From assembly GCA_017936585.1 (NCBI GenBank), contig JAGBFI010000038.1:46503-110502 (forward strand): DNA of 64,000 nucleotides, read 5' to 3'. Of this stretch, positions 1 to 64,000 are shown piece after piece. The notes under the pieces are model-generated. The model had not been told where the DNA came from. It worked only from the letters and a program-made list of their open reading frames with translations, and searched no databases. Both the position numbers and the translations under genes were made by a program. Source of the stretch: Clostridia bacterium (GTDB taxonomy: Bacteria > Bacillota > Clostridia > Christensenellales > UBA1242). Every line of letters begins with the position of its first letter. The stretch's first letter is position 1.

Positions 1-857
1 ACATATCTTGCATAATAAGCACCTGAACGGTCAACTTTTGTGGCGTTTTTTGAACTGAAACAGCCACCTCCGACTCTGCCAACGCCACCATAAGTGTCAA
101 CAATAATTTTTCGCCCAACGCAGCCACTGTCGCCAAAACTTCCCCAAATTGTAAATTTCCCGCTTGGATTGATGAGAATTTTTGCCTTTTTTCCGCTTAA
201 ATGTTGATATTTTTGCAAAACGGGCTCAACAACATTTTCAAAAATTTGCTTTTGCACCTCTGAAAGAGACAACTTTTCTGAATGCGAAACGCTGACAATC
301 ACACAAGAGATTTCTTTTGGAACCTCGTTTTCATAAAGAACTGAAACTTGGCTTTTTGCATCTGCGAAAAAGCAGTCACCCCCTTTTCGAAACTGCTCAT
401 ATTGTCTCATCAAAGAGTGAGCAATCATGATTGGTATTGGCATCAGTTCTGGAGTTTCGTTTGTTGCATAGCCATACACAATCCCCTGATCGTTTGCACA
501 CAATTCTTCCTTGATCACAGCACTGTTGATTTCAGCACTTTGTTGACTGATTTCCTTGATGATTTTAAAGTCGTTTTGATAGCCTATTTCTTTCAAAATT
601 CCTCTTGCAATGTCTTCATAGTCAATTTTCGCTTTTGTCGTTGCTTCGCCATAGATGAAAAGTTTGTCATTTTTGATAGCACACTCCACCGCCATTTGAC
701 TGCGTGGATCGTCAGCCAGTGCAGCATCCAAAAACGCATCCGCAATCACATCGCAAGTCTTGTCAGGGTGCCCAATATTGACACTTTCGCTTGTCGAAAT
801 TTTTCTCACTTTTTCATCTTTGTCAAAATCATTCACCTGTTTGAAATTTTTGTTCAT
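1..857 (-). CDS. metK: S-adenosylmethionine synthetase, partial (C-terminus runs off the window edge)
   Basis: Manual reverse-complement translation from the ATG at 855-857 gives MNKNFKQVNDFDKDEKVRKISTSESVNIGHPDKTCDVIADAFLDAAL...GRKIIVDTYGGVGRVGGGCFSSKNATKVDRSGAYYARY. The GHPDK and DTYGG motifs are typical of MetK. It is missing from the ORF track because no stop lies inside the window. The + ORF at 348-899 is its antisense shadow. Confidence 0.9.
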   Translation of the reverse strand, partial: MNKNFKQVNDFDKDEKVRKISTSESVNIGHPDKTCDVIADAFLDAALADDPRSQMAVECAIKNDKLFIYGEATTKAKIDYEDIARGILKEIGYQNDFKIIKEISQQSAEINSAVIKEELCANDQGIVYGYATNETPELMPIPIMIAHSLMRQYEQFRKGGDCFFADAKSQVSVLYENEVPKEISCVIVSVSHSEKLSLSEVQKQIFENVVEPVLQKYQHLSGKKAKILINPSGKFTIWGSFGDSGCVGRKIIVDTYGGVGRVGGGCFSSKNATKVDRSGAYYARY

Positions 858-899
858 TTTTTTCTTCTCCAATTATATTTATTTCCACAAAAAGAGTAA

Positions 900-1035
900 C
901 AAAAAAACCATCGACTGATGGGTTTGATTTTTTTAATTTAAAATTTCCCATCATTCAGCCTTTAGCACCTTGCCTTCAAAGCAGGTTGCTGTGTGGTCCT
1001 TGGGGCTGTCCCTCGCACACTCTTTATGGATGAAA
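900..1035 (-). promoter_or_regulatory. SAM-I (S-box) riboswitch leader with terminator/antiterminator, upstream of metK
   Basis: The minus-strand read is ...CCATAAAGAGTGTGCGAGGGACAGCCCCAAGGACCACACAGCAACCTGCTTTGAAGGCAAGGTGCTAAAGGCTGAATGATGGGAAA.... It carries the conserved S-box elements GAGGGA, GCAACC and GGTGCTAA. The 3' P1 strand TGATGGG can instead pair with CCCATCA of the downstream hairpin CCATC-AGTC-GATGG followed by a T-run (908-921). It sits directly 5' of metK. Confidence 0.8.
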
Positions 1036-1182
1036 TAAATATATCACATTTCTTCAAAGTTGTCCACTGTTTTTCAATAAAATCAAAAATTGAAAAACGC
1101 ATAGTTTTGATAGGATAAAATCAATTTATATTTTTATTTTTGGAAAATTCTCCGAAAAAGTGCAAAAAATTGCGATTTAAAT

Positions 1183-1216
1183 CAAAAAAAACGGCATTCC
1201 GTTGCCGTTTTTCTTT
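1183..1216 (-). terminator. Rho-independent terminator downstream of typA (bidirectional in shape)
   Basis: A 7-bp stem AACGGCA / TGCCGTT at 1190-1209 is flanked by an A-run on one side and a T-run on the other. It lies immediately after the typA stop at 1222. Confidence 0.7.
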
Positions 1217-1221
1217 TTTTA

Positions 1222-3054
1222 TTAAATTTCTCCGCGAAGCATTTTGCCACGTTCACGAAGCCTCATGTTGTGGTCAAGAATGACTTTTCTGATTCTGATT
1301 GACTCTGGTGTAACTTCCAAATATTCGTCATCGCCCAAGAACTCGATACAATCTTCCAAACTCATAACTCTTGGAGAAGTCAAGCGAAGAGCATCGTCAG
1401 AGCCTGACGCACGGCAGTTTGAAAGGTGTTTTGTTTTGCAAACATTGACAACAATATCTCCACCCTTAGGGTTTGAACCAACAACCATGCCAGCATAAAC
1501 TGGAACGCCAGCACCAATGAAAAGTTCTCCACGCTCTTGAGCATTGAAAAGTCCGTAAACGATTGCTTTTCCTTCTTCGTGAGCAATCAAAGACCCGAAT
1601 TCTCTGCGGTTGATTTCACCCTTGTATGGTTCATAGTCATGGAAAATTGAGTTGACAATTCCTTCACCTCTTGTGTCTGTCAAAAATTCTGACTTAAATC
1701 CAAAAAGCCCTCGAGATGGAATGAGGAATTCCATCTTCATGCGGTTGCCATGTGGAGTCATATCTTGAAGTTCGCCTTTACGAACTCCCATTTTGTTCAT
1801 AACCACACCGACACAGTCTTCTGGAACGTCCAAATAAAGTCTGTCTATTGGTTCACACTTCACGCCATCAATTTCTTTGATCAAAACCTTTGGCTGACTC
1901 ACTTGAAATTCATAGCCATCTCTACGCATGTTTTCAATCAAAATTGACAAGTGCATTTCTCCACGGCCGCGAACTTTGAATTTCTCTGCTGTGTCGCCAT
2001 CTTCAACTTTCAAAGACAAATCTTTAACAGATTCCTTATAAAGTCTGTCGCGAAGGTGTCTTGATGTCACAAACTTGCCTTCTTTTCCTGCAAATGGACT
2101 GTCGTTGACCATGAATGTCATCTCAACGCTTGGCTCTGCGATTTGCACAAATTCGATTGGCTCGATTGCTATTTCATCGCAAATCGTGTCGCCGATTGTC
2201 ACATTTTCAAGCCCAGCAACACAAACAATATCTCCCAGTTCCGCGCTCTCAACAGGAACTCTCTTCAAGCCTTCATAAACAAACAAACTCACAATTTTTG
2301 ACTTGACTTTTTTGTCAGAGTCGTGATAGTTGCAAACAACAACATTTTGTCCCACTTTGATTGAACCTCTTTCAACCTTTCCGACTGCAAGTTTTCCAAC
2401 ATACTCGTTGTGCTCTGCGGCTGAAACAAGCAACTTAAGCGGCTGCTCTGCATCACCTTGAGGTGCTGGAATGTGGCTGATGACTGTTTCGAAAAGAGGT
2501 TTGAAGTCTGAACCCATTTGATTTGCATCCGTTGAAGAAATTCCTTGTCTTGCAGAAGCGAACACAAATGGAGAGTTGAGTTGTTCTTCATCAGCGTCAA
2601 GCTCAAGGAACAGCTCCAAAACTTCATCCACAACTTCTTTCACACGGGCATCTGGTCTGTCAATTTTGTTGACAACAACCACAACTTTAAGCCCCAAAGA
2701 AAGAGCTTTTTCAAGCACAAAACGTGTTTGCGGCATTGGCCCTTCAAAGGCATCAACAACAAGCAAAACACCGTCAACCATCTTGAGAACTCTTTCAACT
2801 TCGCCGCCGAAGTCCGCGTGCCCAGGAGTGTCAACAACGTTGATTTTGATTCCGTTATAAACGCAAGAGGCATTCTTTGACAAAATTGTAATTCCTCTTT
2901 CTCTTTCAAGTGCGTTGCTGTCCATAACTCTGTCTTCAACCACTTGATTGTCTCTGAAAACATTTCCTTGTTTCAACATTTCGTTGACCAACGATGTCTT
3001 GCCATGGTCAACGTGCGCAATGATTGCGACATTTCTGATTTGTTTATTTTCCAT
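1222..3054 (-). CDS. typA: Translational GTPase TypA/BipA
   Basis: The translation reads [29 protein letters not shown]...[14 protein letters not shown]...NKIDR. It has the G1-G4 motifs of an EF-G-like GTPase and the TypA length (about 610 aa). The start was chosen at the ATG at 3052-3054, which has an AAAGGA RBS, rather than the upstream ORF-track start. Confidence 0.92.
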
Positions 3055-3209
3055 AACTTTAATCCTTTTTAACCGACATATTATAACACTTTTTTTTACA
3101 AAACACAAGAGCGATAAGGCAGTTTTTTAAAGAAAATGGAAAGGTATGCGAAAATGTTTGATTTTTGTTCGCTAAAAATCATTATTTTTTTGTTTTTAAA
3201 ATTTTATTG

Positions 3210-4040
3210 TCAGTTTTTCTTTCTTTTGCAAAAATAACCTCCCACCATTCCAGCGCCCACAAACACAAGCGCAGAAATGTACCAAAGCGGAGTGTTTGGA
3301 GTTGTCACCCAAAAAGAAATTCTCTCGCCATCTTCAATTTCGTTCAAACTTTTTTCAAAAAAACTATGCACAAAATCACCAGCAACATATTGCTTTTCCG
3401 CCTGCAAACTTTCATCCGTGGTGGCAAAATCATAAACAAATAACGAGTTGTCAAGCGCTTGCAGCATCCCCTTTTCCACCGAGGCATCAATCGACCCGTC
3501 TTGACACCAAGCTTGAATTGCAAGTTGACAAATTGATTTCATGTTCTCAGCCGACTTTGCCGAGAATGGAAAATCCATCTCCACTTCAACCTTTTTCACA
3601 AAAAATCCCGAAACCTTGCTTGAAGAAGTCGGTCCACTTTCATCTTCACTGTCAACCCCAAAAAATCTCTTTTGTTCATCAAGGCTTTCAAACTCAATCG
3701 TAAAACCCAAGCCATCCACATCTTCAAAATAAACACAGCCGGAGACCTTGACTCCATCCACAATCTTTTCTTTATATTGTTTTGCCAGTGCATTTACATA
3801 ATTCGCCAAATAAAACCGATACGTTTTGACATCCTTTTCGCTCAGTCCGCTCTCAAGAATCACGTGCGAATTTACAGGAAAAGCATATGACATTGAAATT
3901 TCTCCGCTGTCACTGACAGTTCGGCAGAGTCTGAAAGCGTTTGTTTCAACATTTTCTCCATCTGCCTGCTCCGCGCCACAACCAAAACAAAAAATCGCGA
4001 CAAAAACCAATAAAAAAAGAGTATAAATATGTTTTTTCAT
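3210..4040 (-). CDS. Hypothetical lipoprotein with a C-terminal TM anchor
   Basis: The N-terminus MKKHIYTLFLLVFVAIFCFGCGAEQ has a signal peptide and lipobox Cys. The C-terminus carries the hydrophobic segment WYISALVFVGAGMVGGYF followed by KRKKN. I recognise no family. Confidence 0.6.
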   Translation of the reverse strand: MKKHIYTLFLLVFVAIFCFGCGAEQADGENVETNAFRLCRTVSDSGEISMSYAFPVNSHVILESGLSEKDVKTYRFYLANYVNALAKQYKEKIVDGVKVSGCVYFEDVDGLGFTIEFESLDEQKRFFGVDSEDESGPTSSSKVSGFFVKKVEVEMDFPFSAKSAENMKSICQLAIQAWCQDGSIDASVEKGMLQALDNSLFVYDFATTDESLQAEKQYVAGDFVHSFFEKSLNEIEDGERISFWVTTPNTPLWYISALVFVGAGMVGGYFCKRKKN

Positions 4041-4073
4041 AGACTATTTATACTCTTTTTGCTATTCGTTTAT

Positions 4074-7000
4074 TCACAAAATGACTGCAATCAAATCGCT
4101 CTTTGTGATGTTTGACACGTTAAGCCCAACCGTTGCAATCACCCCTGTGCTTGAAAGGTCGCTGAACGAGCCAGAGACGCGGTCTGCAACGCCGGCGATG
4201 TAAGCCACAATGCTGTTTCCGCTCACGCTTGATGTTGCAGAGATGTTCATGTTGTTTGTGCAATTTCTCAAAATTGAAGAAGATGTGCTTGTGACAACAA
4301 TTCCACCGATTTGGATTGCACTGCTGCCTTCTTGACAGTTGACACTGATTGTCTGTCCACCGCCCTCCGTACTGGCAACACAATTTTCAATTGTTGCATA
4401 GTTTGTGTAGCAAATTCCGCCCACAAACACAAGTTGAGAAGAGCCAGAATCATCCAAACTCATTGATGTAGAAAGTTGACACCCTGTGACAATTGCATTG
4501 TTACCCTGATTGATTGCCACAACCCCGCTGTAAGCCATAATTGTTCTTTCAGTTGTTGATATATTTCCAACAAAGTTGTTTCTGAATCCGGTCAAATTGA
4601 CATTTTCAATTCTTCCGCCATTTGTTATGACAAGCCCAGCCACCAAAGAGTGATTTTTGATGTCAACAAGAGAATTTCCATAAGTTGCGTCGATGTCGAT
4701 GTTTTTGATTATTGCGCTTGAGTTCAAATTTTCAAAAATTGCACTTCCGCGTTTGAAATTCAGTGGCACCGCAGGGGTTGATGTGTTAACATTTGAATCC
4801 TCCGCTCTGATTGTCACGCTGCTTGAAAGCGCAGTCACACCAGTTGATGTGTATGCTATGACAGTGTTTGTTGTATTGTCTTGCAAACCATCAATCACAC
4901 CAGTAAATTCACCTTTGAACAAAATTCCGTCAATTTCGCCCAAATCCAAATCTTTTGTTATGATGAAGTAATATTTACTTTCTTCCATATTTGTGTTTGT
5001 AACAACTGTGCTTCCAATTGTTGTTTGTTCAACAAATTCCACAAGCATATCATCCTTAGTCTGTCTGTAAGCAATATTTCTGAATTGATCGGCATTTTCA
5101 ATCACATAAGGATTCATACTTGTGCCATCACCGCTTGCAAACAAATTGAATGCCACGCTTCCGTCAAAAACCAATTCCTTTGATTGAATGCTTGCGTTGT
5201 TGAGTTTCACCCTCACAACCAAACTGATGCTGTTGCATACGATTGTTGGACGGAAAACTCTATCCTGAGTGGTGTATGTGCGAACAGAGATTGTTTCCAC
5301 ATTTCCACCGACATTGTTTGCATAAGTTGCTTCCACATAGAATGTTGGAGTCACAATTGCAGAAGATTGAACTTTGAAATATCTTCCTTCACTTTCCACG
5401 ATTGAATACTCGCCGACTTCTTCCACAACCTTGAACAAAGAACTTCCGTCCATGGTTTCCACAACAGTGTTTCCATCCTCATCCAAAACATCAACAATCT
5501 TGTGCTCATAGGCGCTTCTTGAGATGTAATACATCACCTCTTTATATTTGATTCGAACGCTGATTGTTCCTTCAAGCGTGTCAATCATTTCAAATTCTTC
5601 GCCCTCTTCAAGCAGAAGTTGTGTACTTTCCGTCAATCCACTGTCATTGAACAACGAAACTGTTTCGGTTGCAAGATATGCATAACGCTTTTCTTCCGCT
5701 TCAACCTTTGTGCTGAATGAATAATAGTCATAGTTCCAAGAGAACTCTTGCTTTTCTTCGTCCCAAGAGATTGATTGTTCTGCTTCCCATGGAGAACGCT
5801 TCAAAACAAAGTCATCACTGAGGTCACTGAATATTGTCCCAGCCTTTGTTGCCATGAATCTGAGAGCAAGTGCGTCATCTTCGCCAACAATAAGACACGC
5901 TGCATAATAGCCGGCTGGATATGAATTCACAATGTCTGCCTCGCTTGCCACGATAAACAACTTAAAAGTGTCTTTTGTCAAAGTTATTTGATTTTCACCA
6001 TAAGAAAGCACAAGGCTATTTTCTGGATAGTTTGCAAAATATTTTTCCAAACTTAAGGTTTCAGTTTGAGAGTCAGAAATAATTTCAAAATGTTCGCTTG
6101 CCACTGTTGCAAGTTTTGTGATTTCTGTCGCACATCCAAACGATTTGATGACTTTGTTTGGATTGTCTTGCCCTTGAGTCACAAACACCACAATATTGTA
6201 TGTTCCAACCGACATTTCTCCCAAATTCTCTGAGAAAATGATTCCGAATGTGTTTGAATCTTCCGCAGTGTCATCTTTGAGGGTCACCTCAAATTGACCG
6301 GCAATTTCCTCGCCATCCTCAGTTTCAACAATGAACGCATATGCATTATTAAACATTTCAACAGTAGCAATGTCTTTTGATGTCACATAATCCCATGTCA
6401 GCTTTCCTTCCACAACACCAATCATGTCAGCTTCAACAGCCTTAAGCCTGTCAATTCCTTTCAAGATTGAGCCGTTGCCCATGAGGATATATCTTTCAGA
6501 GTCCACAAACTGCACGTTACCATACAGCCATCCACCTTCAACAAGTTGGTCAGCTCCAACAATTTCTTCCTCGGAAACGTTAAGAGTCAAAGCTTGAACA
6601 GTTGCCTTGATGAATGAACCTTCAACATATCCGACCTCACCTTCTTTCAAGACTGCAAAGTCGAAATAGTTTTCTGCAGTGTATTTGATGCATTGATTGA
6701 AAGTTGTTTCAGATGTTTTTCCGTCTTCAAGGTTGCTTGTGTACTGCTCGATTGTGATTTTGTAAACCACCTTTGTGCCTTCAGTTTCTGGTACAGCAAG
6801 AGGATTGTCTCCGCCTCTGCCAGCAACTTCGTCCCACTTGAGAATTCCGTTTTCAATTCTGACATTCTTCACAGAGTCAAGCATGCTTGCAGCAAAAGTT
6901 GTAACTTCACTTCGAACTGCCAAATTTTTTCCGCTGTCATGAGTGATTTTTGTCAGATAATATTCGCTTGGATCTTGCAGGAATGAAAGTTCTGCCGTTG

Positions 7001-10000
7001 AACCCATTGAAAGCGCATAGAACACACTTGCAAACTCTTCTGTGAGTTTATATTCATAAAGGACTGGGTCAAAGCCAGCTTTTGTTTCATCCATGCCTGT
7101 CACGCCAACTTCATAATAGAGAGGCAATGTCTTGTCACTTCTCGTGTCGAAGATGTCCACTGACAACCCCTTTGAAATTGAATTTTCATTGTATATGTTG
7201 TAAGCAAACAAGTTTTCGCTTGAATAGCAATATGACAAATAGGTTGCATTGTTTCCGGATGTAATTCCAATAAAACCATTGTCATTGTTCATTCCTGGAG
7301 CTTCAAGTTTAAAGATTCTGTCAATTTGGTCAATTCCTGAGTCGATGTAAACAACATTGTCTCTGACTTCACCTTTGATAATAAATTTGACTGTATAAAT
7401 GCCTGCACCCTTGCCCTCAAGGCTGAAAATTGAGGTTGTTTTTGATGCATCAATCTTCACTTCTGTTTCTGCACCTCCATCCGTTCTTTGAACGTAAACA
7501 GAGGTCATTCTGTTGTGGTCAGTATCCCATGAGAACACACCCTTGTCAATCTTCATGTTTGCAATCTTAAGGAATGTCACGCTGAATTGTTTTGACTTGC
7601 TGGACATTGAGAAATTGTTTCCAACTGCAAAGATTTCCATCTTCATTGTCAGATTTTCGTCCTTTGCAAGATAGATGTCATCCCCATAAACACCAAGCAA
7701 GCTGTCTCCGCCGTTGTAGTTGATGTAGAAATACACATAAGTTGTGCCAGAAACATCTTCTTCATAGACTGTGACAGACGTTGCGGTTTCAACGTTCATT
7801 CTTGTCAATGTCATGCTGCTTGTGTTGAGTGCAAATGTGAAACCTCCAAGCGTCATGATGTAGTTGTTTGTTTCTTGCAAAACTGCACCGTTTGTTGCAT
7901 CATAAGCATAAACCTCACTCTTCTTCATACGGACTTTATATGATGTAATCATGTCATTGTCTGGATCAGGCTCTCTGATGACGGCCACTTGTGGCTCGCT
8001 GTTGACATAAATGAGGTTTTCGCCATTGTTGTTTGAATAGTCATACCAGCCGGATGTCAAAGATTTGTTGTTTCCAAGCAAGCAATATTGAAGTGCGTAT
8101 TCACCTGTTTGCAAAGTTTCAAAATATTTGTCGAACAAAAGTCTTGAGTTTGCAACACCATAACTTCCGTTTTCAATTGCTTGTTGCAAGCCAGAGATGA
8201 CTCTTCTTACATCCGTCGATTGTGCGTTTGTGTAAACGTTTCGCAATCTTTCTTCCAAATTATAAAGTCCATTGTCAATTCCAAATTTATAGAGGTTTGG
8301 CAAGAGGTCAATTGCATTGACGTCAAACGACTTGCTCAAGCCTTGCGCCCCTGTTGCTGTTGACGTGAACTTAAAGCGAACTTTTACATTGCCGTCAACC
8401 AAATCTTGAAGTGAGAAGGTGAATGGGCTGACAAACACCTCTGACGCAAGAAGGTCGGCGATTTCTGAATATCCGCTTTCTGATGTGAGAGTTGAAACGA
8501 AATCCCCGCTCTTTGTCCAATTGATGTAAGCTGCACCGCTTTCAATCTTGAGTGGTGAACTGATTTGATTTTTGTAAATTTGCATTGCACCGTCTTCATT
8601 GCTGATGTAAACAATCTTTGAAGACAGGATGTATGGATTTGAATTTATGCTTCGAACACCCAAATAATATTTGTGTCCGGTGCTGATGTAGTTTGTTGGG
8701 TCATAAGTTGTTCTTTCCGTTTCGTGATAGAAATAACTTCCCATCACAACTTCGTTTTCAAGAGTCGAAACGAAAAAGACTAAGAATTTCTCTGCATGCT
8801 CGTTGTCGTTCGTCCATCGCATGCTGCCGTTGACAAGTGCAATGTCATCAACTGGGTTCAGTCTGATGAATGTTTGTGGAGCCTCTTCCCATGGAGAAAG
8901 AGCATACACGCCACCAACAACCGCCACCTTTGAGAATTCAACCTTAAACTCTCCATACAGCGAAAGAAGGTCGTCTTGTTCAAAAAGTGAGGTCAGATTG
9001 ATTGCAAATGTCGAACTGCCAAAATAGTCATTTTTCAAAAGTGTCGTCTTGCTGATGTATTTTGTTTGAGCATAGCCGCTTTCCCCCTCAAAACCAGAAA
9101 GTTGGGTTATGCGTGCATACATTCCAATTGTTTCTGTGTCGCCACCATCCGAATTGACAAATGTTGCAAAAGTGTTGATGAAATCTTTTTCGATGTTCGC
9201 GTTGCCTGTGTTTGTGCCAACTTTGACAACATCAACAAATTCTGTGGTTATTGTATAATTGAATGTAAATTCATATTCTTTTGAAATCACATGGAACACG
9301 CTGTCCTCGCTTGCCTTGTGTTGCCAGAAATAGATTTTGCTGTCAGTTATTTCAATTCCGCTTTCTTTCAAAAGAGCAATCAGTGTTGAAAGACTGAAAG
9401 TGTAAGCTTCCTCATATGCCTCTGGCACAAATTCCACAGCTTCGCCAGTGAGAATGCCATCTGCTTTTGATGATGCAAACATCTTGTCAAAAGTTTCAAC
9501 AATCTCAAATGCGATGTCCGATGAAATCTGTTCATTACGAACAACATTTGCGATATCCTCAACCTTATATAAAGTGATAACTTTTCCAACTGTTGTGTAA
9601 GGAGCTGAATCAAGCACAAAATTGCTGTTGTTTGAAGATGTTTCGCCATCAAAGTCTGTTGAGCCCTTCACAATCAATTCCAAATTGAACGCCGATGTGC
9701 CCGCTTCCAAACTTGATGTGTCGATTTTTGTTTTTTCCGATGTTGCCATAACAACATTCCATGTTTTCAAAATTGTCCCGTCCGCCGCAATGAAACGATA
9801 TAAATATTCATTTCCTGCAACACTGTCAAATGTCAGAACTCCAAACTCGTCCACCTGAATGTTTGATGTTTGCATAGAGTTTCCCTTGATTGTTGCATTG
9901 AAACGATATTCTTTCGAATCGTTTGCTGTGCTATTTCCTTGAGTGACAACTCCAAAAACAACATCCATGTCATTTTGAAGAGTCACAAGTGAAATCTTTC

Positions 10001-13000
10001 CAGTTTCGGTCAGAGATTTATAGTTGTTTCCAAAAATTTGTTCCAACGTGTAAGAATTTCCAGAAGCCTCGAATGTGTATACAAGTTCGTCATCCTTATA
10101 CATATTAAGAAGATATCCAGTTGCATCCGTCACCGCATCCCAAGAAAGTCTCACTTCATTTGTGTCGGAAGTTCTTGAAACTCGCACTGCTGTGATGCTT
10201 GCAATTCTTGAAAGCTTGACGTCAAGCGTTGTGCTTGCCGATGAAATTGCACCTTCTTCGCTTGCAAAGATTATCACTGAATAAGTGCCGTTTGCCCAAT
10301 CATCTGGAAATCTGAAAGTAAAGTCGTTTTCTTTTGAAAGGATGAACATTTCATCGTTGTCGTTGCAAATCACTGTGTAGATTGTGTTGTCAGAATTGAG
10401 AGAATTGTCAACAACAAATCCGCCAGACTGCATTGTCACATTGTCAACCTTTTTAAGAACAGAAAGTTGACTGCTTTGAACATATTGTGGACAAACCAAA
10501 TAATATGTGTTTGCTTCCACGTTTGAATAACTGTTCACGAAAGCTGAAAGTTTGATTGTTCCACCAGCTGCCAAGTTTTGATCCACAAAAGATGTCAAAT
10601 CAAAAGTCAAAATTCCGGCTGTTGCATCTCCCGCATTTGGAGCAAGAACATATTTTGTTGCTGCTTCGCCGCCAGCAGGCGTGAAATCTACTTTCAAAAC
10701 AACTCCCCCCAAAACTTGAGCTACATTTTCTTCATCAAACTTCATTTCAACTGCGTGAGTGACAAAGCCATCCGCATTCGTCACAAACTCAACTGATGTC
10801 AGGTTGTTTGCTCTGACAATTTCAACACTGCCCGCTGTTGATGGAATTGCTGAGGCATTGTCTCCTTCGTTGACAACTCTGATTGAAAGCTTCAAAGTTT
10901 CGCCGGCACCAACAAAATTGTCATACATATCACTTGTGATGATGAAACTGTAAGAATCATCCTCTTGTGTCACTGAAAGACCTTCAATCCAAAGGTCATT
11001 TTTGTAAACCTTAAACACTCCCGCACCATAGTTTCCTGTGAAAGTCACTTTGATGTCAGGAAGTTTTGCTTCCACAAGATAGTCCTCTGACGACTCATCA
11101 GTTTCATAAACAAATTCAACATCGGCGATTGCTGGAGTTTCAAGTTTTTTGATTGTTTGCCCCTCGTTGTAAGGGGAATAGTTGAATCCCGCTTCGTTTT
11201 CCGCATGATAATAAACCGTTCCGTTTGCCACCACGCTGTAAGAAGGCTTGATGTGTGCATAAAGTTTGATTGAAATGTCGCCCGCTGCAAGATTTGAAAG
11301 ATTTTCAAGAAGGACCGCATCGGTTTGAATGTTCACTGAATAATATGTCTCGCCATCCTTCACCTCACTTGCAGGGTTTGTGGCAACATATGTATACACA
11401 CTCCCCGCCTTATCCTCAAACACAATCACATATTCAAGAACTGACAAAGTGGAAGAAAATTCATTCCAAGAAATGGTGTTTCCGTCAAAGTCAACAACAC
11501 AATTTTCTGGCTTGACTGTTTCCATATCCGCAACAGTCCAAGTTGAAACATTGCTGTTGAGGAAATATTTGATTGCTGTGAGGTTTTCGTCAGTGCCTTT
11601 GATTTCCTCCGTCCTTCCAATCAGTTGAAGAGTATACGTTCCATCCTCTGAAATTTCCACACTTCCCGTTGTGTTTTGAACTGGCTCTGCATTGCCAAAA
11701 GTCACTGCAACATAATCATATTTGCTTTCAGCCGTTGTGAATGTGAGCGAGTTGTTTGTGAGAGTCACCTTGTCAATGGCGCAAAGCTTGTAGATTTCCA
11801 CACTATTTGACAAATTGGATTCCAAATAGTTTGCATTTGTTACACTGATTTGGAATGTGAAAGTTTTGTTTTCGTCAAAATTGATTTCTGACAGGTCATA
11901 TGCAAGAGCAGAAGTTTGAACGGCCGTGTCAAATGCGTTTGAGGTGATTGTGTAGTTTGTCGCCGCCGTCACTGAAGCATCCACGCTGACTGCATCCCAA
12001 GTCAACATGTTTGTTTCAGCATCATAACGAAGGGGTGTTGTCTTCATTTTTTCAATTTCAAGACTTGTTGCTGAAACATCCTTTTGTGTGGTTGCATAAA
12101 GAGAAGAAATTTGCATTACTCCGTCTTTAAATCTGTTTTGATATGCATAAGCCGAGAACAACAATTTTGTTGATTGGCTATAGTATTGAGAAATTATTGG
12201 ATTTGCTTTCACAAGTGCAATGATTACATCCAAATTAACCGTCACTTCGCCGCTTGATGTTGAAACAAAATTTGATTGTTCGCCAAGAGGAAGGCTGAGC
12301 CCTTGATAAGTTACTGTCACCTGATTTGCAAGTCGAATGCTGAGGTTTTGCGTTTGCCCATTTGGAAGAACACAAGCAACATCCAAAACAAAATATTCCG
12401 CATCTCCAACTTGATTGTCTGTGAATTTAATTTTACCGTTTTCATATCTAAGGTCGCTTGGCTGCGTCAGACGATTGAAAGTGAAAGTTGAATCTCTGCT
12501 GTCAAGATAAACCATTCCGTTTGAAATTTCATAAGTTTTTGTGGCTGAGTCAAACACACTACCATTCTGCTCAAAATCAAGTATGAAGACGTTTTGTTGC
12601 GGAATGTCATAAACAGCCGGTTGCCCATTCACTCCAACTTTTTGACTGATGCCGTCACGAATAACAACTCTTGTCACTCCGGTCTTTGCGTTGACAGTCA
12701 ATGTTTTAGCATCCTCAGCCAGTAACAAATCATCCGATGAAACAGCCGCAATTCTTTGAACACCAAGGCTGTAAGTTTCGGTTGGAAGCCACAAGATTTC
12801 ATCGCTTGAGCGCCCAACGATTTTGATGTTTGCCACTGTTGAAAAATCGTCTGTCAACAGATAGATACTTTCATCTTCGGCGTATTTTTCAAAGTTGTTG
12901 TTTGTGCTGATTTCAATGTCATAACTGTCAATTTCGTCAACATTCCCAATCTTCAAGAAATATCCGGAAGCATTTGTAAATTCGCTCTTGAACGCCTCGT

Positions 13001-15074
13001 CATATCCAAATGACACCTCTCCAAGCACAAGCTGTTCTGCAACATAAAGCACTTTTTCAGCATGAGTTGTTGAAGAAATGTAGCGATTTACGTCGCCAGA
13101 AAGCGAATAGATTTTTACATAATAATATCCAACCTCAGAGAACTCATATTCCGTGCTTTCCACTTCACTTTCAACAAGTGTTGCAAGTGCGAATTCGTCC
13201 AGATTGATTGAATCTTTGTTTTGCTCATAGGTGGCCTTGTCAATCTCAAAAATTTGCACCTTATATTTCGCCGCATTTGAGATTTCTTCCCAAGAGATTT
13301 TCTTTTCAGTGCTGTCGCCACCAAGAATTTCAGAAGGAGCACTCAAAATCGATAAAGTCTTATCTTCAAGTGTGGAAGAACTGATTGAATAAAGGTCATT
13401 TTCGCCAGCCTTTGCCACAATCTGAAAATCAAAAGAAGTTCCTTCAAAGCCCAAATCTTCAATTCTACCAGCAAAGGTCGCCGTGCCAGCTTCCGCATCA
13501 ATCGTCATATTTTCAACTTTTTTATAAGTCGAATTTTTATTGACCCAAATCTCATAATCGGTTGCGTTTTCCACAGTGTCAAAAGTGAAAATAGACTTTG
13601 TTTGATCTTCACTGTAAGCATGAGCAATCTCACCAGAAACTGACGCAAGTTTTGTCACCTTCACAGTTTCAGACGCGTCACTATCAATCACCGTCACGCG
13701 TTCCCCAGAAATCAAATTCACAAGATTTCGCGCTTTTTGAACAACCTCAAGATCATAAACTTTTGCTTCATCAGGCAATGTCACATTCAATTTTCTTACT
13801 GTCACATCTTCGCTCAAACCATTGTATATTTCACCCAAAATTTCAAGTTCAGTTGCGATGAGTGATGAGCCTGCAACGCTCATTTTCACAATATTTCCGT
13901 TCGTCTCATTTCCGCCAAGACCGGTTAGAGTGACTTTCCCAAGTTTGTAGATTTTGCCAAAATTCAAAGCATCACTTTCAAAGAAAAGTCCGTTTTCATT
14001 CTTTGCAACAATTCGGGTTTCATAAACGCCACTTGCAAGCCCTTCCAAATTGGTTGAAATTTTCTCAGCGGTTTCAAGCGTCTTTGTTTCGGTTAAAGTT
14101 CCTGTCAGTTCAACAACAATATTTTCCGCATTTACAACTTGTCCAATCTCAAGTTTTCCATCAATTGATGTTGCCGTTGGTGTTGCAAGTTTTTCGATTT
14201 GCAAACTCTCGCTTGCAACTGGAAATTTGTAACTTGAAGAACTTGTCGAAGCATCTGTCACAATCACTCTCAATGTGTGTTTTCCTGCAGAAACACTCTT
14301 AAATTTTGAAGTCAAGTTTTTTGAATTTGCGCTCTGTGGAGAATCAAGCAAAATTCCATCAAACTCAACTTGATATTTTGCTCCAGCATGGGCTGTCCAA
14401 GAAAGTTCACTTCCGTTCCAATGCAAATCTTCCACTTTCAACTCGTCAATGATGAACCCATATTTGAAAGTTTGCTCTGCACTTGGCAAACTTTCAGAAA
14501 AATATCCTCTCGCACAAGCTTTCACTGTGATGTGATATTCCCCTTTTTCAAGTTGGAAACTGTTTGCGTTGCATGGCTCATTGATTGGTGTTATCACAGC
14601 TTTTGAAGGGTCTGTTTTTGAATATGTAATTTTTTTACCTTGAATCCAATAAGTAGCCGTTGTTGGCCCTGACTCGTTGCCGTAGAACGCCGAAACAGCA
14701 TCCCATGTCAACAACCCGCTTGCGTCAACCGAAAAATTCTTTGGAGTTTCAAATGGTTTTGTGACAACAAGCTCCATTGAATCGAGACTATTTCCCTCAT
14801 ATGTGGCATAAACAAAACTCTTTCCTGTCTTCTTTGCCTTCACACTTCTGCCAACAATGTCAAAAAGTGACGAGTCTGAAAAGTGATAAACAATTTCATT
14901 CTTCTCCACCGACTGAACAGAAAGATGATCGTCAAGGTTTAAACTTTCGCCAAAAGAAAGCGTAACCTCTGAAGAATCAAAAGTTGCTTCGACTTTTTTG
15001 AAAGAGCATGCCGCCAGCACGCTCGACAACACGATTGTCAACAAGGACATCAGAACAATGTTAAACTTTTTCAT
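4074..15074 (-). CDS. Giant (3,666 aa) surface lipoprotein with many FN3/Ig-like modules and a C-terminal GLUG-repeat module
   Basis: This is an uninterrupted 11-kb ORF. The start was chosen at the ATG at 15072-15074, which has an AAGGGG RBS, giving MKKFNIVLMSLLTIVLSSVLAAC (lipobox LAAC). FN3-like strand signatures recur, for example LLTWDAVSA, ELSWTAHAGAKYQV, ISWEEISNAAKYKVQIF and RLSWDAVTDATGYLLNMY. The last roughly 356 aa carry GLUG-like repeats such as SLVAGLVITNGGRIENV, YSGVVAINQGNNAIVTGC, VFVGGICYTNYATIENC and QIGGIVVTSTSSSILRNC. Confidence 0.85.
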   Translation of the reverse strand: MKKFNIVLMSLLTIVLSSVLAACSFKKVEATFDSSEVTLSFGESLNLDDHLSVQSVEKNEIVYHFSDSSLFDIVGRSVKAKKTGKSFVYATYEGNSLDSMELVVTKPFETPKNFSVDASGLLTWDAVSAFYGNESGPTTATYWIQGKKITYSKTDPSKAVITPINEPCNANSFQLEKGEYHITVKACARGYFSESLPSAEQTFKYGFIIDELKVEDLHWNGSELSWTAHAGAKYQVEFDGILLDSPQSANSKNLTSKFKSVSAGKHTLRVIVTDASTSSSSYKFPVASESLQIEKLATPTATSIDGKLEIGQVVNAENIVVELTGTLTETKTLETAEKISTNLEGLASGVYETRIVAKNENGLFFESDALNFGKIYKLGKVTLTGLGGNETNGNIVKMSVAGSSLIATELEILGEIYNGLSEDVTVRKLNVTLPDEAKVYDLEVVQKARNLVNLISGERVTVIDSDASETVKVTKLASVSGEIAHAYSEDQTKSIFTFDTVENATDYEIWVNKNSTYKKVENMTIDAEAGTATFAGRIEDLGFEGTSFDFQIVAKAGENDLYSISSSTLEDKTLSILSAPSEILGGDSTEKKISWEEISNAAKYKVQIFEIDKATYEQNKDSINLDEFALATLVESEVESTEYEFSEVGYYYVKIYSLSGDVNRYISSTTHAEKVLYVAEQLVLGEVSFGYDEAFKSEFTNASGYFLKIGNVDEIDSYDIEISTNNNFEKYAEDESIYLLTDDFSTVANIKIVGRSSDEILWLPTETYSLGVQRIAAVSSDDLLLAEDAKTLTVNAKTGVTRVVIRDGISQKVGVNGQPAVYDIPQQNVFILDFEQNGSVFDSATKTYEISNGMVYLDSRDSTFTFNRLTQPSDLRYENGKIKFTDNQVGDAEYFVLDVACVLPNGQTQNLSIRLANQVTVTYQGLSLPLGEQSNFVSTSSGEVTVNLDVIIALVKANPIISQYYSQSTKLLFSAYAYQNRFKDGVMQISSLYATTQKDVSATSLEIEKMKTTPLRYDAETNMLTWDAVSVDASVTAATNYTITSNAFDTAVQTSALAYDLSEINFDENKTFTFQISVTNANYLESNLSNSVEIYKLCAIDKVTLTNNSLTFTTAESKYDYVAVTFGNAEPVQNTTGSVEISEDGTYTLQLIGRTEEIKGTDENLTAIKYFLNSNVSTWTVADMETVKPENCVVDFDGNTISWNEFSSTLSVLEYVIVFEDKAGSVYTYVATNPASEVKDGETYYSVNIQTDAVLLENLSNLAAGDISIKLYAHIKPSYSVVANGTVYYHAENEAGFNYSPYNEGQTIKKLETPAIADVEFVYETDESSEDYLVEAKLPDIKVTFTGNYGAGVFKVYKNDLWIEGLSVTQEDDSYSFIITSDMYDNFVGAGETLKLSIRVVNEGDNASAIPSTAGSVEIVRANNLTSVEFVTNADGFVTHAVEMKFDEENVAQVLGGVVLKVDFTPAGGEAATKYVLAPNAGDATAGILTFDLTSFVDQNLAAGGTIKLSAFVNSYSNVEANTYYLVCPQYVQSSQLSVLKKVDNVTMQSGGFVVDNSLNSDNTIYTVICNDNDEMFILSKENDFTFRFPDDWANGTYSVIIFASEEGAISSASTTLDVKLSRIASITAVRVSRTSDTNEVRLSWDAVTDATGYLLNMYKDDELVYTFEASGNSYTLEQIFGNNYKSLTETGKISLVTLQNDMDVVFGVVTQGNSTANDSKEYRFNATIKGNSMQTSNIQVDEFGVLTFDSVAGNEYLYRFIAADGTILKTWNVVMATSEKTKIDTSSLEAGTSAFNLELIVKGSTDFDGETSSNNSNFVLDSAPYTTVGKVITLYKVEDIANVVRNEQISSDIAFEIVETFDKMFASSKADGILTGEAVEFVPEAYEEAYTFSLSTLIALLKESGIEITDSKIYFWQHKASEDSVFHVISKEYEFTFNYTITTEFVDVVKVGTNTGNANIEKDFINTFATFVNSDGGDTETIGMYARITQLSGFEGESGYAQTKYISKTTLLKNDYFGSSTFAINLTSLFEQDDLLSLYGEFKVEFSKVAVVGGVYALSPWEEAPQTFIRLNPVDDIALVNGSMRWTNDNEHAEKFLVFFVSTLENEVVMGSYFYHETERTTYDPTNYISTGHKYYLGVRSINSNPYILSSKIVYISNEDGAMQIYKNQISSPLKIESGAAYINWTKSGDFVSTLTSESGYSEIADLLASEVFVSPFTFSLQDLVDGNVKVRFKFTSTATGAQGLSKSFDVNAIDLLPNLYKFGIDNGLYNLEERLRNVYTNAQSTDVRRVISGLQQAIENGSYGVANSRLLFDKYFETLQTGEYALQYCLLGNNKSLTSGWYDYSNNNGENLIYVNSEPQVAVIREPDPDNDMITSYKVRMKKSEVYAYDATNGAVLQETNNYIMTLGGFTFALNTSSMTLTRMNVETATSVTVYEEDVSGTTYVYFYINYNGGDSLLGVYGDDIYLAKDENLTMKMEIFAVGNNFSMSSKSKQFSVTFLKIANMKIDKGVFSWDTDHNRMTSVYVQRTDGGAETEVKIDASKTTSIFSLEGKGAGIYTVKFIIKGEVRDNVVYIDSGIDQIDRIFKLEAPGMNNDNGFIGITSGNNATYLSYCYSSENLFAYNIYNENSISKGLSVDIFDTRSDKTLPLYYEVGVTGMDETKAGFDPVLYEYKLTEEFASVFYALSMGSTAELSFLQDPSEYYLTKITHDSGKNLAVRSEVTTFAASMLDSVKNVRIENGILKWDEVAGRGGDNPLAVPETEGTKVVYKITIEQYTSNLEDGKTSETTFNQCIKYTAENYFDFAVLKEGEVGYVEGSFIKATVQALTLNVSEEEIVGADQLVEGGWLYGNVQFVDSERYILMGNGSILKGIDRLKAVEADMIGVVEGKLTWDYVTSKDIATVEMFNNAYAFIVETEDGEEIAGQFEVTLKDDTAEDSNTFGIIFSENLGEMSVGTYNIVVFVTQGQDNPNKVIKSFGCATEITKLATVASEHFEIISDSQTETLSLEKYFANYPENSLVLSYGENQITLTKDTFKLFIVASEADIVNSYPAGYYAACLIVGEDDALALRFMATKAGTIFSDLSDDFVLKRSPWEAEQSISWDEEKQEFSWNYDYYSFSTKVEAEEKRYAYLATETVSLFNDSGLTESTQLLLEEGEEFEMIDTLEGTISVRIKYKEVMYYISRSAYEHKIVDVLDEDGNTVVETMDGSSLFKVVEEVGEYSIVESEGRYFKVQSSAIVTPTFYVEATYANNVGGNVETISVRTYTTQDRVFRPTIVCNSISLVVRVKLNNASIQSKELVFDGSVAFNLFASGDGTSMNPYVIENADQFRNIAYRQTKDDMLVEFVEQTTIGSTVVTNTNMEESKYYFIITKDLDLGEIDGILFKGEFTGVIDGLQDNTTNTVIAYTSTGVTALSSSVTIRAEDSNVNTSTPAVPLNFKRGSAIFENLNSSAIIKNIDIDATYGNSLVDIKNHSLVAGLVITNGGRIENVNLTGFRNNFVGNISTTERTIMAYSGVVAINQGNNAIVTGCQLSTSMSLDDSGSSQLVFVGGICYTNYATIENCVASTEGGGQTISVNCQEGSSAIQIGGIVVTSTSSSILRNCTNNMNISATSSVSGNSIVAYIAGVADRVSGSFSDLSSTGVIATVGLNVSNITKSDLIAVIL

Positions 15075-15447
15075 ACAAACCCCTTTAAAACAGAATTTGG
15101 TCATCGCATAGTGTTCAATTATCTCAAGAGTTTTTCACTGAAAAAAAACTCTCCCAATATCTCACATTTATTTTAACACTTAAAGGGGGAATTTATCAAA
15201 TAAAAAACAAAGAAAAAATATTTTTAATATATATTTTATATATAAAATCCAGCGAACAAAAATAAAAAAATCGATTTTTGGGTGCTGAAAAATAAAAAAA
15301 TATTTCTTTGTACCTAATTTATGGGTGTATAGAAAATTTTAAAAATCAGAAAAAGAAAATAAAAAACACTAAAAAATGCAAATTTTTAATAAAAAAAATA
15401 AGTTTTTTATTTAATTTTAAATCATTTTTTGAATTTATTAAATATTT

Positions 15448-15927
15448 TTATTTGATCAAATTGCTTTTAAAATAAACCTCTTTCAAGAGTTTCAATTCTT
15501 CTTTTTTATTTGTCAAAATTTTTCCAATTTCCTCGCGCAATCTCTCATCTTCAAGTTTATAAATCACGCCCTTCACATCCAAGATGTTGATTTCCAGCAG
15601 CTCAACATCTTCCAAAAACATCTTTTCAATACTCTTGTGATATGTAACATTATATCCAGATAGAAATTTCTTTGCACTTGAATAAAACTTGTTGTCTCCA
15701 CCCATTTTTATCAAAATTTTACTTAAAATTTCGCAATTTTTAAGTTCAAACTTAAACAATTTCTCAAAACATGCTGAAAATTCTTCGTTAAAAGTCGCCG
15801 CTTGATTACATTGATAAAAAAATTGCATGAAGGCAACAAAACATCCTTTTCCCCCTCCATACAAATTTTGAAATAATCCTTCATAATAAGAATTTGATTT
15901 AAACGCCTTCTCTTTCATATCTTTCAA
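15448..15927 (-). CDS. Hypothetical helical protein, possibly ferritin-like or CotJC/Mn-catalase-related
   Basis: This is a 159-aa ORF. Segments such as FELKNCEILSKILIKMGG weakly resemble ferritin-like four-helix-bundle proteins. The start is ambiguous between TTG at 15927 and ATG at 15918. The family call is weak. Confidence 0.4.
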   Translation of the reverse strand: MKDMKEKAFKSNSYYEGLFQNLYGGGKGCFVAFMQFFYQCNQAATFNEEFSACFEKLFKFELKNCEILSKILIKMGGDNKFYSSAKKFLSGYNVTYHKSIEKMFLEDVELLEINILDVKGVIYKLEDERLREEIGKILTNKKEELKLLKEVYFKSNLIK

Positions 15928-15978
15928 TATGCAAAAGAAATTTTTATTGTGAAAAGATGTAGTTTGACAATTTTTTCG

Positions 15979-16800
15979 TCAAATCAAACCTTCAAAAACC
16001 CACTTTGGATTTTTCTTGAAAACTTTTCCATTTAAAGAATCCAAGCCTAAATTATCAAATTCAAGCCTAAAACAACACAATTTTTGTCTGTTTTGCTTAA
16101 ATTTTTTGTTAATTTCATTTTTTCCATATTTTCCATCACCAATGATTGGATGCCCAAGAAACGCCAAGTGTGCCCTAATTTGATGAGTTTTTCCAGTCAG
16201 CAGTTCAAGCTCCAAAAGACTGCTTTGCTCGTTTACCTTCAAGGTCCTCACCCTTGTTTTGATTGGAACAGCACCATTAATTTCATTTTGATAAATTTTC
16301 ACCATGCTGTTTACTCTATCTTTGACAAGAAATGCACCATAAACTTTGTCAGTTTCGAATTTTCCAACCACTTCAGCAACGTAAAACTTGTGGATAAACT
16401 GTTTTTTGAAAGCCTTTTCAAGTTTATCTTTCGCCCCTTGATTTTTCGCAAAAACCATCAACCCCTCGGTGTTTCGGTCAAGCCTATGCACAGCAATTAC
16501 CCCCAAAACTGCTTCAAGTCCATTTTCGCCGGCAGATTCAATTCCTGCTGACTTATAAACAATCAACACATCGTCAGTTTCATAAATCTTTTCATATTTT
16601 TTCGCAAGCGCTTCTTCTTTATAATAAAAAACAATCTCATCTCCAACTTGCAGCAAAACATTTTCTTTGCAAGGCTTGCCATTGAGTTTCACATCTTTAT
16701 TCCTAAGCATTTTGTTGACATCAACAAAAGAAAATCCATAATTTTGAAGAAAACTATGCATTTTTTCACTTTTCTCGACTATTATTTCTTTTTTAACCAT
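15979..16800 (-). CDS. RluA-family 23S rRNA/tRNA pseudouridine synthase with an N-terminal S4-like domain
   Basis: It carries the catalytic motif HRLDRNTEGLMVFAKN and the C-terminal GKTHQIRAHLAFLGHPIIGDGKYG. The start was taken at the ATG giving MVKKEIIV. The ORF-track start is an upstream TTG only 12 nt from yabP. Confidence 0.85.
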   Translation of the reverse strand: MVKKEIIVEKSEKMHSFLQNYGFSFVDVNKMLRNKDVKLNGKPCKENVLLQVGDEIVFYYKEEALAKKYEKIYETDDVLIVYKSAGIESAGENGLEAVLGVIAVHRLDRNTEGLMVFAKNQGAKDKLEKAFKKQFIHKFYVAEVVGKFETDKVYGAFLVKDRVNSMVKIYQNEINGAVPIKTRVRTLKVNEQSSLLELELLTGKTHQIRAHLAFLGHPIIGDGKYGKNEINKKFKQNRQKLCCFRLEFDNLGLDSLNGKVFKKNPKWVFEGLI

Positions 16801-16851
16801 ATATTTATTGTATAATTTTTCAACAAAATTTGCAAACAAAAAGGAGCTATT

Positions 16852-17100
16852 ATGGAATCAATTTGCATTGAAGATAGAAAAAAGGTGAGTTTAATCGGTG
16901 CAACAAAGGTTATTTCCTCCACAAACATGCAAGCGGTGGTCGAAATAAACTCCTGCAACTTGGTTATCAGCGGCACCAACATCGAAGTGACAAAACTCGA
17001 TTTGGAAAACAAAGAGGTCATTTTTTCGGGAAACATCAACAGTCTCAAATACATGCAAAAAGCAGACAAAACACCACTGCTTAAAAGGATTTTCAAATAG
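16852..17100 (+). CDS. yabP: Sporulation protein YabP
   Basis: The 82-aa product contains RKKVSLIGATKVISSTNMQAVVEINSCNLVISGTNIEVTKLDLENKEVIFSGNINSLKY, which matches the YabP pattern. It has an AAAGGAG RBS and is followed by yabQ-like and divIC-like genes, as in Bacillus and Clostridium. Confidence 0.75.
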   Translation: MESICIEDRKKVSLIGATKVISSTNMQAVVEINSCNLVISGTNIEVTKLDLENKEVIFSGNINSLKYMQKADKTPLLKRIFK

Positions 17101-17459
17101 TGCTCTACGAATCTCTCTCCCAGCCATATGTTTTTCTGTGCATGGTTGCAGCTGGCATTTTCTGCGGATTTTTGTTTGATTTCAAAAATATTTTTCTCCT
17201 TATTTTCAAAAAGAATAAAACAATTTCACATATTTTAATGTTTTTTGCAGTTTTTTTGACATTTTCTACACTTTTTGCTGTAAATTTAAAAACAAACTAT
17301 GGACAAGTTAGATTTTTCACTCTTCTAAGTTTCTTCCTCGCTTTTTCTTTGCAACGCTTTTTTGTGACTAATTTTCTTGCAAATCCGATTGCCAAATGTT
17401 ACAATAAAATCAAAGGAAGAAGAAATGAAAGAAAAATTAAAAAAAATGAGCATGTTTGA
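17100..17459 (+). CDS. yabQ: Spore cortex biosynthesis membrane protein YabQ-like
   Basis: The GTG start overlaps the yabP stop (TAGTG). The 119-aa protein has 3-4 hydrophobic helices and sits in the conserved position after yabP. Confidence 0.6.
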   Translation: MLYESLSQPYVFLCMVAAGIFCGFLFDFKNIFLLIFKKNKTISHILMFFAVFLTFSTLFAVNLKTNYGQVRFFTLLSFFLAFSLQRFFVTNFLANPIAKCYNKIKGRRNERKIKKNEHV

Positions 17460-17679
17460 AATTGTCAGCATTGCATTGATTGCAATCCTTTTTGTTGTTA
17501 TTATTGTGCAAATCATCATGCTTGTCGACCTAAACAACAAATATAACGATTTAAAAAACAAAAATGACGAACTTCCTCAGCAGGAAGAACAATCTTTGTC
17601 ACAAAATAATCCTTCAAATAATATTTTAATAGAAAACCTCGATAATTTTAGCTATGAAATTGTCATAAACAAACTTTGA
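17425..17679 (+). CDS. Septum formation initiator (DivIC/FtsB-family)-like small bitopic protein
   Basis: The ATG at 17425 has an AAAGGAAG RBS. One TM segment (FEIVSIALIAILFVVIIVQIIML) is followed by a short coiled-coil segment (NNKYNDLKNKNDEL). It occupies the position of divIC after yabPQ. Confidence 0.5.
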   Translation: MKEKLKKMSMFEIVSIALIAILFVVIIVQIIMLVDLNNKYNDLKNKNDELPQQEEQSLSQNNPSNNILIENLDNFSYEIVINKL

Positions 17680-18288
17680 AATTTGTCCGTTTTGAACAAA
17701 ATTTAGGAGTGCTTCGTTCAGTAGCAAATTAGCAAGCGAAGCAATCGCGAAATAGACCACCCCAAACAAAAACACACCCTTGATCAATCCAAGCATGCCG
17801 CCAAGCATACGATCCCCCACACTCAACCCGCATTTTTTGATGATTTTGTTTATGATTTTTTGCAATATTTTCAAAAACAAATATAAAACAACATAAGCAA
17901 CAATAAAAGTGGCAACTTTCAGCAGCAACTTTGAAATCGAAGGAGCCAAAATCTGCCCCGCAGTCAATTCCCCTTCAAAAGACAAGTCTCCCAAAAGACG
18001 AATCAGTAAAACCCCAAACAAATTATATTCAGATGCCGCAACGGTATTTTTTAATTGTTCAACATCAGCAAAATTCCCCACAATTTTCTCATCAAATGCG
18101 TTTTTCAAAAAATCGAAAACACTCTCACCGCACATTTCTTGCACATATGGCAAAAGAAGCTCCGACAATTTCCATGAAATTATCGCTATCGCGGCAACCC
18201 CAGCAAGAGAAAAAAGCATTGAGACTGCCCCTTTGATGCACCCCCTCAAGAAAAACAAAACAACAAAAGCAAGCAGAATATAATCCAT
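17626..18288 (-). CDS. cvpA: CvpA-family (colicin V production) membrane protein
   Basis: The N-terminus MDYILLAFVVLFFLRGCIKGAVSMLFSLAGV is typical of CvpA. The protein has four or more TM helices and is 220 aa long. Confidence 0.7.
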   Translation of the reverse strand: MDYILLAFVVLFFLRGCIKGAVSMLFSLAGVAAIAIISWKLSELLLPYVQEMCGESVFDFLKNAFDEKIVGNFADVEQLKNTVAASEYNLFGVLLIRLLGDLSFEGELTAGQILAPSISKLLLKVATFIVAYVVLYLFLKILQKIINKIIKKCGLSVGDRMLGGMLGLIKGVFLFGVVYFAIASLANLLLNEALLNFVQNGQISKFVYDNFIAKIIEVFY

Positions 18289-18447
18289 GAAAATATTTTT
18301 GACAACTATTCAACGCATCAAACGGATAAAAAAAAAGAAAAAGTGCAATTTTCAACACTTTTTCTTTTTTTATTAAATCGCAAACGTTTTTTTGTTCGTA
18401 AACAAGAAAGATAATATTAAAAACTCAAAAAATCTTCATTTTTGCAT

Positions 18448-19152
18448 TTATTTCAACAGACTTTCCAGATTTTTGCACTTTTTCTTATCCATTGCAGAAA
18501 CATCCTTCAAACGATATTCCAGCCCCAGTTCTTTATATTTTTTCTTAGCCATATCATGATAAGGCAAAAGCTCGATTTTTTCCACATTTTTCAGTTTTTC
18601 TGCAAACGCTTTCAACTTCAAAACATTTTCTTCTGTGTCGTTATAATTTGGCAAAATAACCTGTCTAAGCCACAGTTTTACGCCACTTTCCTGACATTTT
18701 TTCAGAAATTCGTGAAATTTGTCAATTTTTTGTCCAGTCAAAGATTGATATTTCTTTTCATCCAACTCTTTGACGTCCAAAATCACCAAATCAACATTTT
18801 CAAGAAGTTCGTCTGATGCCTCTCCAAAACCAGAAGTGTCAAGACAAGTGTGAATTCCATCCGCTTTGCATAATTTGAAAAGCTCCGAAACAAACTTTCC
18901 TTGCGCAAGAGGCTCTCCCCCAGAAACAGTCACTCCTCCATCCTTCTTGAAATAAGGTTTGTATTTTTTTATTTTTTCAAAAACCGCATTCGCCGTCATC
19001 ACTTTTTTTTCGTCAAAAGTCCACATCTCAGGGTTGTGACAATAGGTACAACGCAATGGACATCCTTGCAAAAAGACAACAAAACGCACTCCCGGCCCGT
19101 CCACAAGGCCCATTGTTTCAAAGCTGGCAATGTTTCCTTTAATTCCCCCCAT
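18448..19152 (-). CDS. pflA: Pyruvate formate-lyase activating enzyme (radical SAM)
   Basis: It carries GPGVRFVVFLQGCPLRCTYCHNPE, the CxxxCxxC radical-SAM cluster in its PflA context. The start ATG at 19150-19152 lies immediately after the pflB stop. Confidence 0.92.
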   Translation of the reverse strand: MGGIKGNIASFETMGLVDGPGVRFVVFLQGCPLRCTYCHNPEMWTFDEKKVMTANAVFEKIKKYKPYFKKDGGVTVSGGEPLAQGKFVSELFKLCKADGIHTCLDTSGFGEASDELLENVDLVILDVKELDEKKYQSLTGQKIDKFHEFLKKCQESGVKLWLRQVILPNYNDTEENVLKLKAFAEKLKNVEKIELLPYHDMAKKKYKELGLEYRLKDVSAMDKKKCKNLESLLK

Positions 19153-19153
19153 A

Positions 19154-21391
19154 TCATCTTGCCTCATGGAAAGTTCTTGCAATAACTTCTTTTTGATGAG
19201 CCTTTGAAAGCTTGTTGAAATTCACAGCATAACCTGAAACTCTGATTGTCAAATTTGGATATTTCCAAGGATTATTCATTGCATCAATCAAAAGTTCGCG
19301 ATTAAGCACATTCACATTGAGATGTTGCGCTTTTTGCACAAAATAGCCGTCCAAAATGTTAACCAAATTTGAAATTCGGCTGTCGTCATCATGCCCCAAC
19401 GCATCAGGAATGATTGAAAACGTGTTTGAAATTCCGTCTTGACAACATCCGCAATAAGGAATTTTTGCCACAGAATTCAACGAAGCCAACGCTCCACTGC
19501 AATCACGATTGTGCATAGGATTTGCCCCTGGAGCAAAAGGTTCTCCCGCCTTTCTGCCGTCTGGAGTCGACCCAGTTTTCTTTCCATACATAACATTTGA
19601 TGTGATTGTCAAAAGCGAAAGCGTGTGCTTTGCGTTGCGATAGAGATTGACATTTTTCAAGCAGCTAAAGAAAAATTCCACAAGTTCAACGCCAATTTTG
19701 TCCGCCTTGTCGTCATCATTGCCAAACTTTGGAAATTCGCCAACAATTTCAAAATCAACAATCAATCCTTGTTCGTTTCTGATTGGCTTAACTTTTGCAT
19801 ATTTGATTGCCGAAAGAGAATCCACAACAACAGAAAATCCTGCTGCACCAAACGCCATCAAGCGTTCAACTTTTGTGTTATGGAGAGCCATTTGTCCGCG
19901 CTCATAAGCATATTTATCGTGCATAAAGTGAATGATATTCATCGCATCAACATATGTTTTTGCGACTTTTTCAAGCGTTTTTTGATAATTTTTCCAAACA
20001 TTTTCAAAATTTAAAATTTCTTCATCATTCTTCTCGAGTCCATCAACAACAAGTTTTCCAGATTTTTCGTCAACGCCACCATTCATTGAATACAAAAGTG
20101 CCTTTGCCAAGTTGCATCTTGCACCAAAGAACTGCATTTGTTTCCCGACCTTCATTGCAGACACACAGCAAGCAATCGCGTAATCGTTGCCATAAAGCCC
20201 GCGCATAACATCGTCACCCTCATATTGAATTGCATCCGTCAAAATTGAAATTTTTGCACAGAATTTCTTGAAGTTTTCCGGCAAGTTTTCTGACCAAAGC
20301 ACAGTCATGTTTGGCTCCGGAGATGGTTTCAAGTTGATGAGCGATTGCAAATATCTGAACGAATTTTTTGTAACCAAACTTTGCTTGTCATCCACCATTC
20401 CTGCAATACTTTCAGTCACCCAAGTTGGATCTCCAGCATAGATTTCGTCATATTCTGGTGTCCTTAAATGTCTCACAAGGCGAAGTTTGATGATGAATTG
20501 ATCAACAAGTTCCTGAGCCTGCTGCTCGGTGATTACCCCGTTTTTCAAGTCTCTTTCAACGTAAACATCCAGAAATGTTGAAGTTCTGCCCAAGCTCATT
20601 GCCGCGCCGTTGTTTTCTTTCACGCTTACAAGATATCCAAAGTACAGCCACTGGAACGCCTCTCGACTGTTTTCTGCAGGTTTTGAGATGTCGAAGCCAT
20701 AACACGCAGCCATCTTTTTCATCTCTTCAAGTGCTTTGATCTGCTCTGAAACCTCTTCGCGCAGCCTGATGTTTTCCTCTGACGAAACATCAATTTGAAG
20801 CTGGTCTTTTTTCTTTTCTTCAATCAATGCGTCAATTCCATAAAGAGCAATTCTGCGATAGTCCCCAATGATTCTGCCACGACCATAGGCATCTGGAAGC
20901 CCTGTGATAAGGCCCGCAGATCTCGCCTTGCGAATTTCTGGAGTGTAAGCGTCAAACACGCCATCATTGTGCGTTTTGCGAAATTCATAAAAGTGTTTTT
21001 TGATTTCTGGAGACAACTTGCGTCCATAAGCCTCAAGCGCCTTTTCCGCCATACGTGTGCCACCATAAAGATTGACAATTCTTTTGAGAGGTTTGTCCGT
21101 TTGAAGTCCGACAATAACCTCGTTTTTCCTGTCAATATATCCAGGCGCGAAAGAATTGATGCCTGAAACAGCCTTCAACTCGACATCAAGAAGTCCATTT
21201 TGAGCTTCCTTCAACAAAAGTTTTTCACACTTAGCCCAAACTGCATTTGTTTTTGGGGAAATCGCACTCAAGAAACTGTCATCTCCACGATATTCAGTGT
21301 AATTTTGCAAAATGAAGTCAGAAACATTTATCTCTTCTTTCCATTTGTCACCTTTAAATCCTTTCCATGCATCAAAATCTGTAAAACTCAT
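19154..21391 (-). CDS. pflB: Pyruvate formate-lyase (formate C-acetyltransferase)
   Basis: The 745-aa product has the glycyl-radical motif [11 protein letters not shown] near the C-terminus and the active-site Cys pair (IACCVSAM). It has an AAGGAG RBS. Confidence 0.95.
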
Positions 21392-21540
21392 ATCAAAACT
21401 CCTTAATCAAGATATTGTATATTTTTAGGTATAAACACAATATGTTGTGTATGTATCTCCTATTGATTCCTAAATATTGTATTATAACTTCAGATAAAAA
21501 GTCAAACAAAATCAACTATATCAGAAAAATAATTTAAAAG

Positions 21541-21563
21541 AAAAAAAGCCCTTCACAAGGCTT
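21541..21563 (-). terminator. Rho-independent terminator about 210 nt downstream of the annotated stop of the 154-aa gene
   Basis: The minus-strand read is AGCCTT-GTGA-AGGGCT followed by TTTTTTT. The loop contains the TGA that closes the 73-codon in-frame extension described in the findings. Confidence 0.65.
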
Positions 21564-21774
21564 TCACTTCTGAAACCTCCACACCTTCTTCAGGCTGAGA
21601 GTCTGTCAACTGCTGACTTTCATCCGCTTTTTGCACATCATCTGGATTTTCTGTTGAATTTTCATCAAAAGCTTCGAATGGGGTTACTTCCCCTTCTCCA
21701 GTTCCCACATTTACACCCAAGCCAACTTCAGATTTCTCGTTTCCCGTCTGGCCTTCGCTTGACTCGTAACCCTT

Positions 21775-22239
21775 TTAAGCATCCTTGCCAACAGCTGGAA
21801 TTGACATGGCAAATTCATAGAATTCCGTCATATCCTTGTTCATCAAATCAACATAAATGCATCTACCCTGAAAAACACCTTTCATACCGCGATACAAATC
21901 GAAGCTTTGCAAACCTGGCTCAATTTTGAATACGAGTTCATCAAATGGCAACCCATTGATTTCAACAGGCGCACCAAACTTCAAAGAAACATAAGTGCCG
22001 TTTTGAACTTCCTCTCTATACATTTCATCAGTGATAACCCCAAACGCCGGTAAAGTGTGGCTTCCGTCAAACAAAAGAGGAATTTGTTCCTGCAGCTTTT
22101 CTTGCTGATATTCAGTGATTTCCACCACATTGCCATCAACCAGAATCTCCGCATTTTCAACATACGGCAACACATCAACAACTTCAAAAAAAGACAACAA
22201 CATCATCGGCACTCCCAGAAAAAAGAAAAGAAATTTCAT
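21775..22239 (-). CDS. Hypothetical secreted or membrane-anchored protein (154 aa to the first stop)
   Basis: It has an AGAGGTGA RBS and a hydrophobic N-terminus, MKFLFFFLGVPMMLLSFF. I recognise no family. The TAA stop is followed in frame by 73 sense codons. Confidence 0.6.
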   Translation of the reverse strand: MKFLFFFLGVPMMLLSFFEVVDVLPYVENAEILVDGNVVEITEYQQEKLQEQIPLLFDGSHTLPAFGVITDEMYREEVQNGTYVSLKFGAPVEINGLPFDELVFKIEPGLQSFDLYRGMKGVFQGRCIYVDLMNKDMTEFYEFAMSIPAVGKDA

Positions 22240-22400
22240 AGCTCACCTCTTGTTTAGGCTGTGAAATTTCCCTTCTATTATACATTCCATTTTTTATTTT
22301 AAATTGAAATTCTGAAGATTTTTCTCAGCAAAGCACTACATTTTGTGTTTTTTTTGCTGGAAAAGTAAATTCAAACAATTTATCAAAATTTAAATCATTT

Positions 22401-25400
22401 TTATCCATCAATTTCCCATGCAAGTTTTGGATATGAATTTTGAGCAAAACGCCAAATTTCTTCGTCAAACTGAACGCCTGAATTATAATATTCACCAGCT
22501 TTCAAACTGAAGCAATCTCTCGCCTCCGCCCAAGTGTCAGGCTTTTGCGAAATGAGAGTGGAAGCATTTGTGAAACAATTTTCAATTCTGCCATTTGAGA
22601 CGCCGGCCAGCCCGCCGAAAGAATAATTTCCCAAAACCTCCAAAATTGCATAGCTGTGATTCACGGTTTTTGATGTTTCCGCATTTTCATATGTGCCATA
22701 AAGTCCACCAATCATGCCCTTTCCGGTCATTGTTGAAAGGTCAATCGTGCCATTGAAATAGTTGTTTTCGCTTTTTGCTCTACCATTTCCAACAAGCCCA
22801 CCAACAACAAATTCATCAGCGGTGCCGCTTAAAACAATTCTTGCATTTGTTGCATTTTGTGAAATGTCCAACGATTTATGTGCACCTAAGTTCCCCGCAA
22901 GCCCGCCGGCAACAATCTTTTCCGCACCATTTGATGTGATTGAAATTTTTGCTCTGTTGTCATTTTTGACAATTGAACCTTGCCCTTTCCCACCAGATAT
23001 TTGTCCGGCAATTCCGCCAATTTTCAAATTTTCACCACTTGTGATGATGTTTATTTCAAGCAAGTTGATGCAATTTTCAATCTTGCCGCCAGCATTTTCA
23101 GCCACAACTCCGCCCAATGTCAGGCTTTGACTCGTTTCAAATGAAAGTTTACCTCTGACAATGCAGCCGACAATTTCTCCTGAATTATATCTTGCAATCG
23201 CACCAAACGCTGTCAAATTTGAATAGTTTTTTTCTTGCAAAACAAACTCAACATCTTTGATACTTCCGCAGTTCTTTGCAAAAAATCCGCCACTCTGAGC
23301 ATTGATATTTGTCAGCCTATACCCCTTGCCATCAAGTTGTCCCGTGAAAAGACTCCCTTGCCAAGACTCTCCTTCCATATCGATGTCATTTTCCAGCACA
23401 AAGTTTGAATATTTTGCATTTGAAAGCAGAACTTTCAATTCGTTTGAATTTTTGATTCCCATTTCCTGAGGAATAAGATAGAACGACAGCACAAAAAGCA
23501 CCAAGTTGAGCATGCCTACCCCAAATAATGTTAAAAAAACTGACTTCCAACCTTTGGAGATTTTGCTTTTTTGAATGAAATACAGCGTGAAATTGAGCAT
23601 TCCAATCACAACTGAATAAATCAATGTAACAATCAAAAACTCTTGACTGAAATACATATACACTTCTTTTGGCATAAACAATGATATTGTCAAAAGCAAC
23701 GTTGTGAAAAGAAGTGGGAAAAATTGCAGGAAAATCGTCAAAAATCTCTTCAAAAACTTGTCTTTTTTGATTGTTTTCACTTTGTTGTCATATTCAGGCT
23801 GAGTTTCCTCGCTTGTCTTGTAAACACCGGACAAGTCTTTGCCAACTCCCGTCACAGCAATTGCATTGACGGATGTGTCAAGCGACAAATCCAAAGCGGA
23901 CAATCTGACTTTTGCTTTTTCAGAAATCTCGCAGAAACTTTCAAACTTTTTGATTTTTTCAAGAGATTTAATGTATTTCTTGAAAGGCTCAAGTTGAAGT
24001 CGATAATAATCCAGGCCCTTCTTTGCTTCAAGCCCGTATTCCTTTTCAATTTCAAGCAGAATTTGCTCGTTTCGCAAAACAAAATCTTTTAATTTTGATT
24101 TCAAAGAAATCAAGTCAAGCAAATCATCCACAAACTCTTTGCGCTCGCCCTTAAACAGATTTGATTTGCTGACAATTCCGGCATAAACTTCATCCTCTTC
24201 GTCAGACGAAAGTTCAAGCAAAGTTTCCCACTCTGGCATTTGCGTCACTTTCACCCTAGACATGATGAGGTCATTGTCTGTTTTGCAATGTGCCTTGATT
24301 TTGATCAGCTGCCAATAAAGCGGCCCATTTGTCTTGTCTTTTGAGATAGCAATCGCGAGATATTTTTCCGCTTGCTTGAAAAAGCCCATATCCTGAAAGC
24401 TGTCTGCAATTTGTTTTGCAATCGCCGAAAGTTCTGGCTCTAAGTTGACATAAGAAAGATAAAAATCTAACTGCTCTTCAGCTTTGTTTAAATCCAAAAA
24501 TGCAACCGGCAAAATCAAAGAAGCAACTGTGGAAATGTATTGTGCGCGCGAACTTTCGTTGAGATATTTGAAAACCTCTTGCAGTTCCTCGTGATTTCTG
24601 TATGTCAATTTGTCTTCATCTGTTTTGAAATTTCGAAGAAGAAGGGTAATGTTACTTTGATTATGCCCCGGGTCAAGCTCCAAAATTTTCTTGTAATATT
24701 GCTTATCATCACTGCGCTGAGCCAGTGCAAAATAGAAAGAAATGAATCTGTCAACATCGTTTTTGTCAAAACACTTCAAAACTTTTTCGATCAAAGAATC
24801 GTCCAGAGTTTCAATCGCTTTGCTTTCTGCTTTTGAAACAAAATTTTCACGATTTGGAGAATTGTAGCCCGCCAAATACACCAAAAATGTTTCATAATAT
24901 TCTTCACTATCAAGACCTTCAACCAGTTTTTCCCATCTGTCAACAAAGTCCTCAGCGAAACTCTTTGATGCATATTTCAAAATCATGTCGATCTTTTCTT
25001 TGTCCTTGAAATTGGAAATATTTTGGAAAAATTCTTCTTGCGTTTTGATTTGCTTGTCTGCCAACATCTCAGCAAACAAAATCTCTGCATTGTATGGGTC
25101 TTTTTCAAGCAAATCTTTTGTGAATTCCTTTGCTGAAGCAAAATCACCATTTTTCAATGTCAAATAAATCCACTTGATTTTTGTTTCATCATTCAGATTG
25201 ATGTTGTCAACATCATAGTTTCCAAGGTCAGCCGGAACAACTGTGTCCAAGTCGACATAGGTTCGCTTGTCCGGTTCCACACTTTCCACTTTGACAGTGG
25301 AAATTTTCGCTTCTTGTTTGGTTGTTTTTTGCTTTTGATTTTCAACCATAACTTCCAAATCTTGCAAAAATGAAATTGTCCCCGCCTCAATAACGCTTTT

Positions 25401-26183
25401 GCAAGACGCCAAATCCTTTGGCAAATCCGAAAGTTGCACTTCGTCAAGAATAACAATTGCACTTGTCTTGGCTTTTTTCTTTTGCTTTATGAAATAAAAA
25501 TATCTGTCCAACAAAAATCTATATTCGTTGAACCCTTCCTTACTTGATGCCACAAGCAGCAAAACCTTGCTTGTCTGCAATGCTTGAAAAACATCCTCTT
25601 CCTTCACGCGTGGAGTTTGATGGTGGAGCGAAAACACAGAATTTTTTTCTGAAAGCTTTGCATAGATTTCGTCCACTTTTTCTTTTGCTTTTTCATATGC
25701 AACCGCACACAAAATGATGTCATATGTGCTTTTTGATGCTTTATCCTCGTGTAATTTTTTGATTTTTTCAACACGCTTTGCAATGTCTGTGTACGTTTTT
25801 GCAACCTCTGGAGGGGCAAACTTTGTTGCTTTTTGAAAGTCCACATCCTCACTCAAATTGCAAATTTGGTCAGAGAAAAAATTAGGCTTGTTCCTTGAGC
25901 CTCTTTTGTTGTTATAAAGAACAATTCTGTTCTTCGCAAGAGCCTTGCCAAAATGTGCTTCAAACGATTTTGGATAGAGTGCAATGATTTTGTCAAACTC
26001 CTCAACGGCATCATCAAACTGCATTTGACGCAAAATTTCATATGCACCAACCGTGAGGACTTCTTCCTCTTTTGAGGCGTGTTCGTCCACATACAAAGTC
26101 CCGCAGAACTTGCATTTAACCATGTTCTGCCCGACAACTTTATATTCTCGTCCTCCACAATTTTTACAAACACGCTCTCTCAT
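22401..26183 (-). CDS. 1,260-aa multidomain membrane protein with N-terminal Zn-ribbon, TPR-like repeats, a TIR-like alpha/beta module, three TM helices and an extracytoplasmic GLUG-repeat domain
   Basis: The N-terminus has CKNCGG...CKFCG. Long helical repeat regions follow. The TM cluster is LTIFLQFFPLLFTTLLLTISLF, FLIVTLIYSVVIGMLNFTLYFI and VFLTLFGVGMLNLVLFVLSFYLI. The C-terminal repeats include LGGVVAENAGGKIENC, IGGIAGQISGG, VAGGLAGNLG, VVGGLVGNG, MIGGLYGTYEN and FGGLAGVSNGRIENC. It has an AAGGAAA RBS and starts 8 nt after the ATPase gene. Confidence 0.8.
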   Translation of the reverse strand: MRERVCKNCGGREYKVVGQNMVKCKFCGTLYVDEHASKEEEVLTVGAYEILRQMQFDDAVEEFDKIIALYPKSFEAHFGKALAKNRIVLYNNKRGSRNKPNFFSDQICNLSEDVDFQKATKFAPPEVAKTYTDIAKRVEKIKKLHEDKASKSTYDIILCAVAYEKAKEKVDEIYAKLSEKNSVFSLHHQTPRVKEEDVFQALQTSKVLLLVASSKEGFNEYRFLLDRYFYFIKQKKKAKTSAIVILDEVQLSDLPKDLASCKSVIEAGTISFLQDLEVMVENQKQKTTKQEAKISTVKVESVEPDKRTYVDLDTVVPADLGNYDVDNINLNDETKIKWIYLTLKNGDFASAKEFTKDLLEKDPYNAEILFAEMLADKQIKTQEEFFQNISNFKDKEKIDMILKYASKSFAEDFVDRWEKLVEGLDSEEYYETFLVYLAGYNSPNRENFVSKAESKAIETLDDSLIEKVLKCFDKNDVDRFISFYFALAQRSDDKQYYKKILELDPGHNQSNITLLLRNFKTDEDKLTYRNHEELQEVFKYLNESSRAQYISTVASLILPVAFLDLNKAEEQLDFYLSYVNLEPELSAIAKQIADSFQDMGFFKQAEKYLAIAISKDKTNGPLYWQLIKIKAHCKTDNDLIMSRVKVTQMPEWETLLELSSDEEDEVYAGIVSKSNLFKGERKEFVDDLLDLISLKSKLKDFVLRNEQILLEIEKEYGLEAKKGLDYYRLQLEPFKKYIKSLEKIKKFESFCEISEKAKVRLSALDLSLDTSVNAIAVTGVGKDLSGVYKTSEETQPEYDNKVKTIKKDKFLKRFLTIFLQFFPLLFTTLLLTISLFMPKEVYMYFSQEFLIVTLIYSVVIGMLNFTLYFIQKSKISKGWKSVFLTLFGVGMLNLVLFVLSFYLIPQEMGIKNSNELKVLLSNAKYSNFVLENDIDMEGESWQGSLFTGQLDGKGYRLTNINAQSGGFFAKNCGSIKDVEFVLQEKNYSNLTAFGAIARYNSGEIVGCIVRGKLSFETSQSLTLGGVVAENAGGKIENCINLLEINIITSGENLKIGGIAGQISGGKGQGSIVKNDNRAKISITSNGAEKIVAGGLAGNLGAHKSLDISQNATNARIVLSGTADEFVVGGLVGNGRAKSENNYFNGTIDLSTMTGKGMIGGLYGTYENAETSKTVNHSYAILEVLGNYSFGGLAGVSNGRIENCFTNASTLISQKPDTWAEARDCFSLKAGEYYNSGVQFDEEIWRFAQNSYPKLAWEIDG

Positions 26184-26191
26184 AGTTTTCC

Positions 26192-27340
26192 TTAATTTTG
26201 ATTTGTTGTCTTTTTGTTTTTCTTTATGTAACTGCTAATTTCAGTATTGTAGGCTTCAAAACTTGAAATCTCTTTTTCTGTCACACTTGGTGGCATGCTG
26301 TCTAAAACTCTGTCAAAATCCTCATTCGTCACAAGCACAACTTTGTCCGTTGCAATTGCCTGAAGAAGAGGCTCATCCTTGGCACGGTCACAAAGTTCTT
26401 CAATGTCCGCACCGCTGTAGTTCTCCGTTTGAGCCACAATTCTGTCAATATTGAAGTCTTTGGCAACTGGCACTCTCTTCATATTTTTCTCAAGCATATA
26501 TTTTCTTGCCGCAGCATCAGGCAAAGGAAGATAAATCTTCTGAGAAAATCTACCCGAACGCATTGCCGCACTGTCAATATCCCAAGGTCTGTTTGTTGCC
26601 CCAAGCAAAAGCAGATTTGGATTTCTTCCGGCAAAGCCGTCAATTTGTTGCAAAAATTCGTTCACACGCTTGTCATTGTGAGTGTCAAGCCCACGTTTGC
26701 CAATCAAACTGTCCATTTCGTCAATGAAGATGATGGCACGGTCTTGCTTGTTTGCTTCTTCAAAAAGTGAGTTGATATTTTTCTCGCTGTCGCCCACCCA
26801 TTTGCTGACAATATCTGAGCCTTTGACTGCATAAAACTTTGCGCCGACCTCATTTGCAATTGCCTTTGCAATCATGGTCTTTCCTGTTCCTGGAGGGCCA
26901 TACAAAAGCACGCCGCCACCAGTTTTTTTGCCATACATTTTGTATTTTTCAGGATATTTCACAGGGTTTATCATCTTGATTGTGATGGCTTTTTTCACGT
27001 CTTCAAGTCCCGCAACATCATTGAATGTGATTTTTGGGATTTCCGCTGTTTGCCATTTTTTGAGAGTCTCGTCCTTTTCCTCTTCCACATCGCTCTTTTT
27101 GTCGATTTTTGCAGGCTTCTTGCCCAAGTTGTCCGCAATGTCAACAAGTTTGCGCGCCCTTTCCATGCGAACTTCTTTCAACTTCCCTTTGCTGCGAACA
27201 GCAATCTGCATCATTGTTTCACTTGCAAGCAAGAAATTACGCTTTGCAAGCGCCAAATTTCCTCTCTCTTTCGCTTCTTTACCTTTTTTCATGTAAAGTT
27301 CAAAAGTGTCCGACAAAATTGTGATGTTGTTTTCTGACAT
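26192..27340 (-). CDS. MIT-domain AAA+ ATPase, Vps4/CdvC-like
   Basis: The ATG at 27338-27340 has a GGAGAGGG RBS. The N-terminal roughly 75 aa (ELYMKKGKEAKERGNLALAKRNFLLASETMMQIAVRSKGKLKEVRMERARKLVDIADNL) follow the MIT three-helix pattern. A single AAA cassette follows, with Walker A GPPGTGKT, SKWVGDSEK, Walker B IIFIDEMD and SRH ATNRPWDIDSAAMRSGRF. The C-terminal segment DFDRVLDSMPPSVTEKEISSFEAY resembles the Vps4 C-terminal helix region. Confidence 0.75.
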   Translation of the reverse strand: MSENNITILSDTFELYMKKGKEAKERGNLALAKRNFLLASETMMQIAVRSKGKLKEVRMERARKLVDIADNLGKKPAKIDKKSDVEEEKDETLKKWQTAEIPKITFNDVAGLEDVKKAITIKMINPVKYPEKYKMYGKKTGGGVLLYGPPGTGKTMIAKAIANEVGAKFYAVKGSDIVSKWVGDSEKNINSLFEEANKQDRAIIFIDEMDSLIGKRGLDTHNDKRVNEFLQQIDGFAGRNPNLLLLGATNRPWDIDSAAMRSGRFSQKIYLPLPDAAARKYMLEKNMKRVPVAKDFNIDRIVAQTENYSGADIEELCDRAKDEPLLQAIATDKVVLVTNEDFDRVLDSMPPSVTEKEISSFEAYNTEISSYIKKNKKTTNQN

Positions 27341-27382
27341 ACCCTCTCCGTTTTTCAAATTATGCCTTCCTCAGGCAAAAAA

Positions 27383-27982
27383 TTATTTGTCTGCGTCTGC
27401 TTCGATTTTTTTTCTGAGTTCTTCCATTTCTTTTTCGATGCTTTCTGTTGAAAGTTCGTCTTGCGTTGCTTGCTCCATGATGAATTTTTCAAGTTCTTCA
27501 TCGCTCATTTGCTTGCCACTCTTGTCTTTGCCAGCGTTATAGAATGTTTCTTGGCTCATTTCCATGAAGTTGTCCATTTGGTCTGTTTGAGTTTCAACTG
27601 CCACCATAGCTTCCTCAAACTGAGCTTGAATTTTTGCAAATTCTTTTGCATCAGCAAGCTTTGTCATTTCCTTTGAAATGTCACTCATTCCACGCAAGAA
27701 CTCGCTTGTCATCATTGTCACATCTTTCATTTGAGCAGTGATTTCAAAGTTGAGAAGCATCTCCTGTGCACGCTTTTGTTGTTGAACAGTCATCTTATAT
27801 CCAGAAAGAGCCAAGTTGAATTGTGTGTCCAAATCCTTAAGTTTCGCTCTTTTTGCGGCTTCAATAAACACCTTTTTTTGTTCTTCCAAGCGGTTGATTT
27901 GCTTGTTCATTGTGTTGATTGTTCTTTTAATCAACATCTTCTTCTCGATTTCTTTTTGTTGTTTAGATTTAAAAAGTCCCAT
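27383..27982 (-). CDS. ESCRT-III (Snf7/CHMP-family)-like protein, paralogue B (199 aa)
   Basis: It starts MGLFKSKQQKEIEKK, followed by a basic helical hairpin and then an acidic C-terminal half. The segment MTSEFLRGMSDISKEMTKLADAKEFAKIQAQFEEAMVAVETQTDQMDNFME parallels the alpha3-alpha5 region of CHMP2/3-type proteins. The C-terminal amphipathic tail is SIEKEMEELRKKIEADADK. It has a GGAGGA RBS. Confidence 0.65.
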   Translation of the reverse strand: MGLFKSKQQKEIEKKMLIKRTINTMNKQINRLEEQKKVFIEAAKRAKLKDLDTQFNLALSGYKMTVQQQKRAQEMLLNFEITAQMKDVTMMTSEFLRGMSDISKEMTKLADAKEFAKIQAQFEEAMVAVETQTDQMDNFMEMSQETFYNAGKDKSGKQMSDEELEKFIMEQATQDELSTESIEKEMEELRKKIEADADK

Positions 27983-27986
27983 TTTA

Positions 27987-28598
27987 TCATTCCTCCATCT
28001 TCATTTTTTTCTTTTTGATTGGTTCTTCTTTTTCAACATCTTGCATCAATTCGTTTTCTTCTGCAAGTTGACTCTCTTTTTCAAACATTGTCAAAATTTC
28101 TTCCTCATTCTTGCCAATTCCATAAATTGGTTGATTGAGGTCATATGCCGATTGCACCTCTGTGAAAAGTTCGTCCGCGTTAGTGAGCACATCTTCTGAA
28201 GCCACCCTTGTTACCAAAGCTTTGTTCAAGAATTTTGCCAAGCCACGCTGGTCTTGCAAAAGCTCGCTGAGCGGAACCTTTGTTTGAGTTTTATAGAACG
28301 CGTTGCTGTCATATGCTTCTTTCAACTTGTTCATAAGCCTGATGTTGTAAAGCAAATACATCCCTCTTTCCATGCAAGTCTGTTTTTCTTCGTGTAGATG
28401 AGAAATCTTCTTTGCATAGAAAAGTTGAAGTTCTTTGTTCTTCTCTTTCTTCCCCTTTTCCATGAGCGCATCAATTTCTTTCAGCTTTTGATAGACTTCC
28501 GCTTCCACCGTACGCTCTTGTCTTTCAAGTTCGCAAATGGAATTGACCAAATCCTCTCTGTTTATTTTCTTAAATTTGTTACGTCTAAATGGCCACAT
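27987..28598 (-). CDS. ESCRT-III (Snf7/CHMP-family)-like protein, paralogue A (203 aa)
   Basis: It has an AAGGAG RBS. The basic N-terminus is MWPFRRNKFKKINRED. A long coiled-coil hairpin follows (ELERQERTVEAEVYQKLKEIDALMEKGKKEKNKELQLFYAKKISHLHEEK...), then an acidic C-terminal region ending EEPIKKKKMKMEE. The overall layout is Snf7/CHMP4/CdvB-like. Confidence 0.55.
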   Translation of the reverse strand: MWPFRRNKFKKINREDLVNSICELERQERTVEAEVYQKLKEIDALMEKGKKEKNKELQLFYAKKISHLHEEKQTCMERGMYLLYNIRLMNKLKEAYDSNAFYKTQTKVPLSELLQDQRGLAKFLNKALVTRVASEDVLTNADELFTEVQSAYDLNQPIYGIGKNEEEILTMFEKESQLAEENELMQDVEKEEPIKKKKMKMEE

Positions 28599-28609
28599 AA
28601 ACCGCTCCT

Positions 28610-28969
28610 TTAATAATTATCCCCTTCGTTTATTTTGTAAATTCGCTCAAGCAAATTGTCATATTTTTTTCTCAGTGTTTCATCCGCAAGTTCCAGTGCT
28701 TTCTGACATTCAGGCAAATATATCGCGCTTTTATATTTCACCGGATTTGAAAACAACTCGTCCTCATTTGACATCTCAAATTTGACAAGCATCTGCCCCC
28801 AATAGGCATCCGCACATTTTTCGTCATATTGAGCCGCAAGCAGAAAGTTCAGTTTTGCTTGCTCAAAAAAGCCGTCCGTCAAATTCAGATATCCAAGCTT
28901 GAGTTCTTTCAAAACCCTTTCCGCCACCTCCGCAGGCAGCCCTTGCGATGTTTGATAAGTTCTTTTCAT
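28610..28969 (-). CDS. Small (119 aa) helical TPR-like protein
   Basis: The start overlaps the upstream stop (TGATG). The sequence GFFEQAKLNFLLAAQYDEKCADAYWGQMLVK is TPR-hairpin-like. It resembles residues about 55-85 of the 1,260-aa protein in the same operon. Confidence 0.5.
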   Translation of the reverse strand: MKRTYQTSQGLPAEVAERVLKELKLGYLNLTDGFFEQAKLNFLLAAQYDEKCADAYWGQMLVKFEMSNEDELFSNPVKYKSAIYLPECQKALELADETLRKKYDNLLERIYKINEGDNY

Positions 28970-29376
28970 CAGGCTTGTTCTTCCTTCTTTCTTTGAACTA
29001 TGTATGCTTCCACCTCTTCAAGCATCCTAAAGCACGTCTCTTGAGTGTTGTCTTTTGCCACAACAATCTTCAAATCGTCCAATTTGTTGGCAATTTTGCT
29101 GTCCACCAAAAGGGCTTTTTGATTTGTTGTTGGATTGAAAAATCTGATGTTGTCCTTCACTTCCACAAGTCTACGGCAAAGTTCATCATTGCCGTTGGCA
29201 TAAACGATGACGCTTTCAACATTTGCAACCATGTTTTCGATTGACTTTTTGTTTTTAAGAACTCCCTTTGATCCCCCATTCGCCTCGTCTCGTGGTTTTT
29301 TGATGTATTCTCTGCAAATGTAGTACACTGCAAATCCCACCACTGCCAAAATGATAATCACATATAAAGCAACCAT
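28969..29376 (-). CDS. Small (135 aa) N-terminally anchored membrane protein
   Basis: It has a strong AAGGAGGA RBS. The N-terminal TM segment is MVALYVIIILAVVGFAVYYI, followed by a basic stretch and a soluble domain of about 100 aa. I recognise no family. Confidence 0.6.
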   Translation of the reverse strand: MVALYVIIILAVVGFAVYYICREYIKKPRDEANGGSKGVLKNKKSIENMVANVESVIVYANGNDELCRRLVEVKDNIRFFNPTTNQKALLVDSKIANKLDDLKIVVAKDNTQETCFRMLEEVEAYIVQRKKEEQA

Positions 29377-29385
29377 AATTCCTCC

Positions 29386-30213
29386 TTAAAGTTTTTCGCC
29401 ACATTTGCTGCAGAACAGCGCATCATCCGCATTTTTCGCAAAGCACTTTGGGCATTTGTTTCCAATTTTCACTTTCATTCCGCACTTGTTGCAAAACTTT
29501 GCATCTTCTGGCAAGCTTGCGCCGCATCCTCTGCACACAAAGCTTTGAGATTTTTTCATGTTTTTGTATGCATTGTTAAGTTTCGCATAGTCCTGCTCAT
29601 CAATGATAATGTTTGCAATGTTGAAAGAAAAAACCGCAATTCCATATTCACTTTGAAGCTTGTGACTGAGTGCCGTCAGCACTTTTTGTGACATCTCTTT
29701 TTTGCAAACTGCAATTTGATTGAAAAGAACTCTATTTTCTTTGATATAGTCCACAATGACCGTTTCCATCACGGACACGACATTCGACTGCAACCTTTCT
29801 TGCAATGCGTCCGCAGTGAGGTCTTCTGATGCGCCGACAAGATAAAGAAAACTCTTTCTTGGGTCGCCAATCTGCACCTCGAAATCACCGCTGAAGTCGC
29901 AATAATAGTTTTCTTGAAGTTGCTCATCATACATCAAAAGCATTTGAGGCGTTCCCCAAAGCATTTTGAGTTTTGCCGTCTTGGACATGAAAAGAACTTC
30001 CAAAATTGCGTCAACCTCTTCTTTTGTATCCACAAATGCGGAAAGTTGAAATTTTCCTGACGACAAAGTTTGAAGCATCTGCCCATCCTTGATCACAATG
30101 GCGTTGTGAGTTTCAGGCACGATGAGTGTCTTTTTGAAATCGGCTGACTCAAGTTTCACTCTTGAGAATAAGTTGTCATTGTTTCCGCTAAATTTAATTA
30201 TATTTTGTTCCAT
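29386..30213 (-). CDS. SPFH/band-7-like protein with a C-terminal double zinc ribbon (YdjI / COG4260-like)
   Basis: The ATG at 30211-30213 has a GGAG RBS. The body resembles the YdjI / 'virion core protein'-type SPFH family (IVPETHNAIVIKDGQMLQTLSSGKF..., ...EYGIAVFSFNIANIIIDE). The C-terminus is FVCRGCGASLPEDAKFCNKCGMKVKIGNKCPKCFAKNADDALFCSKCG, which is four CxxC pairs forming two zinc ribbons. Confidence 0.65.
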   Translation of the reverse strand: MEQNIIKFSGNNDNLFSRVKLESADFKKTLIVPETHNAIVIKDGQMLQTLSSGKFQLSAFVDTKEEVDAILEVLFMSKTAKLKMLWGTPQMLLMYDEQLQENYYCDFSGDFEVQIGDPRKSFLYLVGASEDLTADALQERLQSNVVSVMETVIVDYIKENRVLFNQIAVCKKEMSQKVLTALSHKLQSEYGIAVFSFNIANIIIDEQDYAKLNNAYKNMKKSQSFVCRGCGASLPEDAKFCNKCGMKVKIGNKCPKCFAKNADDALFCSKCGEKL

Positions 30214-30255
30214 CAAAACTCCATGGGAAGTCAAGATATAAATTCCCTTAGTTGA

Positions 30256-30284
30256 ATTTTAACAAAATAAATGTCAAAAGTCAA
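30256..30284 (-). promoter_or_regulatory. Putative sigma-A promoter of the ESCRT-like operon
   Basis: The minus-strand read is TTGACT (30284-30279), a 17-nt spacer, then TAAAAT (30261-30256). It lies about 45 nt upstream of the first ATG of the operon. Confidence 0.5.
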
Positions 30285-30484
30285 AAATATAAACACACTT
30301 TTTCACGATTTTGTCGCTTAATTCACAACAAAAGCCAGACTTTTTTCACAAATTGTTGTTTTTTTGAAACTCTCAAAAAATCTTTCACCTTCTTTAACAT
30401 TTTCTGAAGGTTTGTAATACATTGTTAATGTGTTGATGTTCAACACTTAAAAGTCGTACATAAGAAAACTTTAAGGAGGCACAA

Positions 30485-30703
30485 ATGAACTTTTTTGGAG
30501 GCTCAAATTGTGGAGATGTAGGTAGAGATTGTGGTGGCTGTGGAAACGATTGCTGCTCACTCATCTTCTTACTTTTGCTCTTACAAAACTGTGGCTGCGG
30601 TTGCGGAATGAAAGGCGGAGAAATCTGCATCGATTGCGGAACACTTCTTTTCCTCATTCTTCTTTCAAACTGCGGATGTGGATGTGGCTGCAACTGCAAG
30701 TAA
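30485..30703 (+). CDS. 72-aa Cys/Gly-rich small hydrophobic peptide with an internal duplication
   Basis: A strong AAGGAGG RBS lies 5 nt before the ATG, and a strong terminator follows 45 nt after the stop. The product is MNFFGGSNCGDVGRDCGGCGNDCCSLIFLLLLLQNCGCGCGMKGGEICIDCGTLLFLILLSNCGCGCGCNCK. Confidence 0.7.
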   Translation: MNFFGGSNCGDVGRDCGGCGNDCCSLIFLLLLLQNCGCGCGMKGGEICIDCGTLLFLILLSNCGCGCGCNCK

Positions 30704-30748
30704 TTCAAACTTTGCATAAGCACCCCCTGATATATAGACTGCAGCGGA

Positions 30749-30779
30749 AAAGAATCCTCACAATGAGGATTCTTTTTTT
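30749..30779 (+). terminator. Rho-independent terminator of the Cys-rich peptide gene
   Basis: An 11-bp perfect stem AAGAATCCTCA / TGAGGATTCTT with a 3-nt loop is followed by TTTTT. Confidence 0.85.
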
Positions 30780-30961
30780 CTCCTCATTTTATCCCTCGTT
30801 CCTTGCAAACTTATCCATCGCTCACCCCGAAACTTCATGAAGAGCCCATCTTTACGTCAAAATGGCAAAAATTTGGTAGACAATATTCAAAAATCTGTTT
30901 ACTTTTTGAAAAGTTTATTGTACAATAAAGATAATTAAAGCAGTTTTAAAGGAGAAAACAT

Positions 30962-31360
30962 ATGAACGTTGCAAGAAAATATGGTCAAGGAGCAGAACTT
31001 ATTTGGAGTGACAGAAAAAGATTTTTGGGAATGCCTTTGTCATTCACAAGATATCGTCTGGTGAAAAAGCCAGGCGCATGGACAAAACTTTTTTCTGATG
31101 TAGGATTTTTATTCTCATCAATTGATGAGGTGAACATTTACAGAATCTGCGACATCCAATTTCACCAATCTTTGCTTGGAAAAATTCTCAACACCGGAAC
31201 AATCACTCTTCTCAGCAGTGACGAAAGCATGCCAACCTTCATTTTGAAGAACGTGAAAAATCCTCTTCATGTGAGAGACATCTTCTCGACACTCATGGAA
31301 GAACAAAGAAAACTTCACAATGTTCGCCTCACAGAATTTCACGACCACGACAACTATTAA
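30962..31360 (+). CDS. Bacterial PH-domain (bPH_2 / YdbT-like) protein
   Basis: It has an AAAGGAGAA RBS. The segment VNIYRICDIQFHQSLLGKILNTGTITLLSSDESMPTFILKNVKNPLHVRDIF fits the bPH_2 pattern. Confidence 0.55.
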   Translation: MNVARKYGQGAELIWSDRKRFLGMPLSFTRYRLVKKPGAWTKLFSDVGFLFSSIDEVNIYRICDIQFHQSLLGKILNTGTITLLSSDESMPTFILKNVKNPLHVRDIFSTLMEEQRKLHNVRLTEFHDHDNY

Positions 31361-31371
31361 GAAAGAAATAA

Positions 31372-31401
31372 AAACACGCAAATTTTTGCGTGTTTTTTTT
31401 G
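31372..31401. terminator. Bidirectional rho-independent terminator between convergent genes
   Basis: The stem ACACGCAA / TTGCGTGT is flanked by an A-run and a T-run. It lies between the stop at 31360 (+) and the stop at 31427 (-). Confidence 0.75.
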
Positions 31402-31426
31402 TTGTCTTTTTCGCCTCGGCATAGCT

Positions 31427-31621
31427 TTATTTTGACCTTCCATCATCCCCTTCTTTTGTCTTGTCCACAACGTTAAGTTTTGCAGAAAGTTTCTCACACT
31501 TGCTTAAAATCTTTTTGTCCGGTTTGCTGTTTTTTATCCTTTCAAACTCTTCTTGCGAAACAATATAAGCCGACTTCTTTGGCACCGCATACACCATAAA
31601 CTTGTTTTCTTCTTTTTTCAT
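31427..31621 (-). CDS. Small hypothetical protein (64 aa)
   Basis: An AAGGAG RBS lies 6 nt upstream of the ATG at 31619-31621. The product MKKEENKFMVYAVPKKSAYIVSQEEFERIKNSKPDKK... belongs to no family I recognise. Confidence 0.45.
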   Translation of the reverse strand: MKKEENKFMVYAVPKKSAYIVSQEEFERIKNSKPDKKILSKCEKLSAKLNVVDKTKEGDDGRSK

Positions 31622-31722
31622 TTTCAACTCCTTAGTCCTAATTTATTTTAGCACAAAAAATATATACTTAAACTATTTTTTAAAGAAAAAACCTAAACCA
31701 GTGGTTCGGTTTAGGTTTTGAT

Positions 31723-31799
31723 TGGTGGAGATGATCGGATTCGAACCGATGACCCCCTGCTTGCAAGGCAGGTGCTCTAGCCAACTGAGCCACACCCCC
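31723..31799 (-). tRNA. tRNA-Ala (anticodon UGC)
   Basis: The reverse complement is GGGGGTGTGGCTCAGTTGGCTAGAGCACCTGCCTTGCAAGCAGGGGGTCATCGGTTCGAATCCGATCATCTCCACCA. It folds as a cloverleaf with a G3:U70 pair, anticodon loop CTTGCAA, a TTCGAAT T-loop and an encoded CCA. A hairpin plus T-run follows at 31688-31718. Confidence 0.93.
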
Positions 31800-32059
31800 A
31801 TATTGCTCTTGCATTTTAACATATTTAAATTATATTGTCAAGAAATTTTATGAATTTTTCAAAAAAAATACAGAATGCCAATTTGTTCCAATCAAAAAAC
31901 AGGCAAAGCCCTTTGTTTTTACTTGTGAAATCATTTTCTTTTCAACAAACTTCTTTGTGATGTTTTGAAAACTTTAATTTTTCCCCAATCCAAAAAAATT
32001 TTAAAATCATGTTCTTTAATAAAAAAAACAGAGGTTCAACTCTGTCTTTTCTCTGCGTT

Positions 32060-33319
32060 TTATTTTGTTATGTCAACACGGCTTTCTTTTATTTCCTTAT
32101 ATGGCTCATCCACGTACAGCCTTTTTGCATTCACTTTTTCTCGCTCTTCAGCCAAAATTTTGTCAAAATCCAAATTGAGCTGAGTAGCTTTGTTTTTCAA
32201 AGTTGATTTCAAATCCGCAAGCTGGAGCTGTATGCTTGACACAACTTTGCCATCCTCTCTGAGTGCAAAATCATTGAAAGCAATGCAATCTTGCACACAC
32301 TTGGCAACATCTTCTTTGCTTTCCAGTTTAAGATGTTTTTGATATCTGTTCAAACATCCTGACTGAATAACCTCCATCGCGGCATAGGCTTTCGCACAAC
32401 TCTCAGAGCAGTCCTTTTTGACTCCTGTGTCGTCAACAAACTCCGGTCTTTTGAAATCCTTTATGTTGTCCAAATGTCTGCAAAGCACATTGTATGAAAA
32501 TTGTTCTCCCTCTCCAATCTCCAATTCGTTGTTGTCGTTGAACCACGCAAGAAACTCAAGCCCATCCGTAAACTTACTTTTCATGACATCGCCATATGCA
32601 AGGCAGAAACATTCCGCGATTGGATTCAAAATTGAATTGGATGAATCACGATTTCTGCACTTTATGGCAAACTTTTTTCCTTTTGCATTCACTTCAAAAC
32701 TTATCAGGTTGTCATTTCCAACAATGTTGAGAGCCAAAATTTCCGTCATCACTTCTTCCAAATTTTGCCCATAAAGGCAGTTGAATGGATGAGTTTTATA
32801 CCTTTCTCTCACTTGCTTCAGCTTGTCTTGGTCAATCTGCCCTCCCCCACTTGTGTAAACAAATCCAATGCTTGTTCCATTGAAACTTGCGGCATGAATT
32901 AGCTCATGAGTGATGACTTTTGCACGAATTTTCTTTCTCAAACCCTCTTTTTGTCCGCCAGTCTTCACACCCCACATATTCACACGGCCGTCCCAGCAGA
33001 CATCCTTTTCATCTGGCACATAAACTCTTTGCTCTGAAGCCACAAACTCGCTGCAACCATCCTTGCTTTCGGAATGCACAAATTCCTTCACATTGTTGTA
33101 AATCCGATTTAAATAAATGTCCGCAAGGGTCATTGATTGTGCATCATTCAACTTGAAACTTTTGGCATCAGGGATTTCGCCTCGTGCAATCTTTTCGGGA
33201 TAGTTTTTTCCAAAAAAAAGATAGGAAGCCGTTATTGACTCAACAACTTCATCTGTAAAGCCCGGTCTTCCCTCAAAAAGACATTTTAACTTTTGTTTTT
33301 CTTTTGAAAAATCTCTCAT
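32060..33319 (-). CDS. Hypothetical protein with an HExxH zinc-metallopeptidase-like motif
   Basis: The 419-aa product contains KVITHELIHAASFNG. Its start overlaps the upstream stop (ATGA). There is no signal peptide, and I recognise no family. Confidence 0.55.
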   Translation of the reverse strand: MRDFSKEKQKLKCLFEGRPGFTDEVVESITASYLFFGKNYPEKIARGEIPDAKSFKLNDAQSMTLADIYLNRIYNNVKEFVHSESKDGCSEFVASEQRVYVPDEKDVCWDGRVNMWGVKTGGQKEGLRKKIRAKVITHELIHAASFNGTSIGFVYTSGGGQIDQDKLKQVRERYKTHPFNCLYGQNLEEVMTEILALNIVGNDNLISFEVNAKGKKFAIKCRNRDSSNSILNPIAECFCLAYGDVMKSKFTDGLEFLAWFNDNNELEIGEGEQFSYNVLCRHLDNIKDFKRPEFVDDTGVKKDCSESCAKAYAAMEVIQSGCLNRYQKHLKLESKEDVAKCVQDCIAFNDFALREDGKVVSSIQLQLADLKSTLKNKATQLNLDFDKILAEEREKVNAKRLYVDEPYKEIKESRVDITK

Positions 33320-33579
33320 TTCTCTCTTGGTTCAACAAATCCCGCAACACTTTCGCGGTCCTGCAGTTGAAAACGATATTCTTGTTCCACATTTGGATAT
33401 TTCTCTCTGTCAACCTTACTCATGAACATCTCATATGGTCTGACATATCTCTTTCCGCTTCCATAAAGTGCACGATAAAGCACCAGCTTTTCTTTTGTCT
33501 CAGAGTGATACACCACGTCCTCAACCAAATAAAGGTCTCCCTTGAAATGTTTGTAAATTCTTCCTGGAATAAGTTGCAT
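33316..33579 (-). CDS. DUF1653-family protein
   Basis: MQLIPGRIYKHFKGDLYLVEDVVYHSETKEKLVLYRALYGSGKRYVRPYEMF matches the DUF1653 signature (Y.HFKG..Y......HSET.E..V.Y..LYG). The start was taken at the second ATG, which has a GGTGGAG RBS. Confidence 0.7.
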   Translation of the reverse strand: MQLIPGRIYKHFKGDLYLVEDVVYHSETKEKLVLYRALYGSGKRYVRPYEMFMSKVDREKYPNVEQEYRFQLQDRESVAGFVEPREK

Positions 33580-33869
33580 TTTCTCCACCCCCATATTTTT
33601 ATTAAAATGATTTTACATGTTTAAAAAATCTTTGTCAATCTTTTGTCAACATTTTAAAAATATCTTCAATTTAACATTCAGTGAAAACATCAATTCATAG
33701 TTTATTTCCAAAGATTTGATGATATAATCTGGAAAGGTTAACTGAAAAAACTCTTCATTCACATTCATTGATTTTTTTCATTTCTTCTCCAGAATTTCCT
33801 TCTTTTGAAGATTATTTTATATCTTTAAACTTTTCGAAACCTTTTTCATTTAAAATCTCAAAGTTCAAA

Positions 33870-33892
33870 CAAAAAAAGTGGCAATGCCACCC
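33870..33892 (-). terminator. Rho-independent terminator after the XRE-regulator operon
   Basis: The minus-strand read is GTGGC-ATT-GCCAC followed by TTTTTTTG, about 50 nt downstream of the stop at 33942. Confidence 0.6.
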
Positions 33893-33941
33893 TTTTTCTT
33901 TTTTGTGTCGTTTTTCAATGTTACAAAATTTTCCTCCTGCC

Positions 33942-34151
33942 TTAAAAATAAAACAAATTTTCAAACTTCTCATCAAGTGCAATACACAACAAAAGTGCCA
34001 ATTTTGCCGAAGGATTGAACGCGTTTTTCTCGATTGAAATGATTGTCTGTCTTGTTGTTCCAACGAGACGTGCAAGCTCTTCTTGTGAAAGTTTTTTTGC
34101 AAGGCGAGCCTCTTTCAACTTGTTTTTTAAAATCAATTCGTTGTTCATCAC
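33942..34151 (-). CDS. XRE-family helix-turn-helix transcriptional regulator (69 aa)
   Basis: LKEARLAKKLSQEELARLVGTTRQTIISIEKNAFNPSAKLALLLCIAL is a canonical Cro/C1-type HTH. Confidence 0.88.
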   Translation of the reverse strand: MMNNELILKNKLKEARLAKKLSQEELARLVGTTRQTIISIEKNAFNPSAKLALLLCIALDEKFENLFYF

Positions 34152-34480
34152 ATCACTCCCACAACGGTAAGAATGTAAAGAGTTATCATTGTCGCTGCAC
34201 CAGCTGCCTCAAGCACCGCACCAATCAACACCGGCCATGGTCTTTTTGCCACAAAAAATTGGCAAAAATAGAACACACTTGCCCAAATGAAACATACCGC
34301 TGAAATTGCATAAATGGCGGTGAAATGCTGGAAGAGACCTTCAATAATCATGAAAGCAACCGCAACAACGCACGCACAGACAACCGAAATCCAATTTGAT
34401 TTGTTGATTTTTTCTTTCTCCATTTCCCCCACAACTGCTTTTTTGCTTTGTGCCTTTTCGAGAATTTCTTTGTTTTCCAT
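34148..34480 (-). CDS. Small 3-TM membrane protein co-transcribed with the XRE regulator
   Basis: The 110-aa product overlaps the regulator start (ATGATG). It has three hydrophobic helices. This pairing of a membrane protein with a short XRE regulator is common in Bacillota. Confidence 0.6.
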   Translation of the reverse strand: MENKEILEKAQSKKAVVGEMEKEKINKSNWISVVCACVVAVAFMIIEGLFQHFTAIYAISAVCFIWASVFYFCQFFVAKRPWPVLIGAVLEAAGAATMITLYILTVVGVM

Positions 34481-34611
34481 AATTCCTCCTTTAAATTTCT
34501 GTAAAGTTTTATTTACATACGCATTATATGCCTTTATTTTACAAATATCAAGTTTTATTTACATTTTTTAAAAAAAATAAAAGCCACCTTTTTCAAGTGG
34601 TTTTTATTTCT

Positions 34612-35064
34612 TCAGTTTAATATCCACAAAGCAATATTTAAAGTTGTCGCAATGCAAAGCCAAATTGGATAAATTGAAATTATAAGTCCATTCATCGCAT
34701 CCACCTTGCAAATCTCAAAATACAACCTAAGCCCAAACAAAGCATTGATTATGATGATCACATTCCCGAGGAACAGTTGATGAAGAGTAAAGAAAACTAA
34801 ACACCAAAGCACATTTAACACGCCATTTATCATAAGAAGGATGATGTTTTCTTTTGCAAGAGTCTCTCGATTTTGCCATTTAATTAAAACATATGCAAAC
34901 AAAAGATATATCACAGTCCAGACAATTGGAATTACAAAAGAAGGAATCCACTCTCTTGGTTTGTTGAGCCCCTCAAACCACGCCATACCCAATTGAGCAA
35001 ATAAAGTCCCCAACCCCGCAACCAAAATTATTGAACCTAAAATTATAAACACATTCTTTTTCAT
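34612..35064 (-). CDS. tspO: TspO/MBR-family tryptophan-rich sensory protein
   Basis: The 150-aa product has five TM helices. The motifs WFEGLNKPREWIPSFVIPIVWTVIY and NVLWCLVFF are typical of TspO. Confidence 0.8.
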   Translation of the reverse strand: MKKNVFIILGSIILVAGLGTLFAQLGMAWFEGLNKPREWIPSFVIPIVWTVIYLLFAYVLIKWQNRETLAKENIILLMINGVLNVLWCLVFFTLHQLFLGNVIIIINALFGLRLYFEICKVDAMNGLIISIYPIWLCIATTLNIALWILN

Positions 35065-35271
35065 GTTTTTATTTTATGCAAATGTTTAAAATTTATACTA
35101 ACTTCTCAACCCCCATAAACTTCATCAACTAAACACATACGTATGTGTCTGGGCAAACATTTCCTTCGATTAAATCAACTTCTTTCTATTCTAACAAACG
35201 CCTCAAAATCCCCCTAGAAAGTTTGAGGGTATATACAAAAAAAAAGAATAGCGATTTGCTATTCTTTCTTG

Positions 35272-36546
35272 TTAATTTGCTTGTTTTTCTGGAGTATATA
35301 AAATCACAGTAGAACCTTGCACGAAATCGGCATCTTCTGAACTTGCAGATTTGCCATCCATTTTTGTCCCCTTATAATAATTGTTTTCAAAATTATAACT
35401 TACCGTTCCTGTTAAAGCTCCAGTAACAATCCATTGCTCATAACAATTTGAAATATTGTTGTTTTTAACCACAATTTCAACATCTGTACACTTGCCAATT
35501 CTCATTGCTCTTTGTCCATCTATTGCATAATTACCACCTTCAATATAGGACCCAATAACATTTGAAATAGAGTTGTCTTCTATAACAATTTTACCAGAAA
35601 CAAAGCAAGTCGCCGCACTGTGAGATTGAATTGCAATAGCGTTGTGAGATGTGTTTGCTATTTTGTTGTTTTTTACTGTTACATTTTTTGCGTTATATGT
35701 CAAAACTCCTTGGAAATGACCGTCAACTTCACAATCTTCTACAACTATGTTGTTATAAACATTAAATTCCCCCCTAAAACACATTGCTGCAATTGTATTT
35801 GCTTCTTCTGTTGTAAAGTTACAATTTTTTATTGTTATGCCATCAGCTGAGGAATCTGCAATTGCAAAATATAAATTAATTAAAGCTTGTTTGCCAGAAA
35901 AGTTCAAATTTTCAAATGACAAATTTTCTACAGAAATATGTGGATAGTGGGAATTGTTTGTTGTAGGATTTAATATTTCTCTAACTTGATCGTATTTAAC
36001 AAAACCATAAGTATGAGTGCTGCCGTAAACATGTGTTGAATTTAACATTATGCTGTCTGTAAATGTTACACCATCCTCTCCAACAATTTTAACATTCTCA
36101 AACTTTCTAAAATAGTGATAAGGAACATCTGGATGTTCTAAAACATAATCCAATGTTACAGAATCTCCAACTTGCAAATCTGGAGAAGTTCCACCTAAAT
36201 AGTTATGTTTAAAGAAAGTGGAAGTTGTTTTTGAAGGTCTTAATTGTAATTGACCATACGTTCCCTCTTTTAAAACTACAACTTTGTTGTTTACTTCACC
36301 ATCCAAAACTGTTTGAGCAGTGACAGGATCTGCAACAACTGCGTTTTCTATCAAAGTAAGCTCTGTTTCTGTTCCACAATCACATTTGGTGTAAGTATAT
36401 GCTTTTTCTTGTGAATCCACAGTTTTAACTACATAATGTGTTGTGTACGTATGTGTGTGAGGTGGTTCTCCGCAAGCAGTTAAACCAAACAAACCTGCAA
36501 GTATTGTTCCAATCATAACTCCTGCTAAAATTTTGTTCTTTTTCAT
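35272..36546 (-). CDS. Lipoprotein with right-handed parallel beta-helix repeats
   Basis: The signal and lipobox are MKKNKILAGVMIGTILAGLFGLTAC. Beta-helix rungs repeat as ITIKNCNFTT, VVEDCEVDG, VTVKNNKIANTSHNAIAIQ, IVIEDNSISN and VVKNNNISN. Confidence 0.75.
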   Translation of the reverse strand: MKKNKILAGVMIGTILAGLFGLTACGEPPHTHTYTTHYVVKTVDSQEKAYTYTKCDCGTETELTLIENAVVADPVTAQTVLDGEVNNKVVVLKEGTYGQLQLRPSKTTSTFFKHNYLGGTSPDLQVGDSVTLDYVLEHPDVPYHYFRKFENVKIVGEDGVTFTDSIMLNSTHVYGSTHTYGFVKYDQVREILNPTTNNSHYPHISVENLSFENLNFSGKQALINLYFAIADSSADGITIKNCNFTTEEANTIAAMCFRGEFNVYNNIVVEDCEVDGHFQGVLTYNAKNVTVKNNKIANTSHNAIAIQSHSAATCFVSGKIVIEDNSISNVIGSYIEGGNYAIDGQRAMRIGKCTDVEIVVKNNNISNCYEQWIVTGALTGTVSYNFENNYYKGTKMDGKSASSEDADFVQGSTVILYTPEKQAN

Positions 36547-36608
36547 TTCCCCTCCTACAATTTATTGGTCAAAGAAATTAAAACTAATCGCTAAAAAGTT
36601 TTTATTTT

Positions 36609-37094
36609 TTAATCTTTTTGAATCTTGTCTTTAATATTGTCAAAACCAATAACAAGTGCTGTCAAAAACGGAATTTCTTTTTCGTCCGCTTCAAGCATGA
36701 AACTGTCAGCAATCAAAGTGAATTCTCTGACAATAACGCCAACCTCTTGCTCGTTTTTGAAAATTTTGCTTGTGCGTCCAAAAATTTTACCTTCAATCGA
36801 CATAGCGTCAACGCAATCCTCGATTTCATATTTTGCATTGAAACTCCATTTGTTCTTTTTGATTGTTGCAAGTTTGTTCTTTTGAGCATCAAAAATGAAA
36901 ACTTTATTTGCCAATGGATTAAACCATCTGTTTCTTACAACATAAAGCAACTCTTCCTTTGCATTGTAAATTTTCTTCTTTTTTGTTGGGCTGAATACTT
37001 TTCCTTTCACCTTGTATACAAGTTCTTTGTTTTCATTGAGAACTTCTGAACTCCCTCCAACTGAAACAACCTTGTTTTTAATAAATAATTTCAT
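36609..37094 (-). CDS. LURP-one-related (YxjI / tubby C-terminal-like) family protein
   Basis: MKLFIKNKVVSVGGSSEVLNENKELVYKVKGKVFSPTKKKKIYN...FIFDAQKNKLATIKKNKWSFNAKYEI matches the LOR/YxjI pattern, and the length is 161 aa. Confidence 0.55.
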   Translation of the reverse strand: MKLFIKNKVVSVGGSSEVLNENKELVYKVKGKVFSPTKKKKIYNAKEELLYVVRNRWFNPLANKVFIFDAQKNKLATIKKNKWSFNAKYEIEDCVDAMSIEGKIFGRTSKIFKNEQEVGVIVREFTLIADSFMLEADEKEIPFLTALVIGFDNIKDKIQKD

Positions 37095-37116
37095 GTTTTT
37101 TCTCCTTATATAAATT

Positions 37117-37617
37117 TTATAATAAAATAATCAAAACAACAGACAAAATTATCACTCCTGCAACAATACCAATCTTTGCTTTGTTCATTTTTTTGTGTTT
37201 TTTTTGAGCTTCCTTGTCATATCCCTGAACGTTGGAAAGTTCTTCAACCTTGGCTTCGCTTTCAATCTCCAAAACCTTTCCGCCATCCTCAAAATTCAAA
37301 ATCTTGAGTGTGACTTTTGAGTCCTTTTCCACATCAATCTTAAATCTGCAGTCAACGCATAAACATCTTTTTTCTTGTCTTACGTCAAAAATCCCAAAAA
37401 TGCTTATGATGAAATAAAGAAGATTCCACCAAAACCAACATTTTCCAGTGTAAGCATGACTTTTGTAAATCACAACGTCCACAGTCTTTTGTTCTGGTTC
37501 AACCACACATGTTCTGGTTCTGTTGTCATGCTTTTTCAGTTTGACATATTTCCCATTTGCCGTCATCATGTTTAAGGCAGTGTTGAAGCCAACAACTTCA
37601 ATTTCCAATTTTGTCAT
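37117..37617 (-). CDS. Hypothetical membrane protein (166 aa)
   Basis: It has a central TM segment (WFWWNLLYFIISIFGIF) and a C-terminal TM segment (IGIVAGVIILSVVLIILL). Its start overlaps the upstream stop (ATGA). Confidence 0.55.
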   Translation of the reverse strand: MTKLEIEVVGFNTALNMMTANGKYVKLKKHDNRTRTCVVEPEQKTVDVVIYKSHAYTGKCWFWWNLLYFIISIFGIFDVRQEKRCLCVDCRFKIDVEKDSKVTLKILNFEDGGKVLEIESEAKVEELSNVQGYDKEAQKKHKKMNKAKIGIVAGVIILSVVLIILL

Positions 37618-38132
37618 AGCAGCCCTCCAAGTGTGTAATACAAAACCAACCCCACAATGTTCAAAGCCATAAAAATTCCCAGAAACACAGTCCTAACAAT
37701 CCAGTTCTTTGGTCTCCCAATTGCCAAAAATGTTAAGCCAAGAGCACTCACTCCCAGTCCAATGATAGCAAAATACGGAATTGACATCACAACAATATTA
37801 ACCACTCCGGTCATGTCAGCAGGTGACTGAACTAGTCCTGACAGAATCCCCCACAAAAATGAAACTGGATTGTTTGGTGACACAAAAACAGTTCCAACGG
37901 TAAACAAAATTATTGCTGCAATCAAAACAAACAGAAGAATAACAATTCCCAGCCACAGCAAAGAATACATCATTGGAATTGCAACAATCGCAATCACGGA
38001 AATCAGTAAAACGATTGAACAAAAAAATCCCAAGTTTGAAAAAATCTTTCCAAACCTTGAGCATCTTGTTTGAGCAATAAACTGTGACGGAGGGCTGATT
38101 GAAAACCTTGTTTGCTCTTTATTTTCTTCCAT
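37614..38132 (-). CDS. Hypothetical polytopic membrane protein (172 aa)
   Basis: It has four or more hydrophobic helices. It is the first gene of a three-gene operon with the two genes downstream. Confidence 0.55.
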   Translation of the reverse strand: MEENKEQTRFSISPPSQFIAQTRCSRFGKIFSNLGFFCSIVLLISVIAIVAIPMMYSLLWLGIVILLFVLIAAIILFTVGTVFVSPNNPVSFLWGILSGLVQSPADMTGVVNIVVMSIPYFAIIGLGVSALGLTFLAIGRPKNWIVRTVFLGIFMALNIVGLVLYYTLGGLL

Positions 38133-38331
38133 AAATCCTCTCTTAAAAAGAGTTTAACATAAAAAATCATTTTTTCAAAACAAAAAAACGTTTTTTATGA
38201 TTTTATTCCAATTTTTATATAATCACGACTAAACTCTCAGTTTTTTCATCCTCAGTGATTTTTTCGAAAATGCTTTGAAACGCGAGCGTCATTGTGATAC
38301 AATATCATATAAAAAGATGAGAGGTAAAACA

Positions 38332-38985
38332 ATGGATAAAACAGTTCTGCACGATGTCTCATATGGATTATACATCGTTTCAACAAATTTAAGCGGCAAA
38401 AATGTTGGCTGCGTTGCAAACTCATTTTGCCAAATCACATCAAGCGATTTGACTGTTGCTTTAAGCTTAAATAAAAACAATTTCACAAACATCGCAATCA
38501 AGAAAAGTAAAAAGTTTGCATTGTCAATCATTTCAGAAGAGACAAATCCCGAACTTATCAAAACTTTCGGTTTTCAATCTTCAAGAGATGTGGATAAGTT
38601 TCAAAATTTTGAGTTTGACACAATTGAGGATCTTCCCGTTGTGAAAGAAAACACAACAGGCTGTATGATTTGTGAAGTTTTCAATATTGTTGACACTGGC
38701 ACACACGATATTTTTCTTGCACACGTGACAGATGCCGAACGATTCAACTCCATCACCCCAATGACATACTCATATTATCACAAAGTGGTCAAGGGCAAGA
38801 CTTCAAAGAACGCTCCAACTTATGTTGAAGAAGAAGTTTCAGCCACCGACAGCAAAAAATATAGATGTCTGCTTTGTGGATATATCTATGATGACGCAAA
38901 AGAGTCTATCCCGTTTGCAGAACTTCCAGATGACTGGCAATGTCCAATATGTGGCGCAACAAAATCGTTCTTCAAAGAAATTTAG
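38332..38985 (+). CDS. Flavin reductase-like domain fused to a C-terminal rubredoxin
   Basis: The start was taken at the ATG at 38332, which has a GAGAGG RBS. The flavin-reductase-like segment is YGLYIVSTNLSGKNVGCVANSFCQITS. The C-terminus YRCLLCGYIYDD...LPDDWQCPICGATKSFF is a canonical rubredoxin with two CxxCG motifs. Confidence 0.85.
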   Translation: MDKTVLHDVSYGLYIVSTNLSGKNVGCVANSFCQITSSDLTVALSLNKNNFTNIAIKKSKKFALSIISEETNPELIKTFGFQSSRDVDKFQNFEFDTIEDLPVVKENTTGCMICEVFNIVDTGTHDIFLAHVTDAERFNSITPMTYSYYHKVVKGKTSKNAPTYVEEEVSATDSKKYRCLLCGYIYDDAKESIPFAELPDDWQCPICGATKSFFKEI

Positions 38986-39118
38986 TCTTTTAAAAATAAA
39001 AAACACCAATTGTTTGGTATTTTTTTGTATTATAAAACCTACTGGGAATTTTCCTGATTTGTATCAACTTTAATTTAAAAAATAAAAGCCTTGAATAAGA
39101 CTTTTTGTTGCATGTATT

Positions 39119-39193
39119 TGGTGCTTCCGTCAGGATTCGAACCCGAACAAATGGTTCCGAAGACCATTGTGCTATCCATTACACCACGAAAGC
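39119..39193 (-). tRNA. tRNA-Arg (anticodon UCG)
   Basis: The reverse complement is GCTTTCGTGGTGTAATGGATAGCACAATGGTCTTCGGAACCATTTGTTCGGGTTCGAATCCTGACGGAAGCACCA. The acceptor stem is 7 bp, the anticodon stem is ATGGT/ACCAT with loop CTTCGGA, and it has a TTCGAAT T-loop and an encoded CCA. Confidence 0.8.
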
Positions 39194-39432
39194 ATATGTT
39201 TGTTGAGAATCTTCTCGGCTGGCAAAAGTAAACTTTTGATTGAATGTCGTTAGAGGTTTGTTCTCTGGAATGCTGCTTTTATCGCTTTTTAATATACTCC
39301 TTCTTGTCTCAAATGTCAAATTTATTTGTTTGTTGGCTCTCTTTGCTTGCTTTTTTTGTTCTTTATGTTTAAAATATATTTATATTATCAAGACTACATA
39401 CATAACTTTCGTGGTCGAAAAGGGGAATTTTT

Positions 39433-41430
39433 ATGAAAAAACCTGTCAAATTTTTGCTTTGCTTGATTTTGTTTGCAATCATCGGATATGCTGCTGGGGC
39501 CGCAATCTACTTCTTCACTCAAGACAATGTTGAACTTGTAAGTGCCTTGACAACAGACTATGCTTACTATGGTGCTGCCGGTGGAGCAGTGATTGGAATT
39601 GTCTTCTTCATGATGACAAAACCAAAAAAAGTGGTCAAGGATGAAAAGTCAAAAGGAAAAACTGCAAGCGGAAACGAGATGGAACTTTCTTATGATGCAC
39701 AATACCTTCCTGTTGACAAAATCAAAGACCAATTTGGTTTGATTTCAACAACATGGGCTCAACTTCCATCTTTGAAAAACACTGGAATTGTTTTCAGAAA
39801 CACAATTGAAAACAACAAATACAACATCGCGATGAAGGACGAATATCACTGTTTGATCATCGGAACAACCGCTTCTGGTAAGTCATCTTTGGTGCTTCTC
39901 CCATCCATTCGAATTTATGCCCACTCAGGCGAAAAACCATGCATGGTCATCTCCGACCCTAAAGGTGAGCTTTTTGAAAAGACAAGCCGTGTGCTTGAGG
40001 ACGAAGGATATCGTGTCATCACTTTAAACCTCCGTGACCCATTCTCTTCAACAAGATGGAACCCTATGGACCACGCGTTTGAACTTTATCACAAAGGCAA
40101 AAACTGCAAGAAGAACATAAAAAAGTGCTCAAATGGAACAAAACCAAAAGATGCCGGATATCGTGAAATCCCTGGCGAGACTTATGGACAAGAATGGTTT
40201 GGATTTGAAGGAATTGCCTATCCAAACGAAGATAGCCTCCGCGTGGCAGTCAACAGTGCCGAACAGGTTTATTGCGACCTTGCACAAAACGAACTTCGCG
40301 AAATCTGCAACACAATCGCTCCAAAATCAAGCGCTCAGGACCCCACATGGGAAGAAGGTGCTCAGGACTATTTGTATGGCTGCGCACTTGCGATGCTTGA
40401 AGACAGCTTAAATCCAGAACTTGGAATGACAAAAGAAAAGTTCAACTTCTATAACCTCTACAAAATTGCAACCTATCGTGACCCAGACGCTGAGGCTCCA
40501 TTTGAAACAGTGAGGAAATATCTCCTTCAAGGGAGAGATGCCGCAACATCAAACGTTCCAAACATGACATCAGCCGTAATCAACAACTCTCCAAACACAA
40601 CGAAATCATATTTGGGTGTTTTGAACGGAAAAATCTCATTCATGCAAGACATCGGTATTTCATATTTGACTTCAGAAAGCGACATCAGTTTTGACGACTT
40701 CACAAGCAAGCCAACAGCGTTCTACCTCATCATTCCTGATGATCGTGAAGAAAGACACAACCTTGCAATTTTGTGTTTGTCACAACTTTATAAGAGACTT
40801 GTTGACAAAGCAAACACTTGCCCAGGACAAAAGCTGCCAACTCACGTTTACTTCATCTTGGAAGAATTTGGTAACTTGCCACCAATTCCAAAGTTTGAAT
40901 CAATGATCACCGTATCCCGCGGAAGAAACATTCTTTATGAAATGGCAGTGCAGTCCTACACCCAGCTTGAGACAAAGTATGGTGCAGACAAAGCAAAAAC
41001 AATCATTGGAAACTGCAACGCTCAAATCTACATCGGAACAGACGACCAACCAACCCGTGACAGTTTTTCGAAAATGTGCGGCGAAGTTCAACTTCTTCAC
41101 GAAGAGAAAAACACTTCAGTTTCAAAGAGCGACAAAGACAAAGATGGGAAGCAGACAAGCACAAGCACTTCAACACAAAGAACAACTCGTTCGCTTATCA
41201 CACCTTATGAGCTTGGTCAGTTGAAATTTGGTGAAGTTATTGTCAAGATGTTCAGATATAATCCAATCAGAACAAACCTCACCCGTGTTGACCAAGTGCC
41301 ATTCTTCTATAAGAAAAATGCAGAACCTCAAATTGGAATCATGAAGAGTTTGGACACTCAAAAAGTTTATTATGACATCAAAATGAGAAACAAGAAAGTT
41401 TTGAAACAATCTTCTCCATTTGATTTCTAA
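39433..41430 (+). CDS. Type IV secretion coupling protein (VirD4/TraG/TraD family), membrane-anchored
   Basis: It has an AAAGGGGA RBS and N-terminal TM helices. Walker A is CLIIGTTASGKSS, and the Walker B region is HVYFILEEFGNLPPIP, typical of the TraG/TraD C-terminal domain. The length is 665 aa. Confidence 0.75.
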   Translation: MKKPVKFLLCLILFAIIGYAAGAAIYFFTQDNVELVSALTTDYAYYGAAGGAVIGIVFFMMTKPKKVVKDEKSKGKTASGNEMELSYDAQYLPVDKIKDQFGLISTTWAQLPSLKNTGIVFRNTIENNKYNIAMKDEYHCLIIGTTASGKSSLVLLPSIRIYAHSGEKPCMVISDPKGELFEKTSRVLEDEGYRVITLNLRDPFSSTRWNPMDHAFELYHKGKNCKKNIKKCSNGTKPKDAGYREIPGETYGQEWFGFEGIAYPNEDSLRVAVNSAEQVYCDLAQNELREICNTIAPKSSAQDPTWEEGAQDYLYGCALAMLEDSLNPELGMTKEKFNFYNLYKIATYRDPDAEAPFETVRKYLLQGRDAATSNVPNMTSAVINNSPNTTKSYLGVLNGKISFMQDIGISYLTSESDISFDDFTSKPTAFYLIIPDDREERHNLAILCLSQLYKRLVDKANTCPGQKLPTHVYFILEEFGNLPPIPKFESMITVSRGRNILYEMAVQSYTQLETKYGADKAKTIIGNCNAQIYIGTDDQPTRDSFSKMCGEVQLLHEEKNTSVSKSDKDKDGKQTSTSTSTQRTTRSLITPYELGQLKFGEVIVKMFRYNPIRTNLTRVDQVPFFYKKNAEPQIGIMKSLDTQKVYYDIKMRNKKVLKQSSPFDF

Positions 41431-41450
41431 CCAACATCAACTTTGTTAAA

Positions 41451-41478
41451 GGCACGCTTAAAAGGCGTGTCTTTTTTT
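41451..41478 (+). terminator. Rho-independent terminator after the coupling-protein gene
   Basis: The stem GGCACGC / GCGTGTC with a 7-nt loop is followed by TTTTTTT. Confidence 0.7.
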
Positions 41479-41535
41479 GTTTGAAACTTTCCATTTTTTT
41501 GTGACAAATAGAATTTTAAAATCATAAAAGAAAGT

Positions 41536-42009
41536 ATGGAAAACATTTATGATGATGAGCTTATGCCAGATAACTTTGAGCAAATCGCACGGGCGTATTC
41601 AAAATCTTTGAAAAAGAAAGGGTTTGTGTTCGTCCGCTTGGAGGAAGAGGAATTTAATTTGCTTTTGAGTGAAATCTCCGTTTTGCTTGAAAAGATGAAG
41701 GCTTGTTTGAAGAAATTAAACAAAGTGCTGGATTGCCGTGAACTTGAAGAACGGCTGAAAGAAACAAACTTTCTTCTGCAACAACAGTTTGAAATAAAAA
41801 CTACACACCCTTTCAAGTGTGTAGAAAATGAAAATATGGCATTTTTGAGCCTGGTTTCTTTGGAAAATTTGCTTATGTTGAAACTTATGCTCCTTGCCGT
41901 CAAGAGCGGCGAACTGGAACTTTGCAACAAAATCGTCACTTCCATTGCCAGCGTGTTTGCAAACAGTTTTCCAGTGGAAGGTTTTAGAATTTCAACACAG
42001 AGAAATTAG
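41536..42009 (+). CDS. Hypothetical helical protein (157 aa)
   Basis: The ORF has coding-like composition and follows the T4CP gene. I recognise no family. Confidence 0.45.
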   Translation: MENIYDDELMPDNFEQIARAYSKSLKKKGFVFVRLEEEEFNLLLSEISVLLEKMKACLKKLNKVLDCRELEERLKETNFLLQQQFEIKTTHPFKCVENENMAFLSLVSLENLLMLKLMLLAVKSGELELCNKIVTSIASVFANSFPVEGFRISTQRN

Positions 42010-42554
42010 CTCATCAAAAAGTCAGCAACATCTGGCAAGCAATCGTCAAGAGCTTCCAAGAAAACTCTGTTTTTTTCTGGGGTGTAAAGTGATGCCGTGT
42101 TTGAAATATTGACAAGGTTTTTTGGGTTGATTTTAAGTTCATCCACCATCCCCTCGCAAAGCAAGTTGCTTATCACCATGATGGCGTTGTCTTTTGTGAT
42201 GTTTCCTCTTCTCATGGCTTCAGTCAAAACCTCTTCGTCATCAATCAATTCTTCAAGTGCCGAATTGAGAAAAAACTCCATTTTTTCAAGTGCAAATTCG
42301 TTGCCGTTTGCCCCTGCCAAAATTTGCCATGACATGTAATATTCAAAATTTGGTGCAAGCAAATCTGGCACACCCTTGTTGAAAAAGTATGCCACGCAGT
42401 CTTGAGCAATACAATTTCCAGAAAGCGCTTTGGTGCAGAGTTCGGTGAAAACATCAGCGAAATCCCCATTCTCCACGCTGTTGAGCACATCCTTTCTGTA
42501 TTTAACAAATTTGTTGAAGGCTTCCTGCCTTTTTGTAAAATCTTTATAGTCCAC
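42006..42554 (-). CDS. Hypothetical protein (182 aa)
   Basis: The ORF starts at a GTG and converges on the previous gene. I recognise no family. Confidence 0.45.
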   Translation of the reverse strand: MDYKDFTKRQEAFNKFVKYRKDVLNSVENGDFADVFTELCTKALSGNCIAQDCVAYFFNKGVPDLLAPNFEYYMSWQILAGANGNEFALEKMEFFLNSALEELIDDEEVLTEAMRRGNITKDNAIMVISNLLCEGMVDELKINPKNLVNISNTASLYTPEKNRVFLEALDDCLPDVADFLMS

Positions 42555-42654
42555 TTGCGCATTTCAAAATTTGAAAAAACAAATTTTGCCTCCTTTTTTT
42601 ATTGTAACGAAAATCGCGCAAAAAAACAAATATTTTTCTTGAAAAACAGCTTCA

Positions 42655-43506
42655 TCAACAAAATTTTGAGGTTTTTTCTTTCTTTGCGGCGATATATGAA
42701 TCCACAATCGCAAGTTGAACCATTGGAATTGCCAGAAGCACAAGGTCGAAAACCCCCGCAAGCAGCACAAAAACGATGTAATAAATTGCGGTCACTTCCA
42801 AAAACATATCAAAAAGAACGATAATGAAATACATTGTGCTCATTGCAATACAAATTGAAGCCATGGACAGCAGCACAAAGAAAAAGATGTTCCAGCGGTG
42901 TCCTTTGACAATCTCCTTGCTCAAAATCAAAACACCTTTTGCGTCTAGGTCTGAACTTTCGTGCAAGATGAGTGGTGCAAAGGCATAGTTTAATGCGCAA
43001 ATTACGCCTGGTACAATCAAAAGACATGTCCAAAACAATATTGAAATCATTTTGACAACATAAACACAAAAGATTTTGACAATTTTCTTAACTGATACAA
43101 ACAAATCTTCAAATCTATATTTTTGCCCACACTCTTTTTTGTGGATATATGCGAAAACCCCCACTTCAAAATATATGCAAAGCAAAATCGGCAGCGCAAG
43201 GTTTACGACCGGCAAAAAACAAGCAAGAAAAATTGAAAACAAAACAACGAGATTTGCCAGCACAATGTCGCAAACGGAGCGGTCTCCCGCAAGATATTCA
43301 CTCACCATGCTTGACTTCCCCGTTTCCACGCGGTCTACAAAAGAGGTGTCAAATTCAGCAAAATTCTCAAAGCCCCGCTTCTTGCTCGGATCTTCTGCAC
43401 ATTCGACATTTTTTATCATCGCGCTCTTCGAAACGAGTCTAGATTTTTCGTAAACACTTTTTGGAAATTTCTCTATTCCATATTCTTTAATTTTTTGATT
43501 TTTCAT
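42655..43506 (-). CDS. Polytopic membrane protein (283 aa)
   Basis: It has five or more long hydrophobic helices after a soluble N-terminus of about 75 aa. The family is uncertain. Confidence 0.55.
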   Translation of the reverse strand: MKNQKIKEYGIEKFPKSVYEKSRLVSKSAMIKNVECAEDPSKKRGFENFAEFDTSFVDRVETGKSSMVSEYLAGDRSVCDIVLANLVVLFSIFLACFLPVVNLALPILLCIYFEVGVFAYIHKKECGQKYRFEDLFVSVKKIVKIFCVYVVKMISILFWTCLLIVPGVICALNYAFAPLILHESSDLDAKGVLILSKEIVKGHRWNIFFFVLLSMASICIAMSTMYFIIVLFDMFLEVTAIYYIVFVLLAGVFDLVLLAIPMVQLAIVDSYIAAKKEKTSKFC

Positions 43507-43558
43507 ATTAAATTTATGGACAAAAAAAAGACATTCAAAACAATGAATGCCTTTTTTG

Positions 43559-45007
43559 TTAAAGAATTGGTGAAAACAATCTAAAAACTGCCTGCAAAAA
43601 CTTTGTCAACCATCTCTTCTTTTTGAAATAAACGATGTCTGCTTGCTTGCAGTTTTTCAAATCTTCACTGTAATATTTGCGATACTCCGCATTCAACTCT
43701 TGTGAATACATGATGACAGTGTCCTCAAAGTTGAGTCCAAATGAGCGCTGATCCAAATTGCAGGTGCCGATTGAAAGTTTGTTGTCATCTACCACAATCA
43801 CTTTGCTGTGCAAAAAACCATCATAAAGGTATACATCTGCACCAAGTTCGACAAACTCTTTGAGATATGAGAGCGACACCCAAAAGATGGAATGATAGTC
43901 CGGCTTTGAAGGAATCATGATTTTCACTTTCACGCCACTTGCAAGTGCAATTCGAAGTGCGGACACAAACGATTCATCCGGCACAAAATACGGCGTTTGA
44001 ATGAGAATGCTCTCTTTCGCGTTTGCAATAAGTTTGATGAAAACCTCTTTGATTTTCTGCACTGGACTGTCAGGCCCAGACACCACAACTTGCATGTAAG
44101 CGTCTCCGCTTTTCACAACAGCAGGGAACAGCCCGTCTTCAATGTATTTTTGAGATGAGAAATTTTCTTTTTTGAGATATCTCCAATCGTTCAAAAACAC
44201 CGTTTGAAGTCCATAAACTCCGCTTCCAACAATGCGCAAATGTGTGTCTCTCCAAGGGGAAACCCTTTTCTTTTTGCCCATGTGGTCGTCACGAATGTTG
44301 ATCCCCCCCGTGTATGCCACTTTTCCGTCAATGACAACAATCTTTTTGTGATTTCGATAGTTCAATTTGAGATTTATCAAACGAATATGTGCAAAAGGCG
44401 GGAAAAACTCCGCAACCTCTCCCCCAGCTTTCTTCAGTTTTCTGAAAAAGCGTCTTGGGGCTCTCAGACAGCCAACAGAGTCGTAAATAAATCTGACTTT
44501 CACTCCTTCTTTGGCTTTTCTGATGAGCACGTCCATCACTCTTTTTCCGACTTCGTCATCAATAAAAATGTAATATTCCATGTTGATGCTTTCTTTTGCG
44601 GCTTCAAGGTCAGCAATAAGCGCCTCCACCTTGTCAGGGCCGTTTAAGAAAATTTGAACATCATTTGCGGGATACAAAATGCTTCCATAGTTGTAGCAAC
44701 ACTTGATTATCCCCTCATCATCTTTGAGTTTTTCTTTGATTTCGTCATTTGAAACAACAAATTTATTGATTGCTTCGTCATAGTCCACTTGATAAATCTT
44801 GTGATTTGCAATAAGCTTTCTTACGCGGATTGATAACCCACTGCCGAAGGCCATATACAAGATATAGCCTAAGATGGGCAAAAATGTGAGCACTGATGTC
44901 CAGCTGATGACACTTGAAAGTTTCTTTCTTTCAAGAAACACCATTGAAAGGAACAGCAGAAAGTTTAAAGATATGTATGCGATAAAAACCCAAAACCAAG
45001 CATTCAT
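43559..45007 (-). CDS. cls: Cardiolipin synthase (phospholipase D superfamily)
   Basis: It has two N-terminal TM helices and two HKD motifs (NHKKIVVIDGKVAYTGGINI and LHSKVIVVDDNKLSIGTCNLDQRS). The length is 482 aa. Its start overlaps the stop of the giant upstream gene (ATGA). Confidence 0.9.
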   Translation of the reverse strand: MNAWFWVFIAYISLNFLLFLSMVFLERKKLSSVISWTSVLTFLPILGYILYMAFGSGLSIRVRKLIANHKIYQVDYDEAINKFVVSNDEIKEKLKDDEGIIKCCYNYGSILYPANDVQIFLNGPDKVEALIADLEAAKESINMEYYIFIDDEVGKRVMDVLIRKAKEGVKVRFIYDSVGCLRAPRRFFRKLKKAGGEVAEFFPPFAHIRLINLKLNYRNHKKIVVIDGKVAYTGGINIRDDHMGKKKRVSPWRDTHLRIVGSGVYGLQTVFLNDWRYLKKENFSSQKYIEDGLFPAVVKSGDAYMQVVVSGPDSPVQKIKEVFIKLIANAKESILIQTPYFVPDESFVSALRIALASGVKVKIMIPSKPDYHSIFWVSLSYLKEFVELGADVYLYDGFLHSKVIVVDDNKLSIGTCNLDQRSFGLNFEDTVIMYSQELNAEYRKYYSEDLKNCKQADIVYFKKKRWLTKFLQAVFRLFSPIL

Positions 45008-48000
45008 TCGCTCACCTCATCGCCAGCAATGGCGATTGTGAGATTGATAAGATAATACTTTTCACCCACAAGAACGTAGTATGTTCCTGTGTGATCTTCC
45101 ATTTGAAGAGAAGCTGTGTATTTTCTCTCAAGCTCATTTCTGCTTTCGTTGATTTGGAAATATGCCACAGAATTGTCTGCTGAGCCTCCCACCAAAGTTT
45201 TCACCTCTGCATCCAAATTTGAAAGTTCAAATGATGTTGTTGCATCTCTCTCAGTGAAAAGAGTCTTTGCCTCTTCATAGAGATATAACTTTATTGCCAC
45301 TCTTCTGAACGCAATTACTCCACCTTCCTTCAATCTGTATGAAATGAGAAGATTCTTGGTGAAATAGTTTGTTGTGCCCTCTGGCGCTGTCACTGTTGAG
45401 GATGTATCCCACATTGTCAAAACGCCGGAGGTTGAACGCTCTTCCACCATGATGAAAGCATTGCTGTTTGTTGAATCAATTTCTGTCACAAATGGAATTG
45501 TGCCATCAGTCCCAAGAAGAGCATTGATCGTTTCAGTGATGCCCCCTGCATTGATTGTAAGATCTCCACCAGTTGTGGTTGTTTTTTGAATGTATATTGA
45601 TGTTGAATCAGTGCCATCTGGAATAACCTTGAAGTCAACAACAAACTTTGTGACTGCAGTTGTTCCGTCTGCCTTTGTTTCAACCATATAATATTCGTTG
45701 TCAGCAATGATTGTTCCAACTCCGATATTGAGGAATTGTTCCAAAACGACAGGCGATTTTGCTGTTTCTCCTGTGAATTTGAAGAACTTATATGTCGAGC
45801 CTTCAGTTTTGTTGTCAATCAGATTTTGCATGTCAAACTGAGCTTCACGCCCAATTCCAACCGCCTTTTCAATTATGTCGTTATAGACATAGAACTCAAC
45901 GTCATAAACTTTTGCCTCGCCATCGGTTGTGCGTGCGAGATATGTTTTTTCGCTGTAGCCCACAGCTAAAGTCACGTTGTCCACTCCTTCGTTTGATTCA
46001 ATTGGCATGATGCTTCCATCGGCTGAAAGCTCAAACCAAGTTGCGTCAGTTGCAAATTTTGATAAATCATAAGTTGTTGTTCCACTTGTGCTTTCTTTGA
46101 TTGTCACAAATTTGCTTTCTTGTGTGTTTGTTGTGTACACAATCACCTCAGCTGTGAATGCTGCTGTTGTGTATGCACCACTCTTTCTTCCCGTTGCCAC
46201 AACAGAAAGTGTGTAACTTCCCGCTGTTGTGAATGTGTGTGAGTTGAGATTGTTGAAATAAACTGCTGCGTCATCAATCTTCACAAGGTGATAGTTGATG
46301 TTTGTCATTCCGGCAACCACACTCAAATCGTCAAACATTTCATGGAAGTTTGCTGTTTCACCAACTGTGAACGCATAGGTCTTGTCTGAATCGTCATATG
46401 ATAAGATGCTTGAAGTTGCAACATCTGATGTGTATTTCATTGTCCAATCACTTGGAATTGTGATTATATTACCCTCAATCACATAGCTTTCTCCTGCTGT
46501 GCCAGTTTCAGTTGAGTTTTCTCTGTTTGCCAAAGCAAGACGAATTGTTGAAGATGACACAAGGCTGAGAGATTTATCGTCTCCTCCATAATTTCCGTCA
46601 TAGCCTGAAACCTTGACATAGACATTCACTGTGATTGTGTGTGTTTGAATGTTGAAGTTGCTTGTTGTTGTGATTAGTCCATTTTCGTCAATGAACGCAG
46701 AACCTGCACCACCAGACGAAGAGGTGTTGATTTCAAACACAAACTTATATGCTTCTCCAGCAGACGCTGCCAAAGTTTGTTTTACATCTGAAACATAATT
46801 TCCAAGTTCAACCTTTTCTCCCCATACTGCAAGAGGAATCACATAATAAGAGTCTGTGCCATTTGTCATTGTGTAATAATCTTCAACAAGAATGTCTCCA
46901 TTCACTTGTACACCTGTTGCTGTTGCACTCTTAAAGATTGGATAAACCTCAAAGTCTTGTTTAACTTGATAAACTTTGTTTCCATTTCCATCCATCACAG
47001 CATCTATATTATAATAATCCAAGAAATACAACGTTTCTTTCTTATATCTTGAAGAGTTAAGTTCGGCAACATTTTCAACGCGAAGTTGCAGTCCGCCGCT
47101 ATATCCCGAAATGCTGTTTCCTGTTGAGTCAATTTTTACATCCCCACCATTGTAAGCGATAATTGAATCAACCTTTGTTTCCTCGTCACCATTTTTGATT
47201 GTGTCTGAAACAACCTTGATGAAGAATTGGCTTCCTGACGAAAGGTTTTTGGTCAAGATTCCATCCGACATACTGTTTGTGATGCTTACATATTCTGTGA
47301 TGTTGTATATCTTCTCGTTTGTGAGAGTGATGAGTTTAAGTTGAGTGCTGCCAATATACCAGTTTCCATCAGTTTCATTCTTTGCTGCACTTGCAAGGTC
47401 TGCGTTGTGAACAATAAATGAAACTGTTTCGTTTGGTCTGAGAGTCACTTCCAATGTGTCATTGAGCAAAGACCCACTTGCATAAGCCGCGTTCGTCACA
47501 GGGCTTGTGTCGTCCGCGATTTTTGTTGAAGCAAAGTAGTCTGTTGTTCTTTCCTTCTTGATTGTCACTGTTTGAGTGAGAACGCTGATGTGATTAAAGT
47601 TGTCAGTAATTGTGATTTTCATTTGAACATTTGCAAGTTCTCTGCCAGTGCCAAACAAAATTCCGTTGATGTAAGGAACCGTAAATGTATGGTTGTCTGA
47701 ATTGTAATTCTCGCCATTGTAAAGCTTGTAATCCCCGTCTTCTGCCACAACATATGAATATGTTGAAGATGTGATGAGTGAAGCTGTTTTAGCACTGCCT
47801 CTTCCACTTGTTGATCTGTAAGTTCCTTCAACATTTGATCCACCAATCCATGTGTCTTGATAATAGAAGTCAACGTATTTAACTTTGATGTTGTTCAAGT
47901 TTGAAATCATGCCATATTCTTTTGCTGAATTTGTGTCAATTGCCAAATAGTCATTGTTGAACGCATAGGCATCAATTCCACGCAATTCGACATAATTTGA

Positions 48001-51000
48001 AACATTGCTCATCGCTTCTGAAAGAGCCCCGTATTCGCCAGCAACATATGTCTGTGTGAGAGTTTCCTTTGCTTCGAATAAATCTCCACTTCCAGTGCCA
48101 TATTTCACCGTGTAAGTTGCAAGTGAAGCTGGAGTGTCTGAGTCATCCGTCTTGTTCTTGCTCACACTGATTTCAAGTCTGATTTGTGCACCAGCAAGAG
48201 TGTCTCCAACGATTGGAGTTATGATTGCATAACCTTCTGATTTGTCAGCATGCTGCAATTTCCAACCTGTTCCACTTCCATTTATGTTAATATTTCCACC
48301 TGTCCATATTTCATCTCTGAAAACAACATCGCCAGCCATCACTTGTTTGATTTCATCATTTCCATCCAATGTTACGGCTTGTGTGCCCCCAGTCAATGTT
48401 GCTGTGATTCTAACATTTCCAATTTTTGCGTTTGTTTTTGATGAACTTGCTTCGTCAACATCGTTGTTTGCAACCAAACTGATGCTTAAAACATCGTTCT
48501 CTTTGTCGTAGGTGAAGATGTCATACATCACGCCATTCGTTGACTTTGTTTGGTTGACTATTTGGAATCTTGTTCCAACTGCCAAACTTTCACCTTCTGT
48601 CAAAGTGAAACTTCTCATTGTGTTGATTTGTGGATTAAGCTCACCGGTCACTGTGATATAGAATCTTGCCTTGTAGCCATAATCATTTTCAAAGTCAATG
48701 TAGAACTCTTCTTCACCAAGGTCAAGCTGGTCAAATGTGATAGACAATTTGTCAGCTGACTCAACTTTTGTTCCTGTGTAATCAGATGCTGTGGTCAGTT
48801 TCACAATATTTTTATATGTGAATGTGCTTGCCACATTTGTGCTTTCATTGCCATACATATGTGCAACAATTGCACTCTTGCTTCCTGTGTTGCTGTTGTT
48901 CCAAAGATTGAATGTGTATGGGCCAGTTCCTTCGCAAACAATCTTATATGGAGCATTTTTGTTGCTCATGATTGACTGACCTTCCACAACAAGGTCATCA
49001 TCTCCACCGTTTGTTCCTGCAGTTGAAGAAATGCCCTCGCTGAATGTCATTGCTGATTTTGGCATAACTTTAAACAGCAAGTTGTGTGATTTTTCAACTG
49101 TAAAACCAGAAGAAATTTCAACTATATAAGTGAGTCTCATCATCACAAAGTTGCCATCATTGCTTGCCCCTTGTGCACGGATGAGATAGTCAACGTCTGT
49201 TTCGTCAGTTGAGTGTGTTGCTCCGGAAATTGTGAGATAGTTCTTCGTCACATCCCCAGCTGTGCCAACACTGCCGTCACTCAATGTTTGTCCAGCTCTT
49301 GGGGTCAAACCAGAAGCATATTTAATTTGTTTTTCGTCAACCGTTTGAAGTGTTGAGGAAAGTTCGTTGTGAATGTCATAGGCCGTTTTTGTCAATGAGT
49401 CTGTTTCTGAATTTTCAATCTTCATGTCATCAAAACCATAAATCTTCAATGACAATTTTGCACCTGAGTCTTCAACCATATCTTTTGTGTAGTACGCGTT
49501 GTTCTTGACACTCTTGATTCCAAATCCGCGATAATAGTCAAGCAAACTCACGAATTGTTGGTCTGCGTCAACTTCAACATAAGTGCGGGTTGTCACGCTG
49601 TCGGCATTGCCGGAAACTGTGAAGTCAACTGTGAGATATACATTATACACACTGCCCGTCTCGATGATTGGATCTGAGCCATAGCCAATTCCAATCTTGT
49701 AGGTCACATCCTTTTGGAAATCTTCCTCTGAAAGTGTGATTTCTGAAGCGTTGACATAGTTTGCACTTGTTGTGCTTGCTGCATCCGTGTTGTCAACTTT
49801 CAAAAGTTTGAGATTTGCGTTTGCACCAAGAAGAACTCTCTTGCCGTCAGCATATTTTGCCTCAATTCTTGCTGTCAGACGTGGTGCTGTTTCAAAGATG
49901 TCCGCTTCAGCCTTCACACCCTCAGAATCCTTCTCTTTTGCAAGAGTTTCTGTTGTGTATGCGGCTTGATATGTGAAGCCTTGCAATGATTTTCCAAGAT
50001 CAATGTTTGTGAGAGTGTTGCTTCCTGTTGCAGAAATTTCAATGATTTCATATGTTCCTGCATTTTCAAAACGCAACCAATATGTTGAGCCCGCTGCAAC
50101 ACTTGACTTGAATGCATATTGTAAAATTCTGTTTGAAGCAAAGATTTTTGCTTCTGATTGTTGTTTCAAATCTTCCGCATAGATTGTTTCTTTTGCGTTT
50201 TCATATGTTGGAGCGTTTTGTTCGATTGAAATCACGCTTCCTGCCACAACAACCACTTTGTAGGTTGTTGAAACTTGATTTACGATGATTTCAAAGTCAA
50301 CGCTTCCTTCACTTTCTGCATTGACAAGTTCAAACACAAGTGAAACATCAAAAGCTTCACTTCCAGCTGCAACATGTCTGAGGATGTTTTTGTCAGAAGA
50401 TGTTTCTGTGATGATCTTGCCATTTGCTGTGAGATTTACATTTGAGATGTTTGAAACATTGATTGTCCAAGCTTGAGTGATGTCGCCGGCTGCCGCAACA
50501 GTTGTTGCCTCCACTCTTGCTTTGCTTGAGAAGTCCGCATTGCTTCCAAAGAATTCTGAAATTGTTGCAGATTTATACGTCCCGTCTGAAAGCGTTGTTG
50601 CAATATATTCAACCGCACTCTCTGAAATACCGTCTGGCATTGGATAGTTTTCTTCCAAATTCACGTTCTTTTCAATTGTGTAAGCATAAACCAAAGACGA
50701 TTCAAACACCACAACTGTTTCTTTTCCACTATTGAACAAACTCTTAATTGTATATGTTCTGTCCGCTGTTGTTGTGCTTGCAACATTGTCAGGTGTGAAC
50801 TTCACTTCTGAAGCATAGATTTCAACTCCATCGCCGTCTGTTCCAGTCACGAACATAAATTCTGTACTGCCAACATTCGTAAACTTGGCAATTTGAGTTG
50901 CCACATTCTCAACAGAGAGTGTCACTTCCTTTCCACCATATTGAGATGCCTTTTCTCTGTAGATGTTTGACTCTGTGTTGTTGAAACTTGCTTTCACTGC

Positions 51001-51924
51001 GATTGCAAAGTTGAATGAATAATATGTTGTTGCGGTTGTTTCCTCACCAGTTGCTGCATCAGTCTCTGTGTGCTCCGCTGTGATTGTTGCTCTGAAGTTG
51101 AAGGTTGTGTCTGCCGTCAAGTGAGCGAACTCAATTGTGCTGCCGTCCCAAGTTGTACCTTCCGTGATTTTGAAGAGCGTGTTGATTGAAATATCGTTAA
51201 GTTTCACATCATCTGTGTCTGTGTTTTCAACCTGAACTCCAATGATTGTTTTGTTTCCATCATTGTTTAAGATATCCAATGTTTTGAAGAGTTTTGTTTC
51301 ATCTGTCCCGCCAAAATGATAAGTCTCTCCACCAACAAATCCTTCTCCAATTTCAATTTTGTAATAACTTGTGATTGTCAAAACAAGTTTGAACACTCTC
51401 TTTTGAGATGTGTAGAAGCCTATTTCAACGGTCTTGTCTGAATCCACGCTTTCTGCTGGTTGAATTGTGATTTGCGATGCACTGTCGCCTGTCACTGTCA
51501 CCGCGCTTGCTTCATCCACAACATAATATTCATAATCTGTCACAGGTGCGGTTGTGTTGTTTGTCTTTATGCTGATTGTTGATGTGAACAAATATTTTCC
51601 GCTGTCTGCTGGGATTGTTGCTGCAAAAGTTGTGTCATCTATTTTTGTGAGTGTCACACCATCACCAATTATGCTACCCTCATCATCAACTTTTGCGTTT
51701 GTCAATGTTGGGATATAGTTGCTTGACTGGTTGAAATTGAAGGTGTAAGTCAAATCGCCACCAATCAATTCTCCACCTGCAACAAAGTGCGTTTTTGTGA
51801 TTTCAATTGTTACTTTTTGAGTTGAATCCGTAAGTGAAATTGCAAGAATTCCGTTTGTAAGGCTTTCTGCATCATATGTGATGTAAGAGCCATAGTTTGT
51901 CATTTGTGTGCCGTTTACAAACAC
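45004..51924 (-). CDS. C-terminal 2,306-codon portion of a giant surface protein, in frame with and directly abutting the upstream 1,713-aa ORF (one TAA between them)
   Basis: There is no signal peptide, and no RBS precedes either the nominal GTG or the first ATG. The composition is Thr/Ser/Asn/Val-rich and beta-rich like the upstream part. The frame is continuous with 51925-57066. Confidence 0.7.
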   Translation of the reverse strand: MFVNGTQMTNYGSYITYDAESLTNGILAISLTDSTQKVTIEITKTHFVAGGELIGGDLTYTFNFNQSSNYIPTLTNAKVDDEGSIIGDGVTLTKIDDTTFAATIPADSGKYLFTSTISIKTNNTTAPVTDYEYYVVDEASAVTVTGDSASQITIQPAESVDSDKTVEIGFYTSQKRVFKLVLTITSYYKIEIGEGFVGGETYHFGGTDETKLFKTLDILNNDGNKTIIGVQVENTDTDDVKLNDISINTLFKITEGTTWDGSTIEFAHLTADTTFNFRATITAEHTETDAATGEETTATTYYSFNFAIAVKASFNNTESNIYREKASQYGGKEVTLSVENVATQIAKFTNVGSTEFMFVTGTDGDGVEIYASEVKFTPDNVASTTTADRTYTIKSLFNSGKETVVVFESSLVYAYTIEKNVNLEENYPMPDGISESAVEYIATTLSDGTYKSATISEFFGSNADFSSKARVEATTVAAAGDITQAWTINVSNISNVNLTANGKIITETSSDKNILRHVAAGSEAFDVSLVFELVNAESEGSVDFEIIVNQVSTTYKVVVVAGSVISIEQNAPTYENAKETIYAEDLKQQSEAKIFASNRILQYAFKSSVAAGSTYWLRFENAGTYEIIEISATGSNTLTNIDLGKSLQGFTYQAAYTTETLAKEKDSEGVKAEADIFETAPRLTARIEAKYADGKRVLLGANANLKLLKVDNTDAASTTSANYVNASEITLSEEDFQKDVTYKIGIGYGSDPIIETGSVYNVYLTVDFTVSGNADSVTTRTYVEVDADQQFVSLLDYYRGFGIKSVKNNAYYTKDMVEDSGAKLSLKIYGFDDMKIENSETDSLTKTAYDIHNELSSTLQTVDEKQIKYASGLTPRAGQTLSDGSVGTAGDVTKNYLTISGATHSTDETDVDYLIRAQGASNDGNFVMMRLTYIVEISSGFTVEKSHNLLFKVMPKSAMTFSEGISSTAGTNGGDDDLVVEGQSIMSNKNAPYKIVCEGTGPYTFNLWNNSNTGSKSAIVAHMYGNESTNVASTFTYKNIVKLTTASDYTGTKVESADKLSITFDQLDLGEEEFYIDFENDYGYKARFYITVTGELNPQINTMRSFTLTEGESLAVGTRFQIVNQTKSTNGVMYDIFTYDKENDVLSISLVANNDVDEASSSKTNAKIGNVRITATLTGGTQAVTLDGNDEIKQVMAGDVVFRDEIWTGGNININGSGTGWKLQHADKSEGYAIITPIVGDTLAGAQIRLEISVSKNKTDDSDTPASLATYTVKYGTGSGDLFEAKETLTQTYVAGEYGALSEAMSNVSNYVELRGIDAYAFNNDYLAIDTNSAKEYGMISNLNNIKVKYVDFYYQDTWIGGSNVEGTYRSTSGRGSAKTASLITSSTYSYVVAEDGDYKLYNGENYNSDNHTFTVPYINGILFGTGRELANVQMKITITDNFNHISVLTQTVTIKKERTTDYFASTKIADDTSPVTNAAYASGSLLNDTLEVTLRPNETVSFIVHNADLASAAKNETDGNWYIGSTQLKLITLTNEKIYNITEYVSITNSMSDGILTKNLSSGSQFFIKVVSDTIKNGDEETKVDSIIAYNGGDVKIDSTGNSISGYSGGLQLRVENVAELNSSRYKKETLYFLDYYNIDAVMDGNGNKVYQVKQDFEVYPIFKSATATGVQVNGDILVEDYYTMTNGTDSYYVIPLAVWGEKVELGNYVSDVKQTLAASAGEAYKFVFEINTSSSGGAGSAFIDENGLITTTSNFNIQTHTITVNVYVKVSGYDGNYGGDDKSLSLVSSSTIRLALANRENSTETGTAGESYVIEGNIITIPSDWTMKYTSDVATSSILSYDDSDKTYAFTVGETANFHEMFDDLSVVAGMTNINYHLVKIDDAAVYFNNLNSHTFTTAGSYTLSVVATGRKSGAYTTAAFTAEVIVYTTNTQESKFVTIKESTSGTTTYDLSKFATDATWFELSADGSIMPIESNEGVDNVTLAVGYSEKTYLARTTDGEAKVYDVEFYVYNDIIEKAVGIGREAQFDMQNLIDNKTEGSTYKFFKFTGETAKSPVVLEQFLNIGVGTIIADNEYYMVETKADGTTAVTKFVVDFKVIPDGTDSTSIYIQKTTTTGGDLTINAGGITETINALLGTDGTIPFVTEIDSTNSNAFIMVEERSTSGVLTMWDTSSTVTAPEGTTNYFTKNLLISYRLKEGGVIAFRRVAIKLYLYEEAKTLFTERDATTSFELSNLDAEVKTLVGGSADNSVAYFQINESRNELERKYTASLQMEDHTGTYYVLVGEKYYLINLTIAIAGDEVSE

Positions 51925-54900
51925 TTATGAAATTTCATAAGTTGCAGAAATGTCCTCTGCTGTCACACCAGTATTGAATGTTGGAGCAACAAAACGAGTT
52001 CCAGTTTTGTTTGCACTGTTTTGTGCTGTAAATTCCTCTTCCAAGTTGATCACATATTGATATTCAACTGCTGCGTCATAATAGAGCGATGAACTGTCAA
52101 TATATTCTGCCACGCCTTCGTCAGCGCTTGCATATGGATATTCCACATTCCCCTTTTCAAAACTTGGAACAATCCTGATTCTGTAATAGCCTTCATAGGT
52201 TGCTTTTGTGCTTACAATTCTAATCTTCAAAACGATATGTTGAGCCGTCACAGAATTTTCAAGATGGTTGATGTAAAGTTGCCCAATCTTGTCAGAAGCA
52301 TCAACATAAACCTTCTTTGCATAGTCTCCGCCTGAAACGATGTCCCAACTGATGTTTGGAGTGTCACTGCTTTCATAATAGAAACCATAAACTTGTTTGC
52401 TGTCGAAATCTGATGAGATATCGCCTACTGCATGAACAACTTTATATTGTTGTCCTGCGAGGAGTTGTTGATATACATCAAACGCTTCCAATCTTTCCAA
52501 TGAACCAATCAATGTGTCAAAAGTGCAGTCTCCAAACACGTTGAATTCCAACCCACTTGCTGTGTCTGGAAGTTCACCGTTGTTGTAACACACAAACTTG
52601 TCTCCAAGTGCGCTAACAATCACATTGATGTCAACAACAACTGTAAGCGACTTGCTTGTTTTGTCTTGCAAAACAGCCGAAATTTTCAAATAGTTGCCAG
52701 TTGCGCTTACAAAACTTGAAGTCAAAGTCTTTGCTGTGATTGCGTTCCCAGTCTTGTCCATAAATCCAACCGCTTCTTCAATTGTAAAGCCTGTTCTTGG
52801 GCTGTATTTTTCACCAGAAACCATCAACATATATTGTTCTGCTGATGTGCCATAACTTACTGTTTCAACTGAAGAACCATCATTGTTTGTGATGATTGCA
52901 TCAATTGTTGTGCCATAGCCAGCTAAAATTGTAAATGCAAGTCCAGTTTGAACATCACTCTTTTCAATTGACTTTTGACCATCCTGTGCCACCTTCATCT
53001 TTATGACGTTGAATGCTTCATTGTCTTTTTCAACTGCAAATGATTGTTCAAATGTTTCGCCGAGTTTCAAATAAAGTTCTTCAGCCGTTCCGAAGCAGAA
53101 ATAATAATCCGCTGTGGCTGTGCCTGCCGCATTTGTGCCAGTCACGCCCAAATATCTTGTACTTGATGTGTTTGCAAATGTCAAGCCTGTCATTGAAATT
53201 TCTGTAAGTCCATCAAAACTACCGCTTGCAATGTAGTCCGTTGCCTTATAGAACTTATAGAATGACTTAATGTAAGCGTTGTCTGTTGCAATGCCTGACA
53301 AATCCAAATATGGCTTCCCTGTAAGGCCAGAAACCTCTTCCTTCATGATGATGTTTGGATTTACATAGAGCGTGTATTGTGCTTGCAGTGCATATGAAGA
53401 GTTCACTCCATAATAAACCGTCAAATTGACTGTTTGGAACTTGTAGACATCGGCAATTTTCAAAATGATTTTGCTTTCGCCGGTCTTTGCATCCACCCTT
53501 TCTTCCAAAGTGCAGATGTCACTTCCGCCATTATAGAACACTCCCGTTGCACTTGATGTCAAATCTAACCCTTTGAGTGCTGCAGCCCAAGAATATGCGT
53601 TGTTTGTTTTTGGAGAGAAGTTTGTGAACTCATCCAAATCATATTCCATTCCTCCAAACACTCCAGGTGTGAGATCGTTGTTGCTGTTGACAAGAAATGT
53701 GCTGTTTGCTGAATAATATTTCTCAAAGTTTGGAGTTGCTGTCACATCTTTCAAGCATTCAAATTCATATAAAATGCTGAAGAGTGCTCCGTTTTCGTCA
53801 GTCACGCTAAATTTGATTGTTGTGTTTTCCTCAAATGGCTTCAAAATCACCATGTTTGTCAGTTCTTCTGAAAGCCATTGGTCAATCGTCTTGGTTTCAT
53901 ATTTGTCACCCACACTGTTGAACGCAATCATCTTCATCAAGTCTTCTTTTGCGCTTGGGCTTAAGTTGCCAACATAGTCGCTGTCAAGTTTGATAATCAA
54001 TTTTTCTTGCTCTGTTGCATCTTGTTTATAAACCGCCAAGTGATCTTTCAAAGTGATTGTGTTGCCAGCAGTCACAAATTTTGAGACTTTCACCGTTCCA
54101 GTGTTCATCTTGCCGTTGACGATGTTTTCAATAAGTGGGTCTGTTGAGCCAACAAAATTTGATGGGTCTCGCAAAACTTTCTCAACGCCTTCGCTCACAA
54201 TGTCAAATTCAAATCTTTCCGTTGCAAGGAATGTTTGTGTTGCGACATTGTTGTCGAATGTGTAGATAAGACTGTCGTCCACTTTGTCTACAACATAAAC
54301 AGAAAGATATGTTGTCACTGACTTTCCTTTTGTTGATGGAATTGTCTGCAAACTTTCAAGCTTTGTATCAAATTCAAGCACTGATGTTGAGGCCTCGCCA
54401 CCTACAGCTGTTTCTTCCACAAAGCGAACAGTGTAAAGGTCTGCAAAACCATCAATTTCTTGCCCGAATTGATCAACAAGTTTGAATGAGAGCAGTTTGT
54501 TGAGTTCACCAATAACAGTTTCCGCTTTACCTTCAAAAGTCTTCGACCCCCAAACAACTTTCATACCCTCTGATGTGATGCTGACAGAAATCTTGTCTGC
54601 AAGGCCGTCTTTGTCAAGGTCGAGTTCAGCAAGAGATTCTTTATACGCCCCAACAATTTCAACAGGTTGTTGATAATAGATGTTGAAGTGGTCAAGTCTG
54701 TTTTCTTCTTCCGCTTTTACCATATCGTCAACATATACAATTTGTTGAGGGAATTTCTCTTTGCCGTCATCATAGATAAGTTTAAGTTTGATGTGTGTGC
54801 CGAGGTCAAGTTTATATCTGTTTTCTTTATACAAATTCGAAAACTCTTGCTCAGAAATTGTGAGGTCACTTTCAAAGGTGATAACGTTTCCTTCTGCCTT

Positions 54901-57066
54901 AACCTTTTTAAGCCCGTCCATTGTCACAAAGTTATCAATCTTTGTTCCCGTGATGTCATAACATTCCACATAAAGTTTGTCGTCACGATATGCTTGCTCG
55001 AGTTTTTCTTGATCGCCTTCAAAGTTGTCACTCTTGAGATTCAACTGCATCTTGATCATTGTTTTTTGTGCATAACTGTCGTTTCTGTTGATTGCTGGGA
55101 TGTAATATTCTCCATTTGCATCAGCCTCCACGCCGTCTGCAAAGAAGAATCCTGTTTGCATGTTTTTGATTGACAAAGCACTTTCAACTGTCACCATTTT
55201 TGGTGTGCTTACATTGACAATTTGATAAGCACCGTTTGAAGTATAATATGGAGTCGTTTTGTCAGCATGAGTTCTGATTGTTGCAGCAATCACTTTTGCA
55301 GATTTTGCAAAGCTTCTTGTTGCAATCAATGTGTCGCCATTGAGTTCATAAAGCATATATCCATTATCTGTTGGAGTGTCCAAAATTCCGATTGTGTTGC
55401 CACGATAGTCAGTCTTATACAATTTTCCGCCCTTGTTTGGGAAAACAGTGTTGATTGTTTGTGCATCAACATTTTCATCCGCATCAAACAAGAGGAAATA
55501 TTTGACTGTTTTATATACATTATTTTCATTGATTTTGTTCAAGTATTCCGATAGATGTTCTTCTGCAAAATTTGGCTCGCCGTTGTCTTTGTATGTGATG
55601 TCAAGTTTGATTGTTGCTGTGCTCCAAGATGGGTCTTCTTCATAGTCATGCTCAATCACAGACACAGAAACCTTTCTCTCCCCCTTTTCTTCGTCATCAC
55701 TGAACTCAAAAAGGTTCACAAGTTTGCCCTGTGCGTCTTCATAGAAGAAGTTGATTCGAAGCTCCAATGTGCCAGCCGCTTGTGTTGCCTCAAATTGCCA
55801 ATAATAATCTTTTGCCTCAGCCACCTTGTTGTTTGGAAGCAAATAATATGAAACAGCATCGGTTAAGGAGTAATCCTTTTTCGCGTCATAATCCTCTTCT
55901 GAAAGGACTGCCGCCCCAGATGATTTGTCAACCTTCACAACTCTGCCACCAGTCACAACCAAGCCTTTTGCTTCTGGCATCAAAATTCCAAAATTGCCAA
56001 GCATGCCAGTCAGTTGAACACCGTTGATGTCGCGAACATCCAATTCCAAAGTCGCGTCACCTGTGCTTGAAACTGTGGTGAGTCTGTAATCTTTGTCAAC
56101 ATAGATTGTTTTGAGTGTTGTGTTCTCCACCCCAACCTTAACTTTGCTTGCGTCAAGGTCAACGTCCTTAACCTGTACATTCAGCTCATATGGCTCAACG
56201 CACGCAAGTGGATTTGTTGAAAAATATCCAATCAAAGCATCATTGAGTTCTTCAGGATCGTCCGCGAGATCTTTAAAACGCTCCAAAATCTGCCAGCGAT
56301 AATATGAATTTGAGAAAGTGTATGCTTTTATTGTGTCAGTTTCAATTCCACTGCTTTTGTTTGCTGTAAACTTTCCTGTTTCCCAGTTGTAGGAAATGAA
56401 AGTTCTTGAATAATCAAAGAAGACTTCTTTGTTTTTCTCTGAGTTTGCAAATATGTATTGCCCCTTTTCAGGTGTGAAAGCCACATCAACCGTAAACTCG
56501 CTGCCAACAACCACGCTTTGAGCCTTTCCAGTTTGACCATTGATGGATGCTTCAATTTGTTCAACCGGAACATCCACATTGATTGTGATTTCTACCGGTC
56601 TTTTCATAACATTTTCTGAGGTCGCCTTGATGACCGTTGTTCCGCCAACCGCGACATCTCTCCCAAGCGTGCTGTTATAATCTTTCTTGACAACAACATC
56701 AAAAGGTTTTCCAATCACCCATTCTTTTGGAATTTCAATGATTCCATTTGTGATTTTGCCGTCATATTCATCCGTCTTGTCCGTAAGAGAAAGAGTAATT
56801 TTCTTTTCCGTCACGTCCTCAGTTGTGGTGTCAACAACAATCTGGAAGTTTTCCGCAACATAAAGCTGCCCATTTTCTGCCGTGTACGCCATATTGTCAT
56901 TTTCTGTATCCAGCGAAAGAGAAATATCCTCTGGATAAACAACCTTGTCATCAAACATTCCTGAAAGTAAAAGCCCGAGTGCGGTCGCACCAGCCACCAC
57001 AATCATCCCTGCAAAAACCAACCCTATGGACGCCCAAAGACTTAAAACTTTTTTACCCTTTCTCAT
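51925..57066 (-). CDS. N-terminal 1,713-aa portion of a giant surface protein (signal-anchor N-terminus), ending at an in-frame TAA
   Basis: The ATG at 57064-57066 has a GGAG RBS. The N-terminus MRKGKKVLSLWASIGLVFAGMIVVAGATALGLLLSG is a signal anchor. It is followed by a long beta-rich extracellular-type sequence. Confidence 0.8.
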   Translation of the reverse strand: MRKGKKVLSLWASIGLVFAGMIVVAGATALGLLLSGMFDDKVVYPEDISLSLDTENDNMAYTAENGQLYVAENFQIVVDTTTEDVTEKKITLSLTDKTDEYDGKITNGIIEIPKEWVIGKPFDVVVKKDYNSTLGRDVAVGGTTVIKATSENVMKRPVEITINVDVPVEQIEASINGQTGKAQSVVVGSEFTVDVAFTPEKGQYIFANSEKNKEVFFDYSRTFISYNWETGKFTANKSSGIETDTIKAYTFSNSYYRWQILERFKDLADDPEELNDALIGYFSTNPLACVEPYELNVQVKDVDLDASKVKVGVENTTLKTIYVDKDYRLTTVSSTGDATLELDVRDINGVQLTGMLGNFGILMPEAKGLVVTGGRVVKVDKSSGAAVLSEEDYDAKKDYSLTDAVSYYLLPNNKVAEAKDYYWQFEATQAAGTLELRINFFYEDAQGKLVNLFEFSDDEEKGERKVSVSVIEHDYEEDPSWSTATIKLDITYKDNGEPNFAEEHLSEYLNKINENNVYKTVKYFLLFDADENVDAQTINTVFPNKGGKLYKTDYRGNTIGILDTPTDNGYMLYELNGDTLIATRSFAKSAKVIAATIRTHADKTTPYYTSNGAYQIVNVSTPKMVTVESALSIKNMQTGFFFADGVEADANGEYYIPAINRNDSYAQKTMIKMQLNLKSDNFEGDQEKLEQAYRDDKLYVECYDITGTKIDNFVTMDGLKKVKAEGNVITFESDLTISEQEFSNLYKENRYKLDLGTHIKLKLIYDDGKEKFPQQIVYVDDMVKAEEENRLDHFNIYYQQPVEIVGAYKESLAELDLDKDGLADKISVSITSEGMKVVWGSKTFEGKAETVIGELNKLLSFKLVDQFGQEIDGFADLYTVRFVEETAVGGEASTSVLEFDTKLESLQTIPSTKGKSVTTYLSVYVVDKVDDSLIYTFDNNVATQTFLATERFEFDIVSEGVEKVLRDPSNFVGSTDPLIENIVNGKMNTGTVKVSKFVTAGNTITLKDHLAVYKQDATEQEKLIIKLDSDYVGNLSPSAKEDLMKMIAFNSVGDKYETKTIDQWLSEELTNMVILKPFEENTTIKFSVTDENGALFSILYEFECLKDVTATPNFEKYYSANSTFLVNSNNDLTPGVFGGMEYDLDEFTNFSPKTNNAYSWAAALKGLDLTSSATGVFYNGGSDICTLEERVDAKTGESKIILKIADVYKFQTVNLTVYYGVNSSYALQAQYTLYVNPNIIMKEEVSGLTGKPYLDLSGIATDNAYIKSFYKFYKATDYIASGSFDGLTEISMTGLTFANTSSTRYLGVTGTNAAGTATADYYFCFGTAEELYLKLGETFEQSFAVEKDNEAFNVIKMKVAQDGQKSIEKSDVQTGLAFTILAGYGTTIDAIITNNDGSSVETVSYGTSAEQYMLMVSGEKYSPRTGFTIEEAVGFMDKTGNAITAKTLTSSFVSATGNYLKISAVLQDKTSKSLTVVVDINVIVSALGDKFVCYNNGELPDTASGLEFNVFGDCTFDTLIGSLERLEAFDVYQQLLAGQQYKVVHAVGDISSDFDSKQVYGFYYESSDTPNISWDIVSGGDYAKKVYVDASDKIGQLYINHLENSVTAQHIVLKIRIVSTKATYEGYYRIRIVPSFEKGNVEYPYASADEGVAEYIDSSSLYYDAAVEYQYVINLEEEFTAQNSANKTGTRFVAPTFNTGVTAEDISATYEIS

Positions 57067-57391
57067 AAAAACTCCACATTTGTTTGCAAACAAGTTTTCC
57101 TACTTTTGAGATATTGTTTGCTTTTTCGACAAATAAATACTTTTTAAGTTGTTTCCGTCACATCTTTTTTTGAAGGCGAAAACCGCACGCACAAAAATTA
57201 AAGCAAAAATTATACTTGATAATTTAAATGTAATTTATCACAATTTTATTTTAGCATTTTTTGTCAATATTTCGCAACTAAAAATTAAACAAATATTCAT
57301 AAAATAAATAAATTTATTTTCTTTAAATTTTTAACTATTTTTTGTCGCATTTTTCGAAATAAATTTAAAGCATCAAAAAGGTGATTTTGGG

Positions 57392-57420
57392 TTGACAGAA
57401 TAGGCAAAATCATTTATAAT
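57392..57420 (+). promoter_or_regulatory. Consensus sigma-A promoter (TTGACA, 17 nt, TATAAT) ending 6 nt before the ATG at 57427
   Basis: TTGACA lies at 57392-57397 and TATAAT at 57415-57420 with an exact 17-nt spacer. Only TAGGCT separates the -10 box from the start codon. Confidence 0.6.
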
Positions 57421-57426
57421 TAGGCT

Positions 57427-58314
57427 ATGAACACGAATTTGGAAATTTACAACTTCTTAAACCTCATAAATCCGAGACTTGGCAGACTGTATAAGAAAAC
57501 CGTCCGTTCTTTTTTGCCTGACAATTTTTCCCCAACTCAAGAACAAATCAAACAAATTTTCATTCTCAAGAAGTTGGAAAACAAAAAAGCGTCACCACAA
57601 TTTATTTTCAATGATAAAAAAATAATAAAAAAGCATTTCAAAAATTCACTTAAAAATTGCAAAAAAATTGCAAAAAACTTAAAAAATAGTGAGAAAAATA
57701 ATAAAATTGATATTTTTGATTTAAATTTTTATATCAATTTAAGAATTGCTTTAACGGAAGATTTAATCAAAAATTTCAAAAATCATGACTTTGACGAAAT
57801 GGAAGCTTATCAAGAAATTTTCAACCTCAACCCTGTGTTTGGAGAACTTCTTAAAGAGCTTTTTGAGGAAGCTGTTGACCTAGAGCTCCTTCTTGAAAAC
57901 ATTGATGTCAAATGTGAAATTTCTTATCTTGAAAAAATTACACTTTTGGAAAAAGCAGCAAAGAAAAAGAGTAGCAAAAAGTTGAAAGAGGATGCTGAAA
58001 GAGAAATTGTAGTCCTGGCAATGAAAGAGATCAAAAAGAAGAAAAATTCAACAAAAACCACTTCAAAAACAGCAAAAAAACTTGAAAAAAGTGAAAACAC
58101 AGTCAAAAAGCCTGAGAACCCTGCTGCAACGGAAGATAAAAAGAAGACAAAGCCTGAAGAAAAAATTGAGACAAAATTCGAAAGAAAAACCGAAGTAAAA
58201 AAATCTGAAAAAACATCAGACAAAAAACCTAAAATCAAGCCAGAAAACTTGACTGATGCAAAAACAACAAACAACAAACACAAAACAACATCAACAAACA
58301 AGGAGAAATCATGA
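57427..58314 (+). CDS. Hypothetical Lys-rich protein (295 aa)
   Basis: This ORF lies downstream of the consensus promoter. Its C-terminal half is low-complexity and K/E/T-rich (KKKSSKKLKEDAE...KKPKIKPENL). Its stop overlaps the ABC-F start (ATGA). Confidence 0.5.
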   Translation: MNTNLEIYNFLNLINPRLGRLYKKTVRSFLPDNFSPTQEQIKQIFILKKLENKKASPQFIFNDKKIIKKHFKNSLKNCKKIAKNLKNSEKNNKIDIFDLNFYINLRIALTEDLIKNFKNHDFDEMEAYQEIFNLNPVFGELLKELFEEAVDLELLLENIDVKCEISYLEKITLLEKAAKKKSSKKLKEDAEREIVVLAMKEIKKKKNSTKTTSKTAKKLEKSENTVKKPENPAATEDKKKTKPEEKIETKFERKTEVKKSEKTSDKKPKIKPENLTDAKTTNNKHKTTSTNKEKS

Positions 58315-59891
58315 TTCAAGCAATAAACGTTTCGCTGGCGTTCGGCGGCAGAACCTTATATAAAGATGTAAATTTGAAATTCACAAAAGGAAATTGTTAC
58401 GGCATCATTGGTGCAAATGGCGCTGGAAAATCAACATTCCTTAAAATTTTGACGGGCGAAATTGAGCCAAACACTGGCGAAATTGTCATCACACCAGGCG
58501 AAAGAATGTCCGTTTTGGAACAAAACCAAAACAAATATGACAATGAGACCGTTCTTAACACTGTACTTCTTGGACACAAGCGCCTTATGGAAATTCAAAA
58601 AGAGAAGGATGAGCTCTATGCAAAATCTGATTTTTCTGACGAAGACGGCATTCGCGCCGGAGAACTTGAAACAGAATTTGCCGAACTTGGCGGATGGGAA
58701 GCTGATGGCGAAGCAAAGACTCTTCTTCAAAATTTGGGTGTTGACGAAAGCCTTTTCTATGAACTTATGTCAACTTTGGATGCAAAAATCAAGGTGAAAG
58801 TGCTTTTGGCACAGGCTCTTTTTGGAAATCCAGACATTCTCATCTTGGACGAACCAACAAACAACTTGGATTTCAAAACAATTCGTTGGCTGGAAAATTT
58901 CTTGCTCGACTTTGAAAACATCGTCATCATCGTATCCCACAATCGTCACTTTTTAAACAAAGTCTGCACACATATCTGCGACGTTGACTTTGGTGAAATC
59001 AATATGTATCTTGGAAACTACGATTTCTGGTATGAAACAAGCCAGCTCCTTTTGAGACAATCAAAAGAACAAAACAAGAAAGCGGAACAACGCGCCAAAG
59101 AACTTAAAGATTTCATCGCACGTTTCTCAGCAAATGCTTCAAAATCAAAGCAAGCAACAAGCAGAAAGAAGGAACTTGAAAAACTTACATTGGAAGATTT
59201 CAGACCATCTTCAAGAAAATATCCTTATGTTGACTTTAAATATGAACAAGAAATTGGCAAAGAAATTTTGAAAGTGGAAAAACTGAGCAAAAAAGGAATG
59301 TTCAAAGACCTTTCTTTCACCGTTGAGCACGGACAAAAAATTGTTTTTCTTTCTTCAAACAGCATGGTTTTAACAACACTTTTTGACATCTTGTCAGGAA
59401 AGGAAGAGGCTGACAGCGGAGAAGTCCGTTTTGGAAAGACAATCAAATATTCGTATCTTCCACAAGATAACAGAGAATTTTTTGATGGATGTCACCTCTC
59501 AATTGTTGACTGGTTGAGACAATATTCAAAAGACAAAACGGAAAGCTATGTGCGCGGCTGGCTGGGAAGAATGCTTTTCTCAGGAGAAGAAAGTTTGAAA
59601 GAAGTCAATGTTCTTTCCGGTGGCGAAAAAGTGCGTTGTATGCTTGCAAAAATCATGCTTGAAAGCGGAAACTTCTTGATGTTGGATGAGCCAACCAACC
59701 ACCTCGACCTTGAAAGTATTACCTCTCTCAACAAAGGAATGATAAACTTCAAAGGCGCAATGCTGTTTGCGACCGGAGACCAAGAAATCATTGAAACCGT
59801 TGCAAACAGAATTATTGATATTGTGGATGAAAACACAATCATTGACAAGCAAATGTCATATGAAGAATATATGGAAAAATTTAAGGCTTAA
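58311..59891 (+). CDS. ABC-F family ATPase (two ABC cassettes, no TM domain)
   Basis: It has an AAGGAGA RBS. The first cassette has GANGAGKST, ...LSGGEK-type signatures and ILILDEPTNNLD. The second cassette has LSGGEKVRCMLA and FLMLDEPTNHLD. A linker lies between the cassettes, and the length is 526 aa. Confidence 0.88.
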   Translation: MIQAINVSLAFGGRTLYKDVNLKFTKGNCYGIIGANGAGKSTFLKILTGEIEPNTGEIVITPGERMSVLEQNQNKYDNETVLNTVLLGHKRLMEIQKEKDELYAKSDFSDEDGIRAGELETEFAELGGWEADGEAKTLLQNLGVDESLFYELMSTLDAKIKVKVLLAQALFGNPDILILDEPTNNLDFKTIRWLENFLLDFENIVIIVSHNRHFLNKVCTHICDVDFGEINMYLGNYDFWYETSQLLLRQSKEQNKKAEQRAKELKDFIARFSANASKSKQATSRKKELEKLTLEDFRPSSRKYPYVDFKYEQEIGKEILKVEKLSKKGMFKDLSFTVEHGQKIVFLSSNSMVLTTLFDILSGKEEADSGEVRFGKTIKYSYLPQDNREFFDGCHLSIVDWLRQYSKDKTESYVRGWLGRMLFSGEESLKEVNVLSGGEKVRCMLAKIMLESGNFLMLDEPTNHLDLESITSLNKGMINFKGAMLFATGDQEIIETVANRIIDIVDENTIIDKQMSYEEYMEKFKA

Positions 59892-59903
59892 CAGCCTTTT
59901 TTC
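59883..59903 (+). terminator. Rho-independent terminator overlapping the ABC-F stop codon
   Basis: The stem AAGGCT / AGCCTT has the loop TAAC, which contains the stop, and is followed by TTTT. Confidence 0.55.
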
Positions 59904-60040
59904 TTTTTCCATTTTGACTGTCAAATCGTTGCTTTTTTGTCGTTTTTTGTTATTTTACATTTTTTTCACATATTTAGAATTTTTATATCATTTTTTTGAT
60001 AATTTCCTGATATTTTTCATCGCTTTTTGGAAACTGCCTA

Positions 60041-60068
60041 TTGACAAAACTCTCATCTGTGATATAAT
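60041..60068 (+). promoter_or_regulatory. Sigma-A promoter with an extended -10 (TTGACA, 16 nt, TGATATAAT)
   Basis: TTGACA lies at 60041-60046 and TG-A-TATAAT ends at 60068. This is 22 nt upstream of the ATG at 60091. Confidence 0.6.
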
Positions 60069-60090
60069 CAAAAAAGGGAAGGAAAAAAAG

Positions 60091-60477
60091 ATGGAAAATG
60101 AACGTATAACAGCTCAAGATTACATTGATTTTGCAAAGGAACTTGCCGGTCAAGGCGGGCTTTTGAAAGAAAATGAGCCAAGAACACACGAATGCATTTT
60201 GAATGTGCTTGTCAACAGCAAAAATGAAGAAGACATCAACTATGTGTTGGACGTTGTAAACAAGTATGCCATACTTGCCAAATTTGAGGATTATGACGAA
60301 GCTACATCCAACAACCTTAGTTTCCGCGAATTGAATTTGACCGAAATTCCAAAGACAAAATCTGCAGTTTTGCATATTCTTTCTGTTAAAACAGTCCGCG
60401 ACAAAAAAAAAGCTACCCAAGTGGAAAAAGCAAAAGAAGCGAAAAAACCTATTCAAGCAGAAAGAACGAAAGAATAA
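60091..60477 (+). CDS. Hypothetical protein (128 aa)
   Basis: The ATG at 60091 lies downstream of the promoter and a purine-rich RBS (GGGAAGGAAAAAAAG). The longer ORF-track version (59767-) would cross the ABC-F terminator and the promoter. Confidence 0.55.
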   Translation: MENERITAQDYIDFAKELAGQGGLLKENEPRTHECILNVLVNSKNEEDINYVLDVVNKYAILAKFEDYDEATSNNLSFRELNLTEIPKTKSAVLHILSVKTVRDKKKATQVEKAKEAKKPIQAERTKE

Positions 60478-60504
60478 ATCCTTGAAAAATCATATAAAAA
60501 CATT

Positions 60505-60533
60505 AAAAAATCACCAAAAATGGTGATTTTTTT
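60505..60533. terminator. Bidirectional rho-independent terminator between convergent genes
   Basis: The stem TCACCA / TGGTGA with an AAAA loop is flanked by an A-run and a T-run. Confidence 0.7.
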
Positions 60534-60626
60534 CAAATGGAGGATTTTATGCAAATTACACGCTTTTTGAACTAAAAAGAAATTTTATGTAATTGGCAGT
60601 CAGAAACCGACCACCATTTTTTGCAA

Positions 60627-61070
60627 TTAGAATATTCTGAAGCAGCATCTTCTGCATTGGTTACATCTGTTGCAGCAGCATCTGCCACTGTCATCTTTTT
60701 TGTCATCATGTTTGTCATATCCACTCTTGTGTGAAGAATCTTTCTTATCATCGCAATCATTTTCAGGTTTTCTTGGATAATCGCAGTGGTCTTTTTCTTC
60801 AAAACAACCACAGCTGCATTCACAACATTTTTTCTCTTCTTTTTTGCAATCGTCTTTTTTATCGTCTTTTTTGTCGTCCTTCTTGCATTCATCTTTCTTG
60901 TCATCTTCTTTCTTGCAATCCCACTTCAATTCTGGTGGAAAGTTGTATGAAATTGATTGTTTGATTTGAATCCAAGAACCATCTTTTCCTTCAAGCTTTT
61001 TCTCGTCTTCAAAATCGTGTGGACGTTTTTTGAAGCCGTAGCTCTCCGAACTGTATCTCTTTTGATCCAT
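60627..61070 (-). CDS. Cys-rich, Lys/Asp-rich hypothetical protein (147 aa)
   Basis: It has an AAGGAGA RBS. The sequence includes ...WDCKKEDDKKDECKKDDKKDDKKDDCKKEEKKCCECSCGCFEEKDHCDYP...GRCCCNRCNQCRRCCFRIF, with about 20 Cys residues. Confidence 0.6.
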   Translation of the reverse strand: MDQKRYSSESYGFKKRPHDFEDEKKLEGKDGSWIQIKQSISYNFPPELKWDCKKEDDKKDECKKDDKKDDKKDDCKKEEKKCCECSCGCFEEKDHCDYPRKPENDCDDKKDSSHKSGYDKHDDKKDDSGRCCCNRCNQCRRCCFRIF

Positions 61071-61259
61071 AATTTCTCCTTAGTTTTTCAGAATGAATGC
61101 AAAATTTTCATCTTGCAGGTTCATTCAAAATCAGCCTATTCAAAACCTTACAAAAAGGTGCTTGAAAAGAGTTTAACTCAACTTTTTTTGCAAATTTTTC
61201 TTCGTTTTTATTTGCAAAGAAAAATTTGTTTGTGATATCCTTTTCTCGAGAGGATTTTT

Positions 61260-61793
61260 ATGACAATAAACACAACATTGATTTTGGTTTTAGGCGTATT
61301 TTGTTTTTTTCTGCTTCCTTTTTTGGTTTGGTTTTGTTGCAAAAATGAAAAATTGCAAAAAATTCTGACACTTGTTTTCTTTTGTTTATATCTTGTAGTT
61401 CTTTTCATTGGCGTGTTTGCAGAGCTTGATATCAATTCAAGTGTCGTGTCATTCAAATTTGATTTTGTCGGCACTTGGTGCAGCAAAACAATCAATTTTA
61501 CCTTCTCAAACATCACAACATTTGATCTTGTCATCAACCTCGTCATGCTTATTCCAGTTGGAATGTTTGTATTCTATCTTTCCATAAACAAAAAGCCAAT
61601 GACAAAAATAATTCTTTTGCTTGCATTCGGTCTCCTTGCCGGAGTTTTCATTGAGACGCTGCAATTCATCTTGCCAATTCAAAGGTCTGTTCAGTTCAGT
61701 GACGCCATTCTCAACATGATTTCAACCTTAATCGGTGGGTTGATTGCCTGGGATTATCTGTGGGTAATCAGCAAACTTCGCAAAAAGAATTAA
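61260..61793 (+). CDS. VanZ-family membrane protein
   Basis: It has a GAGAGGA RBS. The motifs LVINLVMLIPVGMF, ...ETLQFILPIQRSVQFSDAILN and ...LIGGLI are typical of VanZ-like proteins. Confidence 0.7.
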   Translation: MTINTTLILVLGVFCFFLLPFLVWFCCKNEKLQKILTLVFFCLYLVVLFIGVFAELDINSSVVSFKFDFVGTWCSKTINFTFSNITTFDLVINLVMLIPVGMFVFYLSINKKPMTKIILLLAFGLLAGVFIETLQFILPIQRSVQFSDAILNMISTLIGGLIAWDYLWVISKLRKKN

Positions 61794-62076
61794 ACCATCC
61801 CCTTTAAGTTATGCCTACCTTTGTTTGTGTAAAAAAACACGGAAAACCTTAACAAGCACGAATTCTCAGCAGAATAGAAATTATACAACGAATAAGTAAA
61901 TTATAATTAACACGGCTGTTTTTTGAAGACCAAGCAGTTTTATCCGGTACGACATTTGAAGAACTCTCCACCCTCTGATGTTTTTGCGAAAGCTCTTTCA
62001 AATCAATTTGAAAAGTTTGAAAATCATGATAACATTAAGATTGAACAAAGTTGATTATATATTAAGGAGAAAAACA

Positions 62077-63276
62077 GTGAACATTTTTAAAAGTTTATAT
62101 TGCCGAAGCTTTCAAGGCGTTTTCAGAGCCATACTTCCAGTTTTGCCATATCGCGAACCAACGCTTTTATCCAGCGATGCAGAGGTTGTGGAGGTGTTGA
62201 AAGGCAAAAATTGCAGCAGCGTTTTGCTTGTCACTGACGAAACTCTTCGAAAACTTAAACTGACACAAAGTTTGGAAGAAAAAATTAAGGAAAGCGGAAT
62301 TTTGCTTTCAGTCTATGACGGAACAGTTCCAAATCCAACAACTCAGAATGTTGATGATGCCTTGAAAATTTACAAAGAAAACGGCTGCAGTGCACTGATT
62401 GCTTTTGGCGGCGGTTCTGCAATGGACTGCGCGAAGGCCGTTGGCGCAAAAGTTGCAAAGCCAAAAAAGACTCTCAAAAAGATGAAGGGTGTTTTGAAAG
62501 TCAGAAAGAAGATTCCTCTTTTGATTGCTGTTCCAACAACAGCGGGAACAGGCAGCGAAACAACCTTGGCAGCTGTCATCACAGACAATGAAACGAGGCA
62601 TAAATATGCCATCAACGATTTCCCTCTCATTCCGCACTATGCACTCTTGAAAGCAGCGTTGACAGTCAATCTTCCGAAACATATCACTGCAACCACCGGC
62701 ATGGACGCTTTGACACATGCCGTTGAGGCTTTCATCGGGCGAAGCACAACAAAGAAAACAAGAGAGAAGGCATTGTCTGCAACAAAAACAATTTTTGAAA
62801 ATTTGCTTGAGTCATACAACAATGGGCAAAACTTGCAAGCGCGTCAAAATATGCTGCAAGCGGCTTATGACGCTGGGATTGCTTTCACACAATCATATGT
62901 TGGCTATGCTCATGCAATCGCCCACTCCTTGGGAGGAAAATATAACGTTGCTCACGGCCTTGCAAACGCAGTGATTTTGCCATATATGCTGAAGACCTAC
63001 GGCAAAAAAATTGACAAAAAGCTGTGGAAGATGGGTGTCTACTCGGGACTTTTTGATGCGTCCACCTCAAAAGAAAATGGGGCAAAAATCTTCATCAACA
63101 AGATTGAAGAATTAAACGCCGCCATGAACATTCCAACCAAGATTGAAGAAATCAAAGAAGAGGATATTCCTCAACTTGCAAAAACTGCAGAAAAAGAGGC
63201 AAACCCTCTTTATCCCGTGCCAAAACTTATGACTGCAAAACAACTTGAAAAGCTATATCATCAAATTTCCAAGTGA
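62077..63276 (+). CDS. Iron-containing (group III) alcohol dehydrogenase
   Basis: The GTG start at 62077 lies 7 nt after an AAGGAGAA RBS. The motifs are GGGSAMDCAKA, PTTAGTGSE, and the His cluster HAVEAF...YVGYAHAIAHSLGGKYNVAHG. Confidence 0.88.
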   Translation: MNIFKSLYCRSFQGVFRAILPVLPYREPTLLSSDAEVVEVLKGKNCSSVLLVTDETLRKLKLTQSLEEKIKESGILLSVYDGTVPNPTTQNVDDALKIYKENGCSALIAFGGGSAMDCAKAVGAKVAKPKKTLKKMKGVLKVRKKIPLLIAVPTTAGTGSETTLAAVITDNETRHKYAINDFPLIPHYALLKAALTVNLPKHITATTGMDALTHAVEAFIGRSTTKKTREKALSATKTIFENLLESYNNGQNLQARQNMLQAAYDAGIAFTQSYVGYAHAIAHSLGGKYNVAHGLANAVILPYMLKTYGKKIDKKLWKMGVYSGLFDASTSKENGAKIFINKIEELNAAMNIPTKIEEIKEEDIPQLAKTAEKEANPLYPVPKLMTAKQLEKLYHQISK

Positions 63277-63285
63277 GGTGAAATT

Positions 63286-64000
63286 ATGGATGAAAGACAC
63301 ATTGAAAAACTGATTGACTCCCAAAGGATTTTTTTTCAAAGCGGAGCAACCCTGTCGGTGAAATTCCGAATTGAAATGCTCAAAAAGCTGCGTGACGCCG
63401 TCAAAAATCATGAGCAAGAAATTGCTGCGGCGCTTACCGCCGATTTGGGCAAAAGCTATTATGAAGGATATATGTGTGAAATTGGTTTGGCATTGACAGA
63501 AATCAATTACATGATTCGTCACACCCGCAAGTTTGCCAAAAAGCACAAAGTTCGCACCCCCATCACGCAGTTCCCGGCAAAAAGCTATCAGCTGCCAGTG
63601 CCCTTTGGCAATGTTCTGATTATGAGCCCTTGGAACTACCCTTTCCTACTTACGATTGCCCCGATTGCTGATGCAATCGCAGCAGGCAACACGATTGTCG
63701 TCAAGCCAAGCGCCTATTCACCAGCAACAAGCAGCGTGATTGAAAAAATCATCAAGGAAACTTATCCTTCTGAATATGTTTCAGTTGTGATGGGCGGACG
63801 AAAAGAAAATGTCAGCCTGCTGGAACAAAAATTTGATTTTATATTTTTCACCGGAAGCCAAAATGTCGGCAAGGAAGTTTTGAGACATGCTGCCGAAAAT
63901 TTGACTCCTGTCGCTCTTGAACTTGGTGGAAAAAGTCCTTGCATTGTGGACAAAACTGCAAATATAAAAACTGCCGCAAAACGAATTGTTTTTGGCAAAT
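63286..64000 (+). CDS. Aldehyde dehydrogenase (class-3-like), partial (runs off the window end)
   Basis: Manual translation from the ATG at 63286 (GAGGTG RBS) gives MDERHIEKLIDSQRIFFQSGATLSVKFRIEMLKKL...SPWNYPFLL...VVKPS...FFTGS...ELGGKSPCIV. It is missing from the ORF track because no stop lies inside the window. Confidence 0.85.
   Translation, partial: MDERHIEKLIDSQRIFFQSGATLSVKFRIEMLKKLRDAVKNHEQEIAAALTADLGKSYYEGYMCEIGLALTEINYMIRHTRKFAKKHKVRTPITQFPAKSYQLPVPFGNVLIMSPWNYPFLLTIAPIADAIAAGNTIVVKPSAYSPATSSVIEKIIKETYPSEYVSVVMGGRKENVSLLEQKFDFIFFTGSQNVGKEVLRHAAENLTPVALELGGKSPCIVDKTANIKTAAKRIVFGK

Follow-up and report, generated by a model that had tools for sequence, protein, structure and literature searches.

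A predicted ESCRT-III/Vps4-type membrane-remodelling operon in a gut Clostridia genome

Organization of the locus

The window analyzed here is a 64,000-nucleotide stretch of the genome of a gut Clostridia bacterium (Bacillota); the host organism is uncultured. A check of the open reading frames recovered seven co-directional genes on the minus strand between 22401 and 30213 (g1 to g7), all of them where the initial annotation had placed them. The intergenic gaps from g1 to g7 are 9, -1 (one common base), 11, 4, 42 and 8 nt, in agreement with the range from a 1-nt overlap to a 42-nt gap given earlier. The promoter proposed earlier, TTGACT-17-TAAAAT at 30284-30256, is the top promoter-like match of the region, and the start ATG of g1 at 30213 has a GGAG 5 nt ahead of it. 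The features of the locus are:

30256..30284, minus strand: sigma-70-type promoter-like site, TTGACT, 17 nt, TG-extended TAAAAT (10/12 match)
29386..30213, minus strand: g1, soluble SPFH protein of the YdjI type (Band_7_1) whose C-terminus carries a double zinc ribbon (Pfam, CxxC motifs)
28969..29376, minus strand: g2, protein of 135 aa, anchored in the membrane by its N-terminus and with a helical tail in the cytoplasm (hydrophobic segment)
28610..28969, minus strand: g3, soluble helical protein of 119 aa that corresponds to a single free-standing unit of the repeated TPR-like module of g7 (BLASTP)
27987..28598, minus strand: g4, 203-aa helical protein, candidate divergent ESCRT-III-like subunit (AF2 model, Foldseek)
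27383..27982, minus strand: g5, 199-aa predicted Snf7/CHMP-type ESCRT-III protein (family profile, Pfam Snf7 in relatives)
27401..27448, minus strand: g5 residues 179-194, TESIEKEMEELRKKIE, a MIM1-like amphipathic helix at the C-terminus (conserved in the alignment)
26192..27340, minus strand: g6, ATPase of Vps4/CdvC-like architecture: MIT-like domain and linker, then a single classical AAA cassette and a C-terminal helix (Pfam, NCBIfam)
27131..27331, minus strand: g6 residues 4-70, predicted three-helix bundle with a MIT-like fold (AF2, Foldseek, profile)
26522..26911, minus strand: g6 residues 144-273, the AAA ATPase core, in which Walker A is GPPGTGKT and the pore loop is KWVGDSEK (Pfam, motifs)
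22401..26183, minus strand: g7, membrane protein of 1,260 aa that combines a Zn ribbon and TPR-like modules on the cytoplasmic side with 3 TM helices and an extracytoplasmic Gly-rich GLUG-like repeat domain (Pfam, CxxC motifs, hydropathy)
23466..23747, minus strand: g7 residues 813-906, predicted to form three transmembrane helices (hydropathy scan)

The accessory proteins largely conform to their earlier descriptions. The SPFH/band-7 protein with a double zinc ribbon is recognizable in g1 by Pfam Band_7_1 (1.1e-13; 51.8 bits, cut-off 24), by additional matches to Zn_Ribbon_1 and DZR, and by four CxxC pairs at residues 227-271; a sequence scan found no TM segment in it. The N-anchored g2 has a single N-terminal TM segment (residues 1-25), and no family match among the Pfam, NCBIfam and PADLOC models. 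The TPR-like character ascribed to g3, which has no Pfam match, is seen in its similarity to residues 600-673 of g7 (BLASTP E=2e-5). In g7 itself the Zn ribbon (CxxC...CxxC at residues 6-27), the TPR modules (TPR_14, 3.7e-7) and the three TM helices stand, whereas the GLUG match is weak and sub-threshold (0.002).

The Snf7/CHMP-type protein and its candidate partner

A profile of the g5 family, built from 69 relatives, matches CHMP2A in the PDB with E=1.9e-7, collinearly across 133 residues, followed by CHMP3 (1.6e-3), CHMP1B, CdvB and Vps24; at least 9 of its 18 PDB matches are ESCRT-III proteins. In a reversed-sequence control the profile matched no ESCRT-III protein (best E=0.27). Pfam Snf7 is matched by 23 of the 69 relatives, and the g5 of the window has no match to it even at E<=10. 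No match to PspA_IM30 was found among the relatives with Pfam, nor to a PspA/Vipp1 structure with the profile. The specific matches go to CHMP, Snf7 or CdvB alone, which speaks against PspA as an identity for g5. The protein is basic in its N-terminal half (pI 10.0) and acidic in its C-terminal half (pI 4.3), and begins with the hydrophobic motif MGLFKSK. Near the C-terminus a MIM1-like pattern is present in 26 of the 69 family members, as against 2.0±1.4 in shuffles, and always lies 5-17 residues off the end. On these sequence comparisons, g5 is identified as a Snf7/CHMP-type ESCRT-III protein, and neither as PspA nor as a generic coiled coil.

Two Snf7-like proteins of about 200 aa had been proposed at this locus; the family profile upholds this for g5, while the case for g4 is weak. 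No sequence similarity of g4 to ESCRT-III or to g5 was found. Its AF2 model, of medium confidence (pLDDT 67.7), has a hairpin (14-51/55-97) and three shorter helices, and its best Foldseek matches are CdvB2 filaments (prob 0.99, TM 0.45-0.48, E ~0.08), all non-significant. It shares with g5 the charge asymmetry typical of ESCRT-III, with a basic N-half and an acidic C-half, and has an N-terminal hydrophobic motif, MWPF. The model and its Foldseek matches lend weak support to g4 as a possible second ESCRT-III subunit.

The MIT-AAA ATPase

The N-terminal domain of g6 is modelled as a three-helix bundle (pLDDT 90.9), for which Foldseek ranks the Sulfolobus Vps4 MIT structures 2w2u and 2v6y first, followed by VPS4A/B, spartin and MITD1. 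The TM scores against archaeal and human Vps4 MIT domains are 0.65-0.70, with a best, non-significant E of 0.026. Sequence support is weak: a profile of the domain matches the MIT domain 2mpk in the PDB (E=0.0024), and Pfam MIT is matched in 4 of 21 g6 orthologues and not in the g6 of the window even at E<=10. The MIT-like N-terminus proposed earlier is therefore supported as a predicted fold whose nearest solved structures are the MIT domains of Vps4/CdvC.

The single AAA cassette is also confirmed (Pfam AAA 2.8e-42, with AAA_lid_3). The proposed Vps4-like C-terminal helix is less distinctive, with Vps4_C (E 1e-3, 19.4 bits) falling slightly below its 21.3 cut-off and the helix being common also to Cdc48-D2, FIGL1 and AFG2. 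The NCBIfam CdvC model aligns end-to-end (residues 9-366 on 7-366/370) with 207.8 bits, well under its cut-off of 650; the CDC48 and PAN models fit the AAA core as well as or better than CdvC. As the cassette scores about equally against the CDC48-D2, PAN, CdvC and FtsH models, g6 is Vps4-like by architecture and context, its AAA module not being assignable to the Vps4 clade.

Conservation of the gene neighborhood

Conservation of the neighborhood had been set beforehand as a test of the annotation. Of 80 loci, counted as species-representative genomes with sufficient flanking sequence, essentially all retain the order g1-g4-g5-g6, and so the arrangement of the operon is not due to chance. In all seven divergent contexts sampled, the Snf7-like gene adjoins, or is fused to, an AAA ATPase gene, and all six partner ATPases for which DNA was available have a MIT-like N-domain, one of them with a SpoVK/CbbX-type AAA core. 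SPFH/Band_7 proteins were additionally found in three distant loci. The accessory genes g2, g3 and g7 differ among lineages: g2 is kept in nearer loci, while g7 is the least conserved gene (22-52% identity), with other genes in its place in distant loci.

Comparison with known systems

Archaeal ESCRT-III/Vps4 systems include CdvB/CdvC of TACK archaea and the euryarchaeal 'Main', 'Halo_FHA' and 'Meth_adaptin' systems, and SPFH proteins with zinc ribbons occur in archaeal ESCRT loci (Makarova et al. 2024, PMC10936438). As in these systems, the Snf7-type gene lies directly upstream of a gene for a MIT plus single-AAA ATPase and its product carries a C-terminal MIM-like helix. The g6 protein is collinear with CdvC (about 370-380 aa, without a large insert), and an SPFH protein with a zinc ribbon joins the pair, as in Meth_adaptin loci. 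The host, in contrast, is bacterial; the locus has no recognizable CdvA, ESCRT-II winged-helix or adaptin-like gene; g6 falls below the CdvC model cut-off; and the accessory proteins g2, g3 and g7 are unrelated to the archaeal ones.

In the case of the pspA-ydjGHI (samGHI) envelope-stress operon of Bacillus subtilis, PspA is brought to the membrane by YdjI together with YdjG/H (PMC8581546). There too an ESCRT-III-superfamily gene shares an operon with a soluble YdjI-type SPFH-zinc ribbon protein, a membrane protein bearing a zinc ribbon, and a further membrane anchor. The present operon differs in that its polymer subunit is predicted to be of the Snf7/CHMP type and not PspA, an ATPase is encoded, g7 is much larger than YdjG, and an equivalent of the TPM-domain protein YdjH was not seen. 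AAA partners of PspA/Snf7-superfamily proteins have bacterial precedent, Clostridia included, in operons of a VPS4-like ATPase with a TPR/6TM protein and of PspA with a double-AAA protein (PMC11237479, supplement). The former likewise link a Vps4-related classical AAA ATPase to a large TPR and TM membrane protein comparable to g7, but there snf7 has reportedly been displaced, and the phyla given do not include Bacillota. The AAA partner of Clostridium PspA has two AAA domains and no MIT, unlike g6. Soluble Snf7-type, MIT-single-AAA and SPFH genes occur together in the operon described here, unlike in those operons.

The eukaryotic CHMP2/CHMP3 (Vps2/Vps24) are the top sequence matches of the g5 family, the g5 C-terminal helix fits the MIM1 hydrophobic pattern, and the predicted MIT fold of g6 matches that of VPS4A/B. 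The N-terminal MGLF of g5 presumably resembles the start of CHMP3. Identity to these proteins is, however, very low; the locus lacks an ESCRT-0, -I or -II context, and neither the Vps4 beta-domain nor the partner Vta1 is evident.

Alternative interpretations

It is very unlikely that the operon has no kinship with ESCRT, with generic coiled coils beside a CDC48-like protein-quality-control ATPase whose N-domain is TPR-like and with similarities that are compositional. The lack of curated-threshold Snf7 or MIT matches in the window proteins, the high HMMER bias (22.9) on the CHMP2A match, the Foldseek E-values above 0.01 and a g6 AAA core that is nearest to the CDC48 model would suit this explanation. 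Against it, all ESCRT-III matches vanish with the reversed profile, the matches are collinear and specific, the best structural matches of the MIT-like domain are specifically Vps4 MIT domains, and relatives independently match Pfam Snf7 and MIT. A PspA/LiaH-type envelope-stress system, with PspA-like coiled-coil proteins and an ATPase that is a regulator or general unfoldase and not a MIT-guided disassemblase, appears improbable. PspA and Snf7 belong to one superfamily, and with its YdjI-type SPFH-zinc ribbon partner and membrane adaptors the locus resembles the B. subtilis operon (PMC8581546; PMC11237479), but the matches of the g5 family bypass PspA, the MIT-like domain goes strictly with Snf7-like genes, also where the AAA type changes, and the conservation of the MIM1-like tail speaks for its direct binding by the MIT domain.

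We also regard as unlikely a conflict or defense system, in which the Snf7-like protein with its AAA ATPase would act on or repair membranes to provide immunity, for example against phage lysis or pore-forming toxins, or would serve as an abortive-infection effector, rather than carry out housekeeping remodelling. Some g5 relatives are fused to a RuvB-like AAA+ plus NERD nuclease and others to FtsK/SpoIIIE domains, as might be expected of such a system, and g2, g3 and g7 vary among lineages. The genes for Ser/Thr kinase, PP2C, FHA, VWA and trypsin proteins beside distant loci point the same way, yet kinase, phosphatase and FHA neighbors are also typical of archaeal ESCRT loci of the Main and Halo_FHA types (PMC10936438). 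The matches of g6 to the PADLOC IetA and NCBIfam IteA ATPase models reflect generic AAA similarity, scoring below CDC48 and CdvC, and no other gene has a PADLOC match. Furthermore, the operon occupies a fixed chromosomal site between housekeeping genes throughout a genus-level clade, and no relatives were found on viral contigs.

Proposed function

Taken together, these observations suggest that the operon probably encodes a bacterial ESCRT-III/Vps4-type membrane-remodelling module. The initial reading of an ESCRT-III protein with a MIT-AAA ATPase is thus supported overall, and none of the outcomes it had named as contrary to it (only generic coiled-coil or PspA scores, an ATPase N-terminus lacking a MIT-like fold, an unconserved neighborhood) was observed. 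We propose that g5, probably with g4, would polymerize on the cytoplasmic face of the membrane, contacting it through the basic helical-hairpin core and the hydrophobic N-terminal motifs. By analogy to the recruitment of PspA by YdjI with YdjG/H, g1, along with g2 and g7 in the membrane (and with g3), might recruit or position the polymer. Hexameric g6 would then bind the C-terminal MIM1-like helix of g5 via its MIT domain, and its KW pore loop would pull out subunits, leading to turnover of the polymer and thereby to remodelling. The operon most likely serves to repair or maintain the cytoplasmic membrane during envelope stress, though a role in vesicle scission or division may be an alternative. 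We found no description of a comparable bacterial system in the searchable literature; the significance of the combination of a Snf7/CHMP-type protein, a MIT-AAA ATPase and an SPFH protein predicted here is that current reviews restrict such a membrane-remodelling set to archaea and eukaryotes.

Operon organization and genomic surroundings

The seven genes, numbered g1 to g7 in the order of transcription, lie on the minus strand with spacings of 9, -1, 11, 4, 42 and 8 nt between successive pairs, and the coordinates that the initial annotation had assigned to them were all confirmed. The promoter that it had placed in front of them, TTGACT-17-TAAAAT, ranks first in a 9.3-kb scan, and a GGAG is present upstream of the g1 ATG at 30213. 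There is no convincing candidate for an intrinsic terminator 3' of g7 (fold z-score 0.31).

Features of the operon and of the remainder of the window
30284-30256, minus: promoter-like site TTGACT-17-(TG)TAAAAT, best match of the 9.3-kb scan
29386-30213, minus: g1, SPFH/zinc-ribbon protein
28969-29376, minus: g2, N-anchored protein
28610-28969, minus: g3, TPR-like protein
27987-28598, minus: g4, ~200-aa protein
27383-27982, minus: g5, ~200-aa protein
26192-27340, minus: g6, AAA ATPase with a MIT-like N-terminus
22401-26183, minus: g7, large membrane protein
21775-22239, minus: 154-aa protein with an N-terminal hydrophobic segment, 161 nt 3' of g7
30962-31360, plus: bPH_2 (bacterial PH-domain) gene, divergent from the operon
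4074-15104, minus: giant ORF of 3,676 aa with a lipoprotein-like signal (…LAAC)
45004-51924, minus: giant ORF of 2,306 aa
51925-57093, minus: giant ORF of 1,722 aa

The window derives from the chromosome of an uncultured Clostridia lineage of the gut; the operon is flanked by housekeeping genes (pyruvate formate-lyase and TypA/BipA), and identical or near-identical database proteins carry the labels 'MAG: Clostridia bacterium' or 'Candidatus Caccovivens'. The gene at 21775-22239 has a TATAAT-like element of its own, seemingly a separate -10, and is syntenic in 35 loci, where about 4 kb of extra DNA often separates g7 from it. The bPH_2 gene is retained near the operon in 43 of 80 loci. The three giant ORFs are rich in Thr, Ser and Val, match nothing in Pfam at E<=0.001 and presumably encode surface proteins; the two that abut each other (45004-51924 and 51925-57093) may be a single gene of ~4,000 aa.

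The g5 family and its relationship to Snf7/CHMP proteins

The operon had been proposed to encode a pair of Snf7-type, ESCRT-III-like proteins, g4 and g5. As a single sequence, g5 matched no model in Pfam, NCBIfam or PADLOC, with Snf7 (PF03357) unmatched in Pfam even at E<=10. When 1.84 billion cluster representatives were searched exhaustively with HMMER, a modest g5 family of 314 clusters emerged at E<=1e-3, and a family profile was built from 69 full-length members with 23-53% identity to g5. Against all PDB sequences this profile recovered CHMP2A at E=1.9e-7 in a collinear match (profile residues 11-143 to chain residues 8-143), along with CHMP3 (1.6e-3) and, more weakly, CHMP1B, CdvB and Vps24; no PspA/Vipp1 structure was among its PDB matches. 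As the family is charged and helical, a control profile was constructed from the same sequences reversed; its best PDB match was an unrelated protein (E=0.27), and no ESCRT-III protein was among its matches. The Pfam Snf7 model itself is matched by 23 of the 69 members (best 9.6e-7), and P0265, a g5 relative fused to a further domain, reaches its 27.3-bit cut-off.

Further, g5 shows other traits of ESCRT-III proteins, being about 200 aa long and predicted helical with a basic N-terminal core (pI 9.99 for residues 1-100) and an acidic C-terminal half (pI 4.30 for residues 101-199), the half that is autoinhibitory in ESCRT-III proteins, and the MGLFKSK motif at its N-terminus is conserved. Taken together, these sequence comparisons argue for homology of the g5 family to the Snf7/CHMP proteins and not to PspA/Vipp1. 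The proposed Snf7-type identity of g5 hence holds at the level of the family profile but not as a Pfam match of the window protein itself.

The MIM1 consensus is (D/E)xxLxxRLxxL(K/R). The conserved C-terminal amphipathic helix of g5, TESIEKEMEELRKKIE, displays the hydrophobic spacing and terminal basic residue of MIM1, with a Glu at the position of its Arg in the window protein. A loose MIM1 pattern is found in 26 of the 69 family members, versus 2.0±1.4 in shuffled tails, and the strict consensus in seven of the 69, versus 0.1; the MIM1-like pattern invariably lies 5-17 residues before the C-terminus. This MIM-like helix might serve as a MIT-interacting motif.

The MIT-like domain and AAA core of g6

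The g6 protein possesses one classical AAA cassette (PF00004, 2.8e-42, with AAA_lid_3 in Pfam), in which the intact Walker A GPPGTGKT and the pore loop KWVGDSEK are conserved. An AF2 model of its N-terminal 80 residues, built like that of g4 from a relatively shallow alignment, contains three helices (4-25, 29-49 and 52-70; pLDDT 90.9). The top PDB neighbours of this model in Foldseek are 2w2u and 2v6y, which show the MIT domain of the Vps4-like ATPase from Sulfolobus (probability 1.0, TM 0.65-0.70), followed by the MIT domains of VPS4A, VPS4B, yeast Vps4, spartin, MITD1, ULK3 and katanin. Since the E-values of these matches (0.026 at best) fall short of significance, the bundle being so small, support was sought in the sequences: a profile of 21 orthologous N-termini recovered 2mpk at E=0.0024, the MIT domain of chitin synthase 1 from Saprolegnia (PMC8851075), and Pfam MIT is matched by four of the 21 orthologues (best 1.2e-4), with no such match in the window protein. 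Given the model with its structural neighbours, the 2mpk match and the Pfam hits in the orthologues, we accept the g6 N-terminus as a predicted MIT-like three-helix domain, in agreement with its original description.

The label Vps4/CdvC-like that had been given to g6 is sustained by the MIT-like domain and the single AAA cassette, but neither by the CdvC cut-off nor by placement in the Vps4 clade. Vps4_C (PF09336) is present in many orthologues and scores 19.4 bits in g6, versus a cut-off of 21.3; the C-terminal 83 residues fit CdvC no better than they fit Cdc48-D2, VAT, FIGL1 and AFG2, and this region is therefore not Vps4-specific. The NCBIfam CdvC model (NF041006) aligns across the whole of g6 (residues 9-366 to 7-366 of 370) with 207.8 bits, versus a cut-off of 650, and is slightly outscored by the CDC48 model, which gains 220.3 bits from the AAA part alone. 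In eight g6 relatives the CDC48, PAN, CdvC and FtsH models of NCBIfam score roughly equally. Because neither the C-terminal match nor these scores are discriminating, the claim that the AAA core belongs to that clade was rejected.

In more distant Christensenellales-like genomes, the g6 orthologues (loci L055, L057, L058, L063, L064, L066, L069 and L072) are 481-531 aa long and bear, after a low-complexity linker, an extra C-terminal domain of ~110-150 aa with a conserved 'PxxEFxx...Y.C...W.SE' pattern.

g4 and the accessory proteins

The g4 family includes 862 clusters at 90% identity. As a single sequence g4 returned nothing useful from Pfam, NCBIfam or PADLOC, its profile has no significant similarity in PDB or Pfam, and hhalign relates it to the g5 family with a probability of 1%. 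AF2 gave a model of medium quality (pLDDT 67.7), in which three shorter helices come after a well-predicted hairpin (14-51/55-97). The top PDB neighbours of the model are CdvB2 ESCRT-III filaments (Foldseek probability 0.99, TM 0.45-0.48), at an E-value of ~0.08 that is not significant; Asgard ESCRT-IIIB, CHMP2A and IST1/CHMP1B follow lower in the list, likewise without significance. The gene is tightly coupled to g5, with whose product it has in common the charge asymmetry and a conserved hydrophobic N-terminus (MWPF in g4). That g4 is a second ESCRT-III-like subunit is plausible but unproven, and of the two Snf7-like proteins originally claimed it is g5 that has the support of sequence similarity. 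Near the C-terminus of g4 (residues ~158-173) there is an invariant 'IYG…(D/E)(D/E)(E/L)LLxMFE' segment, which might offer the MIT domain, or another partner, a second place to dock.

In g1, Band_7_1 (PF13421) scores 51.8 bits versus a cut-off of 24, and Zn_Ribbon_1 and DZR are also above cut-off; the protein has two zinc ribbons, bearing out its reading as an SPFH/band-7 protein with a double zinc ribbon. As no hydrophobic or TM segment was found in it, g1 is a soluble SPFH protein with a C-terminal zinc ribbon of the YdjI type, having the same Band_7_1 SPFH plus zinc ribbon architecture as YdjI of B. subtilis. The g2 protein has a membrane anchor at its N-terminus, and g3 is a stand-alone copy of the TPR-like module that is repeated in g7. 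The architecture reported for g7 was recovered in its Zn ribbon, TPR-like modules and three TM helices, whereas the GLUG match of its Gly-rich repeat ectodomain is sub-threshold. Comparison of g1 and the g7 ectodomain with PDB sequences gave nothing informative.

Conservation and phyletic distribution

When one genome of each GTDB species was scanned with a 5-sequence g5 alignment, 80 loci were obtained from gut MAGs of Caccovivens, Coproplasma and other Christensenellales-like lineages, with g5 identities of 52-95%. The order g1-(g2)-(g3)-g4-g5-g6-(g7) is retained wherever the flank is long enough; g5, g4 and g6 are the best conserved members, and g7, g2 and g3 the least conserved or replaced. 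In the closer loci g6 lies directly 3' of g5, and in more distant ones (e.g. L060 and L061) further DNA splits the two. Coproplasma-type loci have 1.5-4 kb of other genes at this point. Within the closer clade, synteny of the operon's flanks points to vertical inheritance. A phage origin was rejected, as no g5 relatives were found on viral contigs.

Clustered at 50% identity, the wider g5 family runs to at least 314 clusters, and its hosts span 29-59% GC. Seven distant relatives were sampled from it (23-39% identity, host GC 32-59%), and each of the seven contexts has an AAA+ or other P-loop ATPase encoded after the Snf7-like gene or in fusion with it, with a Band_7 gene upstream in three. The MIT-like N-domain profile is matched by all six partner ATPases for which DNA was available, one of which has a SpoVK/CbbX-type AAA core. 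As the MIT-like domain is kept despite this swapped core, the conserved pairing is that of a Snf7-like protein with a MIT-like domain, irrespective of the motor. The conserved neighbourhood anticipated in the initial annotation is thus seen both in the gene order of the 80 species loci and in the linkage of the g6-type ATPase to an ESCRT-III-type gene in the closer loci and all seven divergent contexts.

Several family members have the Snf7-like domain at the N-terminus of larger proteins, fused either to a RuvB-like AAA+ domain (P0167, P0174, P0180, P0190, P0233, P0248 and P0265) or to an FtsK/SpoIIIE translocase (P0182, P0188 and P0189), and some of the RuvB-like fusions end in a NERD nuclease or a TFIIB-type zinc ribbon. 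This suggests that such fusions are membrane-tethered DNA-handling machines. One distant locus, L081, combines fused and free versions:

L081:8001-9668: Snf7-RuvB fusion
L081:6860-7978: MIT-like N-domain, matching the same profile as that of g6, with a SpoVK/CbbX/EccA-type AAA core; directly upstream of the fusion
L081:3045-3635: second free Snf7-like gene

In other distant loci (L083:2089-4429, L087:2264-5272 and L089:6918-8207) genes for Ser/Thr kinase, PP2C, FHA and VWA proteins adjoin the Band_7/Snf7-like/MIT-AAA module, echoing archaeal ESCRT loci, which are likewise associated with kinase, phosphatase and FHA genes (PMC10936438).

Functional implications

In B. subtilis, PspA is recruited by YdjI together with YdjG/H (PMC8581546), and archaeal Meth_adaptin ESCRT loci also carry SPFH-ZnR proteins (PMC10936438). 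From the domain identities and gene linkage observed here, we infer that g5, perhaps with g4, would polymerise as an ESCRT-III-type filament on the inner membrane face, to which it would be recruited by the SPFH protein g1 and the membrane adaptors. A MIT-AAA hexamer of g6 would then recognise the MIM-like tail and turn the polymer over by ATP-driven extraction. Membrane repair is the preferred reading of its physiological role, with vesicle scission or division as further candidates.

The operon might instead be a PspA-like system in which the ATPase is regulatory; g4, g5 and their family profiles matched neither PspA_IM30 (PF04012) nor solved PspA/Vipp1 structures, and PspA_IM30 is absent among the matches listed for the 69 g5 relatives (the 25 most often hit of 94 families). 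Among the related cases of a PSP survey and its supplement are a PspA of Clostridium whose partner has two AAA domains, and divergent, membrane-anchored Snf7 proteins (PMC11237479), and none of them has the arrangement found in the window. A defence or conflict module is another rival reading. The operon could also lack any ESCRT relationship, a reading opposed most strongly by the control with the reversed profile and by how specific the MIT matches are. We classify the operon as probable machinery of the ESCRT-III/Vps4 type, in a domain of life where it was not expected and with accessories of its own. The fullest version of this reading is possible but rather doubtful at present: a genuine, vertically maintained bacterial ESCRT machine that carries out ATP-driven membrane scission or repair by means of a Snf7-type MIM-tailed filament with its SPFH recruiter and MIT-AAA disassemblase, and that belongs to a wider bacterial family previously unrecognised.

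According to Makarova et al. (2024), ESCRT components are 'not in bacteria' (PMC10936438), and in a 2025 review the Vps4-like ATPase 'appears absent in bacteria' (PMC7619361). As the only exceptions, PspA paired with a double-AAA protein and VPS4-like ATPases that lack Snf7 have been noted (PMC11237479). Full-text literature searches found nothing on ESCRT/Vps4 in Bacillota, and an earlier description elsewhere is possible. A bacterial operon of Snf7-type, MIT-AAA and SPFH proteins, conserved as it is, would change the picture of where these proteins occur, and would raise the question of whether the filament-disassemblase pair was transferred between domains or is ancient. It would also connect the PspA-YdjI stress module with the archaeal ESCRT loci carrying SPFH-ZnR proteins and provide a compact seven-gene system for reconstitution, and the persistence of the MIT-like/Snf7-like pairing despite a swapped AAA core offers a natural experiment on the determinants of their interaction. 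If a bacterial ESCRT machine does exist, the coupling of ESCRT-III to a MIT-AAA ATPase would not be an archaeal invention limited to archaea and eukaryotes, but would have either an earlier origin than assumed or a history of exchange across domains.

Follow-up and report, generated by a model that had tools for sequence, protein, structure and literature searches.

A Transmembrane TPR Protein with a TIR-Derived Domain and a Beta-Helical Ectodomain as a Candidate Adaptor of a Bacterial ESCRT-III/Vps4/SPFH Operon

The Operon and Its Genes

The window analysed here is a stretch of 64,000 nucleotides from a Clostridia bacterium (GCA_017936585.1 JAGBFI010000038.1:46503-110502). On its minus strand lie seven tightly packed genes, separated by gaps of 0-24 nt, and the seventh and final one is the target of this study. 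It is a real ORF (22401-26183) which runs from ATG to stop and encodes 1,260 aa. An identical protein is present in public data under the title [quoted passage not shown] The position of the target as the last gene of an operon, proposed by the initial annotation, agrees with this gene order. The elements preceding it are as follows, in the direction of transcription:

30256..30284, minus strand: promoter-like site 5′ of the operon (consensus match only)
29386..30234, minus strand: first gene, SPFH (Band_7_1) protein with a C-terminal double zinc ribbon (Pfam)
28969..29376, minus strand: 135-aa protein with an N-terminal transmembrane (TM) helix (translation)
28610..28969, minus strand: 119-aa protein, a free-standing form of the AYWG/TPR module of the target (hhalign)
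27987..28598, minus strand: 203-aa helical protein (size, N-terminus, and conservation)
27383..27982, minus strand: 199-aa protein, Snf7-type ESCRT-III (family profile and Pfam)
26192..27358, minus strand: Vps4/CdvC-like AAA ATPase (Pfam and NCBIfam)

The promoter-like site reads TTGACT-17-TAAAAT with an extended -10 TG (10/12 matches). The SPFH protein matches Band_7_1 (1.2e-13), Zn_Ribbon_1, and DZR in Pfam. The small TM protein of 135 aa is conserved within the operon and gives no match in Pfam. The 119-aa protein is, as judged from profile comparison, a paralogue of a module of the target itself, since it aligns by hhalign with target residues 600-675 (Prob 97.2%, E 4e-11) and 51-144 (94.9%).

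The initial annotation had described the partner genes as ESCRT-III-like proteins and an ATPase, and this identification is confirmed at the family level. The 199-aa protein by itself shows no Snf7/ESCRT-III match, but its family profile retrieves CHMP2A (7zcg_B, 1.1e-7) and CHMP3 (2gd5, 7e-4), with weaker matches to CHMP1B and CdvB, and Pfam Snf7 is matched by 30/60 members of the family (best 9.6e-7). On these profiles, the protein is a true Snf7-type ESCRT-III. The 203-aa protein resembles it in size and N-terminus, is 72-87% identical across the clade, and is possibly a second ESCRT-III-like subunit, although its alignment with the Snf7-like profile reaches a Prob of only 7.7% (hhalign). 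The ATPase matches Pfam AAA (2.9e-42) and AAA_lid_3, with a weak Vps4_C match (19.4 vs 21.3 bits), and aligns end to end with the NCBIfam CdvC model (residues 15-372 on model positions 7-366 of 370, E 2e-61; 208 bits vs a cut-off of 650). It belongs to the classical AAA clade, and its closest PDB matches are to the D2 domain of Cdc48/p97, an unfoldase. The N-terminal 97 aa of the ATPase alone give no MIT match in the PDB, and comparison of this N-terminus with the target and with the 119-aa protein reveals no MIT-type relation (hhalign, Prob <13%).

The ATPase gene and the target gene are 8 nt apart, and an AAGGA sequence 7 nt before the target start codon overlaps the ATPase stop. This short gap, together with the overlapping ribosome-binding site, suggests that the two genes are cotranslated.

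Domain Organization of the Target

The target consists of a cytoplasmic part of about 810 residues, a membrane region, and an outside part of 355 aa. Its features, from the N-terminus to the C-terminus, are the following:

26085..26183, minus strand: zinc ribbon, residues 1-33 with C6, C9, C24, and C27 (Cys conservation, AF2, orthologue identity)
25743..26084, minus strand: TPR pair, beta-hairpin, and helices, copy 1 of the "AYWG" module, residues 34-147 (Pfam, AF2, hhalign)
25314..25736, minus strand: TIR-derived alpha/beta domain without the catalytic Glu, residues 150-290 (AF2, hhalign)
25197..25313, minus strand: flexible linker, residues 291-329 (AF2)
24144..25196, minus strand: all-helical TPR-like array with copies 2 and 3 of the AYWG module, residues 330-680 (AF2, Foldseek, hhalign)
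23748..24131, minus strand: long helical hairpin and juxtamembrane helices, residues 685-812 (AF2)
23469..23747, minus strand: three TM helices, N-in/C-out, residues 813-905 (hydropathy, AF2, homologues)
22404..23468, minus strand: extracytoplasmic GLUG-type beta-helix, residues 906-1260 (AF2, profile, Foldseek)

The AF2 models reach a pLDDT of 85.8 for the cytoplasmic part and 96.4 (pTM 0.92) for the TM region and ectodomain. The general layout given by the initial annotation, a transmembrane protein with a large scaffold inside and a beta-helix outside, holds on the basis of the ORF, hydropathy, charge bias, and AF2. Mean identity among orthologues differs widely by region, being 89% in the zinc ribbon, 56-57% in the TPR parts, 35% in the TIR-derived domain, and 34% in the ectodomain.

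The N-terminal zinc ribbon, already recognized as a CxxC...CxxC motif, is the most conserved region of the protein. In its pattern C6-x2-C9…C24-x2-C27, the second Cys pair does not vary and the first occurs in at least 90% of 96 sequences; AF2 places three short strands within residues 14-32. The following part was earlier described as about 850 aa of TPR-like repeats. A TPR pair and a TPR-like array are indeed found, but they do not form one array, and an alpha/beta domain, a linker, and a coiled-coil hairpin are also present (AF2). Membership in the TPR class is given by a Pfam TPR_14 match at residues 51-81 (30.6 bits vs a cut-off of 23.5) and by AF2 helical arrays at 34-84 and 330-680. For the latter array, the top Foldseek matches are all TPR superhelices (APC/C subunits, OGT, and CTPR) with E values of about 1e-5 and low TM scores. 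The profile of the 119-aa protein also marks the AYWG copy at residues 340-408 of this array (76%), in addition to those at 51-144 and 600-675. The linker lacks regular secondary structure at residues 287-329, and pLDDT falls below 50 at 324-329. The helices of the hairpin region span residues 691-742, 747-763, 774-786, and 791-807, the hairpin proper being 691-763, and a Lys-rich stretch lies N-terminal to TM1.

No domain homology links the target to the known ESCRT membrane adaptors (CdvA, ESCRT-I/II, Bro1/ALIX, and adaptin-appendage proteins); Pfam and NCBIfam give TPR only, and the matches of a PDB profile search are limited to TPR and IgA1 protease. The proposed likeness to these adaptors is one of function and not of family. 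An MIT domain at residues 709-774 was considered and rejected, as the match to the Sulfolobus MIT domain 2v6y had an E value of 0.39.

Membrane Topology and Ectodomain

Hydropathy peaks mark three segments, at about 813-839, 847-871, and 879-903; all are helical in AF2 (pLDDT 96), and three TM segments are found in 98/99 homologues. The mean number of K+R residues is 5.2 ahead of TM1 and 5.0 in loop 2-3, as against 1.1 in loop 1-2 and 1.4 beyond TM3. This distribution follows the positive-inside pattern and indicates an N-in/C-out topology; together with the odd number of helices, it places the GLUG domain outside the cytoplasm. The earlier prediction of three TM helices with the termini on opposite sides is thus sustained. 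Conserved elements of this region are an invariant P823, N893 (at least 90% of sequences), and the loop "PKEVYxYF."

The ectodomain, earlier annotated as about 355 aa of GLUG-type sequence, is modelled by AF2 as a beta-helix (pLDDT 96, pTM 0.92) and belongs to the GLUG (PF07581) beta-helix domains. Its family profile matches the beta-helix domain of the S. pneumoniae IgA1 protease (E 1e-14) and 3n6z (E 1e-13), and the top Foldseek matches are 6xja, 7uvl, and 6xjb, with the L. reuteri SRRP adhesin also retrieved. Pfam Glug is subthreshold on the target alone (17.4 vs 20.5 bits), and PF07581 is carried by some orthologues. Of two further claims about this domain, one did not stand and the other is tempered. 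It had been equated with the module of a giant lipoprotein encoded at 4074-15074, but the resemblance is confined to the motif level: BLASTP gives no match (best E 0.78), hmmsearch none at E<=10, and hhalign aligns a single 41-aa repeat at 78% probability. It had also been depicted as a surface-exposed head. The beta-helix begins about 4 residues past TM3 and so sits on the membrane face beneath the wall instead of protruding. The ectodomain is wholly absent in 4/99 homologue clusters where the operon is otherwise intact, so it is not needed for the core function.

TIR Ancestry and the Parent Family

The domain at residues 150-290 was overlooked by the initial annotation, and its recognition changes the family assignment of the target. 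In the AF2 model, residues 156-286 form five strands alternating with helices, which may correspond to a flavodoxin-like fold. No direct TIR match is obtained for this domain in Pfam or PDB searches, and its TIR homology is transitive, through relatives which pass Pfam TIR_2. It aligns with the TIR region of this TIR_2-positive parent family with a Prob of 99.3% and an E value of 3e-20 (hhalign). The target matches the parent-family member P0100, which exceeds the TIR_2 threshold, in a colinear manner over residues 6-712 (BLASTP 4e-41). The catalytic Glu of the parent motif "WIKNEW" (W-x-K-N-E-W; E238) aligns to L, F, or I in the target clade, where the site reads "KNLxDRY." The clade consequently lacks the residue expected of an enzymatic, NADase-type TIR, whereas "WxKNEW" is kept in 78/78 parent-family ORFs scored. 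On these alignments, the target branches off from a large bacterial TIR family and is catalytically dead, and the TIR enzyme would have been lost in its clade.

The parent family comprises more than 1,000 clusters with the layout zinc ribbon-TPR-TIR-TPR-TM and swappable ectodomains of up to about 2,800 aa, built of LRR_5 and Flg_new adhesin repeats. It is predicted to be TIR-active, is shaped like a Toll-like receptor, and is apparently undescribed. At one of its loci (L106), a protein with TPRs and six TM segments at its C-terminus is encoded near a Vps4-like AAA ATPase.

Conservation of the Linkage

Among 57 species-level genomes of gut Clostridia, the seven-gene order is kept at every locus whose contig reaches upstream. 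Linkage of target homologues to the ATPase and ESCRT-III-like genes in other genomes, on which the initial annotation depended, is therefore real, and it extends to the distant parent family. At 29 parent-family loci, de-duplicated and with enough flank, an SPFH gene lies on the same strand at 22 and a Snf7-like and/or Vps4-like gene at 11, in both E3-TIR-AAA and E3-AAA-TIR orders. SPFH alone is the commonest neighbourhood, and the members P0100, P0101, P0168, and P0183 have no SPFH, Snf7-like, or Vps4-like neighbours. Identity across the target clade is 33-52% for the target, 72-95% for the ESCRT-III-like proteins, and 70-89% for the ATPase.

Proposed Function and Alternatives

The explanation slightly favoured here, from sequence and structure models, is that the seven genes encode a bacterial ESCRT-III/Vps4/SPFH module in which the target is the adaptor or receptor subunit, embedded in the membrane. 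It draws on the topology, the AF2 domain map, the TIR ancestry, the conservation of the operon, the parent-family linkage, the 119-aa paralogue, the region-wise conservation, and the identity of the partners. The zinc ribbon and TPR surfaces, the most conserved parts of the protein, would tether the SPFH scaffold, the ESCRT-III subunits, or both to a particular patch of membrane, where the Vps4-like ATPase would then remodel the ESCRT-III polymer. The ectodomain would bind the wall or an external ligand and so mark the site (outside-in sensing), or would itself be the cargo of the patch. With the TIR enzyme gone, the target would serve solely as a scaffold. Some observations speak against an adaptor. 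The target diverges much faster than the ESCRT-III-like proteins and the ATPase, which is unusual for an obligate structural partner, and its ectodomain is dispensable in the four clusters mentioned above. The parent family mostly neighbours SPFH alone, with some members outside any such context. Finally, the 203-aa protein is not demonstrably ESCRT-III, and the ATPase N-terminus is without an MIT match.

The target could instead be a cargo or substrate: the ESCRT-III polymer would direct it into vesicles that are shed, or the ATPase would extract it for turnover, with the zinc ribbon and TPRs as a recognition handle. The very large adhesin-type ectodomains of the parent family fit such a role, as do the contrast between a variable ectodomain and the highly conserved N-terminal 33 residues and the affinity of the ATPase to the Cdc48/p97 unfoldase. 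However, the forms without an ectodomain keep the operon, so that a large surface cargo is not required, and a conserved cytoplasmic platform of 700 aa, in which the parent family strictly maintains the TIR active site, goes beyond a sorting tag; this explanation is considered unlikely. An immune or conflict sensor is improbable to a similar degree. An outside ligand (phage, competitor, or wall damage) would activate the TIR NADase in the parent family, while ESCRT-III, Vps4, and SPFH would limit or repair membrane damage or shed the engaged receptor, and the form in the window would be a derivative that retains the remodelling arm without the enzymatic one. The invariance of the parent active site, the fast evolution of the ectodomain, and the ectodomain-TM-cytoplasmic TIR layout with swapped ectodomains, typical of receptors under diversifying pressure, are in its favour. 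Yet the neighbourhoods inspected hold housekeeping genes and not defence islands, PADLOC has no model for the target, P0100, or P0181, and although the clade of the target lacks the catalytic Glu, its operon experiences strong purifying selection across 57 species.

It is very hard to sustain that the linkage is inherited synteny only, the target being an unrelated TPR membrane protein downstream of ESCRT-like genes. The wider neighbourhood (bPH_2, YabP/YabQ, and the giant protein) is also syntenic in the Caccovivens-like clade, and the target diverges faster than its neighbours. But the association recurs in the distant parent family (about 24% identical), on unrelated contigs and with more than one gene order, a paralogue of one of the target's modules is encoded within the operon, and the spacing to the ATPase gene suggests cotranslation.

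A broader proposal can be put forward tentatively, as it is rather less probable than the adaptor role: gut Bacillota would possess a widespread, undescribed system in which Toll-like-receptor-shaped TIR proteins are connected to an ESCRT-III of the Snf7 type, a Vps4-like ATPase, and an SPFH scaffold, coupling surface events to NAD-based signalling and ATP-driven membrane scission or repair. The proteins of such a system may combine a repeat-rich ectodomain of up to 2,800 aa and one or three TM helices with a cytoplasmic catalytic TIR placed between a zinc ribbon and TPR arrays. The window protein would be its dead-TIR scaffold derivative. In that case, a bacterial ESCRT-III/Vps4 machine would have a surface receptor dedicated to it.

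Comparison with Known Systems

PADLOC-DB 2.0 contains no model matching the target, P0100, P0181, or the small operon proteins, and the ATPase shows generic AAA similarity only (IetA, TRIP13). A parallel is a Vps4-like AAA ATPase, reportedly acquired by bacteria from archaea, which lies beside a TPR membrane protein, "suggesting membrane proximal action"; the TPR-6TM gene is described as having taken the place of snf7 (Ravi et al. 2024, mSystems, PMC11237479). The likeness lies in a Vps4-like ATPase adjoining a TPR membrane protein, and the L106 protein resembles this arrangement as well. In contrast, the window operon has a Snf7-type ESCRT-III gene and SPFH, and the target, likened to the "TPR + 6TM" protein by description, has a zinc ribbon, a TIR-derived domain, three TM helices, and a GLUG ectodomain.

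In the ydjFGHI operon of B. subtilis, PspA is encoded with the SPFH protein YdjI, and PspA depends on SPFH for its recruitment to the membrane (Scholz et al. 2021, PMC8581546; Ravi et al. 2024, PMC11237479). Both operons pair a Firmicute ESCRT-III-superfamily protein with a Band-7/SPFH protein that bears a zinc ribbon, and with small partners of the membrane or zinc-ribbon type. The window operon, however, has Band_7_1 and DZR but no PspA match for its ESCRT-III, which is Snf7/CHMP-like, and it includes a Vps4-like ATPase. The TPR-TM-GLUG target has no counterpart in the ydj operon.

The parent family shares with Toll-like receptors and IL-1R a repeat-rich ectodomain (often LRR), one or more TM helices, and a cytoplasmic TIR. 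Its orientation is reversed, with the TIR N-terminal and the ectodomain C-terminal, its LRRs are BspA-type, and the enzyme-type Glu is kept in the parent family and lost in the target; common descent of the whole architecture is not implied. The ectodomain itself is homologous by profile to the GLUG domain of Gram-positive IgA1 metalloproteases (6xja, 6xjb, 7uvl) and to 3n6z, with the same fold. Unlike these proteases, the target has no protease domain, and its beta-helix is fused straight to a TM helix.

Archaeal "Meth_adaptin" loci combine Vps4/ESCRT-III with a protein composed of SPFH, coiled-coil, and zinc-ribbon parts, and their adaptors comprise a cytoplasmic adaptor domain, a TM linker, and a GOLD domain of cargo type on the outside (Makarova et al. 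2024, mBio, PMC10936438). No homology was detected between their adaptin appendage and GOLD domains and the zinc ribbon, TPR, pseudo-TIR, and GLUG parts of the target. The logic of the two is nevertheless the same, with an adaptor inside, a TM segment, and a binding domain outside.

Operon and Gene Layout

The open reading frame of the 1,260-residue membrane protein runs from ATG to stop at window positions 22401-26183 (minus strand), and the public data contain a protein identical to its product. It closes a row of seven genes on the same strand, which are separated by gaps of 0-24 nt:

29386-30234, minus strand, SPFH/Band_7_1 protein with a double zinc ribbon, first gene of the operon
28969-29376, minus strand, 135-aa protein with an N-terminal TM helix
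28610-28969, minus strand, 119-aa protein (p119)
27987-28598, minus strand, 203-aa helical protein
27383-27982, minus strand, 199-aa helical protein
26192-27358, minus strand, AAA ATPase, 388 aa
22401-26183, minus strand, the membrane protein, 1,260 aa

Directly 5′ of the SPFH gene, TTGACT-17-TAAAAT with an extended -10 forms a promoter-like site. The ATPase stop is 8 nt from the ATG of the membrane protein, and an AAGGA overlaps this stop. The 154-aa gene downstream is not counted in the operon, because it is placed elsewhere in related genomes. Further along the window, a 665-aa protein (39433-41430, plus strand) with two N-terminal hydrophobic segments and the Walker A motif GTTASGKSS resembles by eye a type IV secretion coupling protein, and it may mark a conjugative element.

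The membrane protein contains three copies of a TPR + 'AYWG' module, of which p119 is a separately encoded paralogue: hhalign matches p119 to residues 600-675 (97.2%, E 4e-11), 51-144 (94.9%), and 340-408 (76%) of the membrane protein. Since the operon encodes a paralogue of the membrane protein's own repeat, it can be argued from the sequence that this protein is part of the operon's system.

Linkage within the clade was scanned with one genome per species, giving 57 loci, all from uncultured gut Clostridia that submitters have labelled Candidatus Caccovivens, Christensenella, Catabacter, and others. The seven genes are found in unchanged order in every locus whose contig reaches upstream. 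Identity to the window is 74-95% for the 199-aa protein, 72-87% for the 203-aa protein, 70-89% for the ATPase, and 33-52% for the membrane protein. Taken alone, this linkage could be a matter of inheritance, because wider synteny is also kept in the clade.

ESCRT-Like Partners

The 199-aa protein alone has no match in Pfam, NCBIfam, or a single-sequence PDB search. When 1.84 billion representatives were searched exhaustively with HMMER, 314 related clusters were found, and a 60-sequence profile of this family matches human CHMP2A (E 1.1e-7) and CHMP3 (7e-4), with weaker matches to CHMP1B and CdvB; Pfam Snf7 matches 30 of the 60 members. On the basis of these profile matches, the protein is therefore classified as a Snf7/CHMP-type ESCRT-III protein and not as PspA. 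Among its distant relatives, P0387 (800 aa) and P0453 (782 aa) combine a Snf7-like part with a RuvB-like AAA domain and a NERD nuclease, and in P0409 the Snf7-like part is fused to an FtsK/SpoIIIE domain.

In the ATPase, a classical AAA domain and lid are clearly recognizable. Its residues 15-372 match the NCBI CdvC model at E 2e-61, a score far under the equivalog cut-off of that model, its Vps4_C match is subthreshold, and no MIT match is obtained with the N-terminal 97 residues by themselves; "Vps4/CdvC-like" is a reasonable description by these matches. The 203-aa protein was considered as a second ESCRT-III protein, and this was left unconfirmed, since hhalign against the Snf7-like profile returned a probability of only 7.7%. 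The ESCRT-like neighbourhood proposed in the initial annotation is upheld for the 199-aa protein, probable for the ATPase, and unconfirmed for the 203-aa protein.

Domain Anatomy of the Membrane Protein

Two AlphaFold2 runs, on alignments of 90-96 homologues, gave a pLDDT of 85.8 for residues 1-810 and of 96.4 (pTM 0.92) for residues 790-1260. The N-terminal CxxC...CxxC zinc ribbon recognized earlier is borne out by the homologues, in which C6, C9, C24, and C27 are invariant or nearly so; with a mean identity of 89% among 93 full-length orthologues, this region (residues 1-33) is the best conserved of the protein. It is followed by a TPR module (residues 34-147: a TPR pair, a beta-hairpin, and two helices), in which the sole above-threshold Pfam match of the whole protein, TPR_14, is located. 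An alpha/beta domain occupies residues 150-290, and the linker at 291-329 was modelled without regular secondary structure, the confidence falling below 50 at residues 324-329. Residues 330-680 are all-helical, and the structures closest to them in Foldseek are TPR superhelices (APC/C subunits, OGT, and designed CTPRs), with E values of about 1e-5 and low TM scores. A long helical hairpin at residues 691-763 and then juxtamembrane helices lead to three TM helices, placed by hydropathy at 813-839, 847-871, and 879-903, after which residues 906-1260 form a beta-helix. The "about 850 aa" of TPR-like repeats originally described are therefore to be restricted to the TPR module and the helical array, whereas the alpha/beta domain, the linker, and the hairpin are different structures. 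An MIT-like domain was also sought. Residues 709-774 match 2v6y at only E 0.39, and the ATPase N-terminus compared with the membrane protein or with p119 stays below an hhalign probability of 13%, so that the idea was rejected.

The alpha/beta domain has its own history. Two distant homologues, P0100 (858 aa) and P0101 (1,395 aa), carry Pfam TIR_2, and P0100 is colinear with the membrane protein over residues 6-712 of the latter (BLASTP E 4e-41). P0100 residues 154-280 lie above the TIR_2 gathering score (35.9 bits). A profile of residues 148-292 of the membrane protein, built from 27 orthologues, has no relevant TIR match in Pfam (E ≤ 10) or the PDB, but hhalign matches it with a probability of 99.3% (E 3e-20) to the TIR region in 121 proteins of the P0100 family. 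By these alignments, the TIR homology of the domain is supported via the parent family only.

The parent family carries the motif W-I-K-N-E-W, whose Glu is invariant in a 29-sequence alignment (A5), and the motif was found in 78 of the 78 parent-family ORFs scored. The clade of the window protein aligns "…E-I-K-N-L-x-D-R-Y" to it, with Leu, Phe, or Ile in place of Glu. Together with the ectodomain (34% identity), the alpha/beta domain (35%) is the least conserved part of the protein. Residues 150-290 are accordingly read, at the level of aligned residues, as a TIR-derived domain from which the catalytic residue has been lost, and with it probably the enzyme function, under relaxed constraint.

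Membrane Topology and Ectodomain

An odd number of TM helices, with the C-terminus outside, had been predicted initially, and this is supported. The three hydrophobic segments are present in 98 of 99 homologues, all three are helical in the AlphaFold2 model, and neither hydropathy, charge pattern, nor model gives evidence for an even count. The mean number of Lys and Arg residues is 5.2 in the 15 residues preceding TM1, 1.1 in loop 1-2, 5.0 in loop 2-3, and 1.4 in the 15 residues following TM3; this distribution therefore gives a predicted N-in/C-out orientation by the positive-inside rule. TM1 contains an invariant residue, P823, at least 90% of the sequences have N893 in TM3, and conservation extends to the short outer loop "PKEVYxYF", all of which suggests a specific helix bundle and not a mere anchor. 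As the beta-helix starts about 4 residues beyond TM3, it would sit on the outer face of the membrane, beneath the wall of a monoderm, and would not form a distal "head".

The GLUG-type character of the C-terminal repeats was also correctly recognized. The ectodomain family profile matches the beta-helix domain of the S. pneumoniae IgA1 protease (E 1e-14) and the Bacteroides protein 3n6z (E 1e-13). Pfam Glug is subthreshold on the window protein alone, and several orthologues are annotated PF07581. The best Foldseek matches are IgA1 proteases, followed by the L. reuteri SRRP adhesin, while polysaccharide lyases and tailspikes are matched only at E > 0.4. Homologues without an ectodomain exist, as the proteins of clusters P0090-92 and P0099 end 1-14 residues from TM3. 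At the P0090 locus (L063:8001-10721, on a 196-kb contig), the six upstream operon genes are intact and the next gene, 162 nt downstream, is pyruvate formate-lyase. The outside domain is therefore dispensable for the role of the core.

The same module had been said to cap the giant lipoprotein at 4074-15104, and here the likeness proved weak and limited to the motif: the best BLASTP E value is 0.78, the beta-helix HMM has no other match within the 64-kb window at E ≤ 10, and hhalign aligns a single 41-aa rung with 78% probability. This predicted lipoprotein (minus strand, 3,676 aa, lipobox LAAC, signal …SSVLAAC) has GLUG-like 'G.I.NC' rungs in its C-terminal 300 aa, its best Pfam match is ChitinaseA_N at E 0.078, far under the cut-off, and related genomes keep it in synteny with the operon. 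The idea that it is an ectodomain split off from a parent-family protein was rejected, as it shows no BLASTP similarity to ORFs > 1,500 aa in parent-family loci. A second predicted lipoprotein (35272-36546, minus strand, 424 aa, …GLTAC) is weakly annotated as Beta_helix in the public gene call and would add a further beta-helix surface protein to the window.

The Parent Family and Its Genomic Linkage

The ancestry of the membrane protein leads to a family comprising over 1,000 clusters (> 1,061 in the P0100 search) which combines a cytoplasmic zinc-ribbon-TPR-TIR platform with interchangeable adhesin-like ectodomains. Its members share an N-terminal module, conserved over about 700 aa, and differ in their C-termini, which may be absent or made up of BspA-type LRR_5, RCC1, or Listeria-Bacteroides (Flg_new) repeats. 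Where the C-terminal domain is large, there are one or three TM segments, again an odd count.

A metagenome scan with a 29-sequence alignment as query found 80 parent-family loci, whose flanks were annotated with HMMs from the window operon proteins and the Snf7-like family. De-duplication at 80% identity, with a flank of at least 3.5 kb required, left 29 clusters. A same-strand SPFH gene, the commonest partner of the family, lies within 8 kb in 22 of them; a Snf7-like and/or Vps4-like gene is nearby in 11, all three genes in 8, and none of them in 4. Two gene orders occur, SPFH … E3 - TIR protein - AAA and E3 - AAA - TIR protein, and the ATPases of these loci align to the window ATPase over about residues 10-370 with 36-40% identity. 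The L085 gene (10001-20572), which encodes a protein of 3,524 aa with one TM at residue 914 followed by 13 LRR_5 and 13 Flg_new repeats, is flanked by an SPFH gene, a Snf7-like gene, and an ATPase. The P0100, P0101, P0168, and P0183 loci have no SPFH, Snf7-like, or Vps4-like neighbours. After the TIR-bearing P0181 gene (locus L066), a 564-aa Band_7_1 (SPFH) gene (10541-12235) starts 20 nt downstream, with no ESCRT-III or ATPase gene nearby.

The expectation that homologues are linked to ATPase and ESCRT-III-like genes in other genomes is thus supported both by the 57-species operon and by the parent-family loci, and it is the linkage of the parent family, not that of the clade, which is decisive. 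A second, divergent version of the operon was observed at L106:700-13933 (and L107), where the 199-aa protein and the ATPase are 64% and 62% identical to those of the window, a 932-aa TIR-family gene lies between the two small helical genes, and downstream lies the gene for a TIR-family protein of 1,316 aa that ends in six TM segments.

Proposed Role

The linkage of the membrane protein to ESCRT-like machinery and its odd TM count, as described in the initial annotation, hold, and that observation was largely correct apart from the TPR extent and the giant-lipoprotein module; the contacts and the direction of coupling in its interpretation are inferred. The data presented here show the topology, the domain map, a TIR ancestry with loss of the catalytic residue, the Snf7-type partner, and the recurrent genomic linkage. 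On balance, we lean slightly towards the protein being a platform anchored in the membrane for SPFH and/or ESCRT-III, with a ligand-binding ectodomain. The zinc ribbon and TPR surfaces, which are the parts under strongest constraint, would keep the SPFH scaffold, ESCRT-III subunits, or both at a patch of membrane; there the Vps4-like ATPase would remodel the ESCRT-III polymer, and the ectodomain would bind the wall or an external ligand. Information might flow inward, as in sensing, or the protein might itself be cargo of a shed or repaired patch; either would fit.

An immune or signalling origin is plausible, because the TIR active site of the parent family is strictly conserved, though no PADLOC model matches, so that a known defence system is not indicated, and the inspected neighbourhoods consist of housekeeping genes.

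Comparison with Known Systems

The Snf7-type ESCRT-III protein and the CdvC-like ATPase belong to a strongly conserved operon of at least 57 gut Clostridia species, of which the protein studied here is the membrane-spanning component, and the parent family is repeatedly linked to SPFH, Snf7-like, and Vps4-like genes. We rate the whole as a bacterial ESCRT-III/Vps4/SPFH system whose membrane-spanning partner had not been described before. The ancestry of this protein and the breadth of the association are the main added value. They provide a handle on two open questions, the site targeting of ESCRT-III polymers in a bacterium and the role of a TIR domain tethered at the inner membrane face under a surface-binding domain. 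No description of the zinc-ribbon-TPR-TIR-TM family, or of its Snf7-like/Vps4-like/SPFH linkage, was found in the searchable literature, where absence is no proof.

Parent-family proteins of 2,800 to > 3,700 aa occur in gut Bacillota (L085, L087, L088, and L081). Those of the L085 type have a cytoplasmic zinc ribbon, TPR, and predicted catalytic TIR, one TM helix, and an LRR_5/Flg_new ectodomain, a layout in the style of Toll-like receptors, flanked by SPFH, Snf7-like, and Vps4-like genes. According to a review from 2025 (PMC7619361), a Vps4-like ATPase "appears absent in bacteria". Bacterial Vps4-like ATPases have been described by Ravi et al. (2024) as adjoining a "TPR + 6TM" protein with snf7 displaced, and the same study reports a Firmicute ydjFGHI operon that pairs PspA with a Band-7 + zinc-ribbon protein (PMC11237479); the 1,316-aa protein of L106 may be that "TPR + 6TM" partner. 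In archaea, ESCRT loci with SPFH + zinc-ribbon proteins have been reported by Makarova et al. (2024), together with adaptors whose cytoplasmic domain is connected by a TM linker to a GOLD domain on the outside (PMC10936438).

Follow-up and report, generated by a model that had tools for sequence, protein, structure and literature searches.

Whether bacteria possess an ATPase acting on ESCRT-III-like proteins in the manner of Vps4 is the question raised by a gene located in a 64,000-nucleotide stretch of clostridial DNA, the whole of which is hereafter called the window. According to a 2025 review, a Vps4-like ATPase appears to be absent in bacteria, and the recycling of PspA and Vipp1, the bacterial relatives of ESCRT-III, is thereby left open (PMC7619361, PMC8281802). 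From the letters of the window alone, the gene had been read as coding for a bacterial Vps4/CdvC-like ATPase, featuring an MIT-like three-helix N-terminus, a single AAA cassette and a Vps4-type C-terminal helix (the original prediction). On the evidence collected here we consider it fairly probable, if well short of certain, that the protein is a bacterial MIT-AAA ATPase working like Vps4/CdvC on polymers of the products of the two upstream genes, E3a and E3b; this function is inferred, not demonstrated.

Organization of the gene cluster

The ATPase gene is one of seven tightly packed genes, all on the same strand and spaced by -1 to 42 nt, with no convincing terminator between them. A promoter-like site, supported by a consensus match only, lies just upstream of the first gene. 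From the promoter-like site to the last gene, the features are:

30256..30284, minus strand: promoter-like site, TTGACT-17-TAAAAT with an extended -10 TG
29386..30234, minus strand: SPFH (Band_7_1) protein, two zinc ribbons at its C-terminus (Pfam; MBP3431968.1)
28969..29376, minus strand: 135-aa protein, helical in its cytoplasmic part, with a single transmembrane helix at the N-terminus (no family match)
28610..28969, minus strand: 119-aa soluble helical protein, TPR-like by eye (no family match)
27987..28598, minus strand: E3a, first ESCRT-III-like protein, 203 aa (hhalign to CHMP/Snf7)
27383..27982, minus strand: E3b, second ESCRT-III-like protein, 199 aa (hhalign to CHMP/Snf7)
26192..27340, minus strand: MIT-AAA ATPase, ATG start, 382 aa
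22401..26183, minus strand: 1260-aa membrane protein (MBP3431962.1, named "tetratricopeptide repeat protein" by NCBI)

The ATPase reading frame also contains an alternative TTG start at 27358, which would yield 388 aa; the ATG is preferred, since it is preceded by a Shine-Dalgarno-like GGAGAGG and orthologues start at the equivalent position. The gene begins 42 nt past E3b, the second of the two genes of about 200 codons, which bears out the claim that it directly follows two ESCRT-III-like genes.

The protein encoded by the first gene, named "SPFH domain-containing protein" by NCBI, is YdjI-like and matches Pfam Band_7_1 (1.2e-13), Zn_Ribbon_1 (2.3e-12) and DZR (1.7e-9); its true start is likely the ATG at 30213, giving 275 aa. 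The 135-aa protein, whose hydrophobic segment spans residues 1-19 and whose stop overlaps the start of the next gene by 1 nt, is a possible membrane anchor. The gene for the 119-aa protein sits in every case between the SPFH gene and the ESCRT-III-like pair, the equivalent slot being occupied by genes of 104-144 aa in loci L083, L085, L086, L090 and L091. The large protein downstream of the ATPase has a zinc ribbon at its N-terminus, TPRs and, at about residues 150-290, a degenerate TIR-like domain, besides a long helical region; it crosses the membrane with three helices (about 809-898), and its C-terminus, on the extracellular side, carries GLUG-like repeats (weak Glug match). TIR_2 is matched by its orthologues (1.6e-9, 2e-13 and 8e-6), whereas Pfam detected no TIR domain in the window copy, which, when aligned to the orthologue domains, turns out to have lost the conserved "NEW" glutamate. 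For the remaining cluster proteins the NCBI names are just "ATP-binding protein" and "hypothetical protein".

Domain architecture of the ATPase

All motifs quoted in the original prediction were found in the 382-aa protein, which can be divided as follows:

27131..27334, minus strand: MIT-like three-helix bundle, residues 3-70 (AlphaFold2, Foldseek, profile search)
27041..27130, minus strand: charged linker, residues 71-100 (predicted disordered)
26336..27040, minus strand: single classic-clade AAA cassette, large domain and lid, residues 101-335 (Pfam, motifs)
26192..26335, minus strand: C-terminal helix region (336-366, Vps4_C-like) and short basic tail, residues 336-382 plus stop

Within the cassette, Pfam AAA matches residues 144-273 (E 2.8e-42), the sole AAA domain of the protein, and AAA_lid_3 matches residues 295-329 (E 3.2e-9). 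The expected motifs are in place: Walker A (GPPGTGKT, residues 148-155, including K154), the SKWVGDSEK block (179-187) with pore loop K180-W181-V182, Walker B (IIFIDEMD, 203-210, with D207-E208), sensor-1 (GATNRP, 247-252, with N250) and the SRH (MRSGRF, 260-265, with the arginine fingers R261 and R264). Only one Walker A is found in the protein and in the entire window. K154, D207, N250, R261 and R264 are invariant in the 23 relatives compared, at 43-64% identity. Judged by its motifs, the protein has what the Vps4/CdvC family requires of the AAA cassette: it is single, belongs to the classic clade, has Walker A and B intact, and contains a pore loop 1 with an aromatic residue, sensor-1 and both arginines of the SRH.

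The C-terminal helix, which includes DFDRVLDSMPPSVTEKEISSFEAY (residues 341-364), is matched by Pfam Vps4_C over residues 336-366 at 19.4 bits (E 1e-3), below the cut-off of 21.3; the same model matches 14 of the 23 relatives, with a best E of 4.8e-7. Vps4_C also matches the D2 domains of p97 and archaeal Cdc48, so that the helix cannot be taken as diagnostic: the predicted helix is present, without being specific to the Vps4 type. The absence of a beta-domain, also foreseen, was confirmed, the lid helix and the final one being only about 8 residues apart, versus about 50 in yeast Vps4. The ATPase differs in this from eukaryotic Vps4, and therefore has no site for a Vta1-type cofactor.

The N-terminus is predicted by AlphaFold2 to form three helices, at residues 3-25, 29-48 and 52-70, with pLDDT about 97; RARKLVDIADNL corresponds to residues 61-72. 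What could be learned about this region came from the family profile and the structure model: Pfam MIT does not match it, and single-sequence searches against PDB sequences and Pfam were unhelpful, the matches being an influenza polymerase and Sld5, both with E>0.05. The Foldseek comparison suggested in the original prediction was run against 350,542 PDB chains, and the MIT domain of Sulfolobus Vps4/CdvC came first, second and fourth. About 15 of the top 50 matches are MIT domains, including those of VPS4A/B, yeast Vps4, spartin, MITD1 and katanin; the MIT matches have TM values of 0.66-0.78, and the VPS4A domain superposes on 63 residues with an rmsd of 1.4 A. The best Foldseek E-value is only 0.019. 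When the family profile was compared to PDB sequences, 6 out of 13 matches, the top four included, were MIT chains, the best being chitin synthase MIT (E 1.2e-3), with two Sulfolobus Vps4 MIT entries at E about 0.05-0.07 and calpain-7 at 0.065. An hhalign comparison with a shallow, Vps4-only MIT alignment reached 6.6% only.

Every single MIT statistic is thus weak, and the match lists for bundles and hairpins contain other folds as well (de novo designs, ribosomal S20, 14-3-3 and BAR domains). The N-terminal A/L/K pattern is conserved across the 23 relatives, which, along with the invariant catalytic residues, indicates that the features of the ATPase are more than chance. The proposed MIT-like N-terminus thus survives as an ordered three-helix region, for which MIT domains lead both the profile and the Foldseek matches, none with a strong E-value. 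As far as a predicted model can tell, the MIT fold criterion of the Vps4/CdvC family is met, the binding of MIM motifs being inferred only. Residues 71-100 correspond to the acidic/basic linker described beforehand: they are charged and predicted to be disordered (pLDDT 56-71, without secondary structure), and vary in length and sequence among relatives.

Position among AAA ATPases

The proposed placement of the cassette in an AAA-clade phylogeny was carried out with distance trees. Under six schemes, NJ bootstrap values of 78-95% support a group formed by the bacterial MIT-AAA clade and the meiotic clade (Vps4, katanin, ATAD1, spastin), versus at most 4% for a grouping with Cdc48-D2 alone; the cassette falls outside FtsH, PAN and Cdc48-D1, and the FtsH sequences form a separate 100% clade. 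Together with relatives from Chloroflexota and Planctomycetota, the ATPase makes up a bacterial clade of its own (97% NJ), sister to the whole meiotic clade and not nested with Vps4. The trees were built by distance methods only, without archaeal CdvC sequences and without maximum likelihood, and long-branch attraction could partly explain the grouping with the meiotic clade. Most references behind the 78-95% figure were confirmed by exact database look-up; FtsH was taken from the E. coli genome record, p97 D1/D2 from PDB alignments and archaeal Cdc48 from loci, while the unverified spastin and NSF segments were left out in five of the six schemes.

Yeast Vps4 shares 43% identity with the ATPase across the AAA domain, and the Vps4 pore loop, S-K-W-x-G-[DE]-S-E-K, is almost identical; "NRPWDID" matches the "NFPWDID" of katanin, and Vps4, katanin and spastin similarly carry an MIT-type N-domain. 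Unlike the meiotic clade (Vps4, katanin p60, spastin, ATAD1/Msp1), to which it branches as sister, the ATPase has no deletion in the SRH: it keeps R-S-G-R-F, like Cdc48, PAN and FtsH, where the Vps4, katanin and spastin references have lost two residues. The R-x-G-R motif so retained is ancestral; Cdc48 D2 shares both this motif and a C-terminal Vps4_C-like helix with the ATPase. The Vps4/CdvC-like placement originally claimed stands, then, as far as the cassette joins the meiotic clade, but nesting with Vps4 and the SRH deletion are both missing.

Single-domain scores are highest for Cdc48/p97/VAT D2 (204.7 bits with p97 D2, 220 bits with NCBIfam CDC48), well short of the 360 bits reached by true Cdc48 D2 domains. 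With custom clade HMMs, Cdc48-D2 came out slightly ahead of the meiotic clade as a match for the cassette, an ambiguous result; the overall AAA score profile is flat and meiotic-like, lacking the high cross-scores seen among PAN, FtsH and Cdc48. Identity with Cdc48/p97/VAT was rejected on the basis of the single Walker A, of the absence of matches to CDC48_N and CDC48_2 and of the NCBIfam score, 220 bits against a cut-off of 803: unlike Cdc48, the ATPase has one AAA cassette, not two, and no double-psi-barrel N-domain. FtsH was similarly discarded, there being no hydrophobic segment and no Peptidase_M41 domain, with 204 bits against a cut-off of 600 and a separate clade in the tree; PAN, ClpX and RuvB were ruled out by architecture, curated cut-offs and tree position.

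The NCBIfam CdvC model (NF041006, cell_div_CdvC) aligns over its full length, ATPase residues 9-366 pairing with model positions 7-366 of 370, at 207.8 bits versus a cut-off of 650. Yeast Vps4 itself scores just 244 bits, hence the model is specific to archaeal CdvC. Given the separate bacterial clade, the R-S-G-R-F motif and the 208 bits out of a required 650, the protein is not a CdvC orthologue; on sequence grounds it is Vps4-like, without being an orthologue of Vps4/CdvC. A disordered or non-MIT N-terminus, together with a cassette grouping robustly with FtsH, ClpX or generic bacterial AAA proteins, would have refuted the initial reading: neither was found, and the reading is therefore supported.

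The upstream proteins and conservation of the module

E3a begins with MWPFRRNKF and has a basic N-terminal half and an acidic C-terminal half; E3b begins with MGLFKSK. Neither matches Pfam Snf7, even at E<=10, and E3a has no Pfam match of any kind; no match was found when the E3a profile was compared to PDB sequences, and a first homologue search with E3b retrieved only relatives at >=84% identity. The relationship emerged from hhalign comparisons with verified CHMP/Snf7 sequences: the E3a family alignment (A4) reached a probability of 90.4% (P 1.4e-6) on 139 columns that begin with the "LFG" motif of the N-terminus, and the E3b alignment (A3) reached 91.4% (P 8.8e-7) on 126 columns, all collinear, versus at most 1.6% for reversed decoys. 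Identity with PspA was rejected for both, Pfam PspA_IM30 (PF04012) being unmatched and hhalign yielding at most 6.7%; of the four PspA-family references used, E. coli PspA was verified, and three (PspA/Vipp1/LiaH) were approximate, unverified sequences.

Structural support for E3b is limited. AlphaFold2, supplied with an alignment built from database matches only, predicts helices at 7-48, 52-106, 112-149 and 161-197 with low confidence (pLDDT 66). ESCRT-III proteins are enriched among the Foldseek matches of the model, none of which is significant (all E at least 0.4), and the profile match to CHMP2A has E 0.3. The predicted topology, the charge asymmetry and the MGLFKSK N-terminus fit an ESCRT-III protein. 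The C-terminal amphipathic helix of E3b, IEKEMEELRKK, resembles the MIM1 motif, and the pattern [IL]xxx[LMI]xx[LV][RK] is found at this end in most orthologues from all three phyla, weakly in L086/L087.

The core formed by E3a, E3b and the MIT-AAA ATPase is found in Clostridia, Planctomycetota (Planctomycetales) and Chloroflexota. The gene order of the cluster is maintained down to 43-49% ATPase identity. Clostridial loci add the SPFH protein, kept at the equivalent position in L001-3, L083, L085, L090 and L091, and the large Zn-ribbon/TPR/TIR membrane protein. In Planctomycetales, Chloroflexota and most metagenome loci the core is present without an SPFH gene, which makes the SPFH protein an accessory rather than a core partner. 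Metagenome loci of >=6 kb, seeded on E3b relatives, contain the AAA family in 24 out of 36 cases and E3a in 29 out of 36; the MIT-like N-terminus is found in 21 of the 24 with the AAA family. About one third of the distant E3b relatives have no adjacent ATPase. A contig profile search with the ATPase alignment, which used generic Walker-A patterns and does not amount to a taxonomic census, listed mostly archaeal Cdc48 matches and at least 4 useful bacterial loci. In two loci a BrxL-like (Lon ATPase) gene is inserted beside the ATPase. Housekeeping genes, such as that for pyruvate formate-lyase, surround the cluster both in the window and in close relatives, with no obvious defence island.

Proposed function and alternative explanations

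The most likely function of the ATPase, inferred as it is, would be that of a Vps4-like disassemblase for ESCRT-III-like polymers. E3a and E3b would be divergent Snf7/CHMP-type ESCRT-III proteins, attaching by their basic N-termini to the cytoplasmic face of the membrane and polymerizing there; the SPFH/zinc-ribbon scaffold, the single-pass membrane protein and the small helical protein would probably organize the polymer. The MIT domain may dock on the C-terminal amphipathic helix of E3b, perhaps also on that of E3a, the flexible linker handing the substrate to a hexameric AAA ring, whose K-W-V pore loop would thread and unfold E3 subunits at the expense of ATP. Disassembly or remodelling of the polymer would then serve membrane repair, scission or subunit turnover, and the downstream Zn-ribbon/TPR/TIR-like protein would probably couple the machine to an envelope signal. 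Hexamer formation, MIT-MIM binding, polymerization and physiological role are only inferred, with no interaction or activity data; domain architecture, intact catalytic motifs, similarity in sequence and fold, and gene linkage across phyla are what the analysis shows. That the whole constitutes a genuine bacterial ESCRT-III/Vps4-type machine, with two Snf7/CHMP-like subunits and a dedicated MIT-AAA disassemblase, widespread in Clostridia, Planctomycetota and Chloroflexota and missed by annotation because its ESCRT-III subunits escape Pfam, is a tentative proposal, to which we assign slightly less than an even chance.

A Band_7_1 gene heads the operon in all clostridial loci, the cassette scores similarly on Cdc48-D2, FtsH and CdvC models, and E3a and E3b belong to no Pfam family: the ATPase might accordingly be an SPFH-associated unfoldase, like FtsH in HflK/C cages, with E3a and E3b as generic coiled-coil adaptors and, as real substrates, either membrane proteins or one of two operon products, SPFH or TIR/TPR. 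We regard this as quite unlikely, since the core persists without an SPFH gene in so many loci, the match of E3a and E3b to the CHMP/Snf7 profile far exceeds that of decoys, and the ATPase has neither a protease domain nor a transmembrane anchor. It is also conceivable, and compatible with the disassemblase reading, that the cluster is an anti-phage or abortive-infection system, in which the TIR membrane protein acts as sensor or effector, the AAA protein, with or without the BrxL-like Lon ATPase, is a defence component and membrane remodelling is secondary. The significant TIR_2 domains of the orthologues, the BrxL-like neighbour in two loci and the matches of the PADLOC IetA and TRIP13 models to the AAA domain all point in that direction. 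The PADLOC and NCBIfam IteA matches, however, stem from general AAA likeness (116-137 bits, one of the cut-offs being 510), the other cluster proteins match no defence model, the TIR-like domain of the window is undetected by Pfam and devoid of the "NEW" glutamate, the genomic surroundings are of the housekeeping type, and a literature search found no paper joining SPFH, TIR domain, anti-phage and AAA; a defence role in this sense is thus unlikely. A phage or known-defence origin was separately rejected, PHROGs and PADLOC having given generic AAA matches only.

The resemblance could, finally, be superficial, arising from a generic three-helix or TPR-like bundle, ordinary coiled-coil neighbours and an uncharacterized bacterial classic-AAA ATPase. 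The structural E-values for MIT and ESCRT-III are indeed non-significant when taken singly, helical bundles and hairpins match many folds, and the NCBI names go no further than "ATP-binding protein" and "hypothetical protein". Against this, profile comparison to the PDB, Foldseek, with its three MIT domains within the first four ranks, and decoy-controlled hhalign converge on the same families, the linkage of the three genes is conserved in three phyla, and the meiotic-clade grouping is stable under the six distance schemes; we therefore consider mere superficial likeness very unlikely.

Relation to known systems

A close parallel is with archaeal CdvC/Vps4 (Sulfolobus; MIT domain in PDB 2w2u and 2v6y), which has the same order of parts in about 370-380 aa: an MIT-like bundle, a flexible linker, one AAA cassette and a C-terminal helix, without a beta-domain. 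Both ATPases are encoded directly after ESCRT-III-like genes, and the Sulfolobus MIT domain is the best structural match. In contrast to the archaeal system, the partners in the window have diverged beyond the reach of Pfam Snf7, neither CdvA nor a winged-helix ESCRT-II-like gene was noticed among the loci examined, and the accessory genes are those for SPFH, TPR/TIR membrane and small helical proteins. Co-encoding of an ESCRT-III-superfamily protein with a Band_7/SPFH protein is also known from the Bacillus subtilis ydjFGHI operon (PspA and the SPFH protein YdjI), YdjI being reportedly needed for placing PspA at the membrane; unlike in ydj, the polymer proteins here are Snf7/CHMP-like, not PspA, and a dedicated MIT-AAA ATPase is present. 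SPFH and zinc-ribbon proteins are found in archaeal "Meth_adaptin" ESCRT loci (PMC10936438), and zinc ribbons are carried by the SPFH protein of the present cluster too.

Bacterial MIT-AAA ATPases have been noted in a survey (PMC11237479), the accessible part of which describes the snf7 gene as "displaced" in their operons, with the snf7 partner missing, and the ATPase as followed by a large TPR-containing membrane protein, as in the window; the Planctomycetales and Phycisphaerae relatives found here may belong to that set. Differently from the operons described in that part, two ESCRT-III-like genes lie immediately upstream here and are conserved with the ATPase. The survey's list of phyla does not include Firmicutes/Clostridia and Chloroflexota, and, as far as the same portion goes, accessory genes of the SPFH, TIR and BrxL-like types are not mentioned.

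Recent papers confine the coupling of ESCRT-III with Vps4 to archaea and eukaryotes, while the window pairs ESCRT-III-like genes with a Vps4-like one in gut Clostridia. The predicted interaction of the ATPase with the E3 proteins can be tested directly with purified proteins and peptides and, if true, these would provide compact, small soluble proteins for in vitro studies of ATP-driven ESCRT-III remodelling. The coupling would then either predate the archaeal stem or be able to move between domains, and the picture of when the ESCRT-III-Vps4 partnership arose would change. If the machine is genuine, the clostridial connection with both an SPFH scaffold and a TIR-bearing protein of the envelope suggests a membrane-repair arm placed on a sensor of damage or infection: abundant human-gut Clostridia would thus harbour an unstudied pathway of membrane remodelling or repair, possibly tied to TIR signalling.

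The ATPase gene and its product

All sequence strings quoted in the original prediction are found in the ATPase, the features of which are the following (residue numbers are those of the 382-aa product):

26192..27340, minus strand: ATPase ORF, 382 aa from ATG
Residues 61-72: RARKLVDIADNL
Residues 148-155: Walker A, GPPGTGKT
Residues 179-187: SKWVGDSEK
Residues 203-210: Walker B, IIFIDEMD
Residues 247-252: GATNRP
Residues 260-265: MRSGRF
Residues 341-364: DFDRVLDSMPPSVTEKEISSFEAY

An upstream TTG at 27358 is an alternative start (388 aa); GGAGAGG lies ahead of the ATG, and orthologues begin at the corresponding position. The gene is number six in a run of seven co-directional genes, separated by -1 to 42 nt, each preceded by a Shine-Dalgarno-like sequence, with a promoter-like site upstream of the first; no convincing terminator was found within the cluster. 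At 28969 (minus strand), the genes for a 135-aa membrane protein and a 119-aa protein share one base (ATGA), which suggests translational coupling within the operon. No other Walker-A-bearing AAA gene is present in the 64-kb window. The sequence belongs to a Clostridia MAG. NCBI names for its proteins MBP3431962-68 are limited to "ATP-binding protein", "hypothetical protein", "SPFH domain-containing protein" and "tetratricopeptide repeat protein". Human-gut metagenomes commonly contain relatives at 80-88% identity, among them one named Candidatus Caccovivens.

The N-terminal region

For the N-terminus, held in the original prediction to be MIT-like, single-sequence searches gave no useful match, and the Pfam MIT model does not match it. 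Relatives at 43-64% identity were retrieved from 1.8 billion cluster representatives; their alignment begins at about residue 5, so the N-terminal region is a conserved part of the family. Based on 23 of these relatives, AlphaFold2 models residues 1-95 as three helices (3-25, 29-48, 52-70; pLDDT ~97) followed by a stretch of low confidence (71-95). Among 350,542 PDB chains, Foldseek placed Sulfolobus Vps4/CdvC MIT domains (2w2u, 2v6y; TM 0.70) at ranks 1, 2 and 4. MIT domains account for about 15 of the top 50 matches, including VPS4B, yeast Vps4, spartin, MITD1 (TM 0.78) and katanin, and the VPS4A domain superposes with an rmsd of 1.4 Å over 63 residues. With an HMM of the family N-termini, 6 of 13 matches to PDB sequences, the top four included, are MIT domains: chitin synthase is the best (E 1.2e-3), and two Sulfolobus Vps4 entries (E 0.044-0.075), calpain-7 (E 0.065) and VPS4B (E 1.3) were also found. 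Comparison by hhalign with a shallow, Vps4-only MIT alignment gave 6.6%, decoys about 0.7%. Individually weak statistics are expected for a helical bundle of 70 residues; since several methods converge, "MIT-like" remains the best description of the N-terminus, every single score being weak.

The AAA cassette and the C-terminus

Pfam recognizes a single AAA domain (E 2.8e-42) and a single AAA_lid_3. NCBIfam scores are flat and all far under the cut-offs (CDC48 220, CdvC 208, FtsH 204, PAN 203 bits); of these curated models, only CdvC aligns end to end. Against CdvC, CDC48, PAN and FtsH, yeast Vps4 scores 244, 238, 213 and 185 bits and katanin 212, 263, 225 and 189, while p97-D2, PAN and FtsH reach 275-360 bits with one another's models. 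A profile as flat as that of bona fide meiotic-clade proteins places the cassette outside the Cdc48/PAN/FtsH core.

Neighbour-joining trees (200 bootstraps) were built from 49 sequences and 257 columns. References were confirmed by exact database look-up (yeast Vps4, VPS4B, katanin, ATAD1, PAN, Rpt6) or taken from the E. coli genome record (FtsH), PDB alignments (p97 D1/D2) and fetched loci (archaeal Cdc48); verification is lacking for the spastin and NSF segments alone. The ATPase family is supported at 90%, and its union with MIT-AAA proteins of Chloroflexota and Planctomycetota at 97%. This bacterial clade falls with Vps4, spastin, katanin and ATAD1, apart from Cdc48 D1/D2, PAN/Rpt, FtsH and NSF, at 86%; in six variants, among them trees limited to verified sequences, trees on gamma or Scoredist distances, and trees without gapped columns or without the C-terminus, the split holds at 78-95%, against at most 4% for a grouping of the family with D2 only. 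Membership of the Cdc48/PAN/FtsH core was rejected on the flat score profile and this split.

Three points weigh against full membership of the meiotic clade: R-S-G-R-F is retained in the ATPase at a place where the meiotic references lack two residues, custom clade HMMs score Cdc48-D2 (245-270 bits) slightly above the meiotic set (197-240 bits), and the trees rest on distance methods only, without archaeal CdvC or maximum likelihood. The predicted Vps4/CdvC-like character is supported by the distance trees, which put the cassette on the meiotic side, away from FtsH and Cdc48; orthology to CdvC was rejected on a score far under the cut-off and a separate bacterial clade. Judging from sequence alone, we regard the ATPase as representing a bacterial lineage of its own, located at the Vps4/Cdc48-D2 junction and in all likelihood a sister group of the meiotic clade.

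The Vps4-type C-terminal helix is present, but is not specific to Vps4. The Pfam Vps4_C model matches residues 336-366 below threshold (19.4 bits, cut-off 21.3). In the family, 14 of 23 members give a match, the best at E 4.8e-7; among controls, p97 D2 (22.4 bits), one archaeal Cdc48 D2 (26.1 bits) and katanin (33 bits) do so too, and PAN, FtsH and ATAD1 do not. The helix is real, but common to Vps4-like and Cdc48-D2 domains. The beta-domain is absent, as anticipated, with about 8 residues against about 50 at that place in yeast Vps4.

Variants occur within the family alignment (A1). Walker B reads DD instead of DE, the catalytic glutamate being replaced, in P0337, P0328, P0278 and P0385, which suggests slow or regulatory ATPases. 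More than half of the sampled members (P0247, P0251, P0253, P0261, P0262, P0263, P0272, P0277, P0278, P0289, P0294, P0328, P0385, P0310) carry, past a low-complexity linker, an extra, apparently beta-rich C-terminal domain of ~110 aa (columns ~500-600), missing from the window ATPase. P0241 (704 aa) and P0252 (710 aa), two relatives at 53% identity and about twice the length, match the query in two stretches, which could mean a tandem arrangement or a fusion of MIT-AAA proteins.

The two upstream genes

The products of the two genes preceding the ATPase, E3a (203 aa) and E3b (199 aa), match nothing in Pfam, NCBIfam, PHROG or PADLOC. Alignments of their orthologues from diverse loci were compared by hhalign with six verified eukaryotic ESCRT-III proteins (CHMP1B, 2A, 3, 4B, 6 and Snf7): E3b reached 91.4% (P 8.8e-7, 126 collinear columns) and E3a 90.4% (P 1.4e-6, 139 columns from the N-terminal LFG motif), against at most 1.6% for reversed-sequence decoys and 6.7% for PspA-family sequences. 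The ATPase gene follows these two ESCRT-III-like genes. In a mediocre AlphaFold2 model of E3b (pLDDT 66), the predicted helices (7-48, 52-106, 112-149, 161-197) follow the ESCRT-III layout; all Foldseek matches of this model have E>=0.4. Both proteins, like CHMPs, have a basic N-terminal and an acidic C-terminal half. Most E3b orthologues end in [IL]xxx[LMI]xx[LV][RK] (IEKEMEELRKK in the window, LRAELADLK in Planctomycetales, IEEGLRKVR in Chloroflexota), a pattern resembling the MIM1 consensus, except for its central arginine. At E<=1e-3, some 2,500 proteins in the database belong to the E3b family; of these, the best 120 listed have no source name or are "hypothetical protein", none with a precomputed Pfam domain.

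Gene linkage

Most loci of the 43-64% relatives show the order SPFH, a gene of ~105-145 aa, two genes of ~190-215 aa, ATPase. In locus L086 SPFH lies downstream instead, the short contig L087 covers no more than the direct neighbours of the ATPase, and the locus of P0348, with a divergent N-terminus, lacks E3 genes. Among the matches listed, MIT-AAA relatives at 36-41% full-length identity come from Planctomycetales, Phycisphaerae and Chloroflexota. E3a- and E3b-like genes lie directly upstream in the Planctomycetales and one Chloroflexota locus; in another Chloroflexota locus E3b alone is present, ~3.5 kb upstream, and the short Phycisphaerae contig has neither. In the Chloroflexota MAG locus L004 (1384-5288), two paralogues are interleaved (E3a, ATPase-a, E3b, ATPase-b), ATPase-a being the bacterial member nearest to Vps4 and spastin by tree and HMM scores. 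Reverse seeding collected 80 metagenome loci with E3b relatives (25-91% identity); in the 36 of at least 6 kb, E3a is found in 29 and the AAA family in 24, 21 of these with an MIT-like N-terminus.

Orthologues of the 1260-aa membrane protein encoded downstream share its Zn-ribbon/TPR/TIR_2 layout, their gene also lying downstream of the ATPase, but upstream in L086; Glug was additionally detected in L091. TIR_2 is significant (E 1.6e-9 to 2e-13) in L091:8495-11779, L086:2875-5784 and L090:6766-9723. In the aligned window region (25300-25750, minus strand; residues ~150-290), the FFAE segment is gone, as is the conserved NEW glutamate (YRFLLDRY), and Pfam detects no TIR there, so the domain is probably degenerate and inactive. 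A BrxL-like Lon-type ATPase gene (BrxL_N and BrxL_ATPase) directly follows the MIT-AAA gene at L086:8786-10252 and L090:5298-6722, an insertion that hints at some connection with phage defence or proteolysis.

Other features of the window

A tRNA-Arg is followed by the gene for a coupling protein of TraG/VirD4 type (39433-41430) and by a pair of giant ORFs (2306 and 1722 aa, 45004-57093). The whole region, 39119-57093, probably represents an integrative conjugative element that entered at this tRNA. A 3676-aa ORF (4074-15104, minus strand) is flanked by a pseudouridine synthase gene and by a 276-aa ORF that follows bipA/typA; on the minus strand at 945-1032, immediately downstream of the bipA-like gene, Rfam RF00162 identifies a SAM (S-box) riboswitch with 52 bits.

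Discussion

The ATPase might be an SPFH-associated unfoldase, a reading in keeping with the SPFH gene of most close loci; SPFH is found in 12 of the 36 E3b-seeded loci, and is absent from the separately examined Planctomycetales, Phycisphaerae and Chloroflexota loci. Linkage across loci identifies E3a-E3b-MIT-AAA as the conserved core, and the SPFH and TIR/TPR proteins as clade-specific accessories. The cluster might also be a TIR/BrxL-linked defence system, which is compatible with a Vps4-like activity; BrxL was noted in two loci, and the window TIR appears degenerate. Chance resemblance to MIT and ESCRT-III could be invoked from the structural scores, which for both are weak taken singly; it has to contend with agreement among methods at the N-terminus and with the low decoy values.

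According to one report, some ESCRT loci of archaea include SPFH and zinc-ribbon proteins (PMC10936438); according to another, bacteria appear to lack a Vps4-like ATPase (PMC7619361, 2025). In the literature searched, we found no account of an operon from Clostridia, Planctomycetota or Chloroflexota that combines Snf7-like genes with an MIT-AAA ATPase. The MIT-AAA architecture in bacteria is not wholly new; what appears undescribed is its conserved pairing with two Snf7/CHMP-like genes, together with its occurrence in Clostridia and the accessory set of SPFH and TIR proteins.

A Vps4-like cycle is the best-supported reading of the ATPase with E3a and E3b. Its domain architecture, intact motifs, signals of homology and gene linkage are observed, its physiology inferred. 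E3a and E3b would polymerise on a membrane, as we infer, and the MIT domain would, again by inference, engage a C-terminal helix; a presumed hexameric AAA ring would then thread subunits via the K180-W181-V182 pore loop, powered by K154, D207-E208, N250 and R261/R264.
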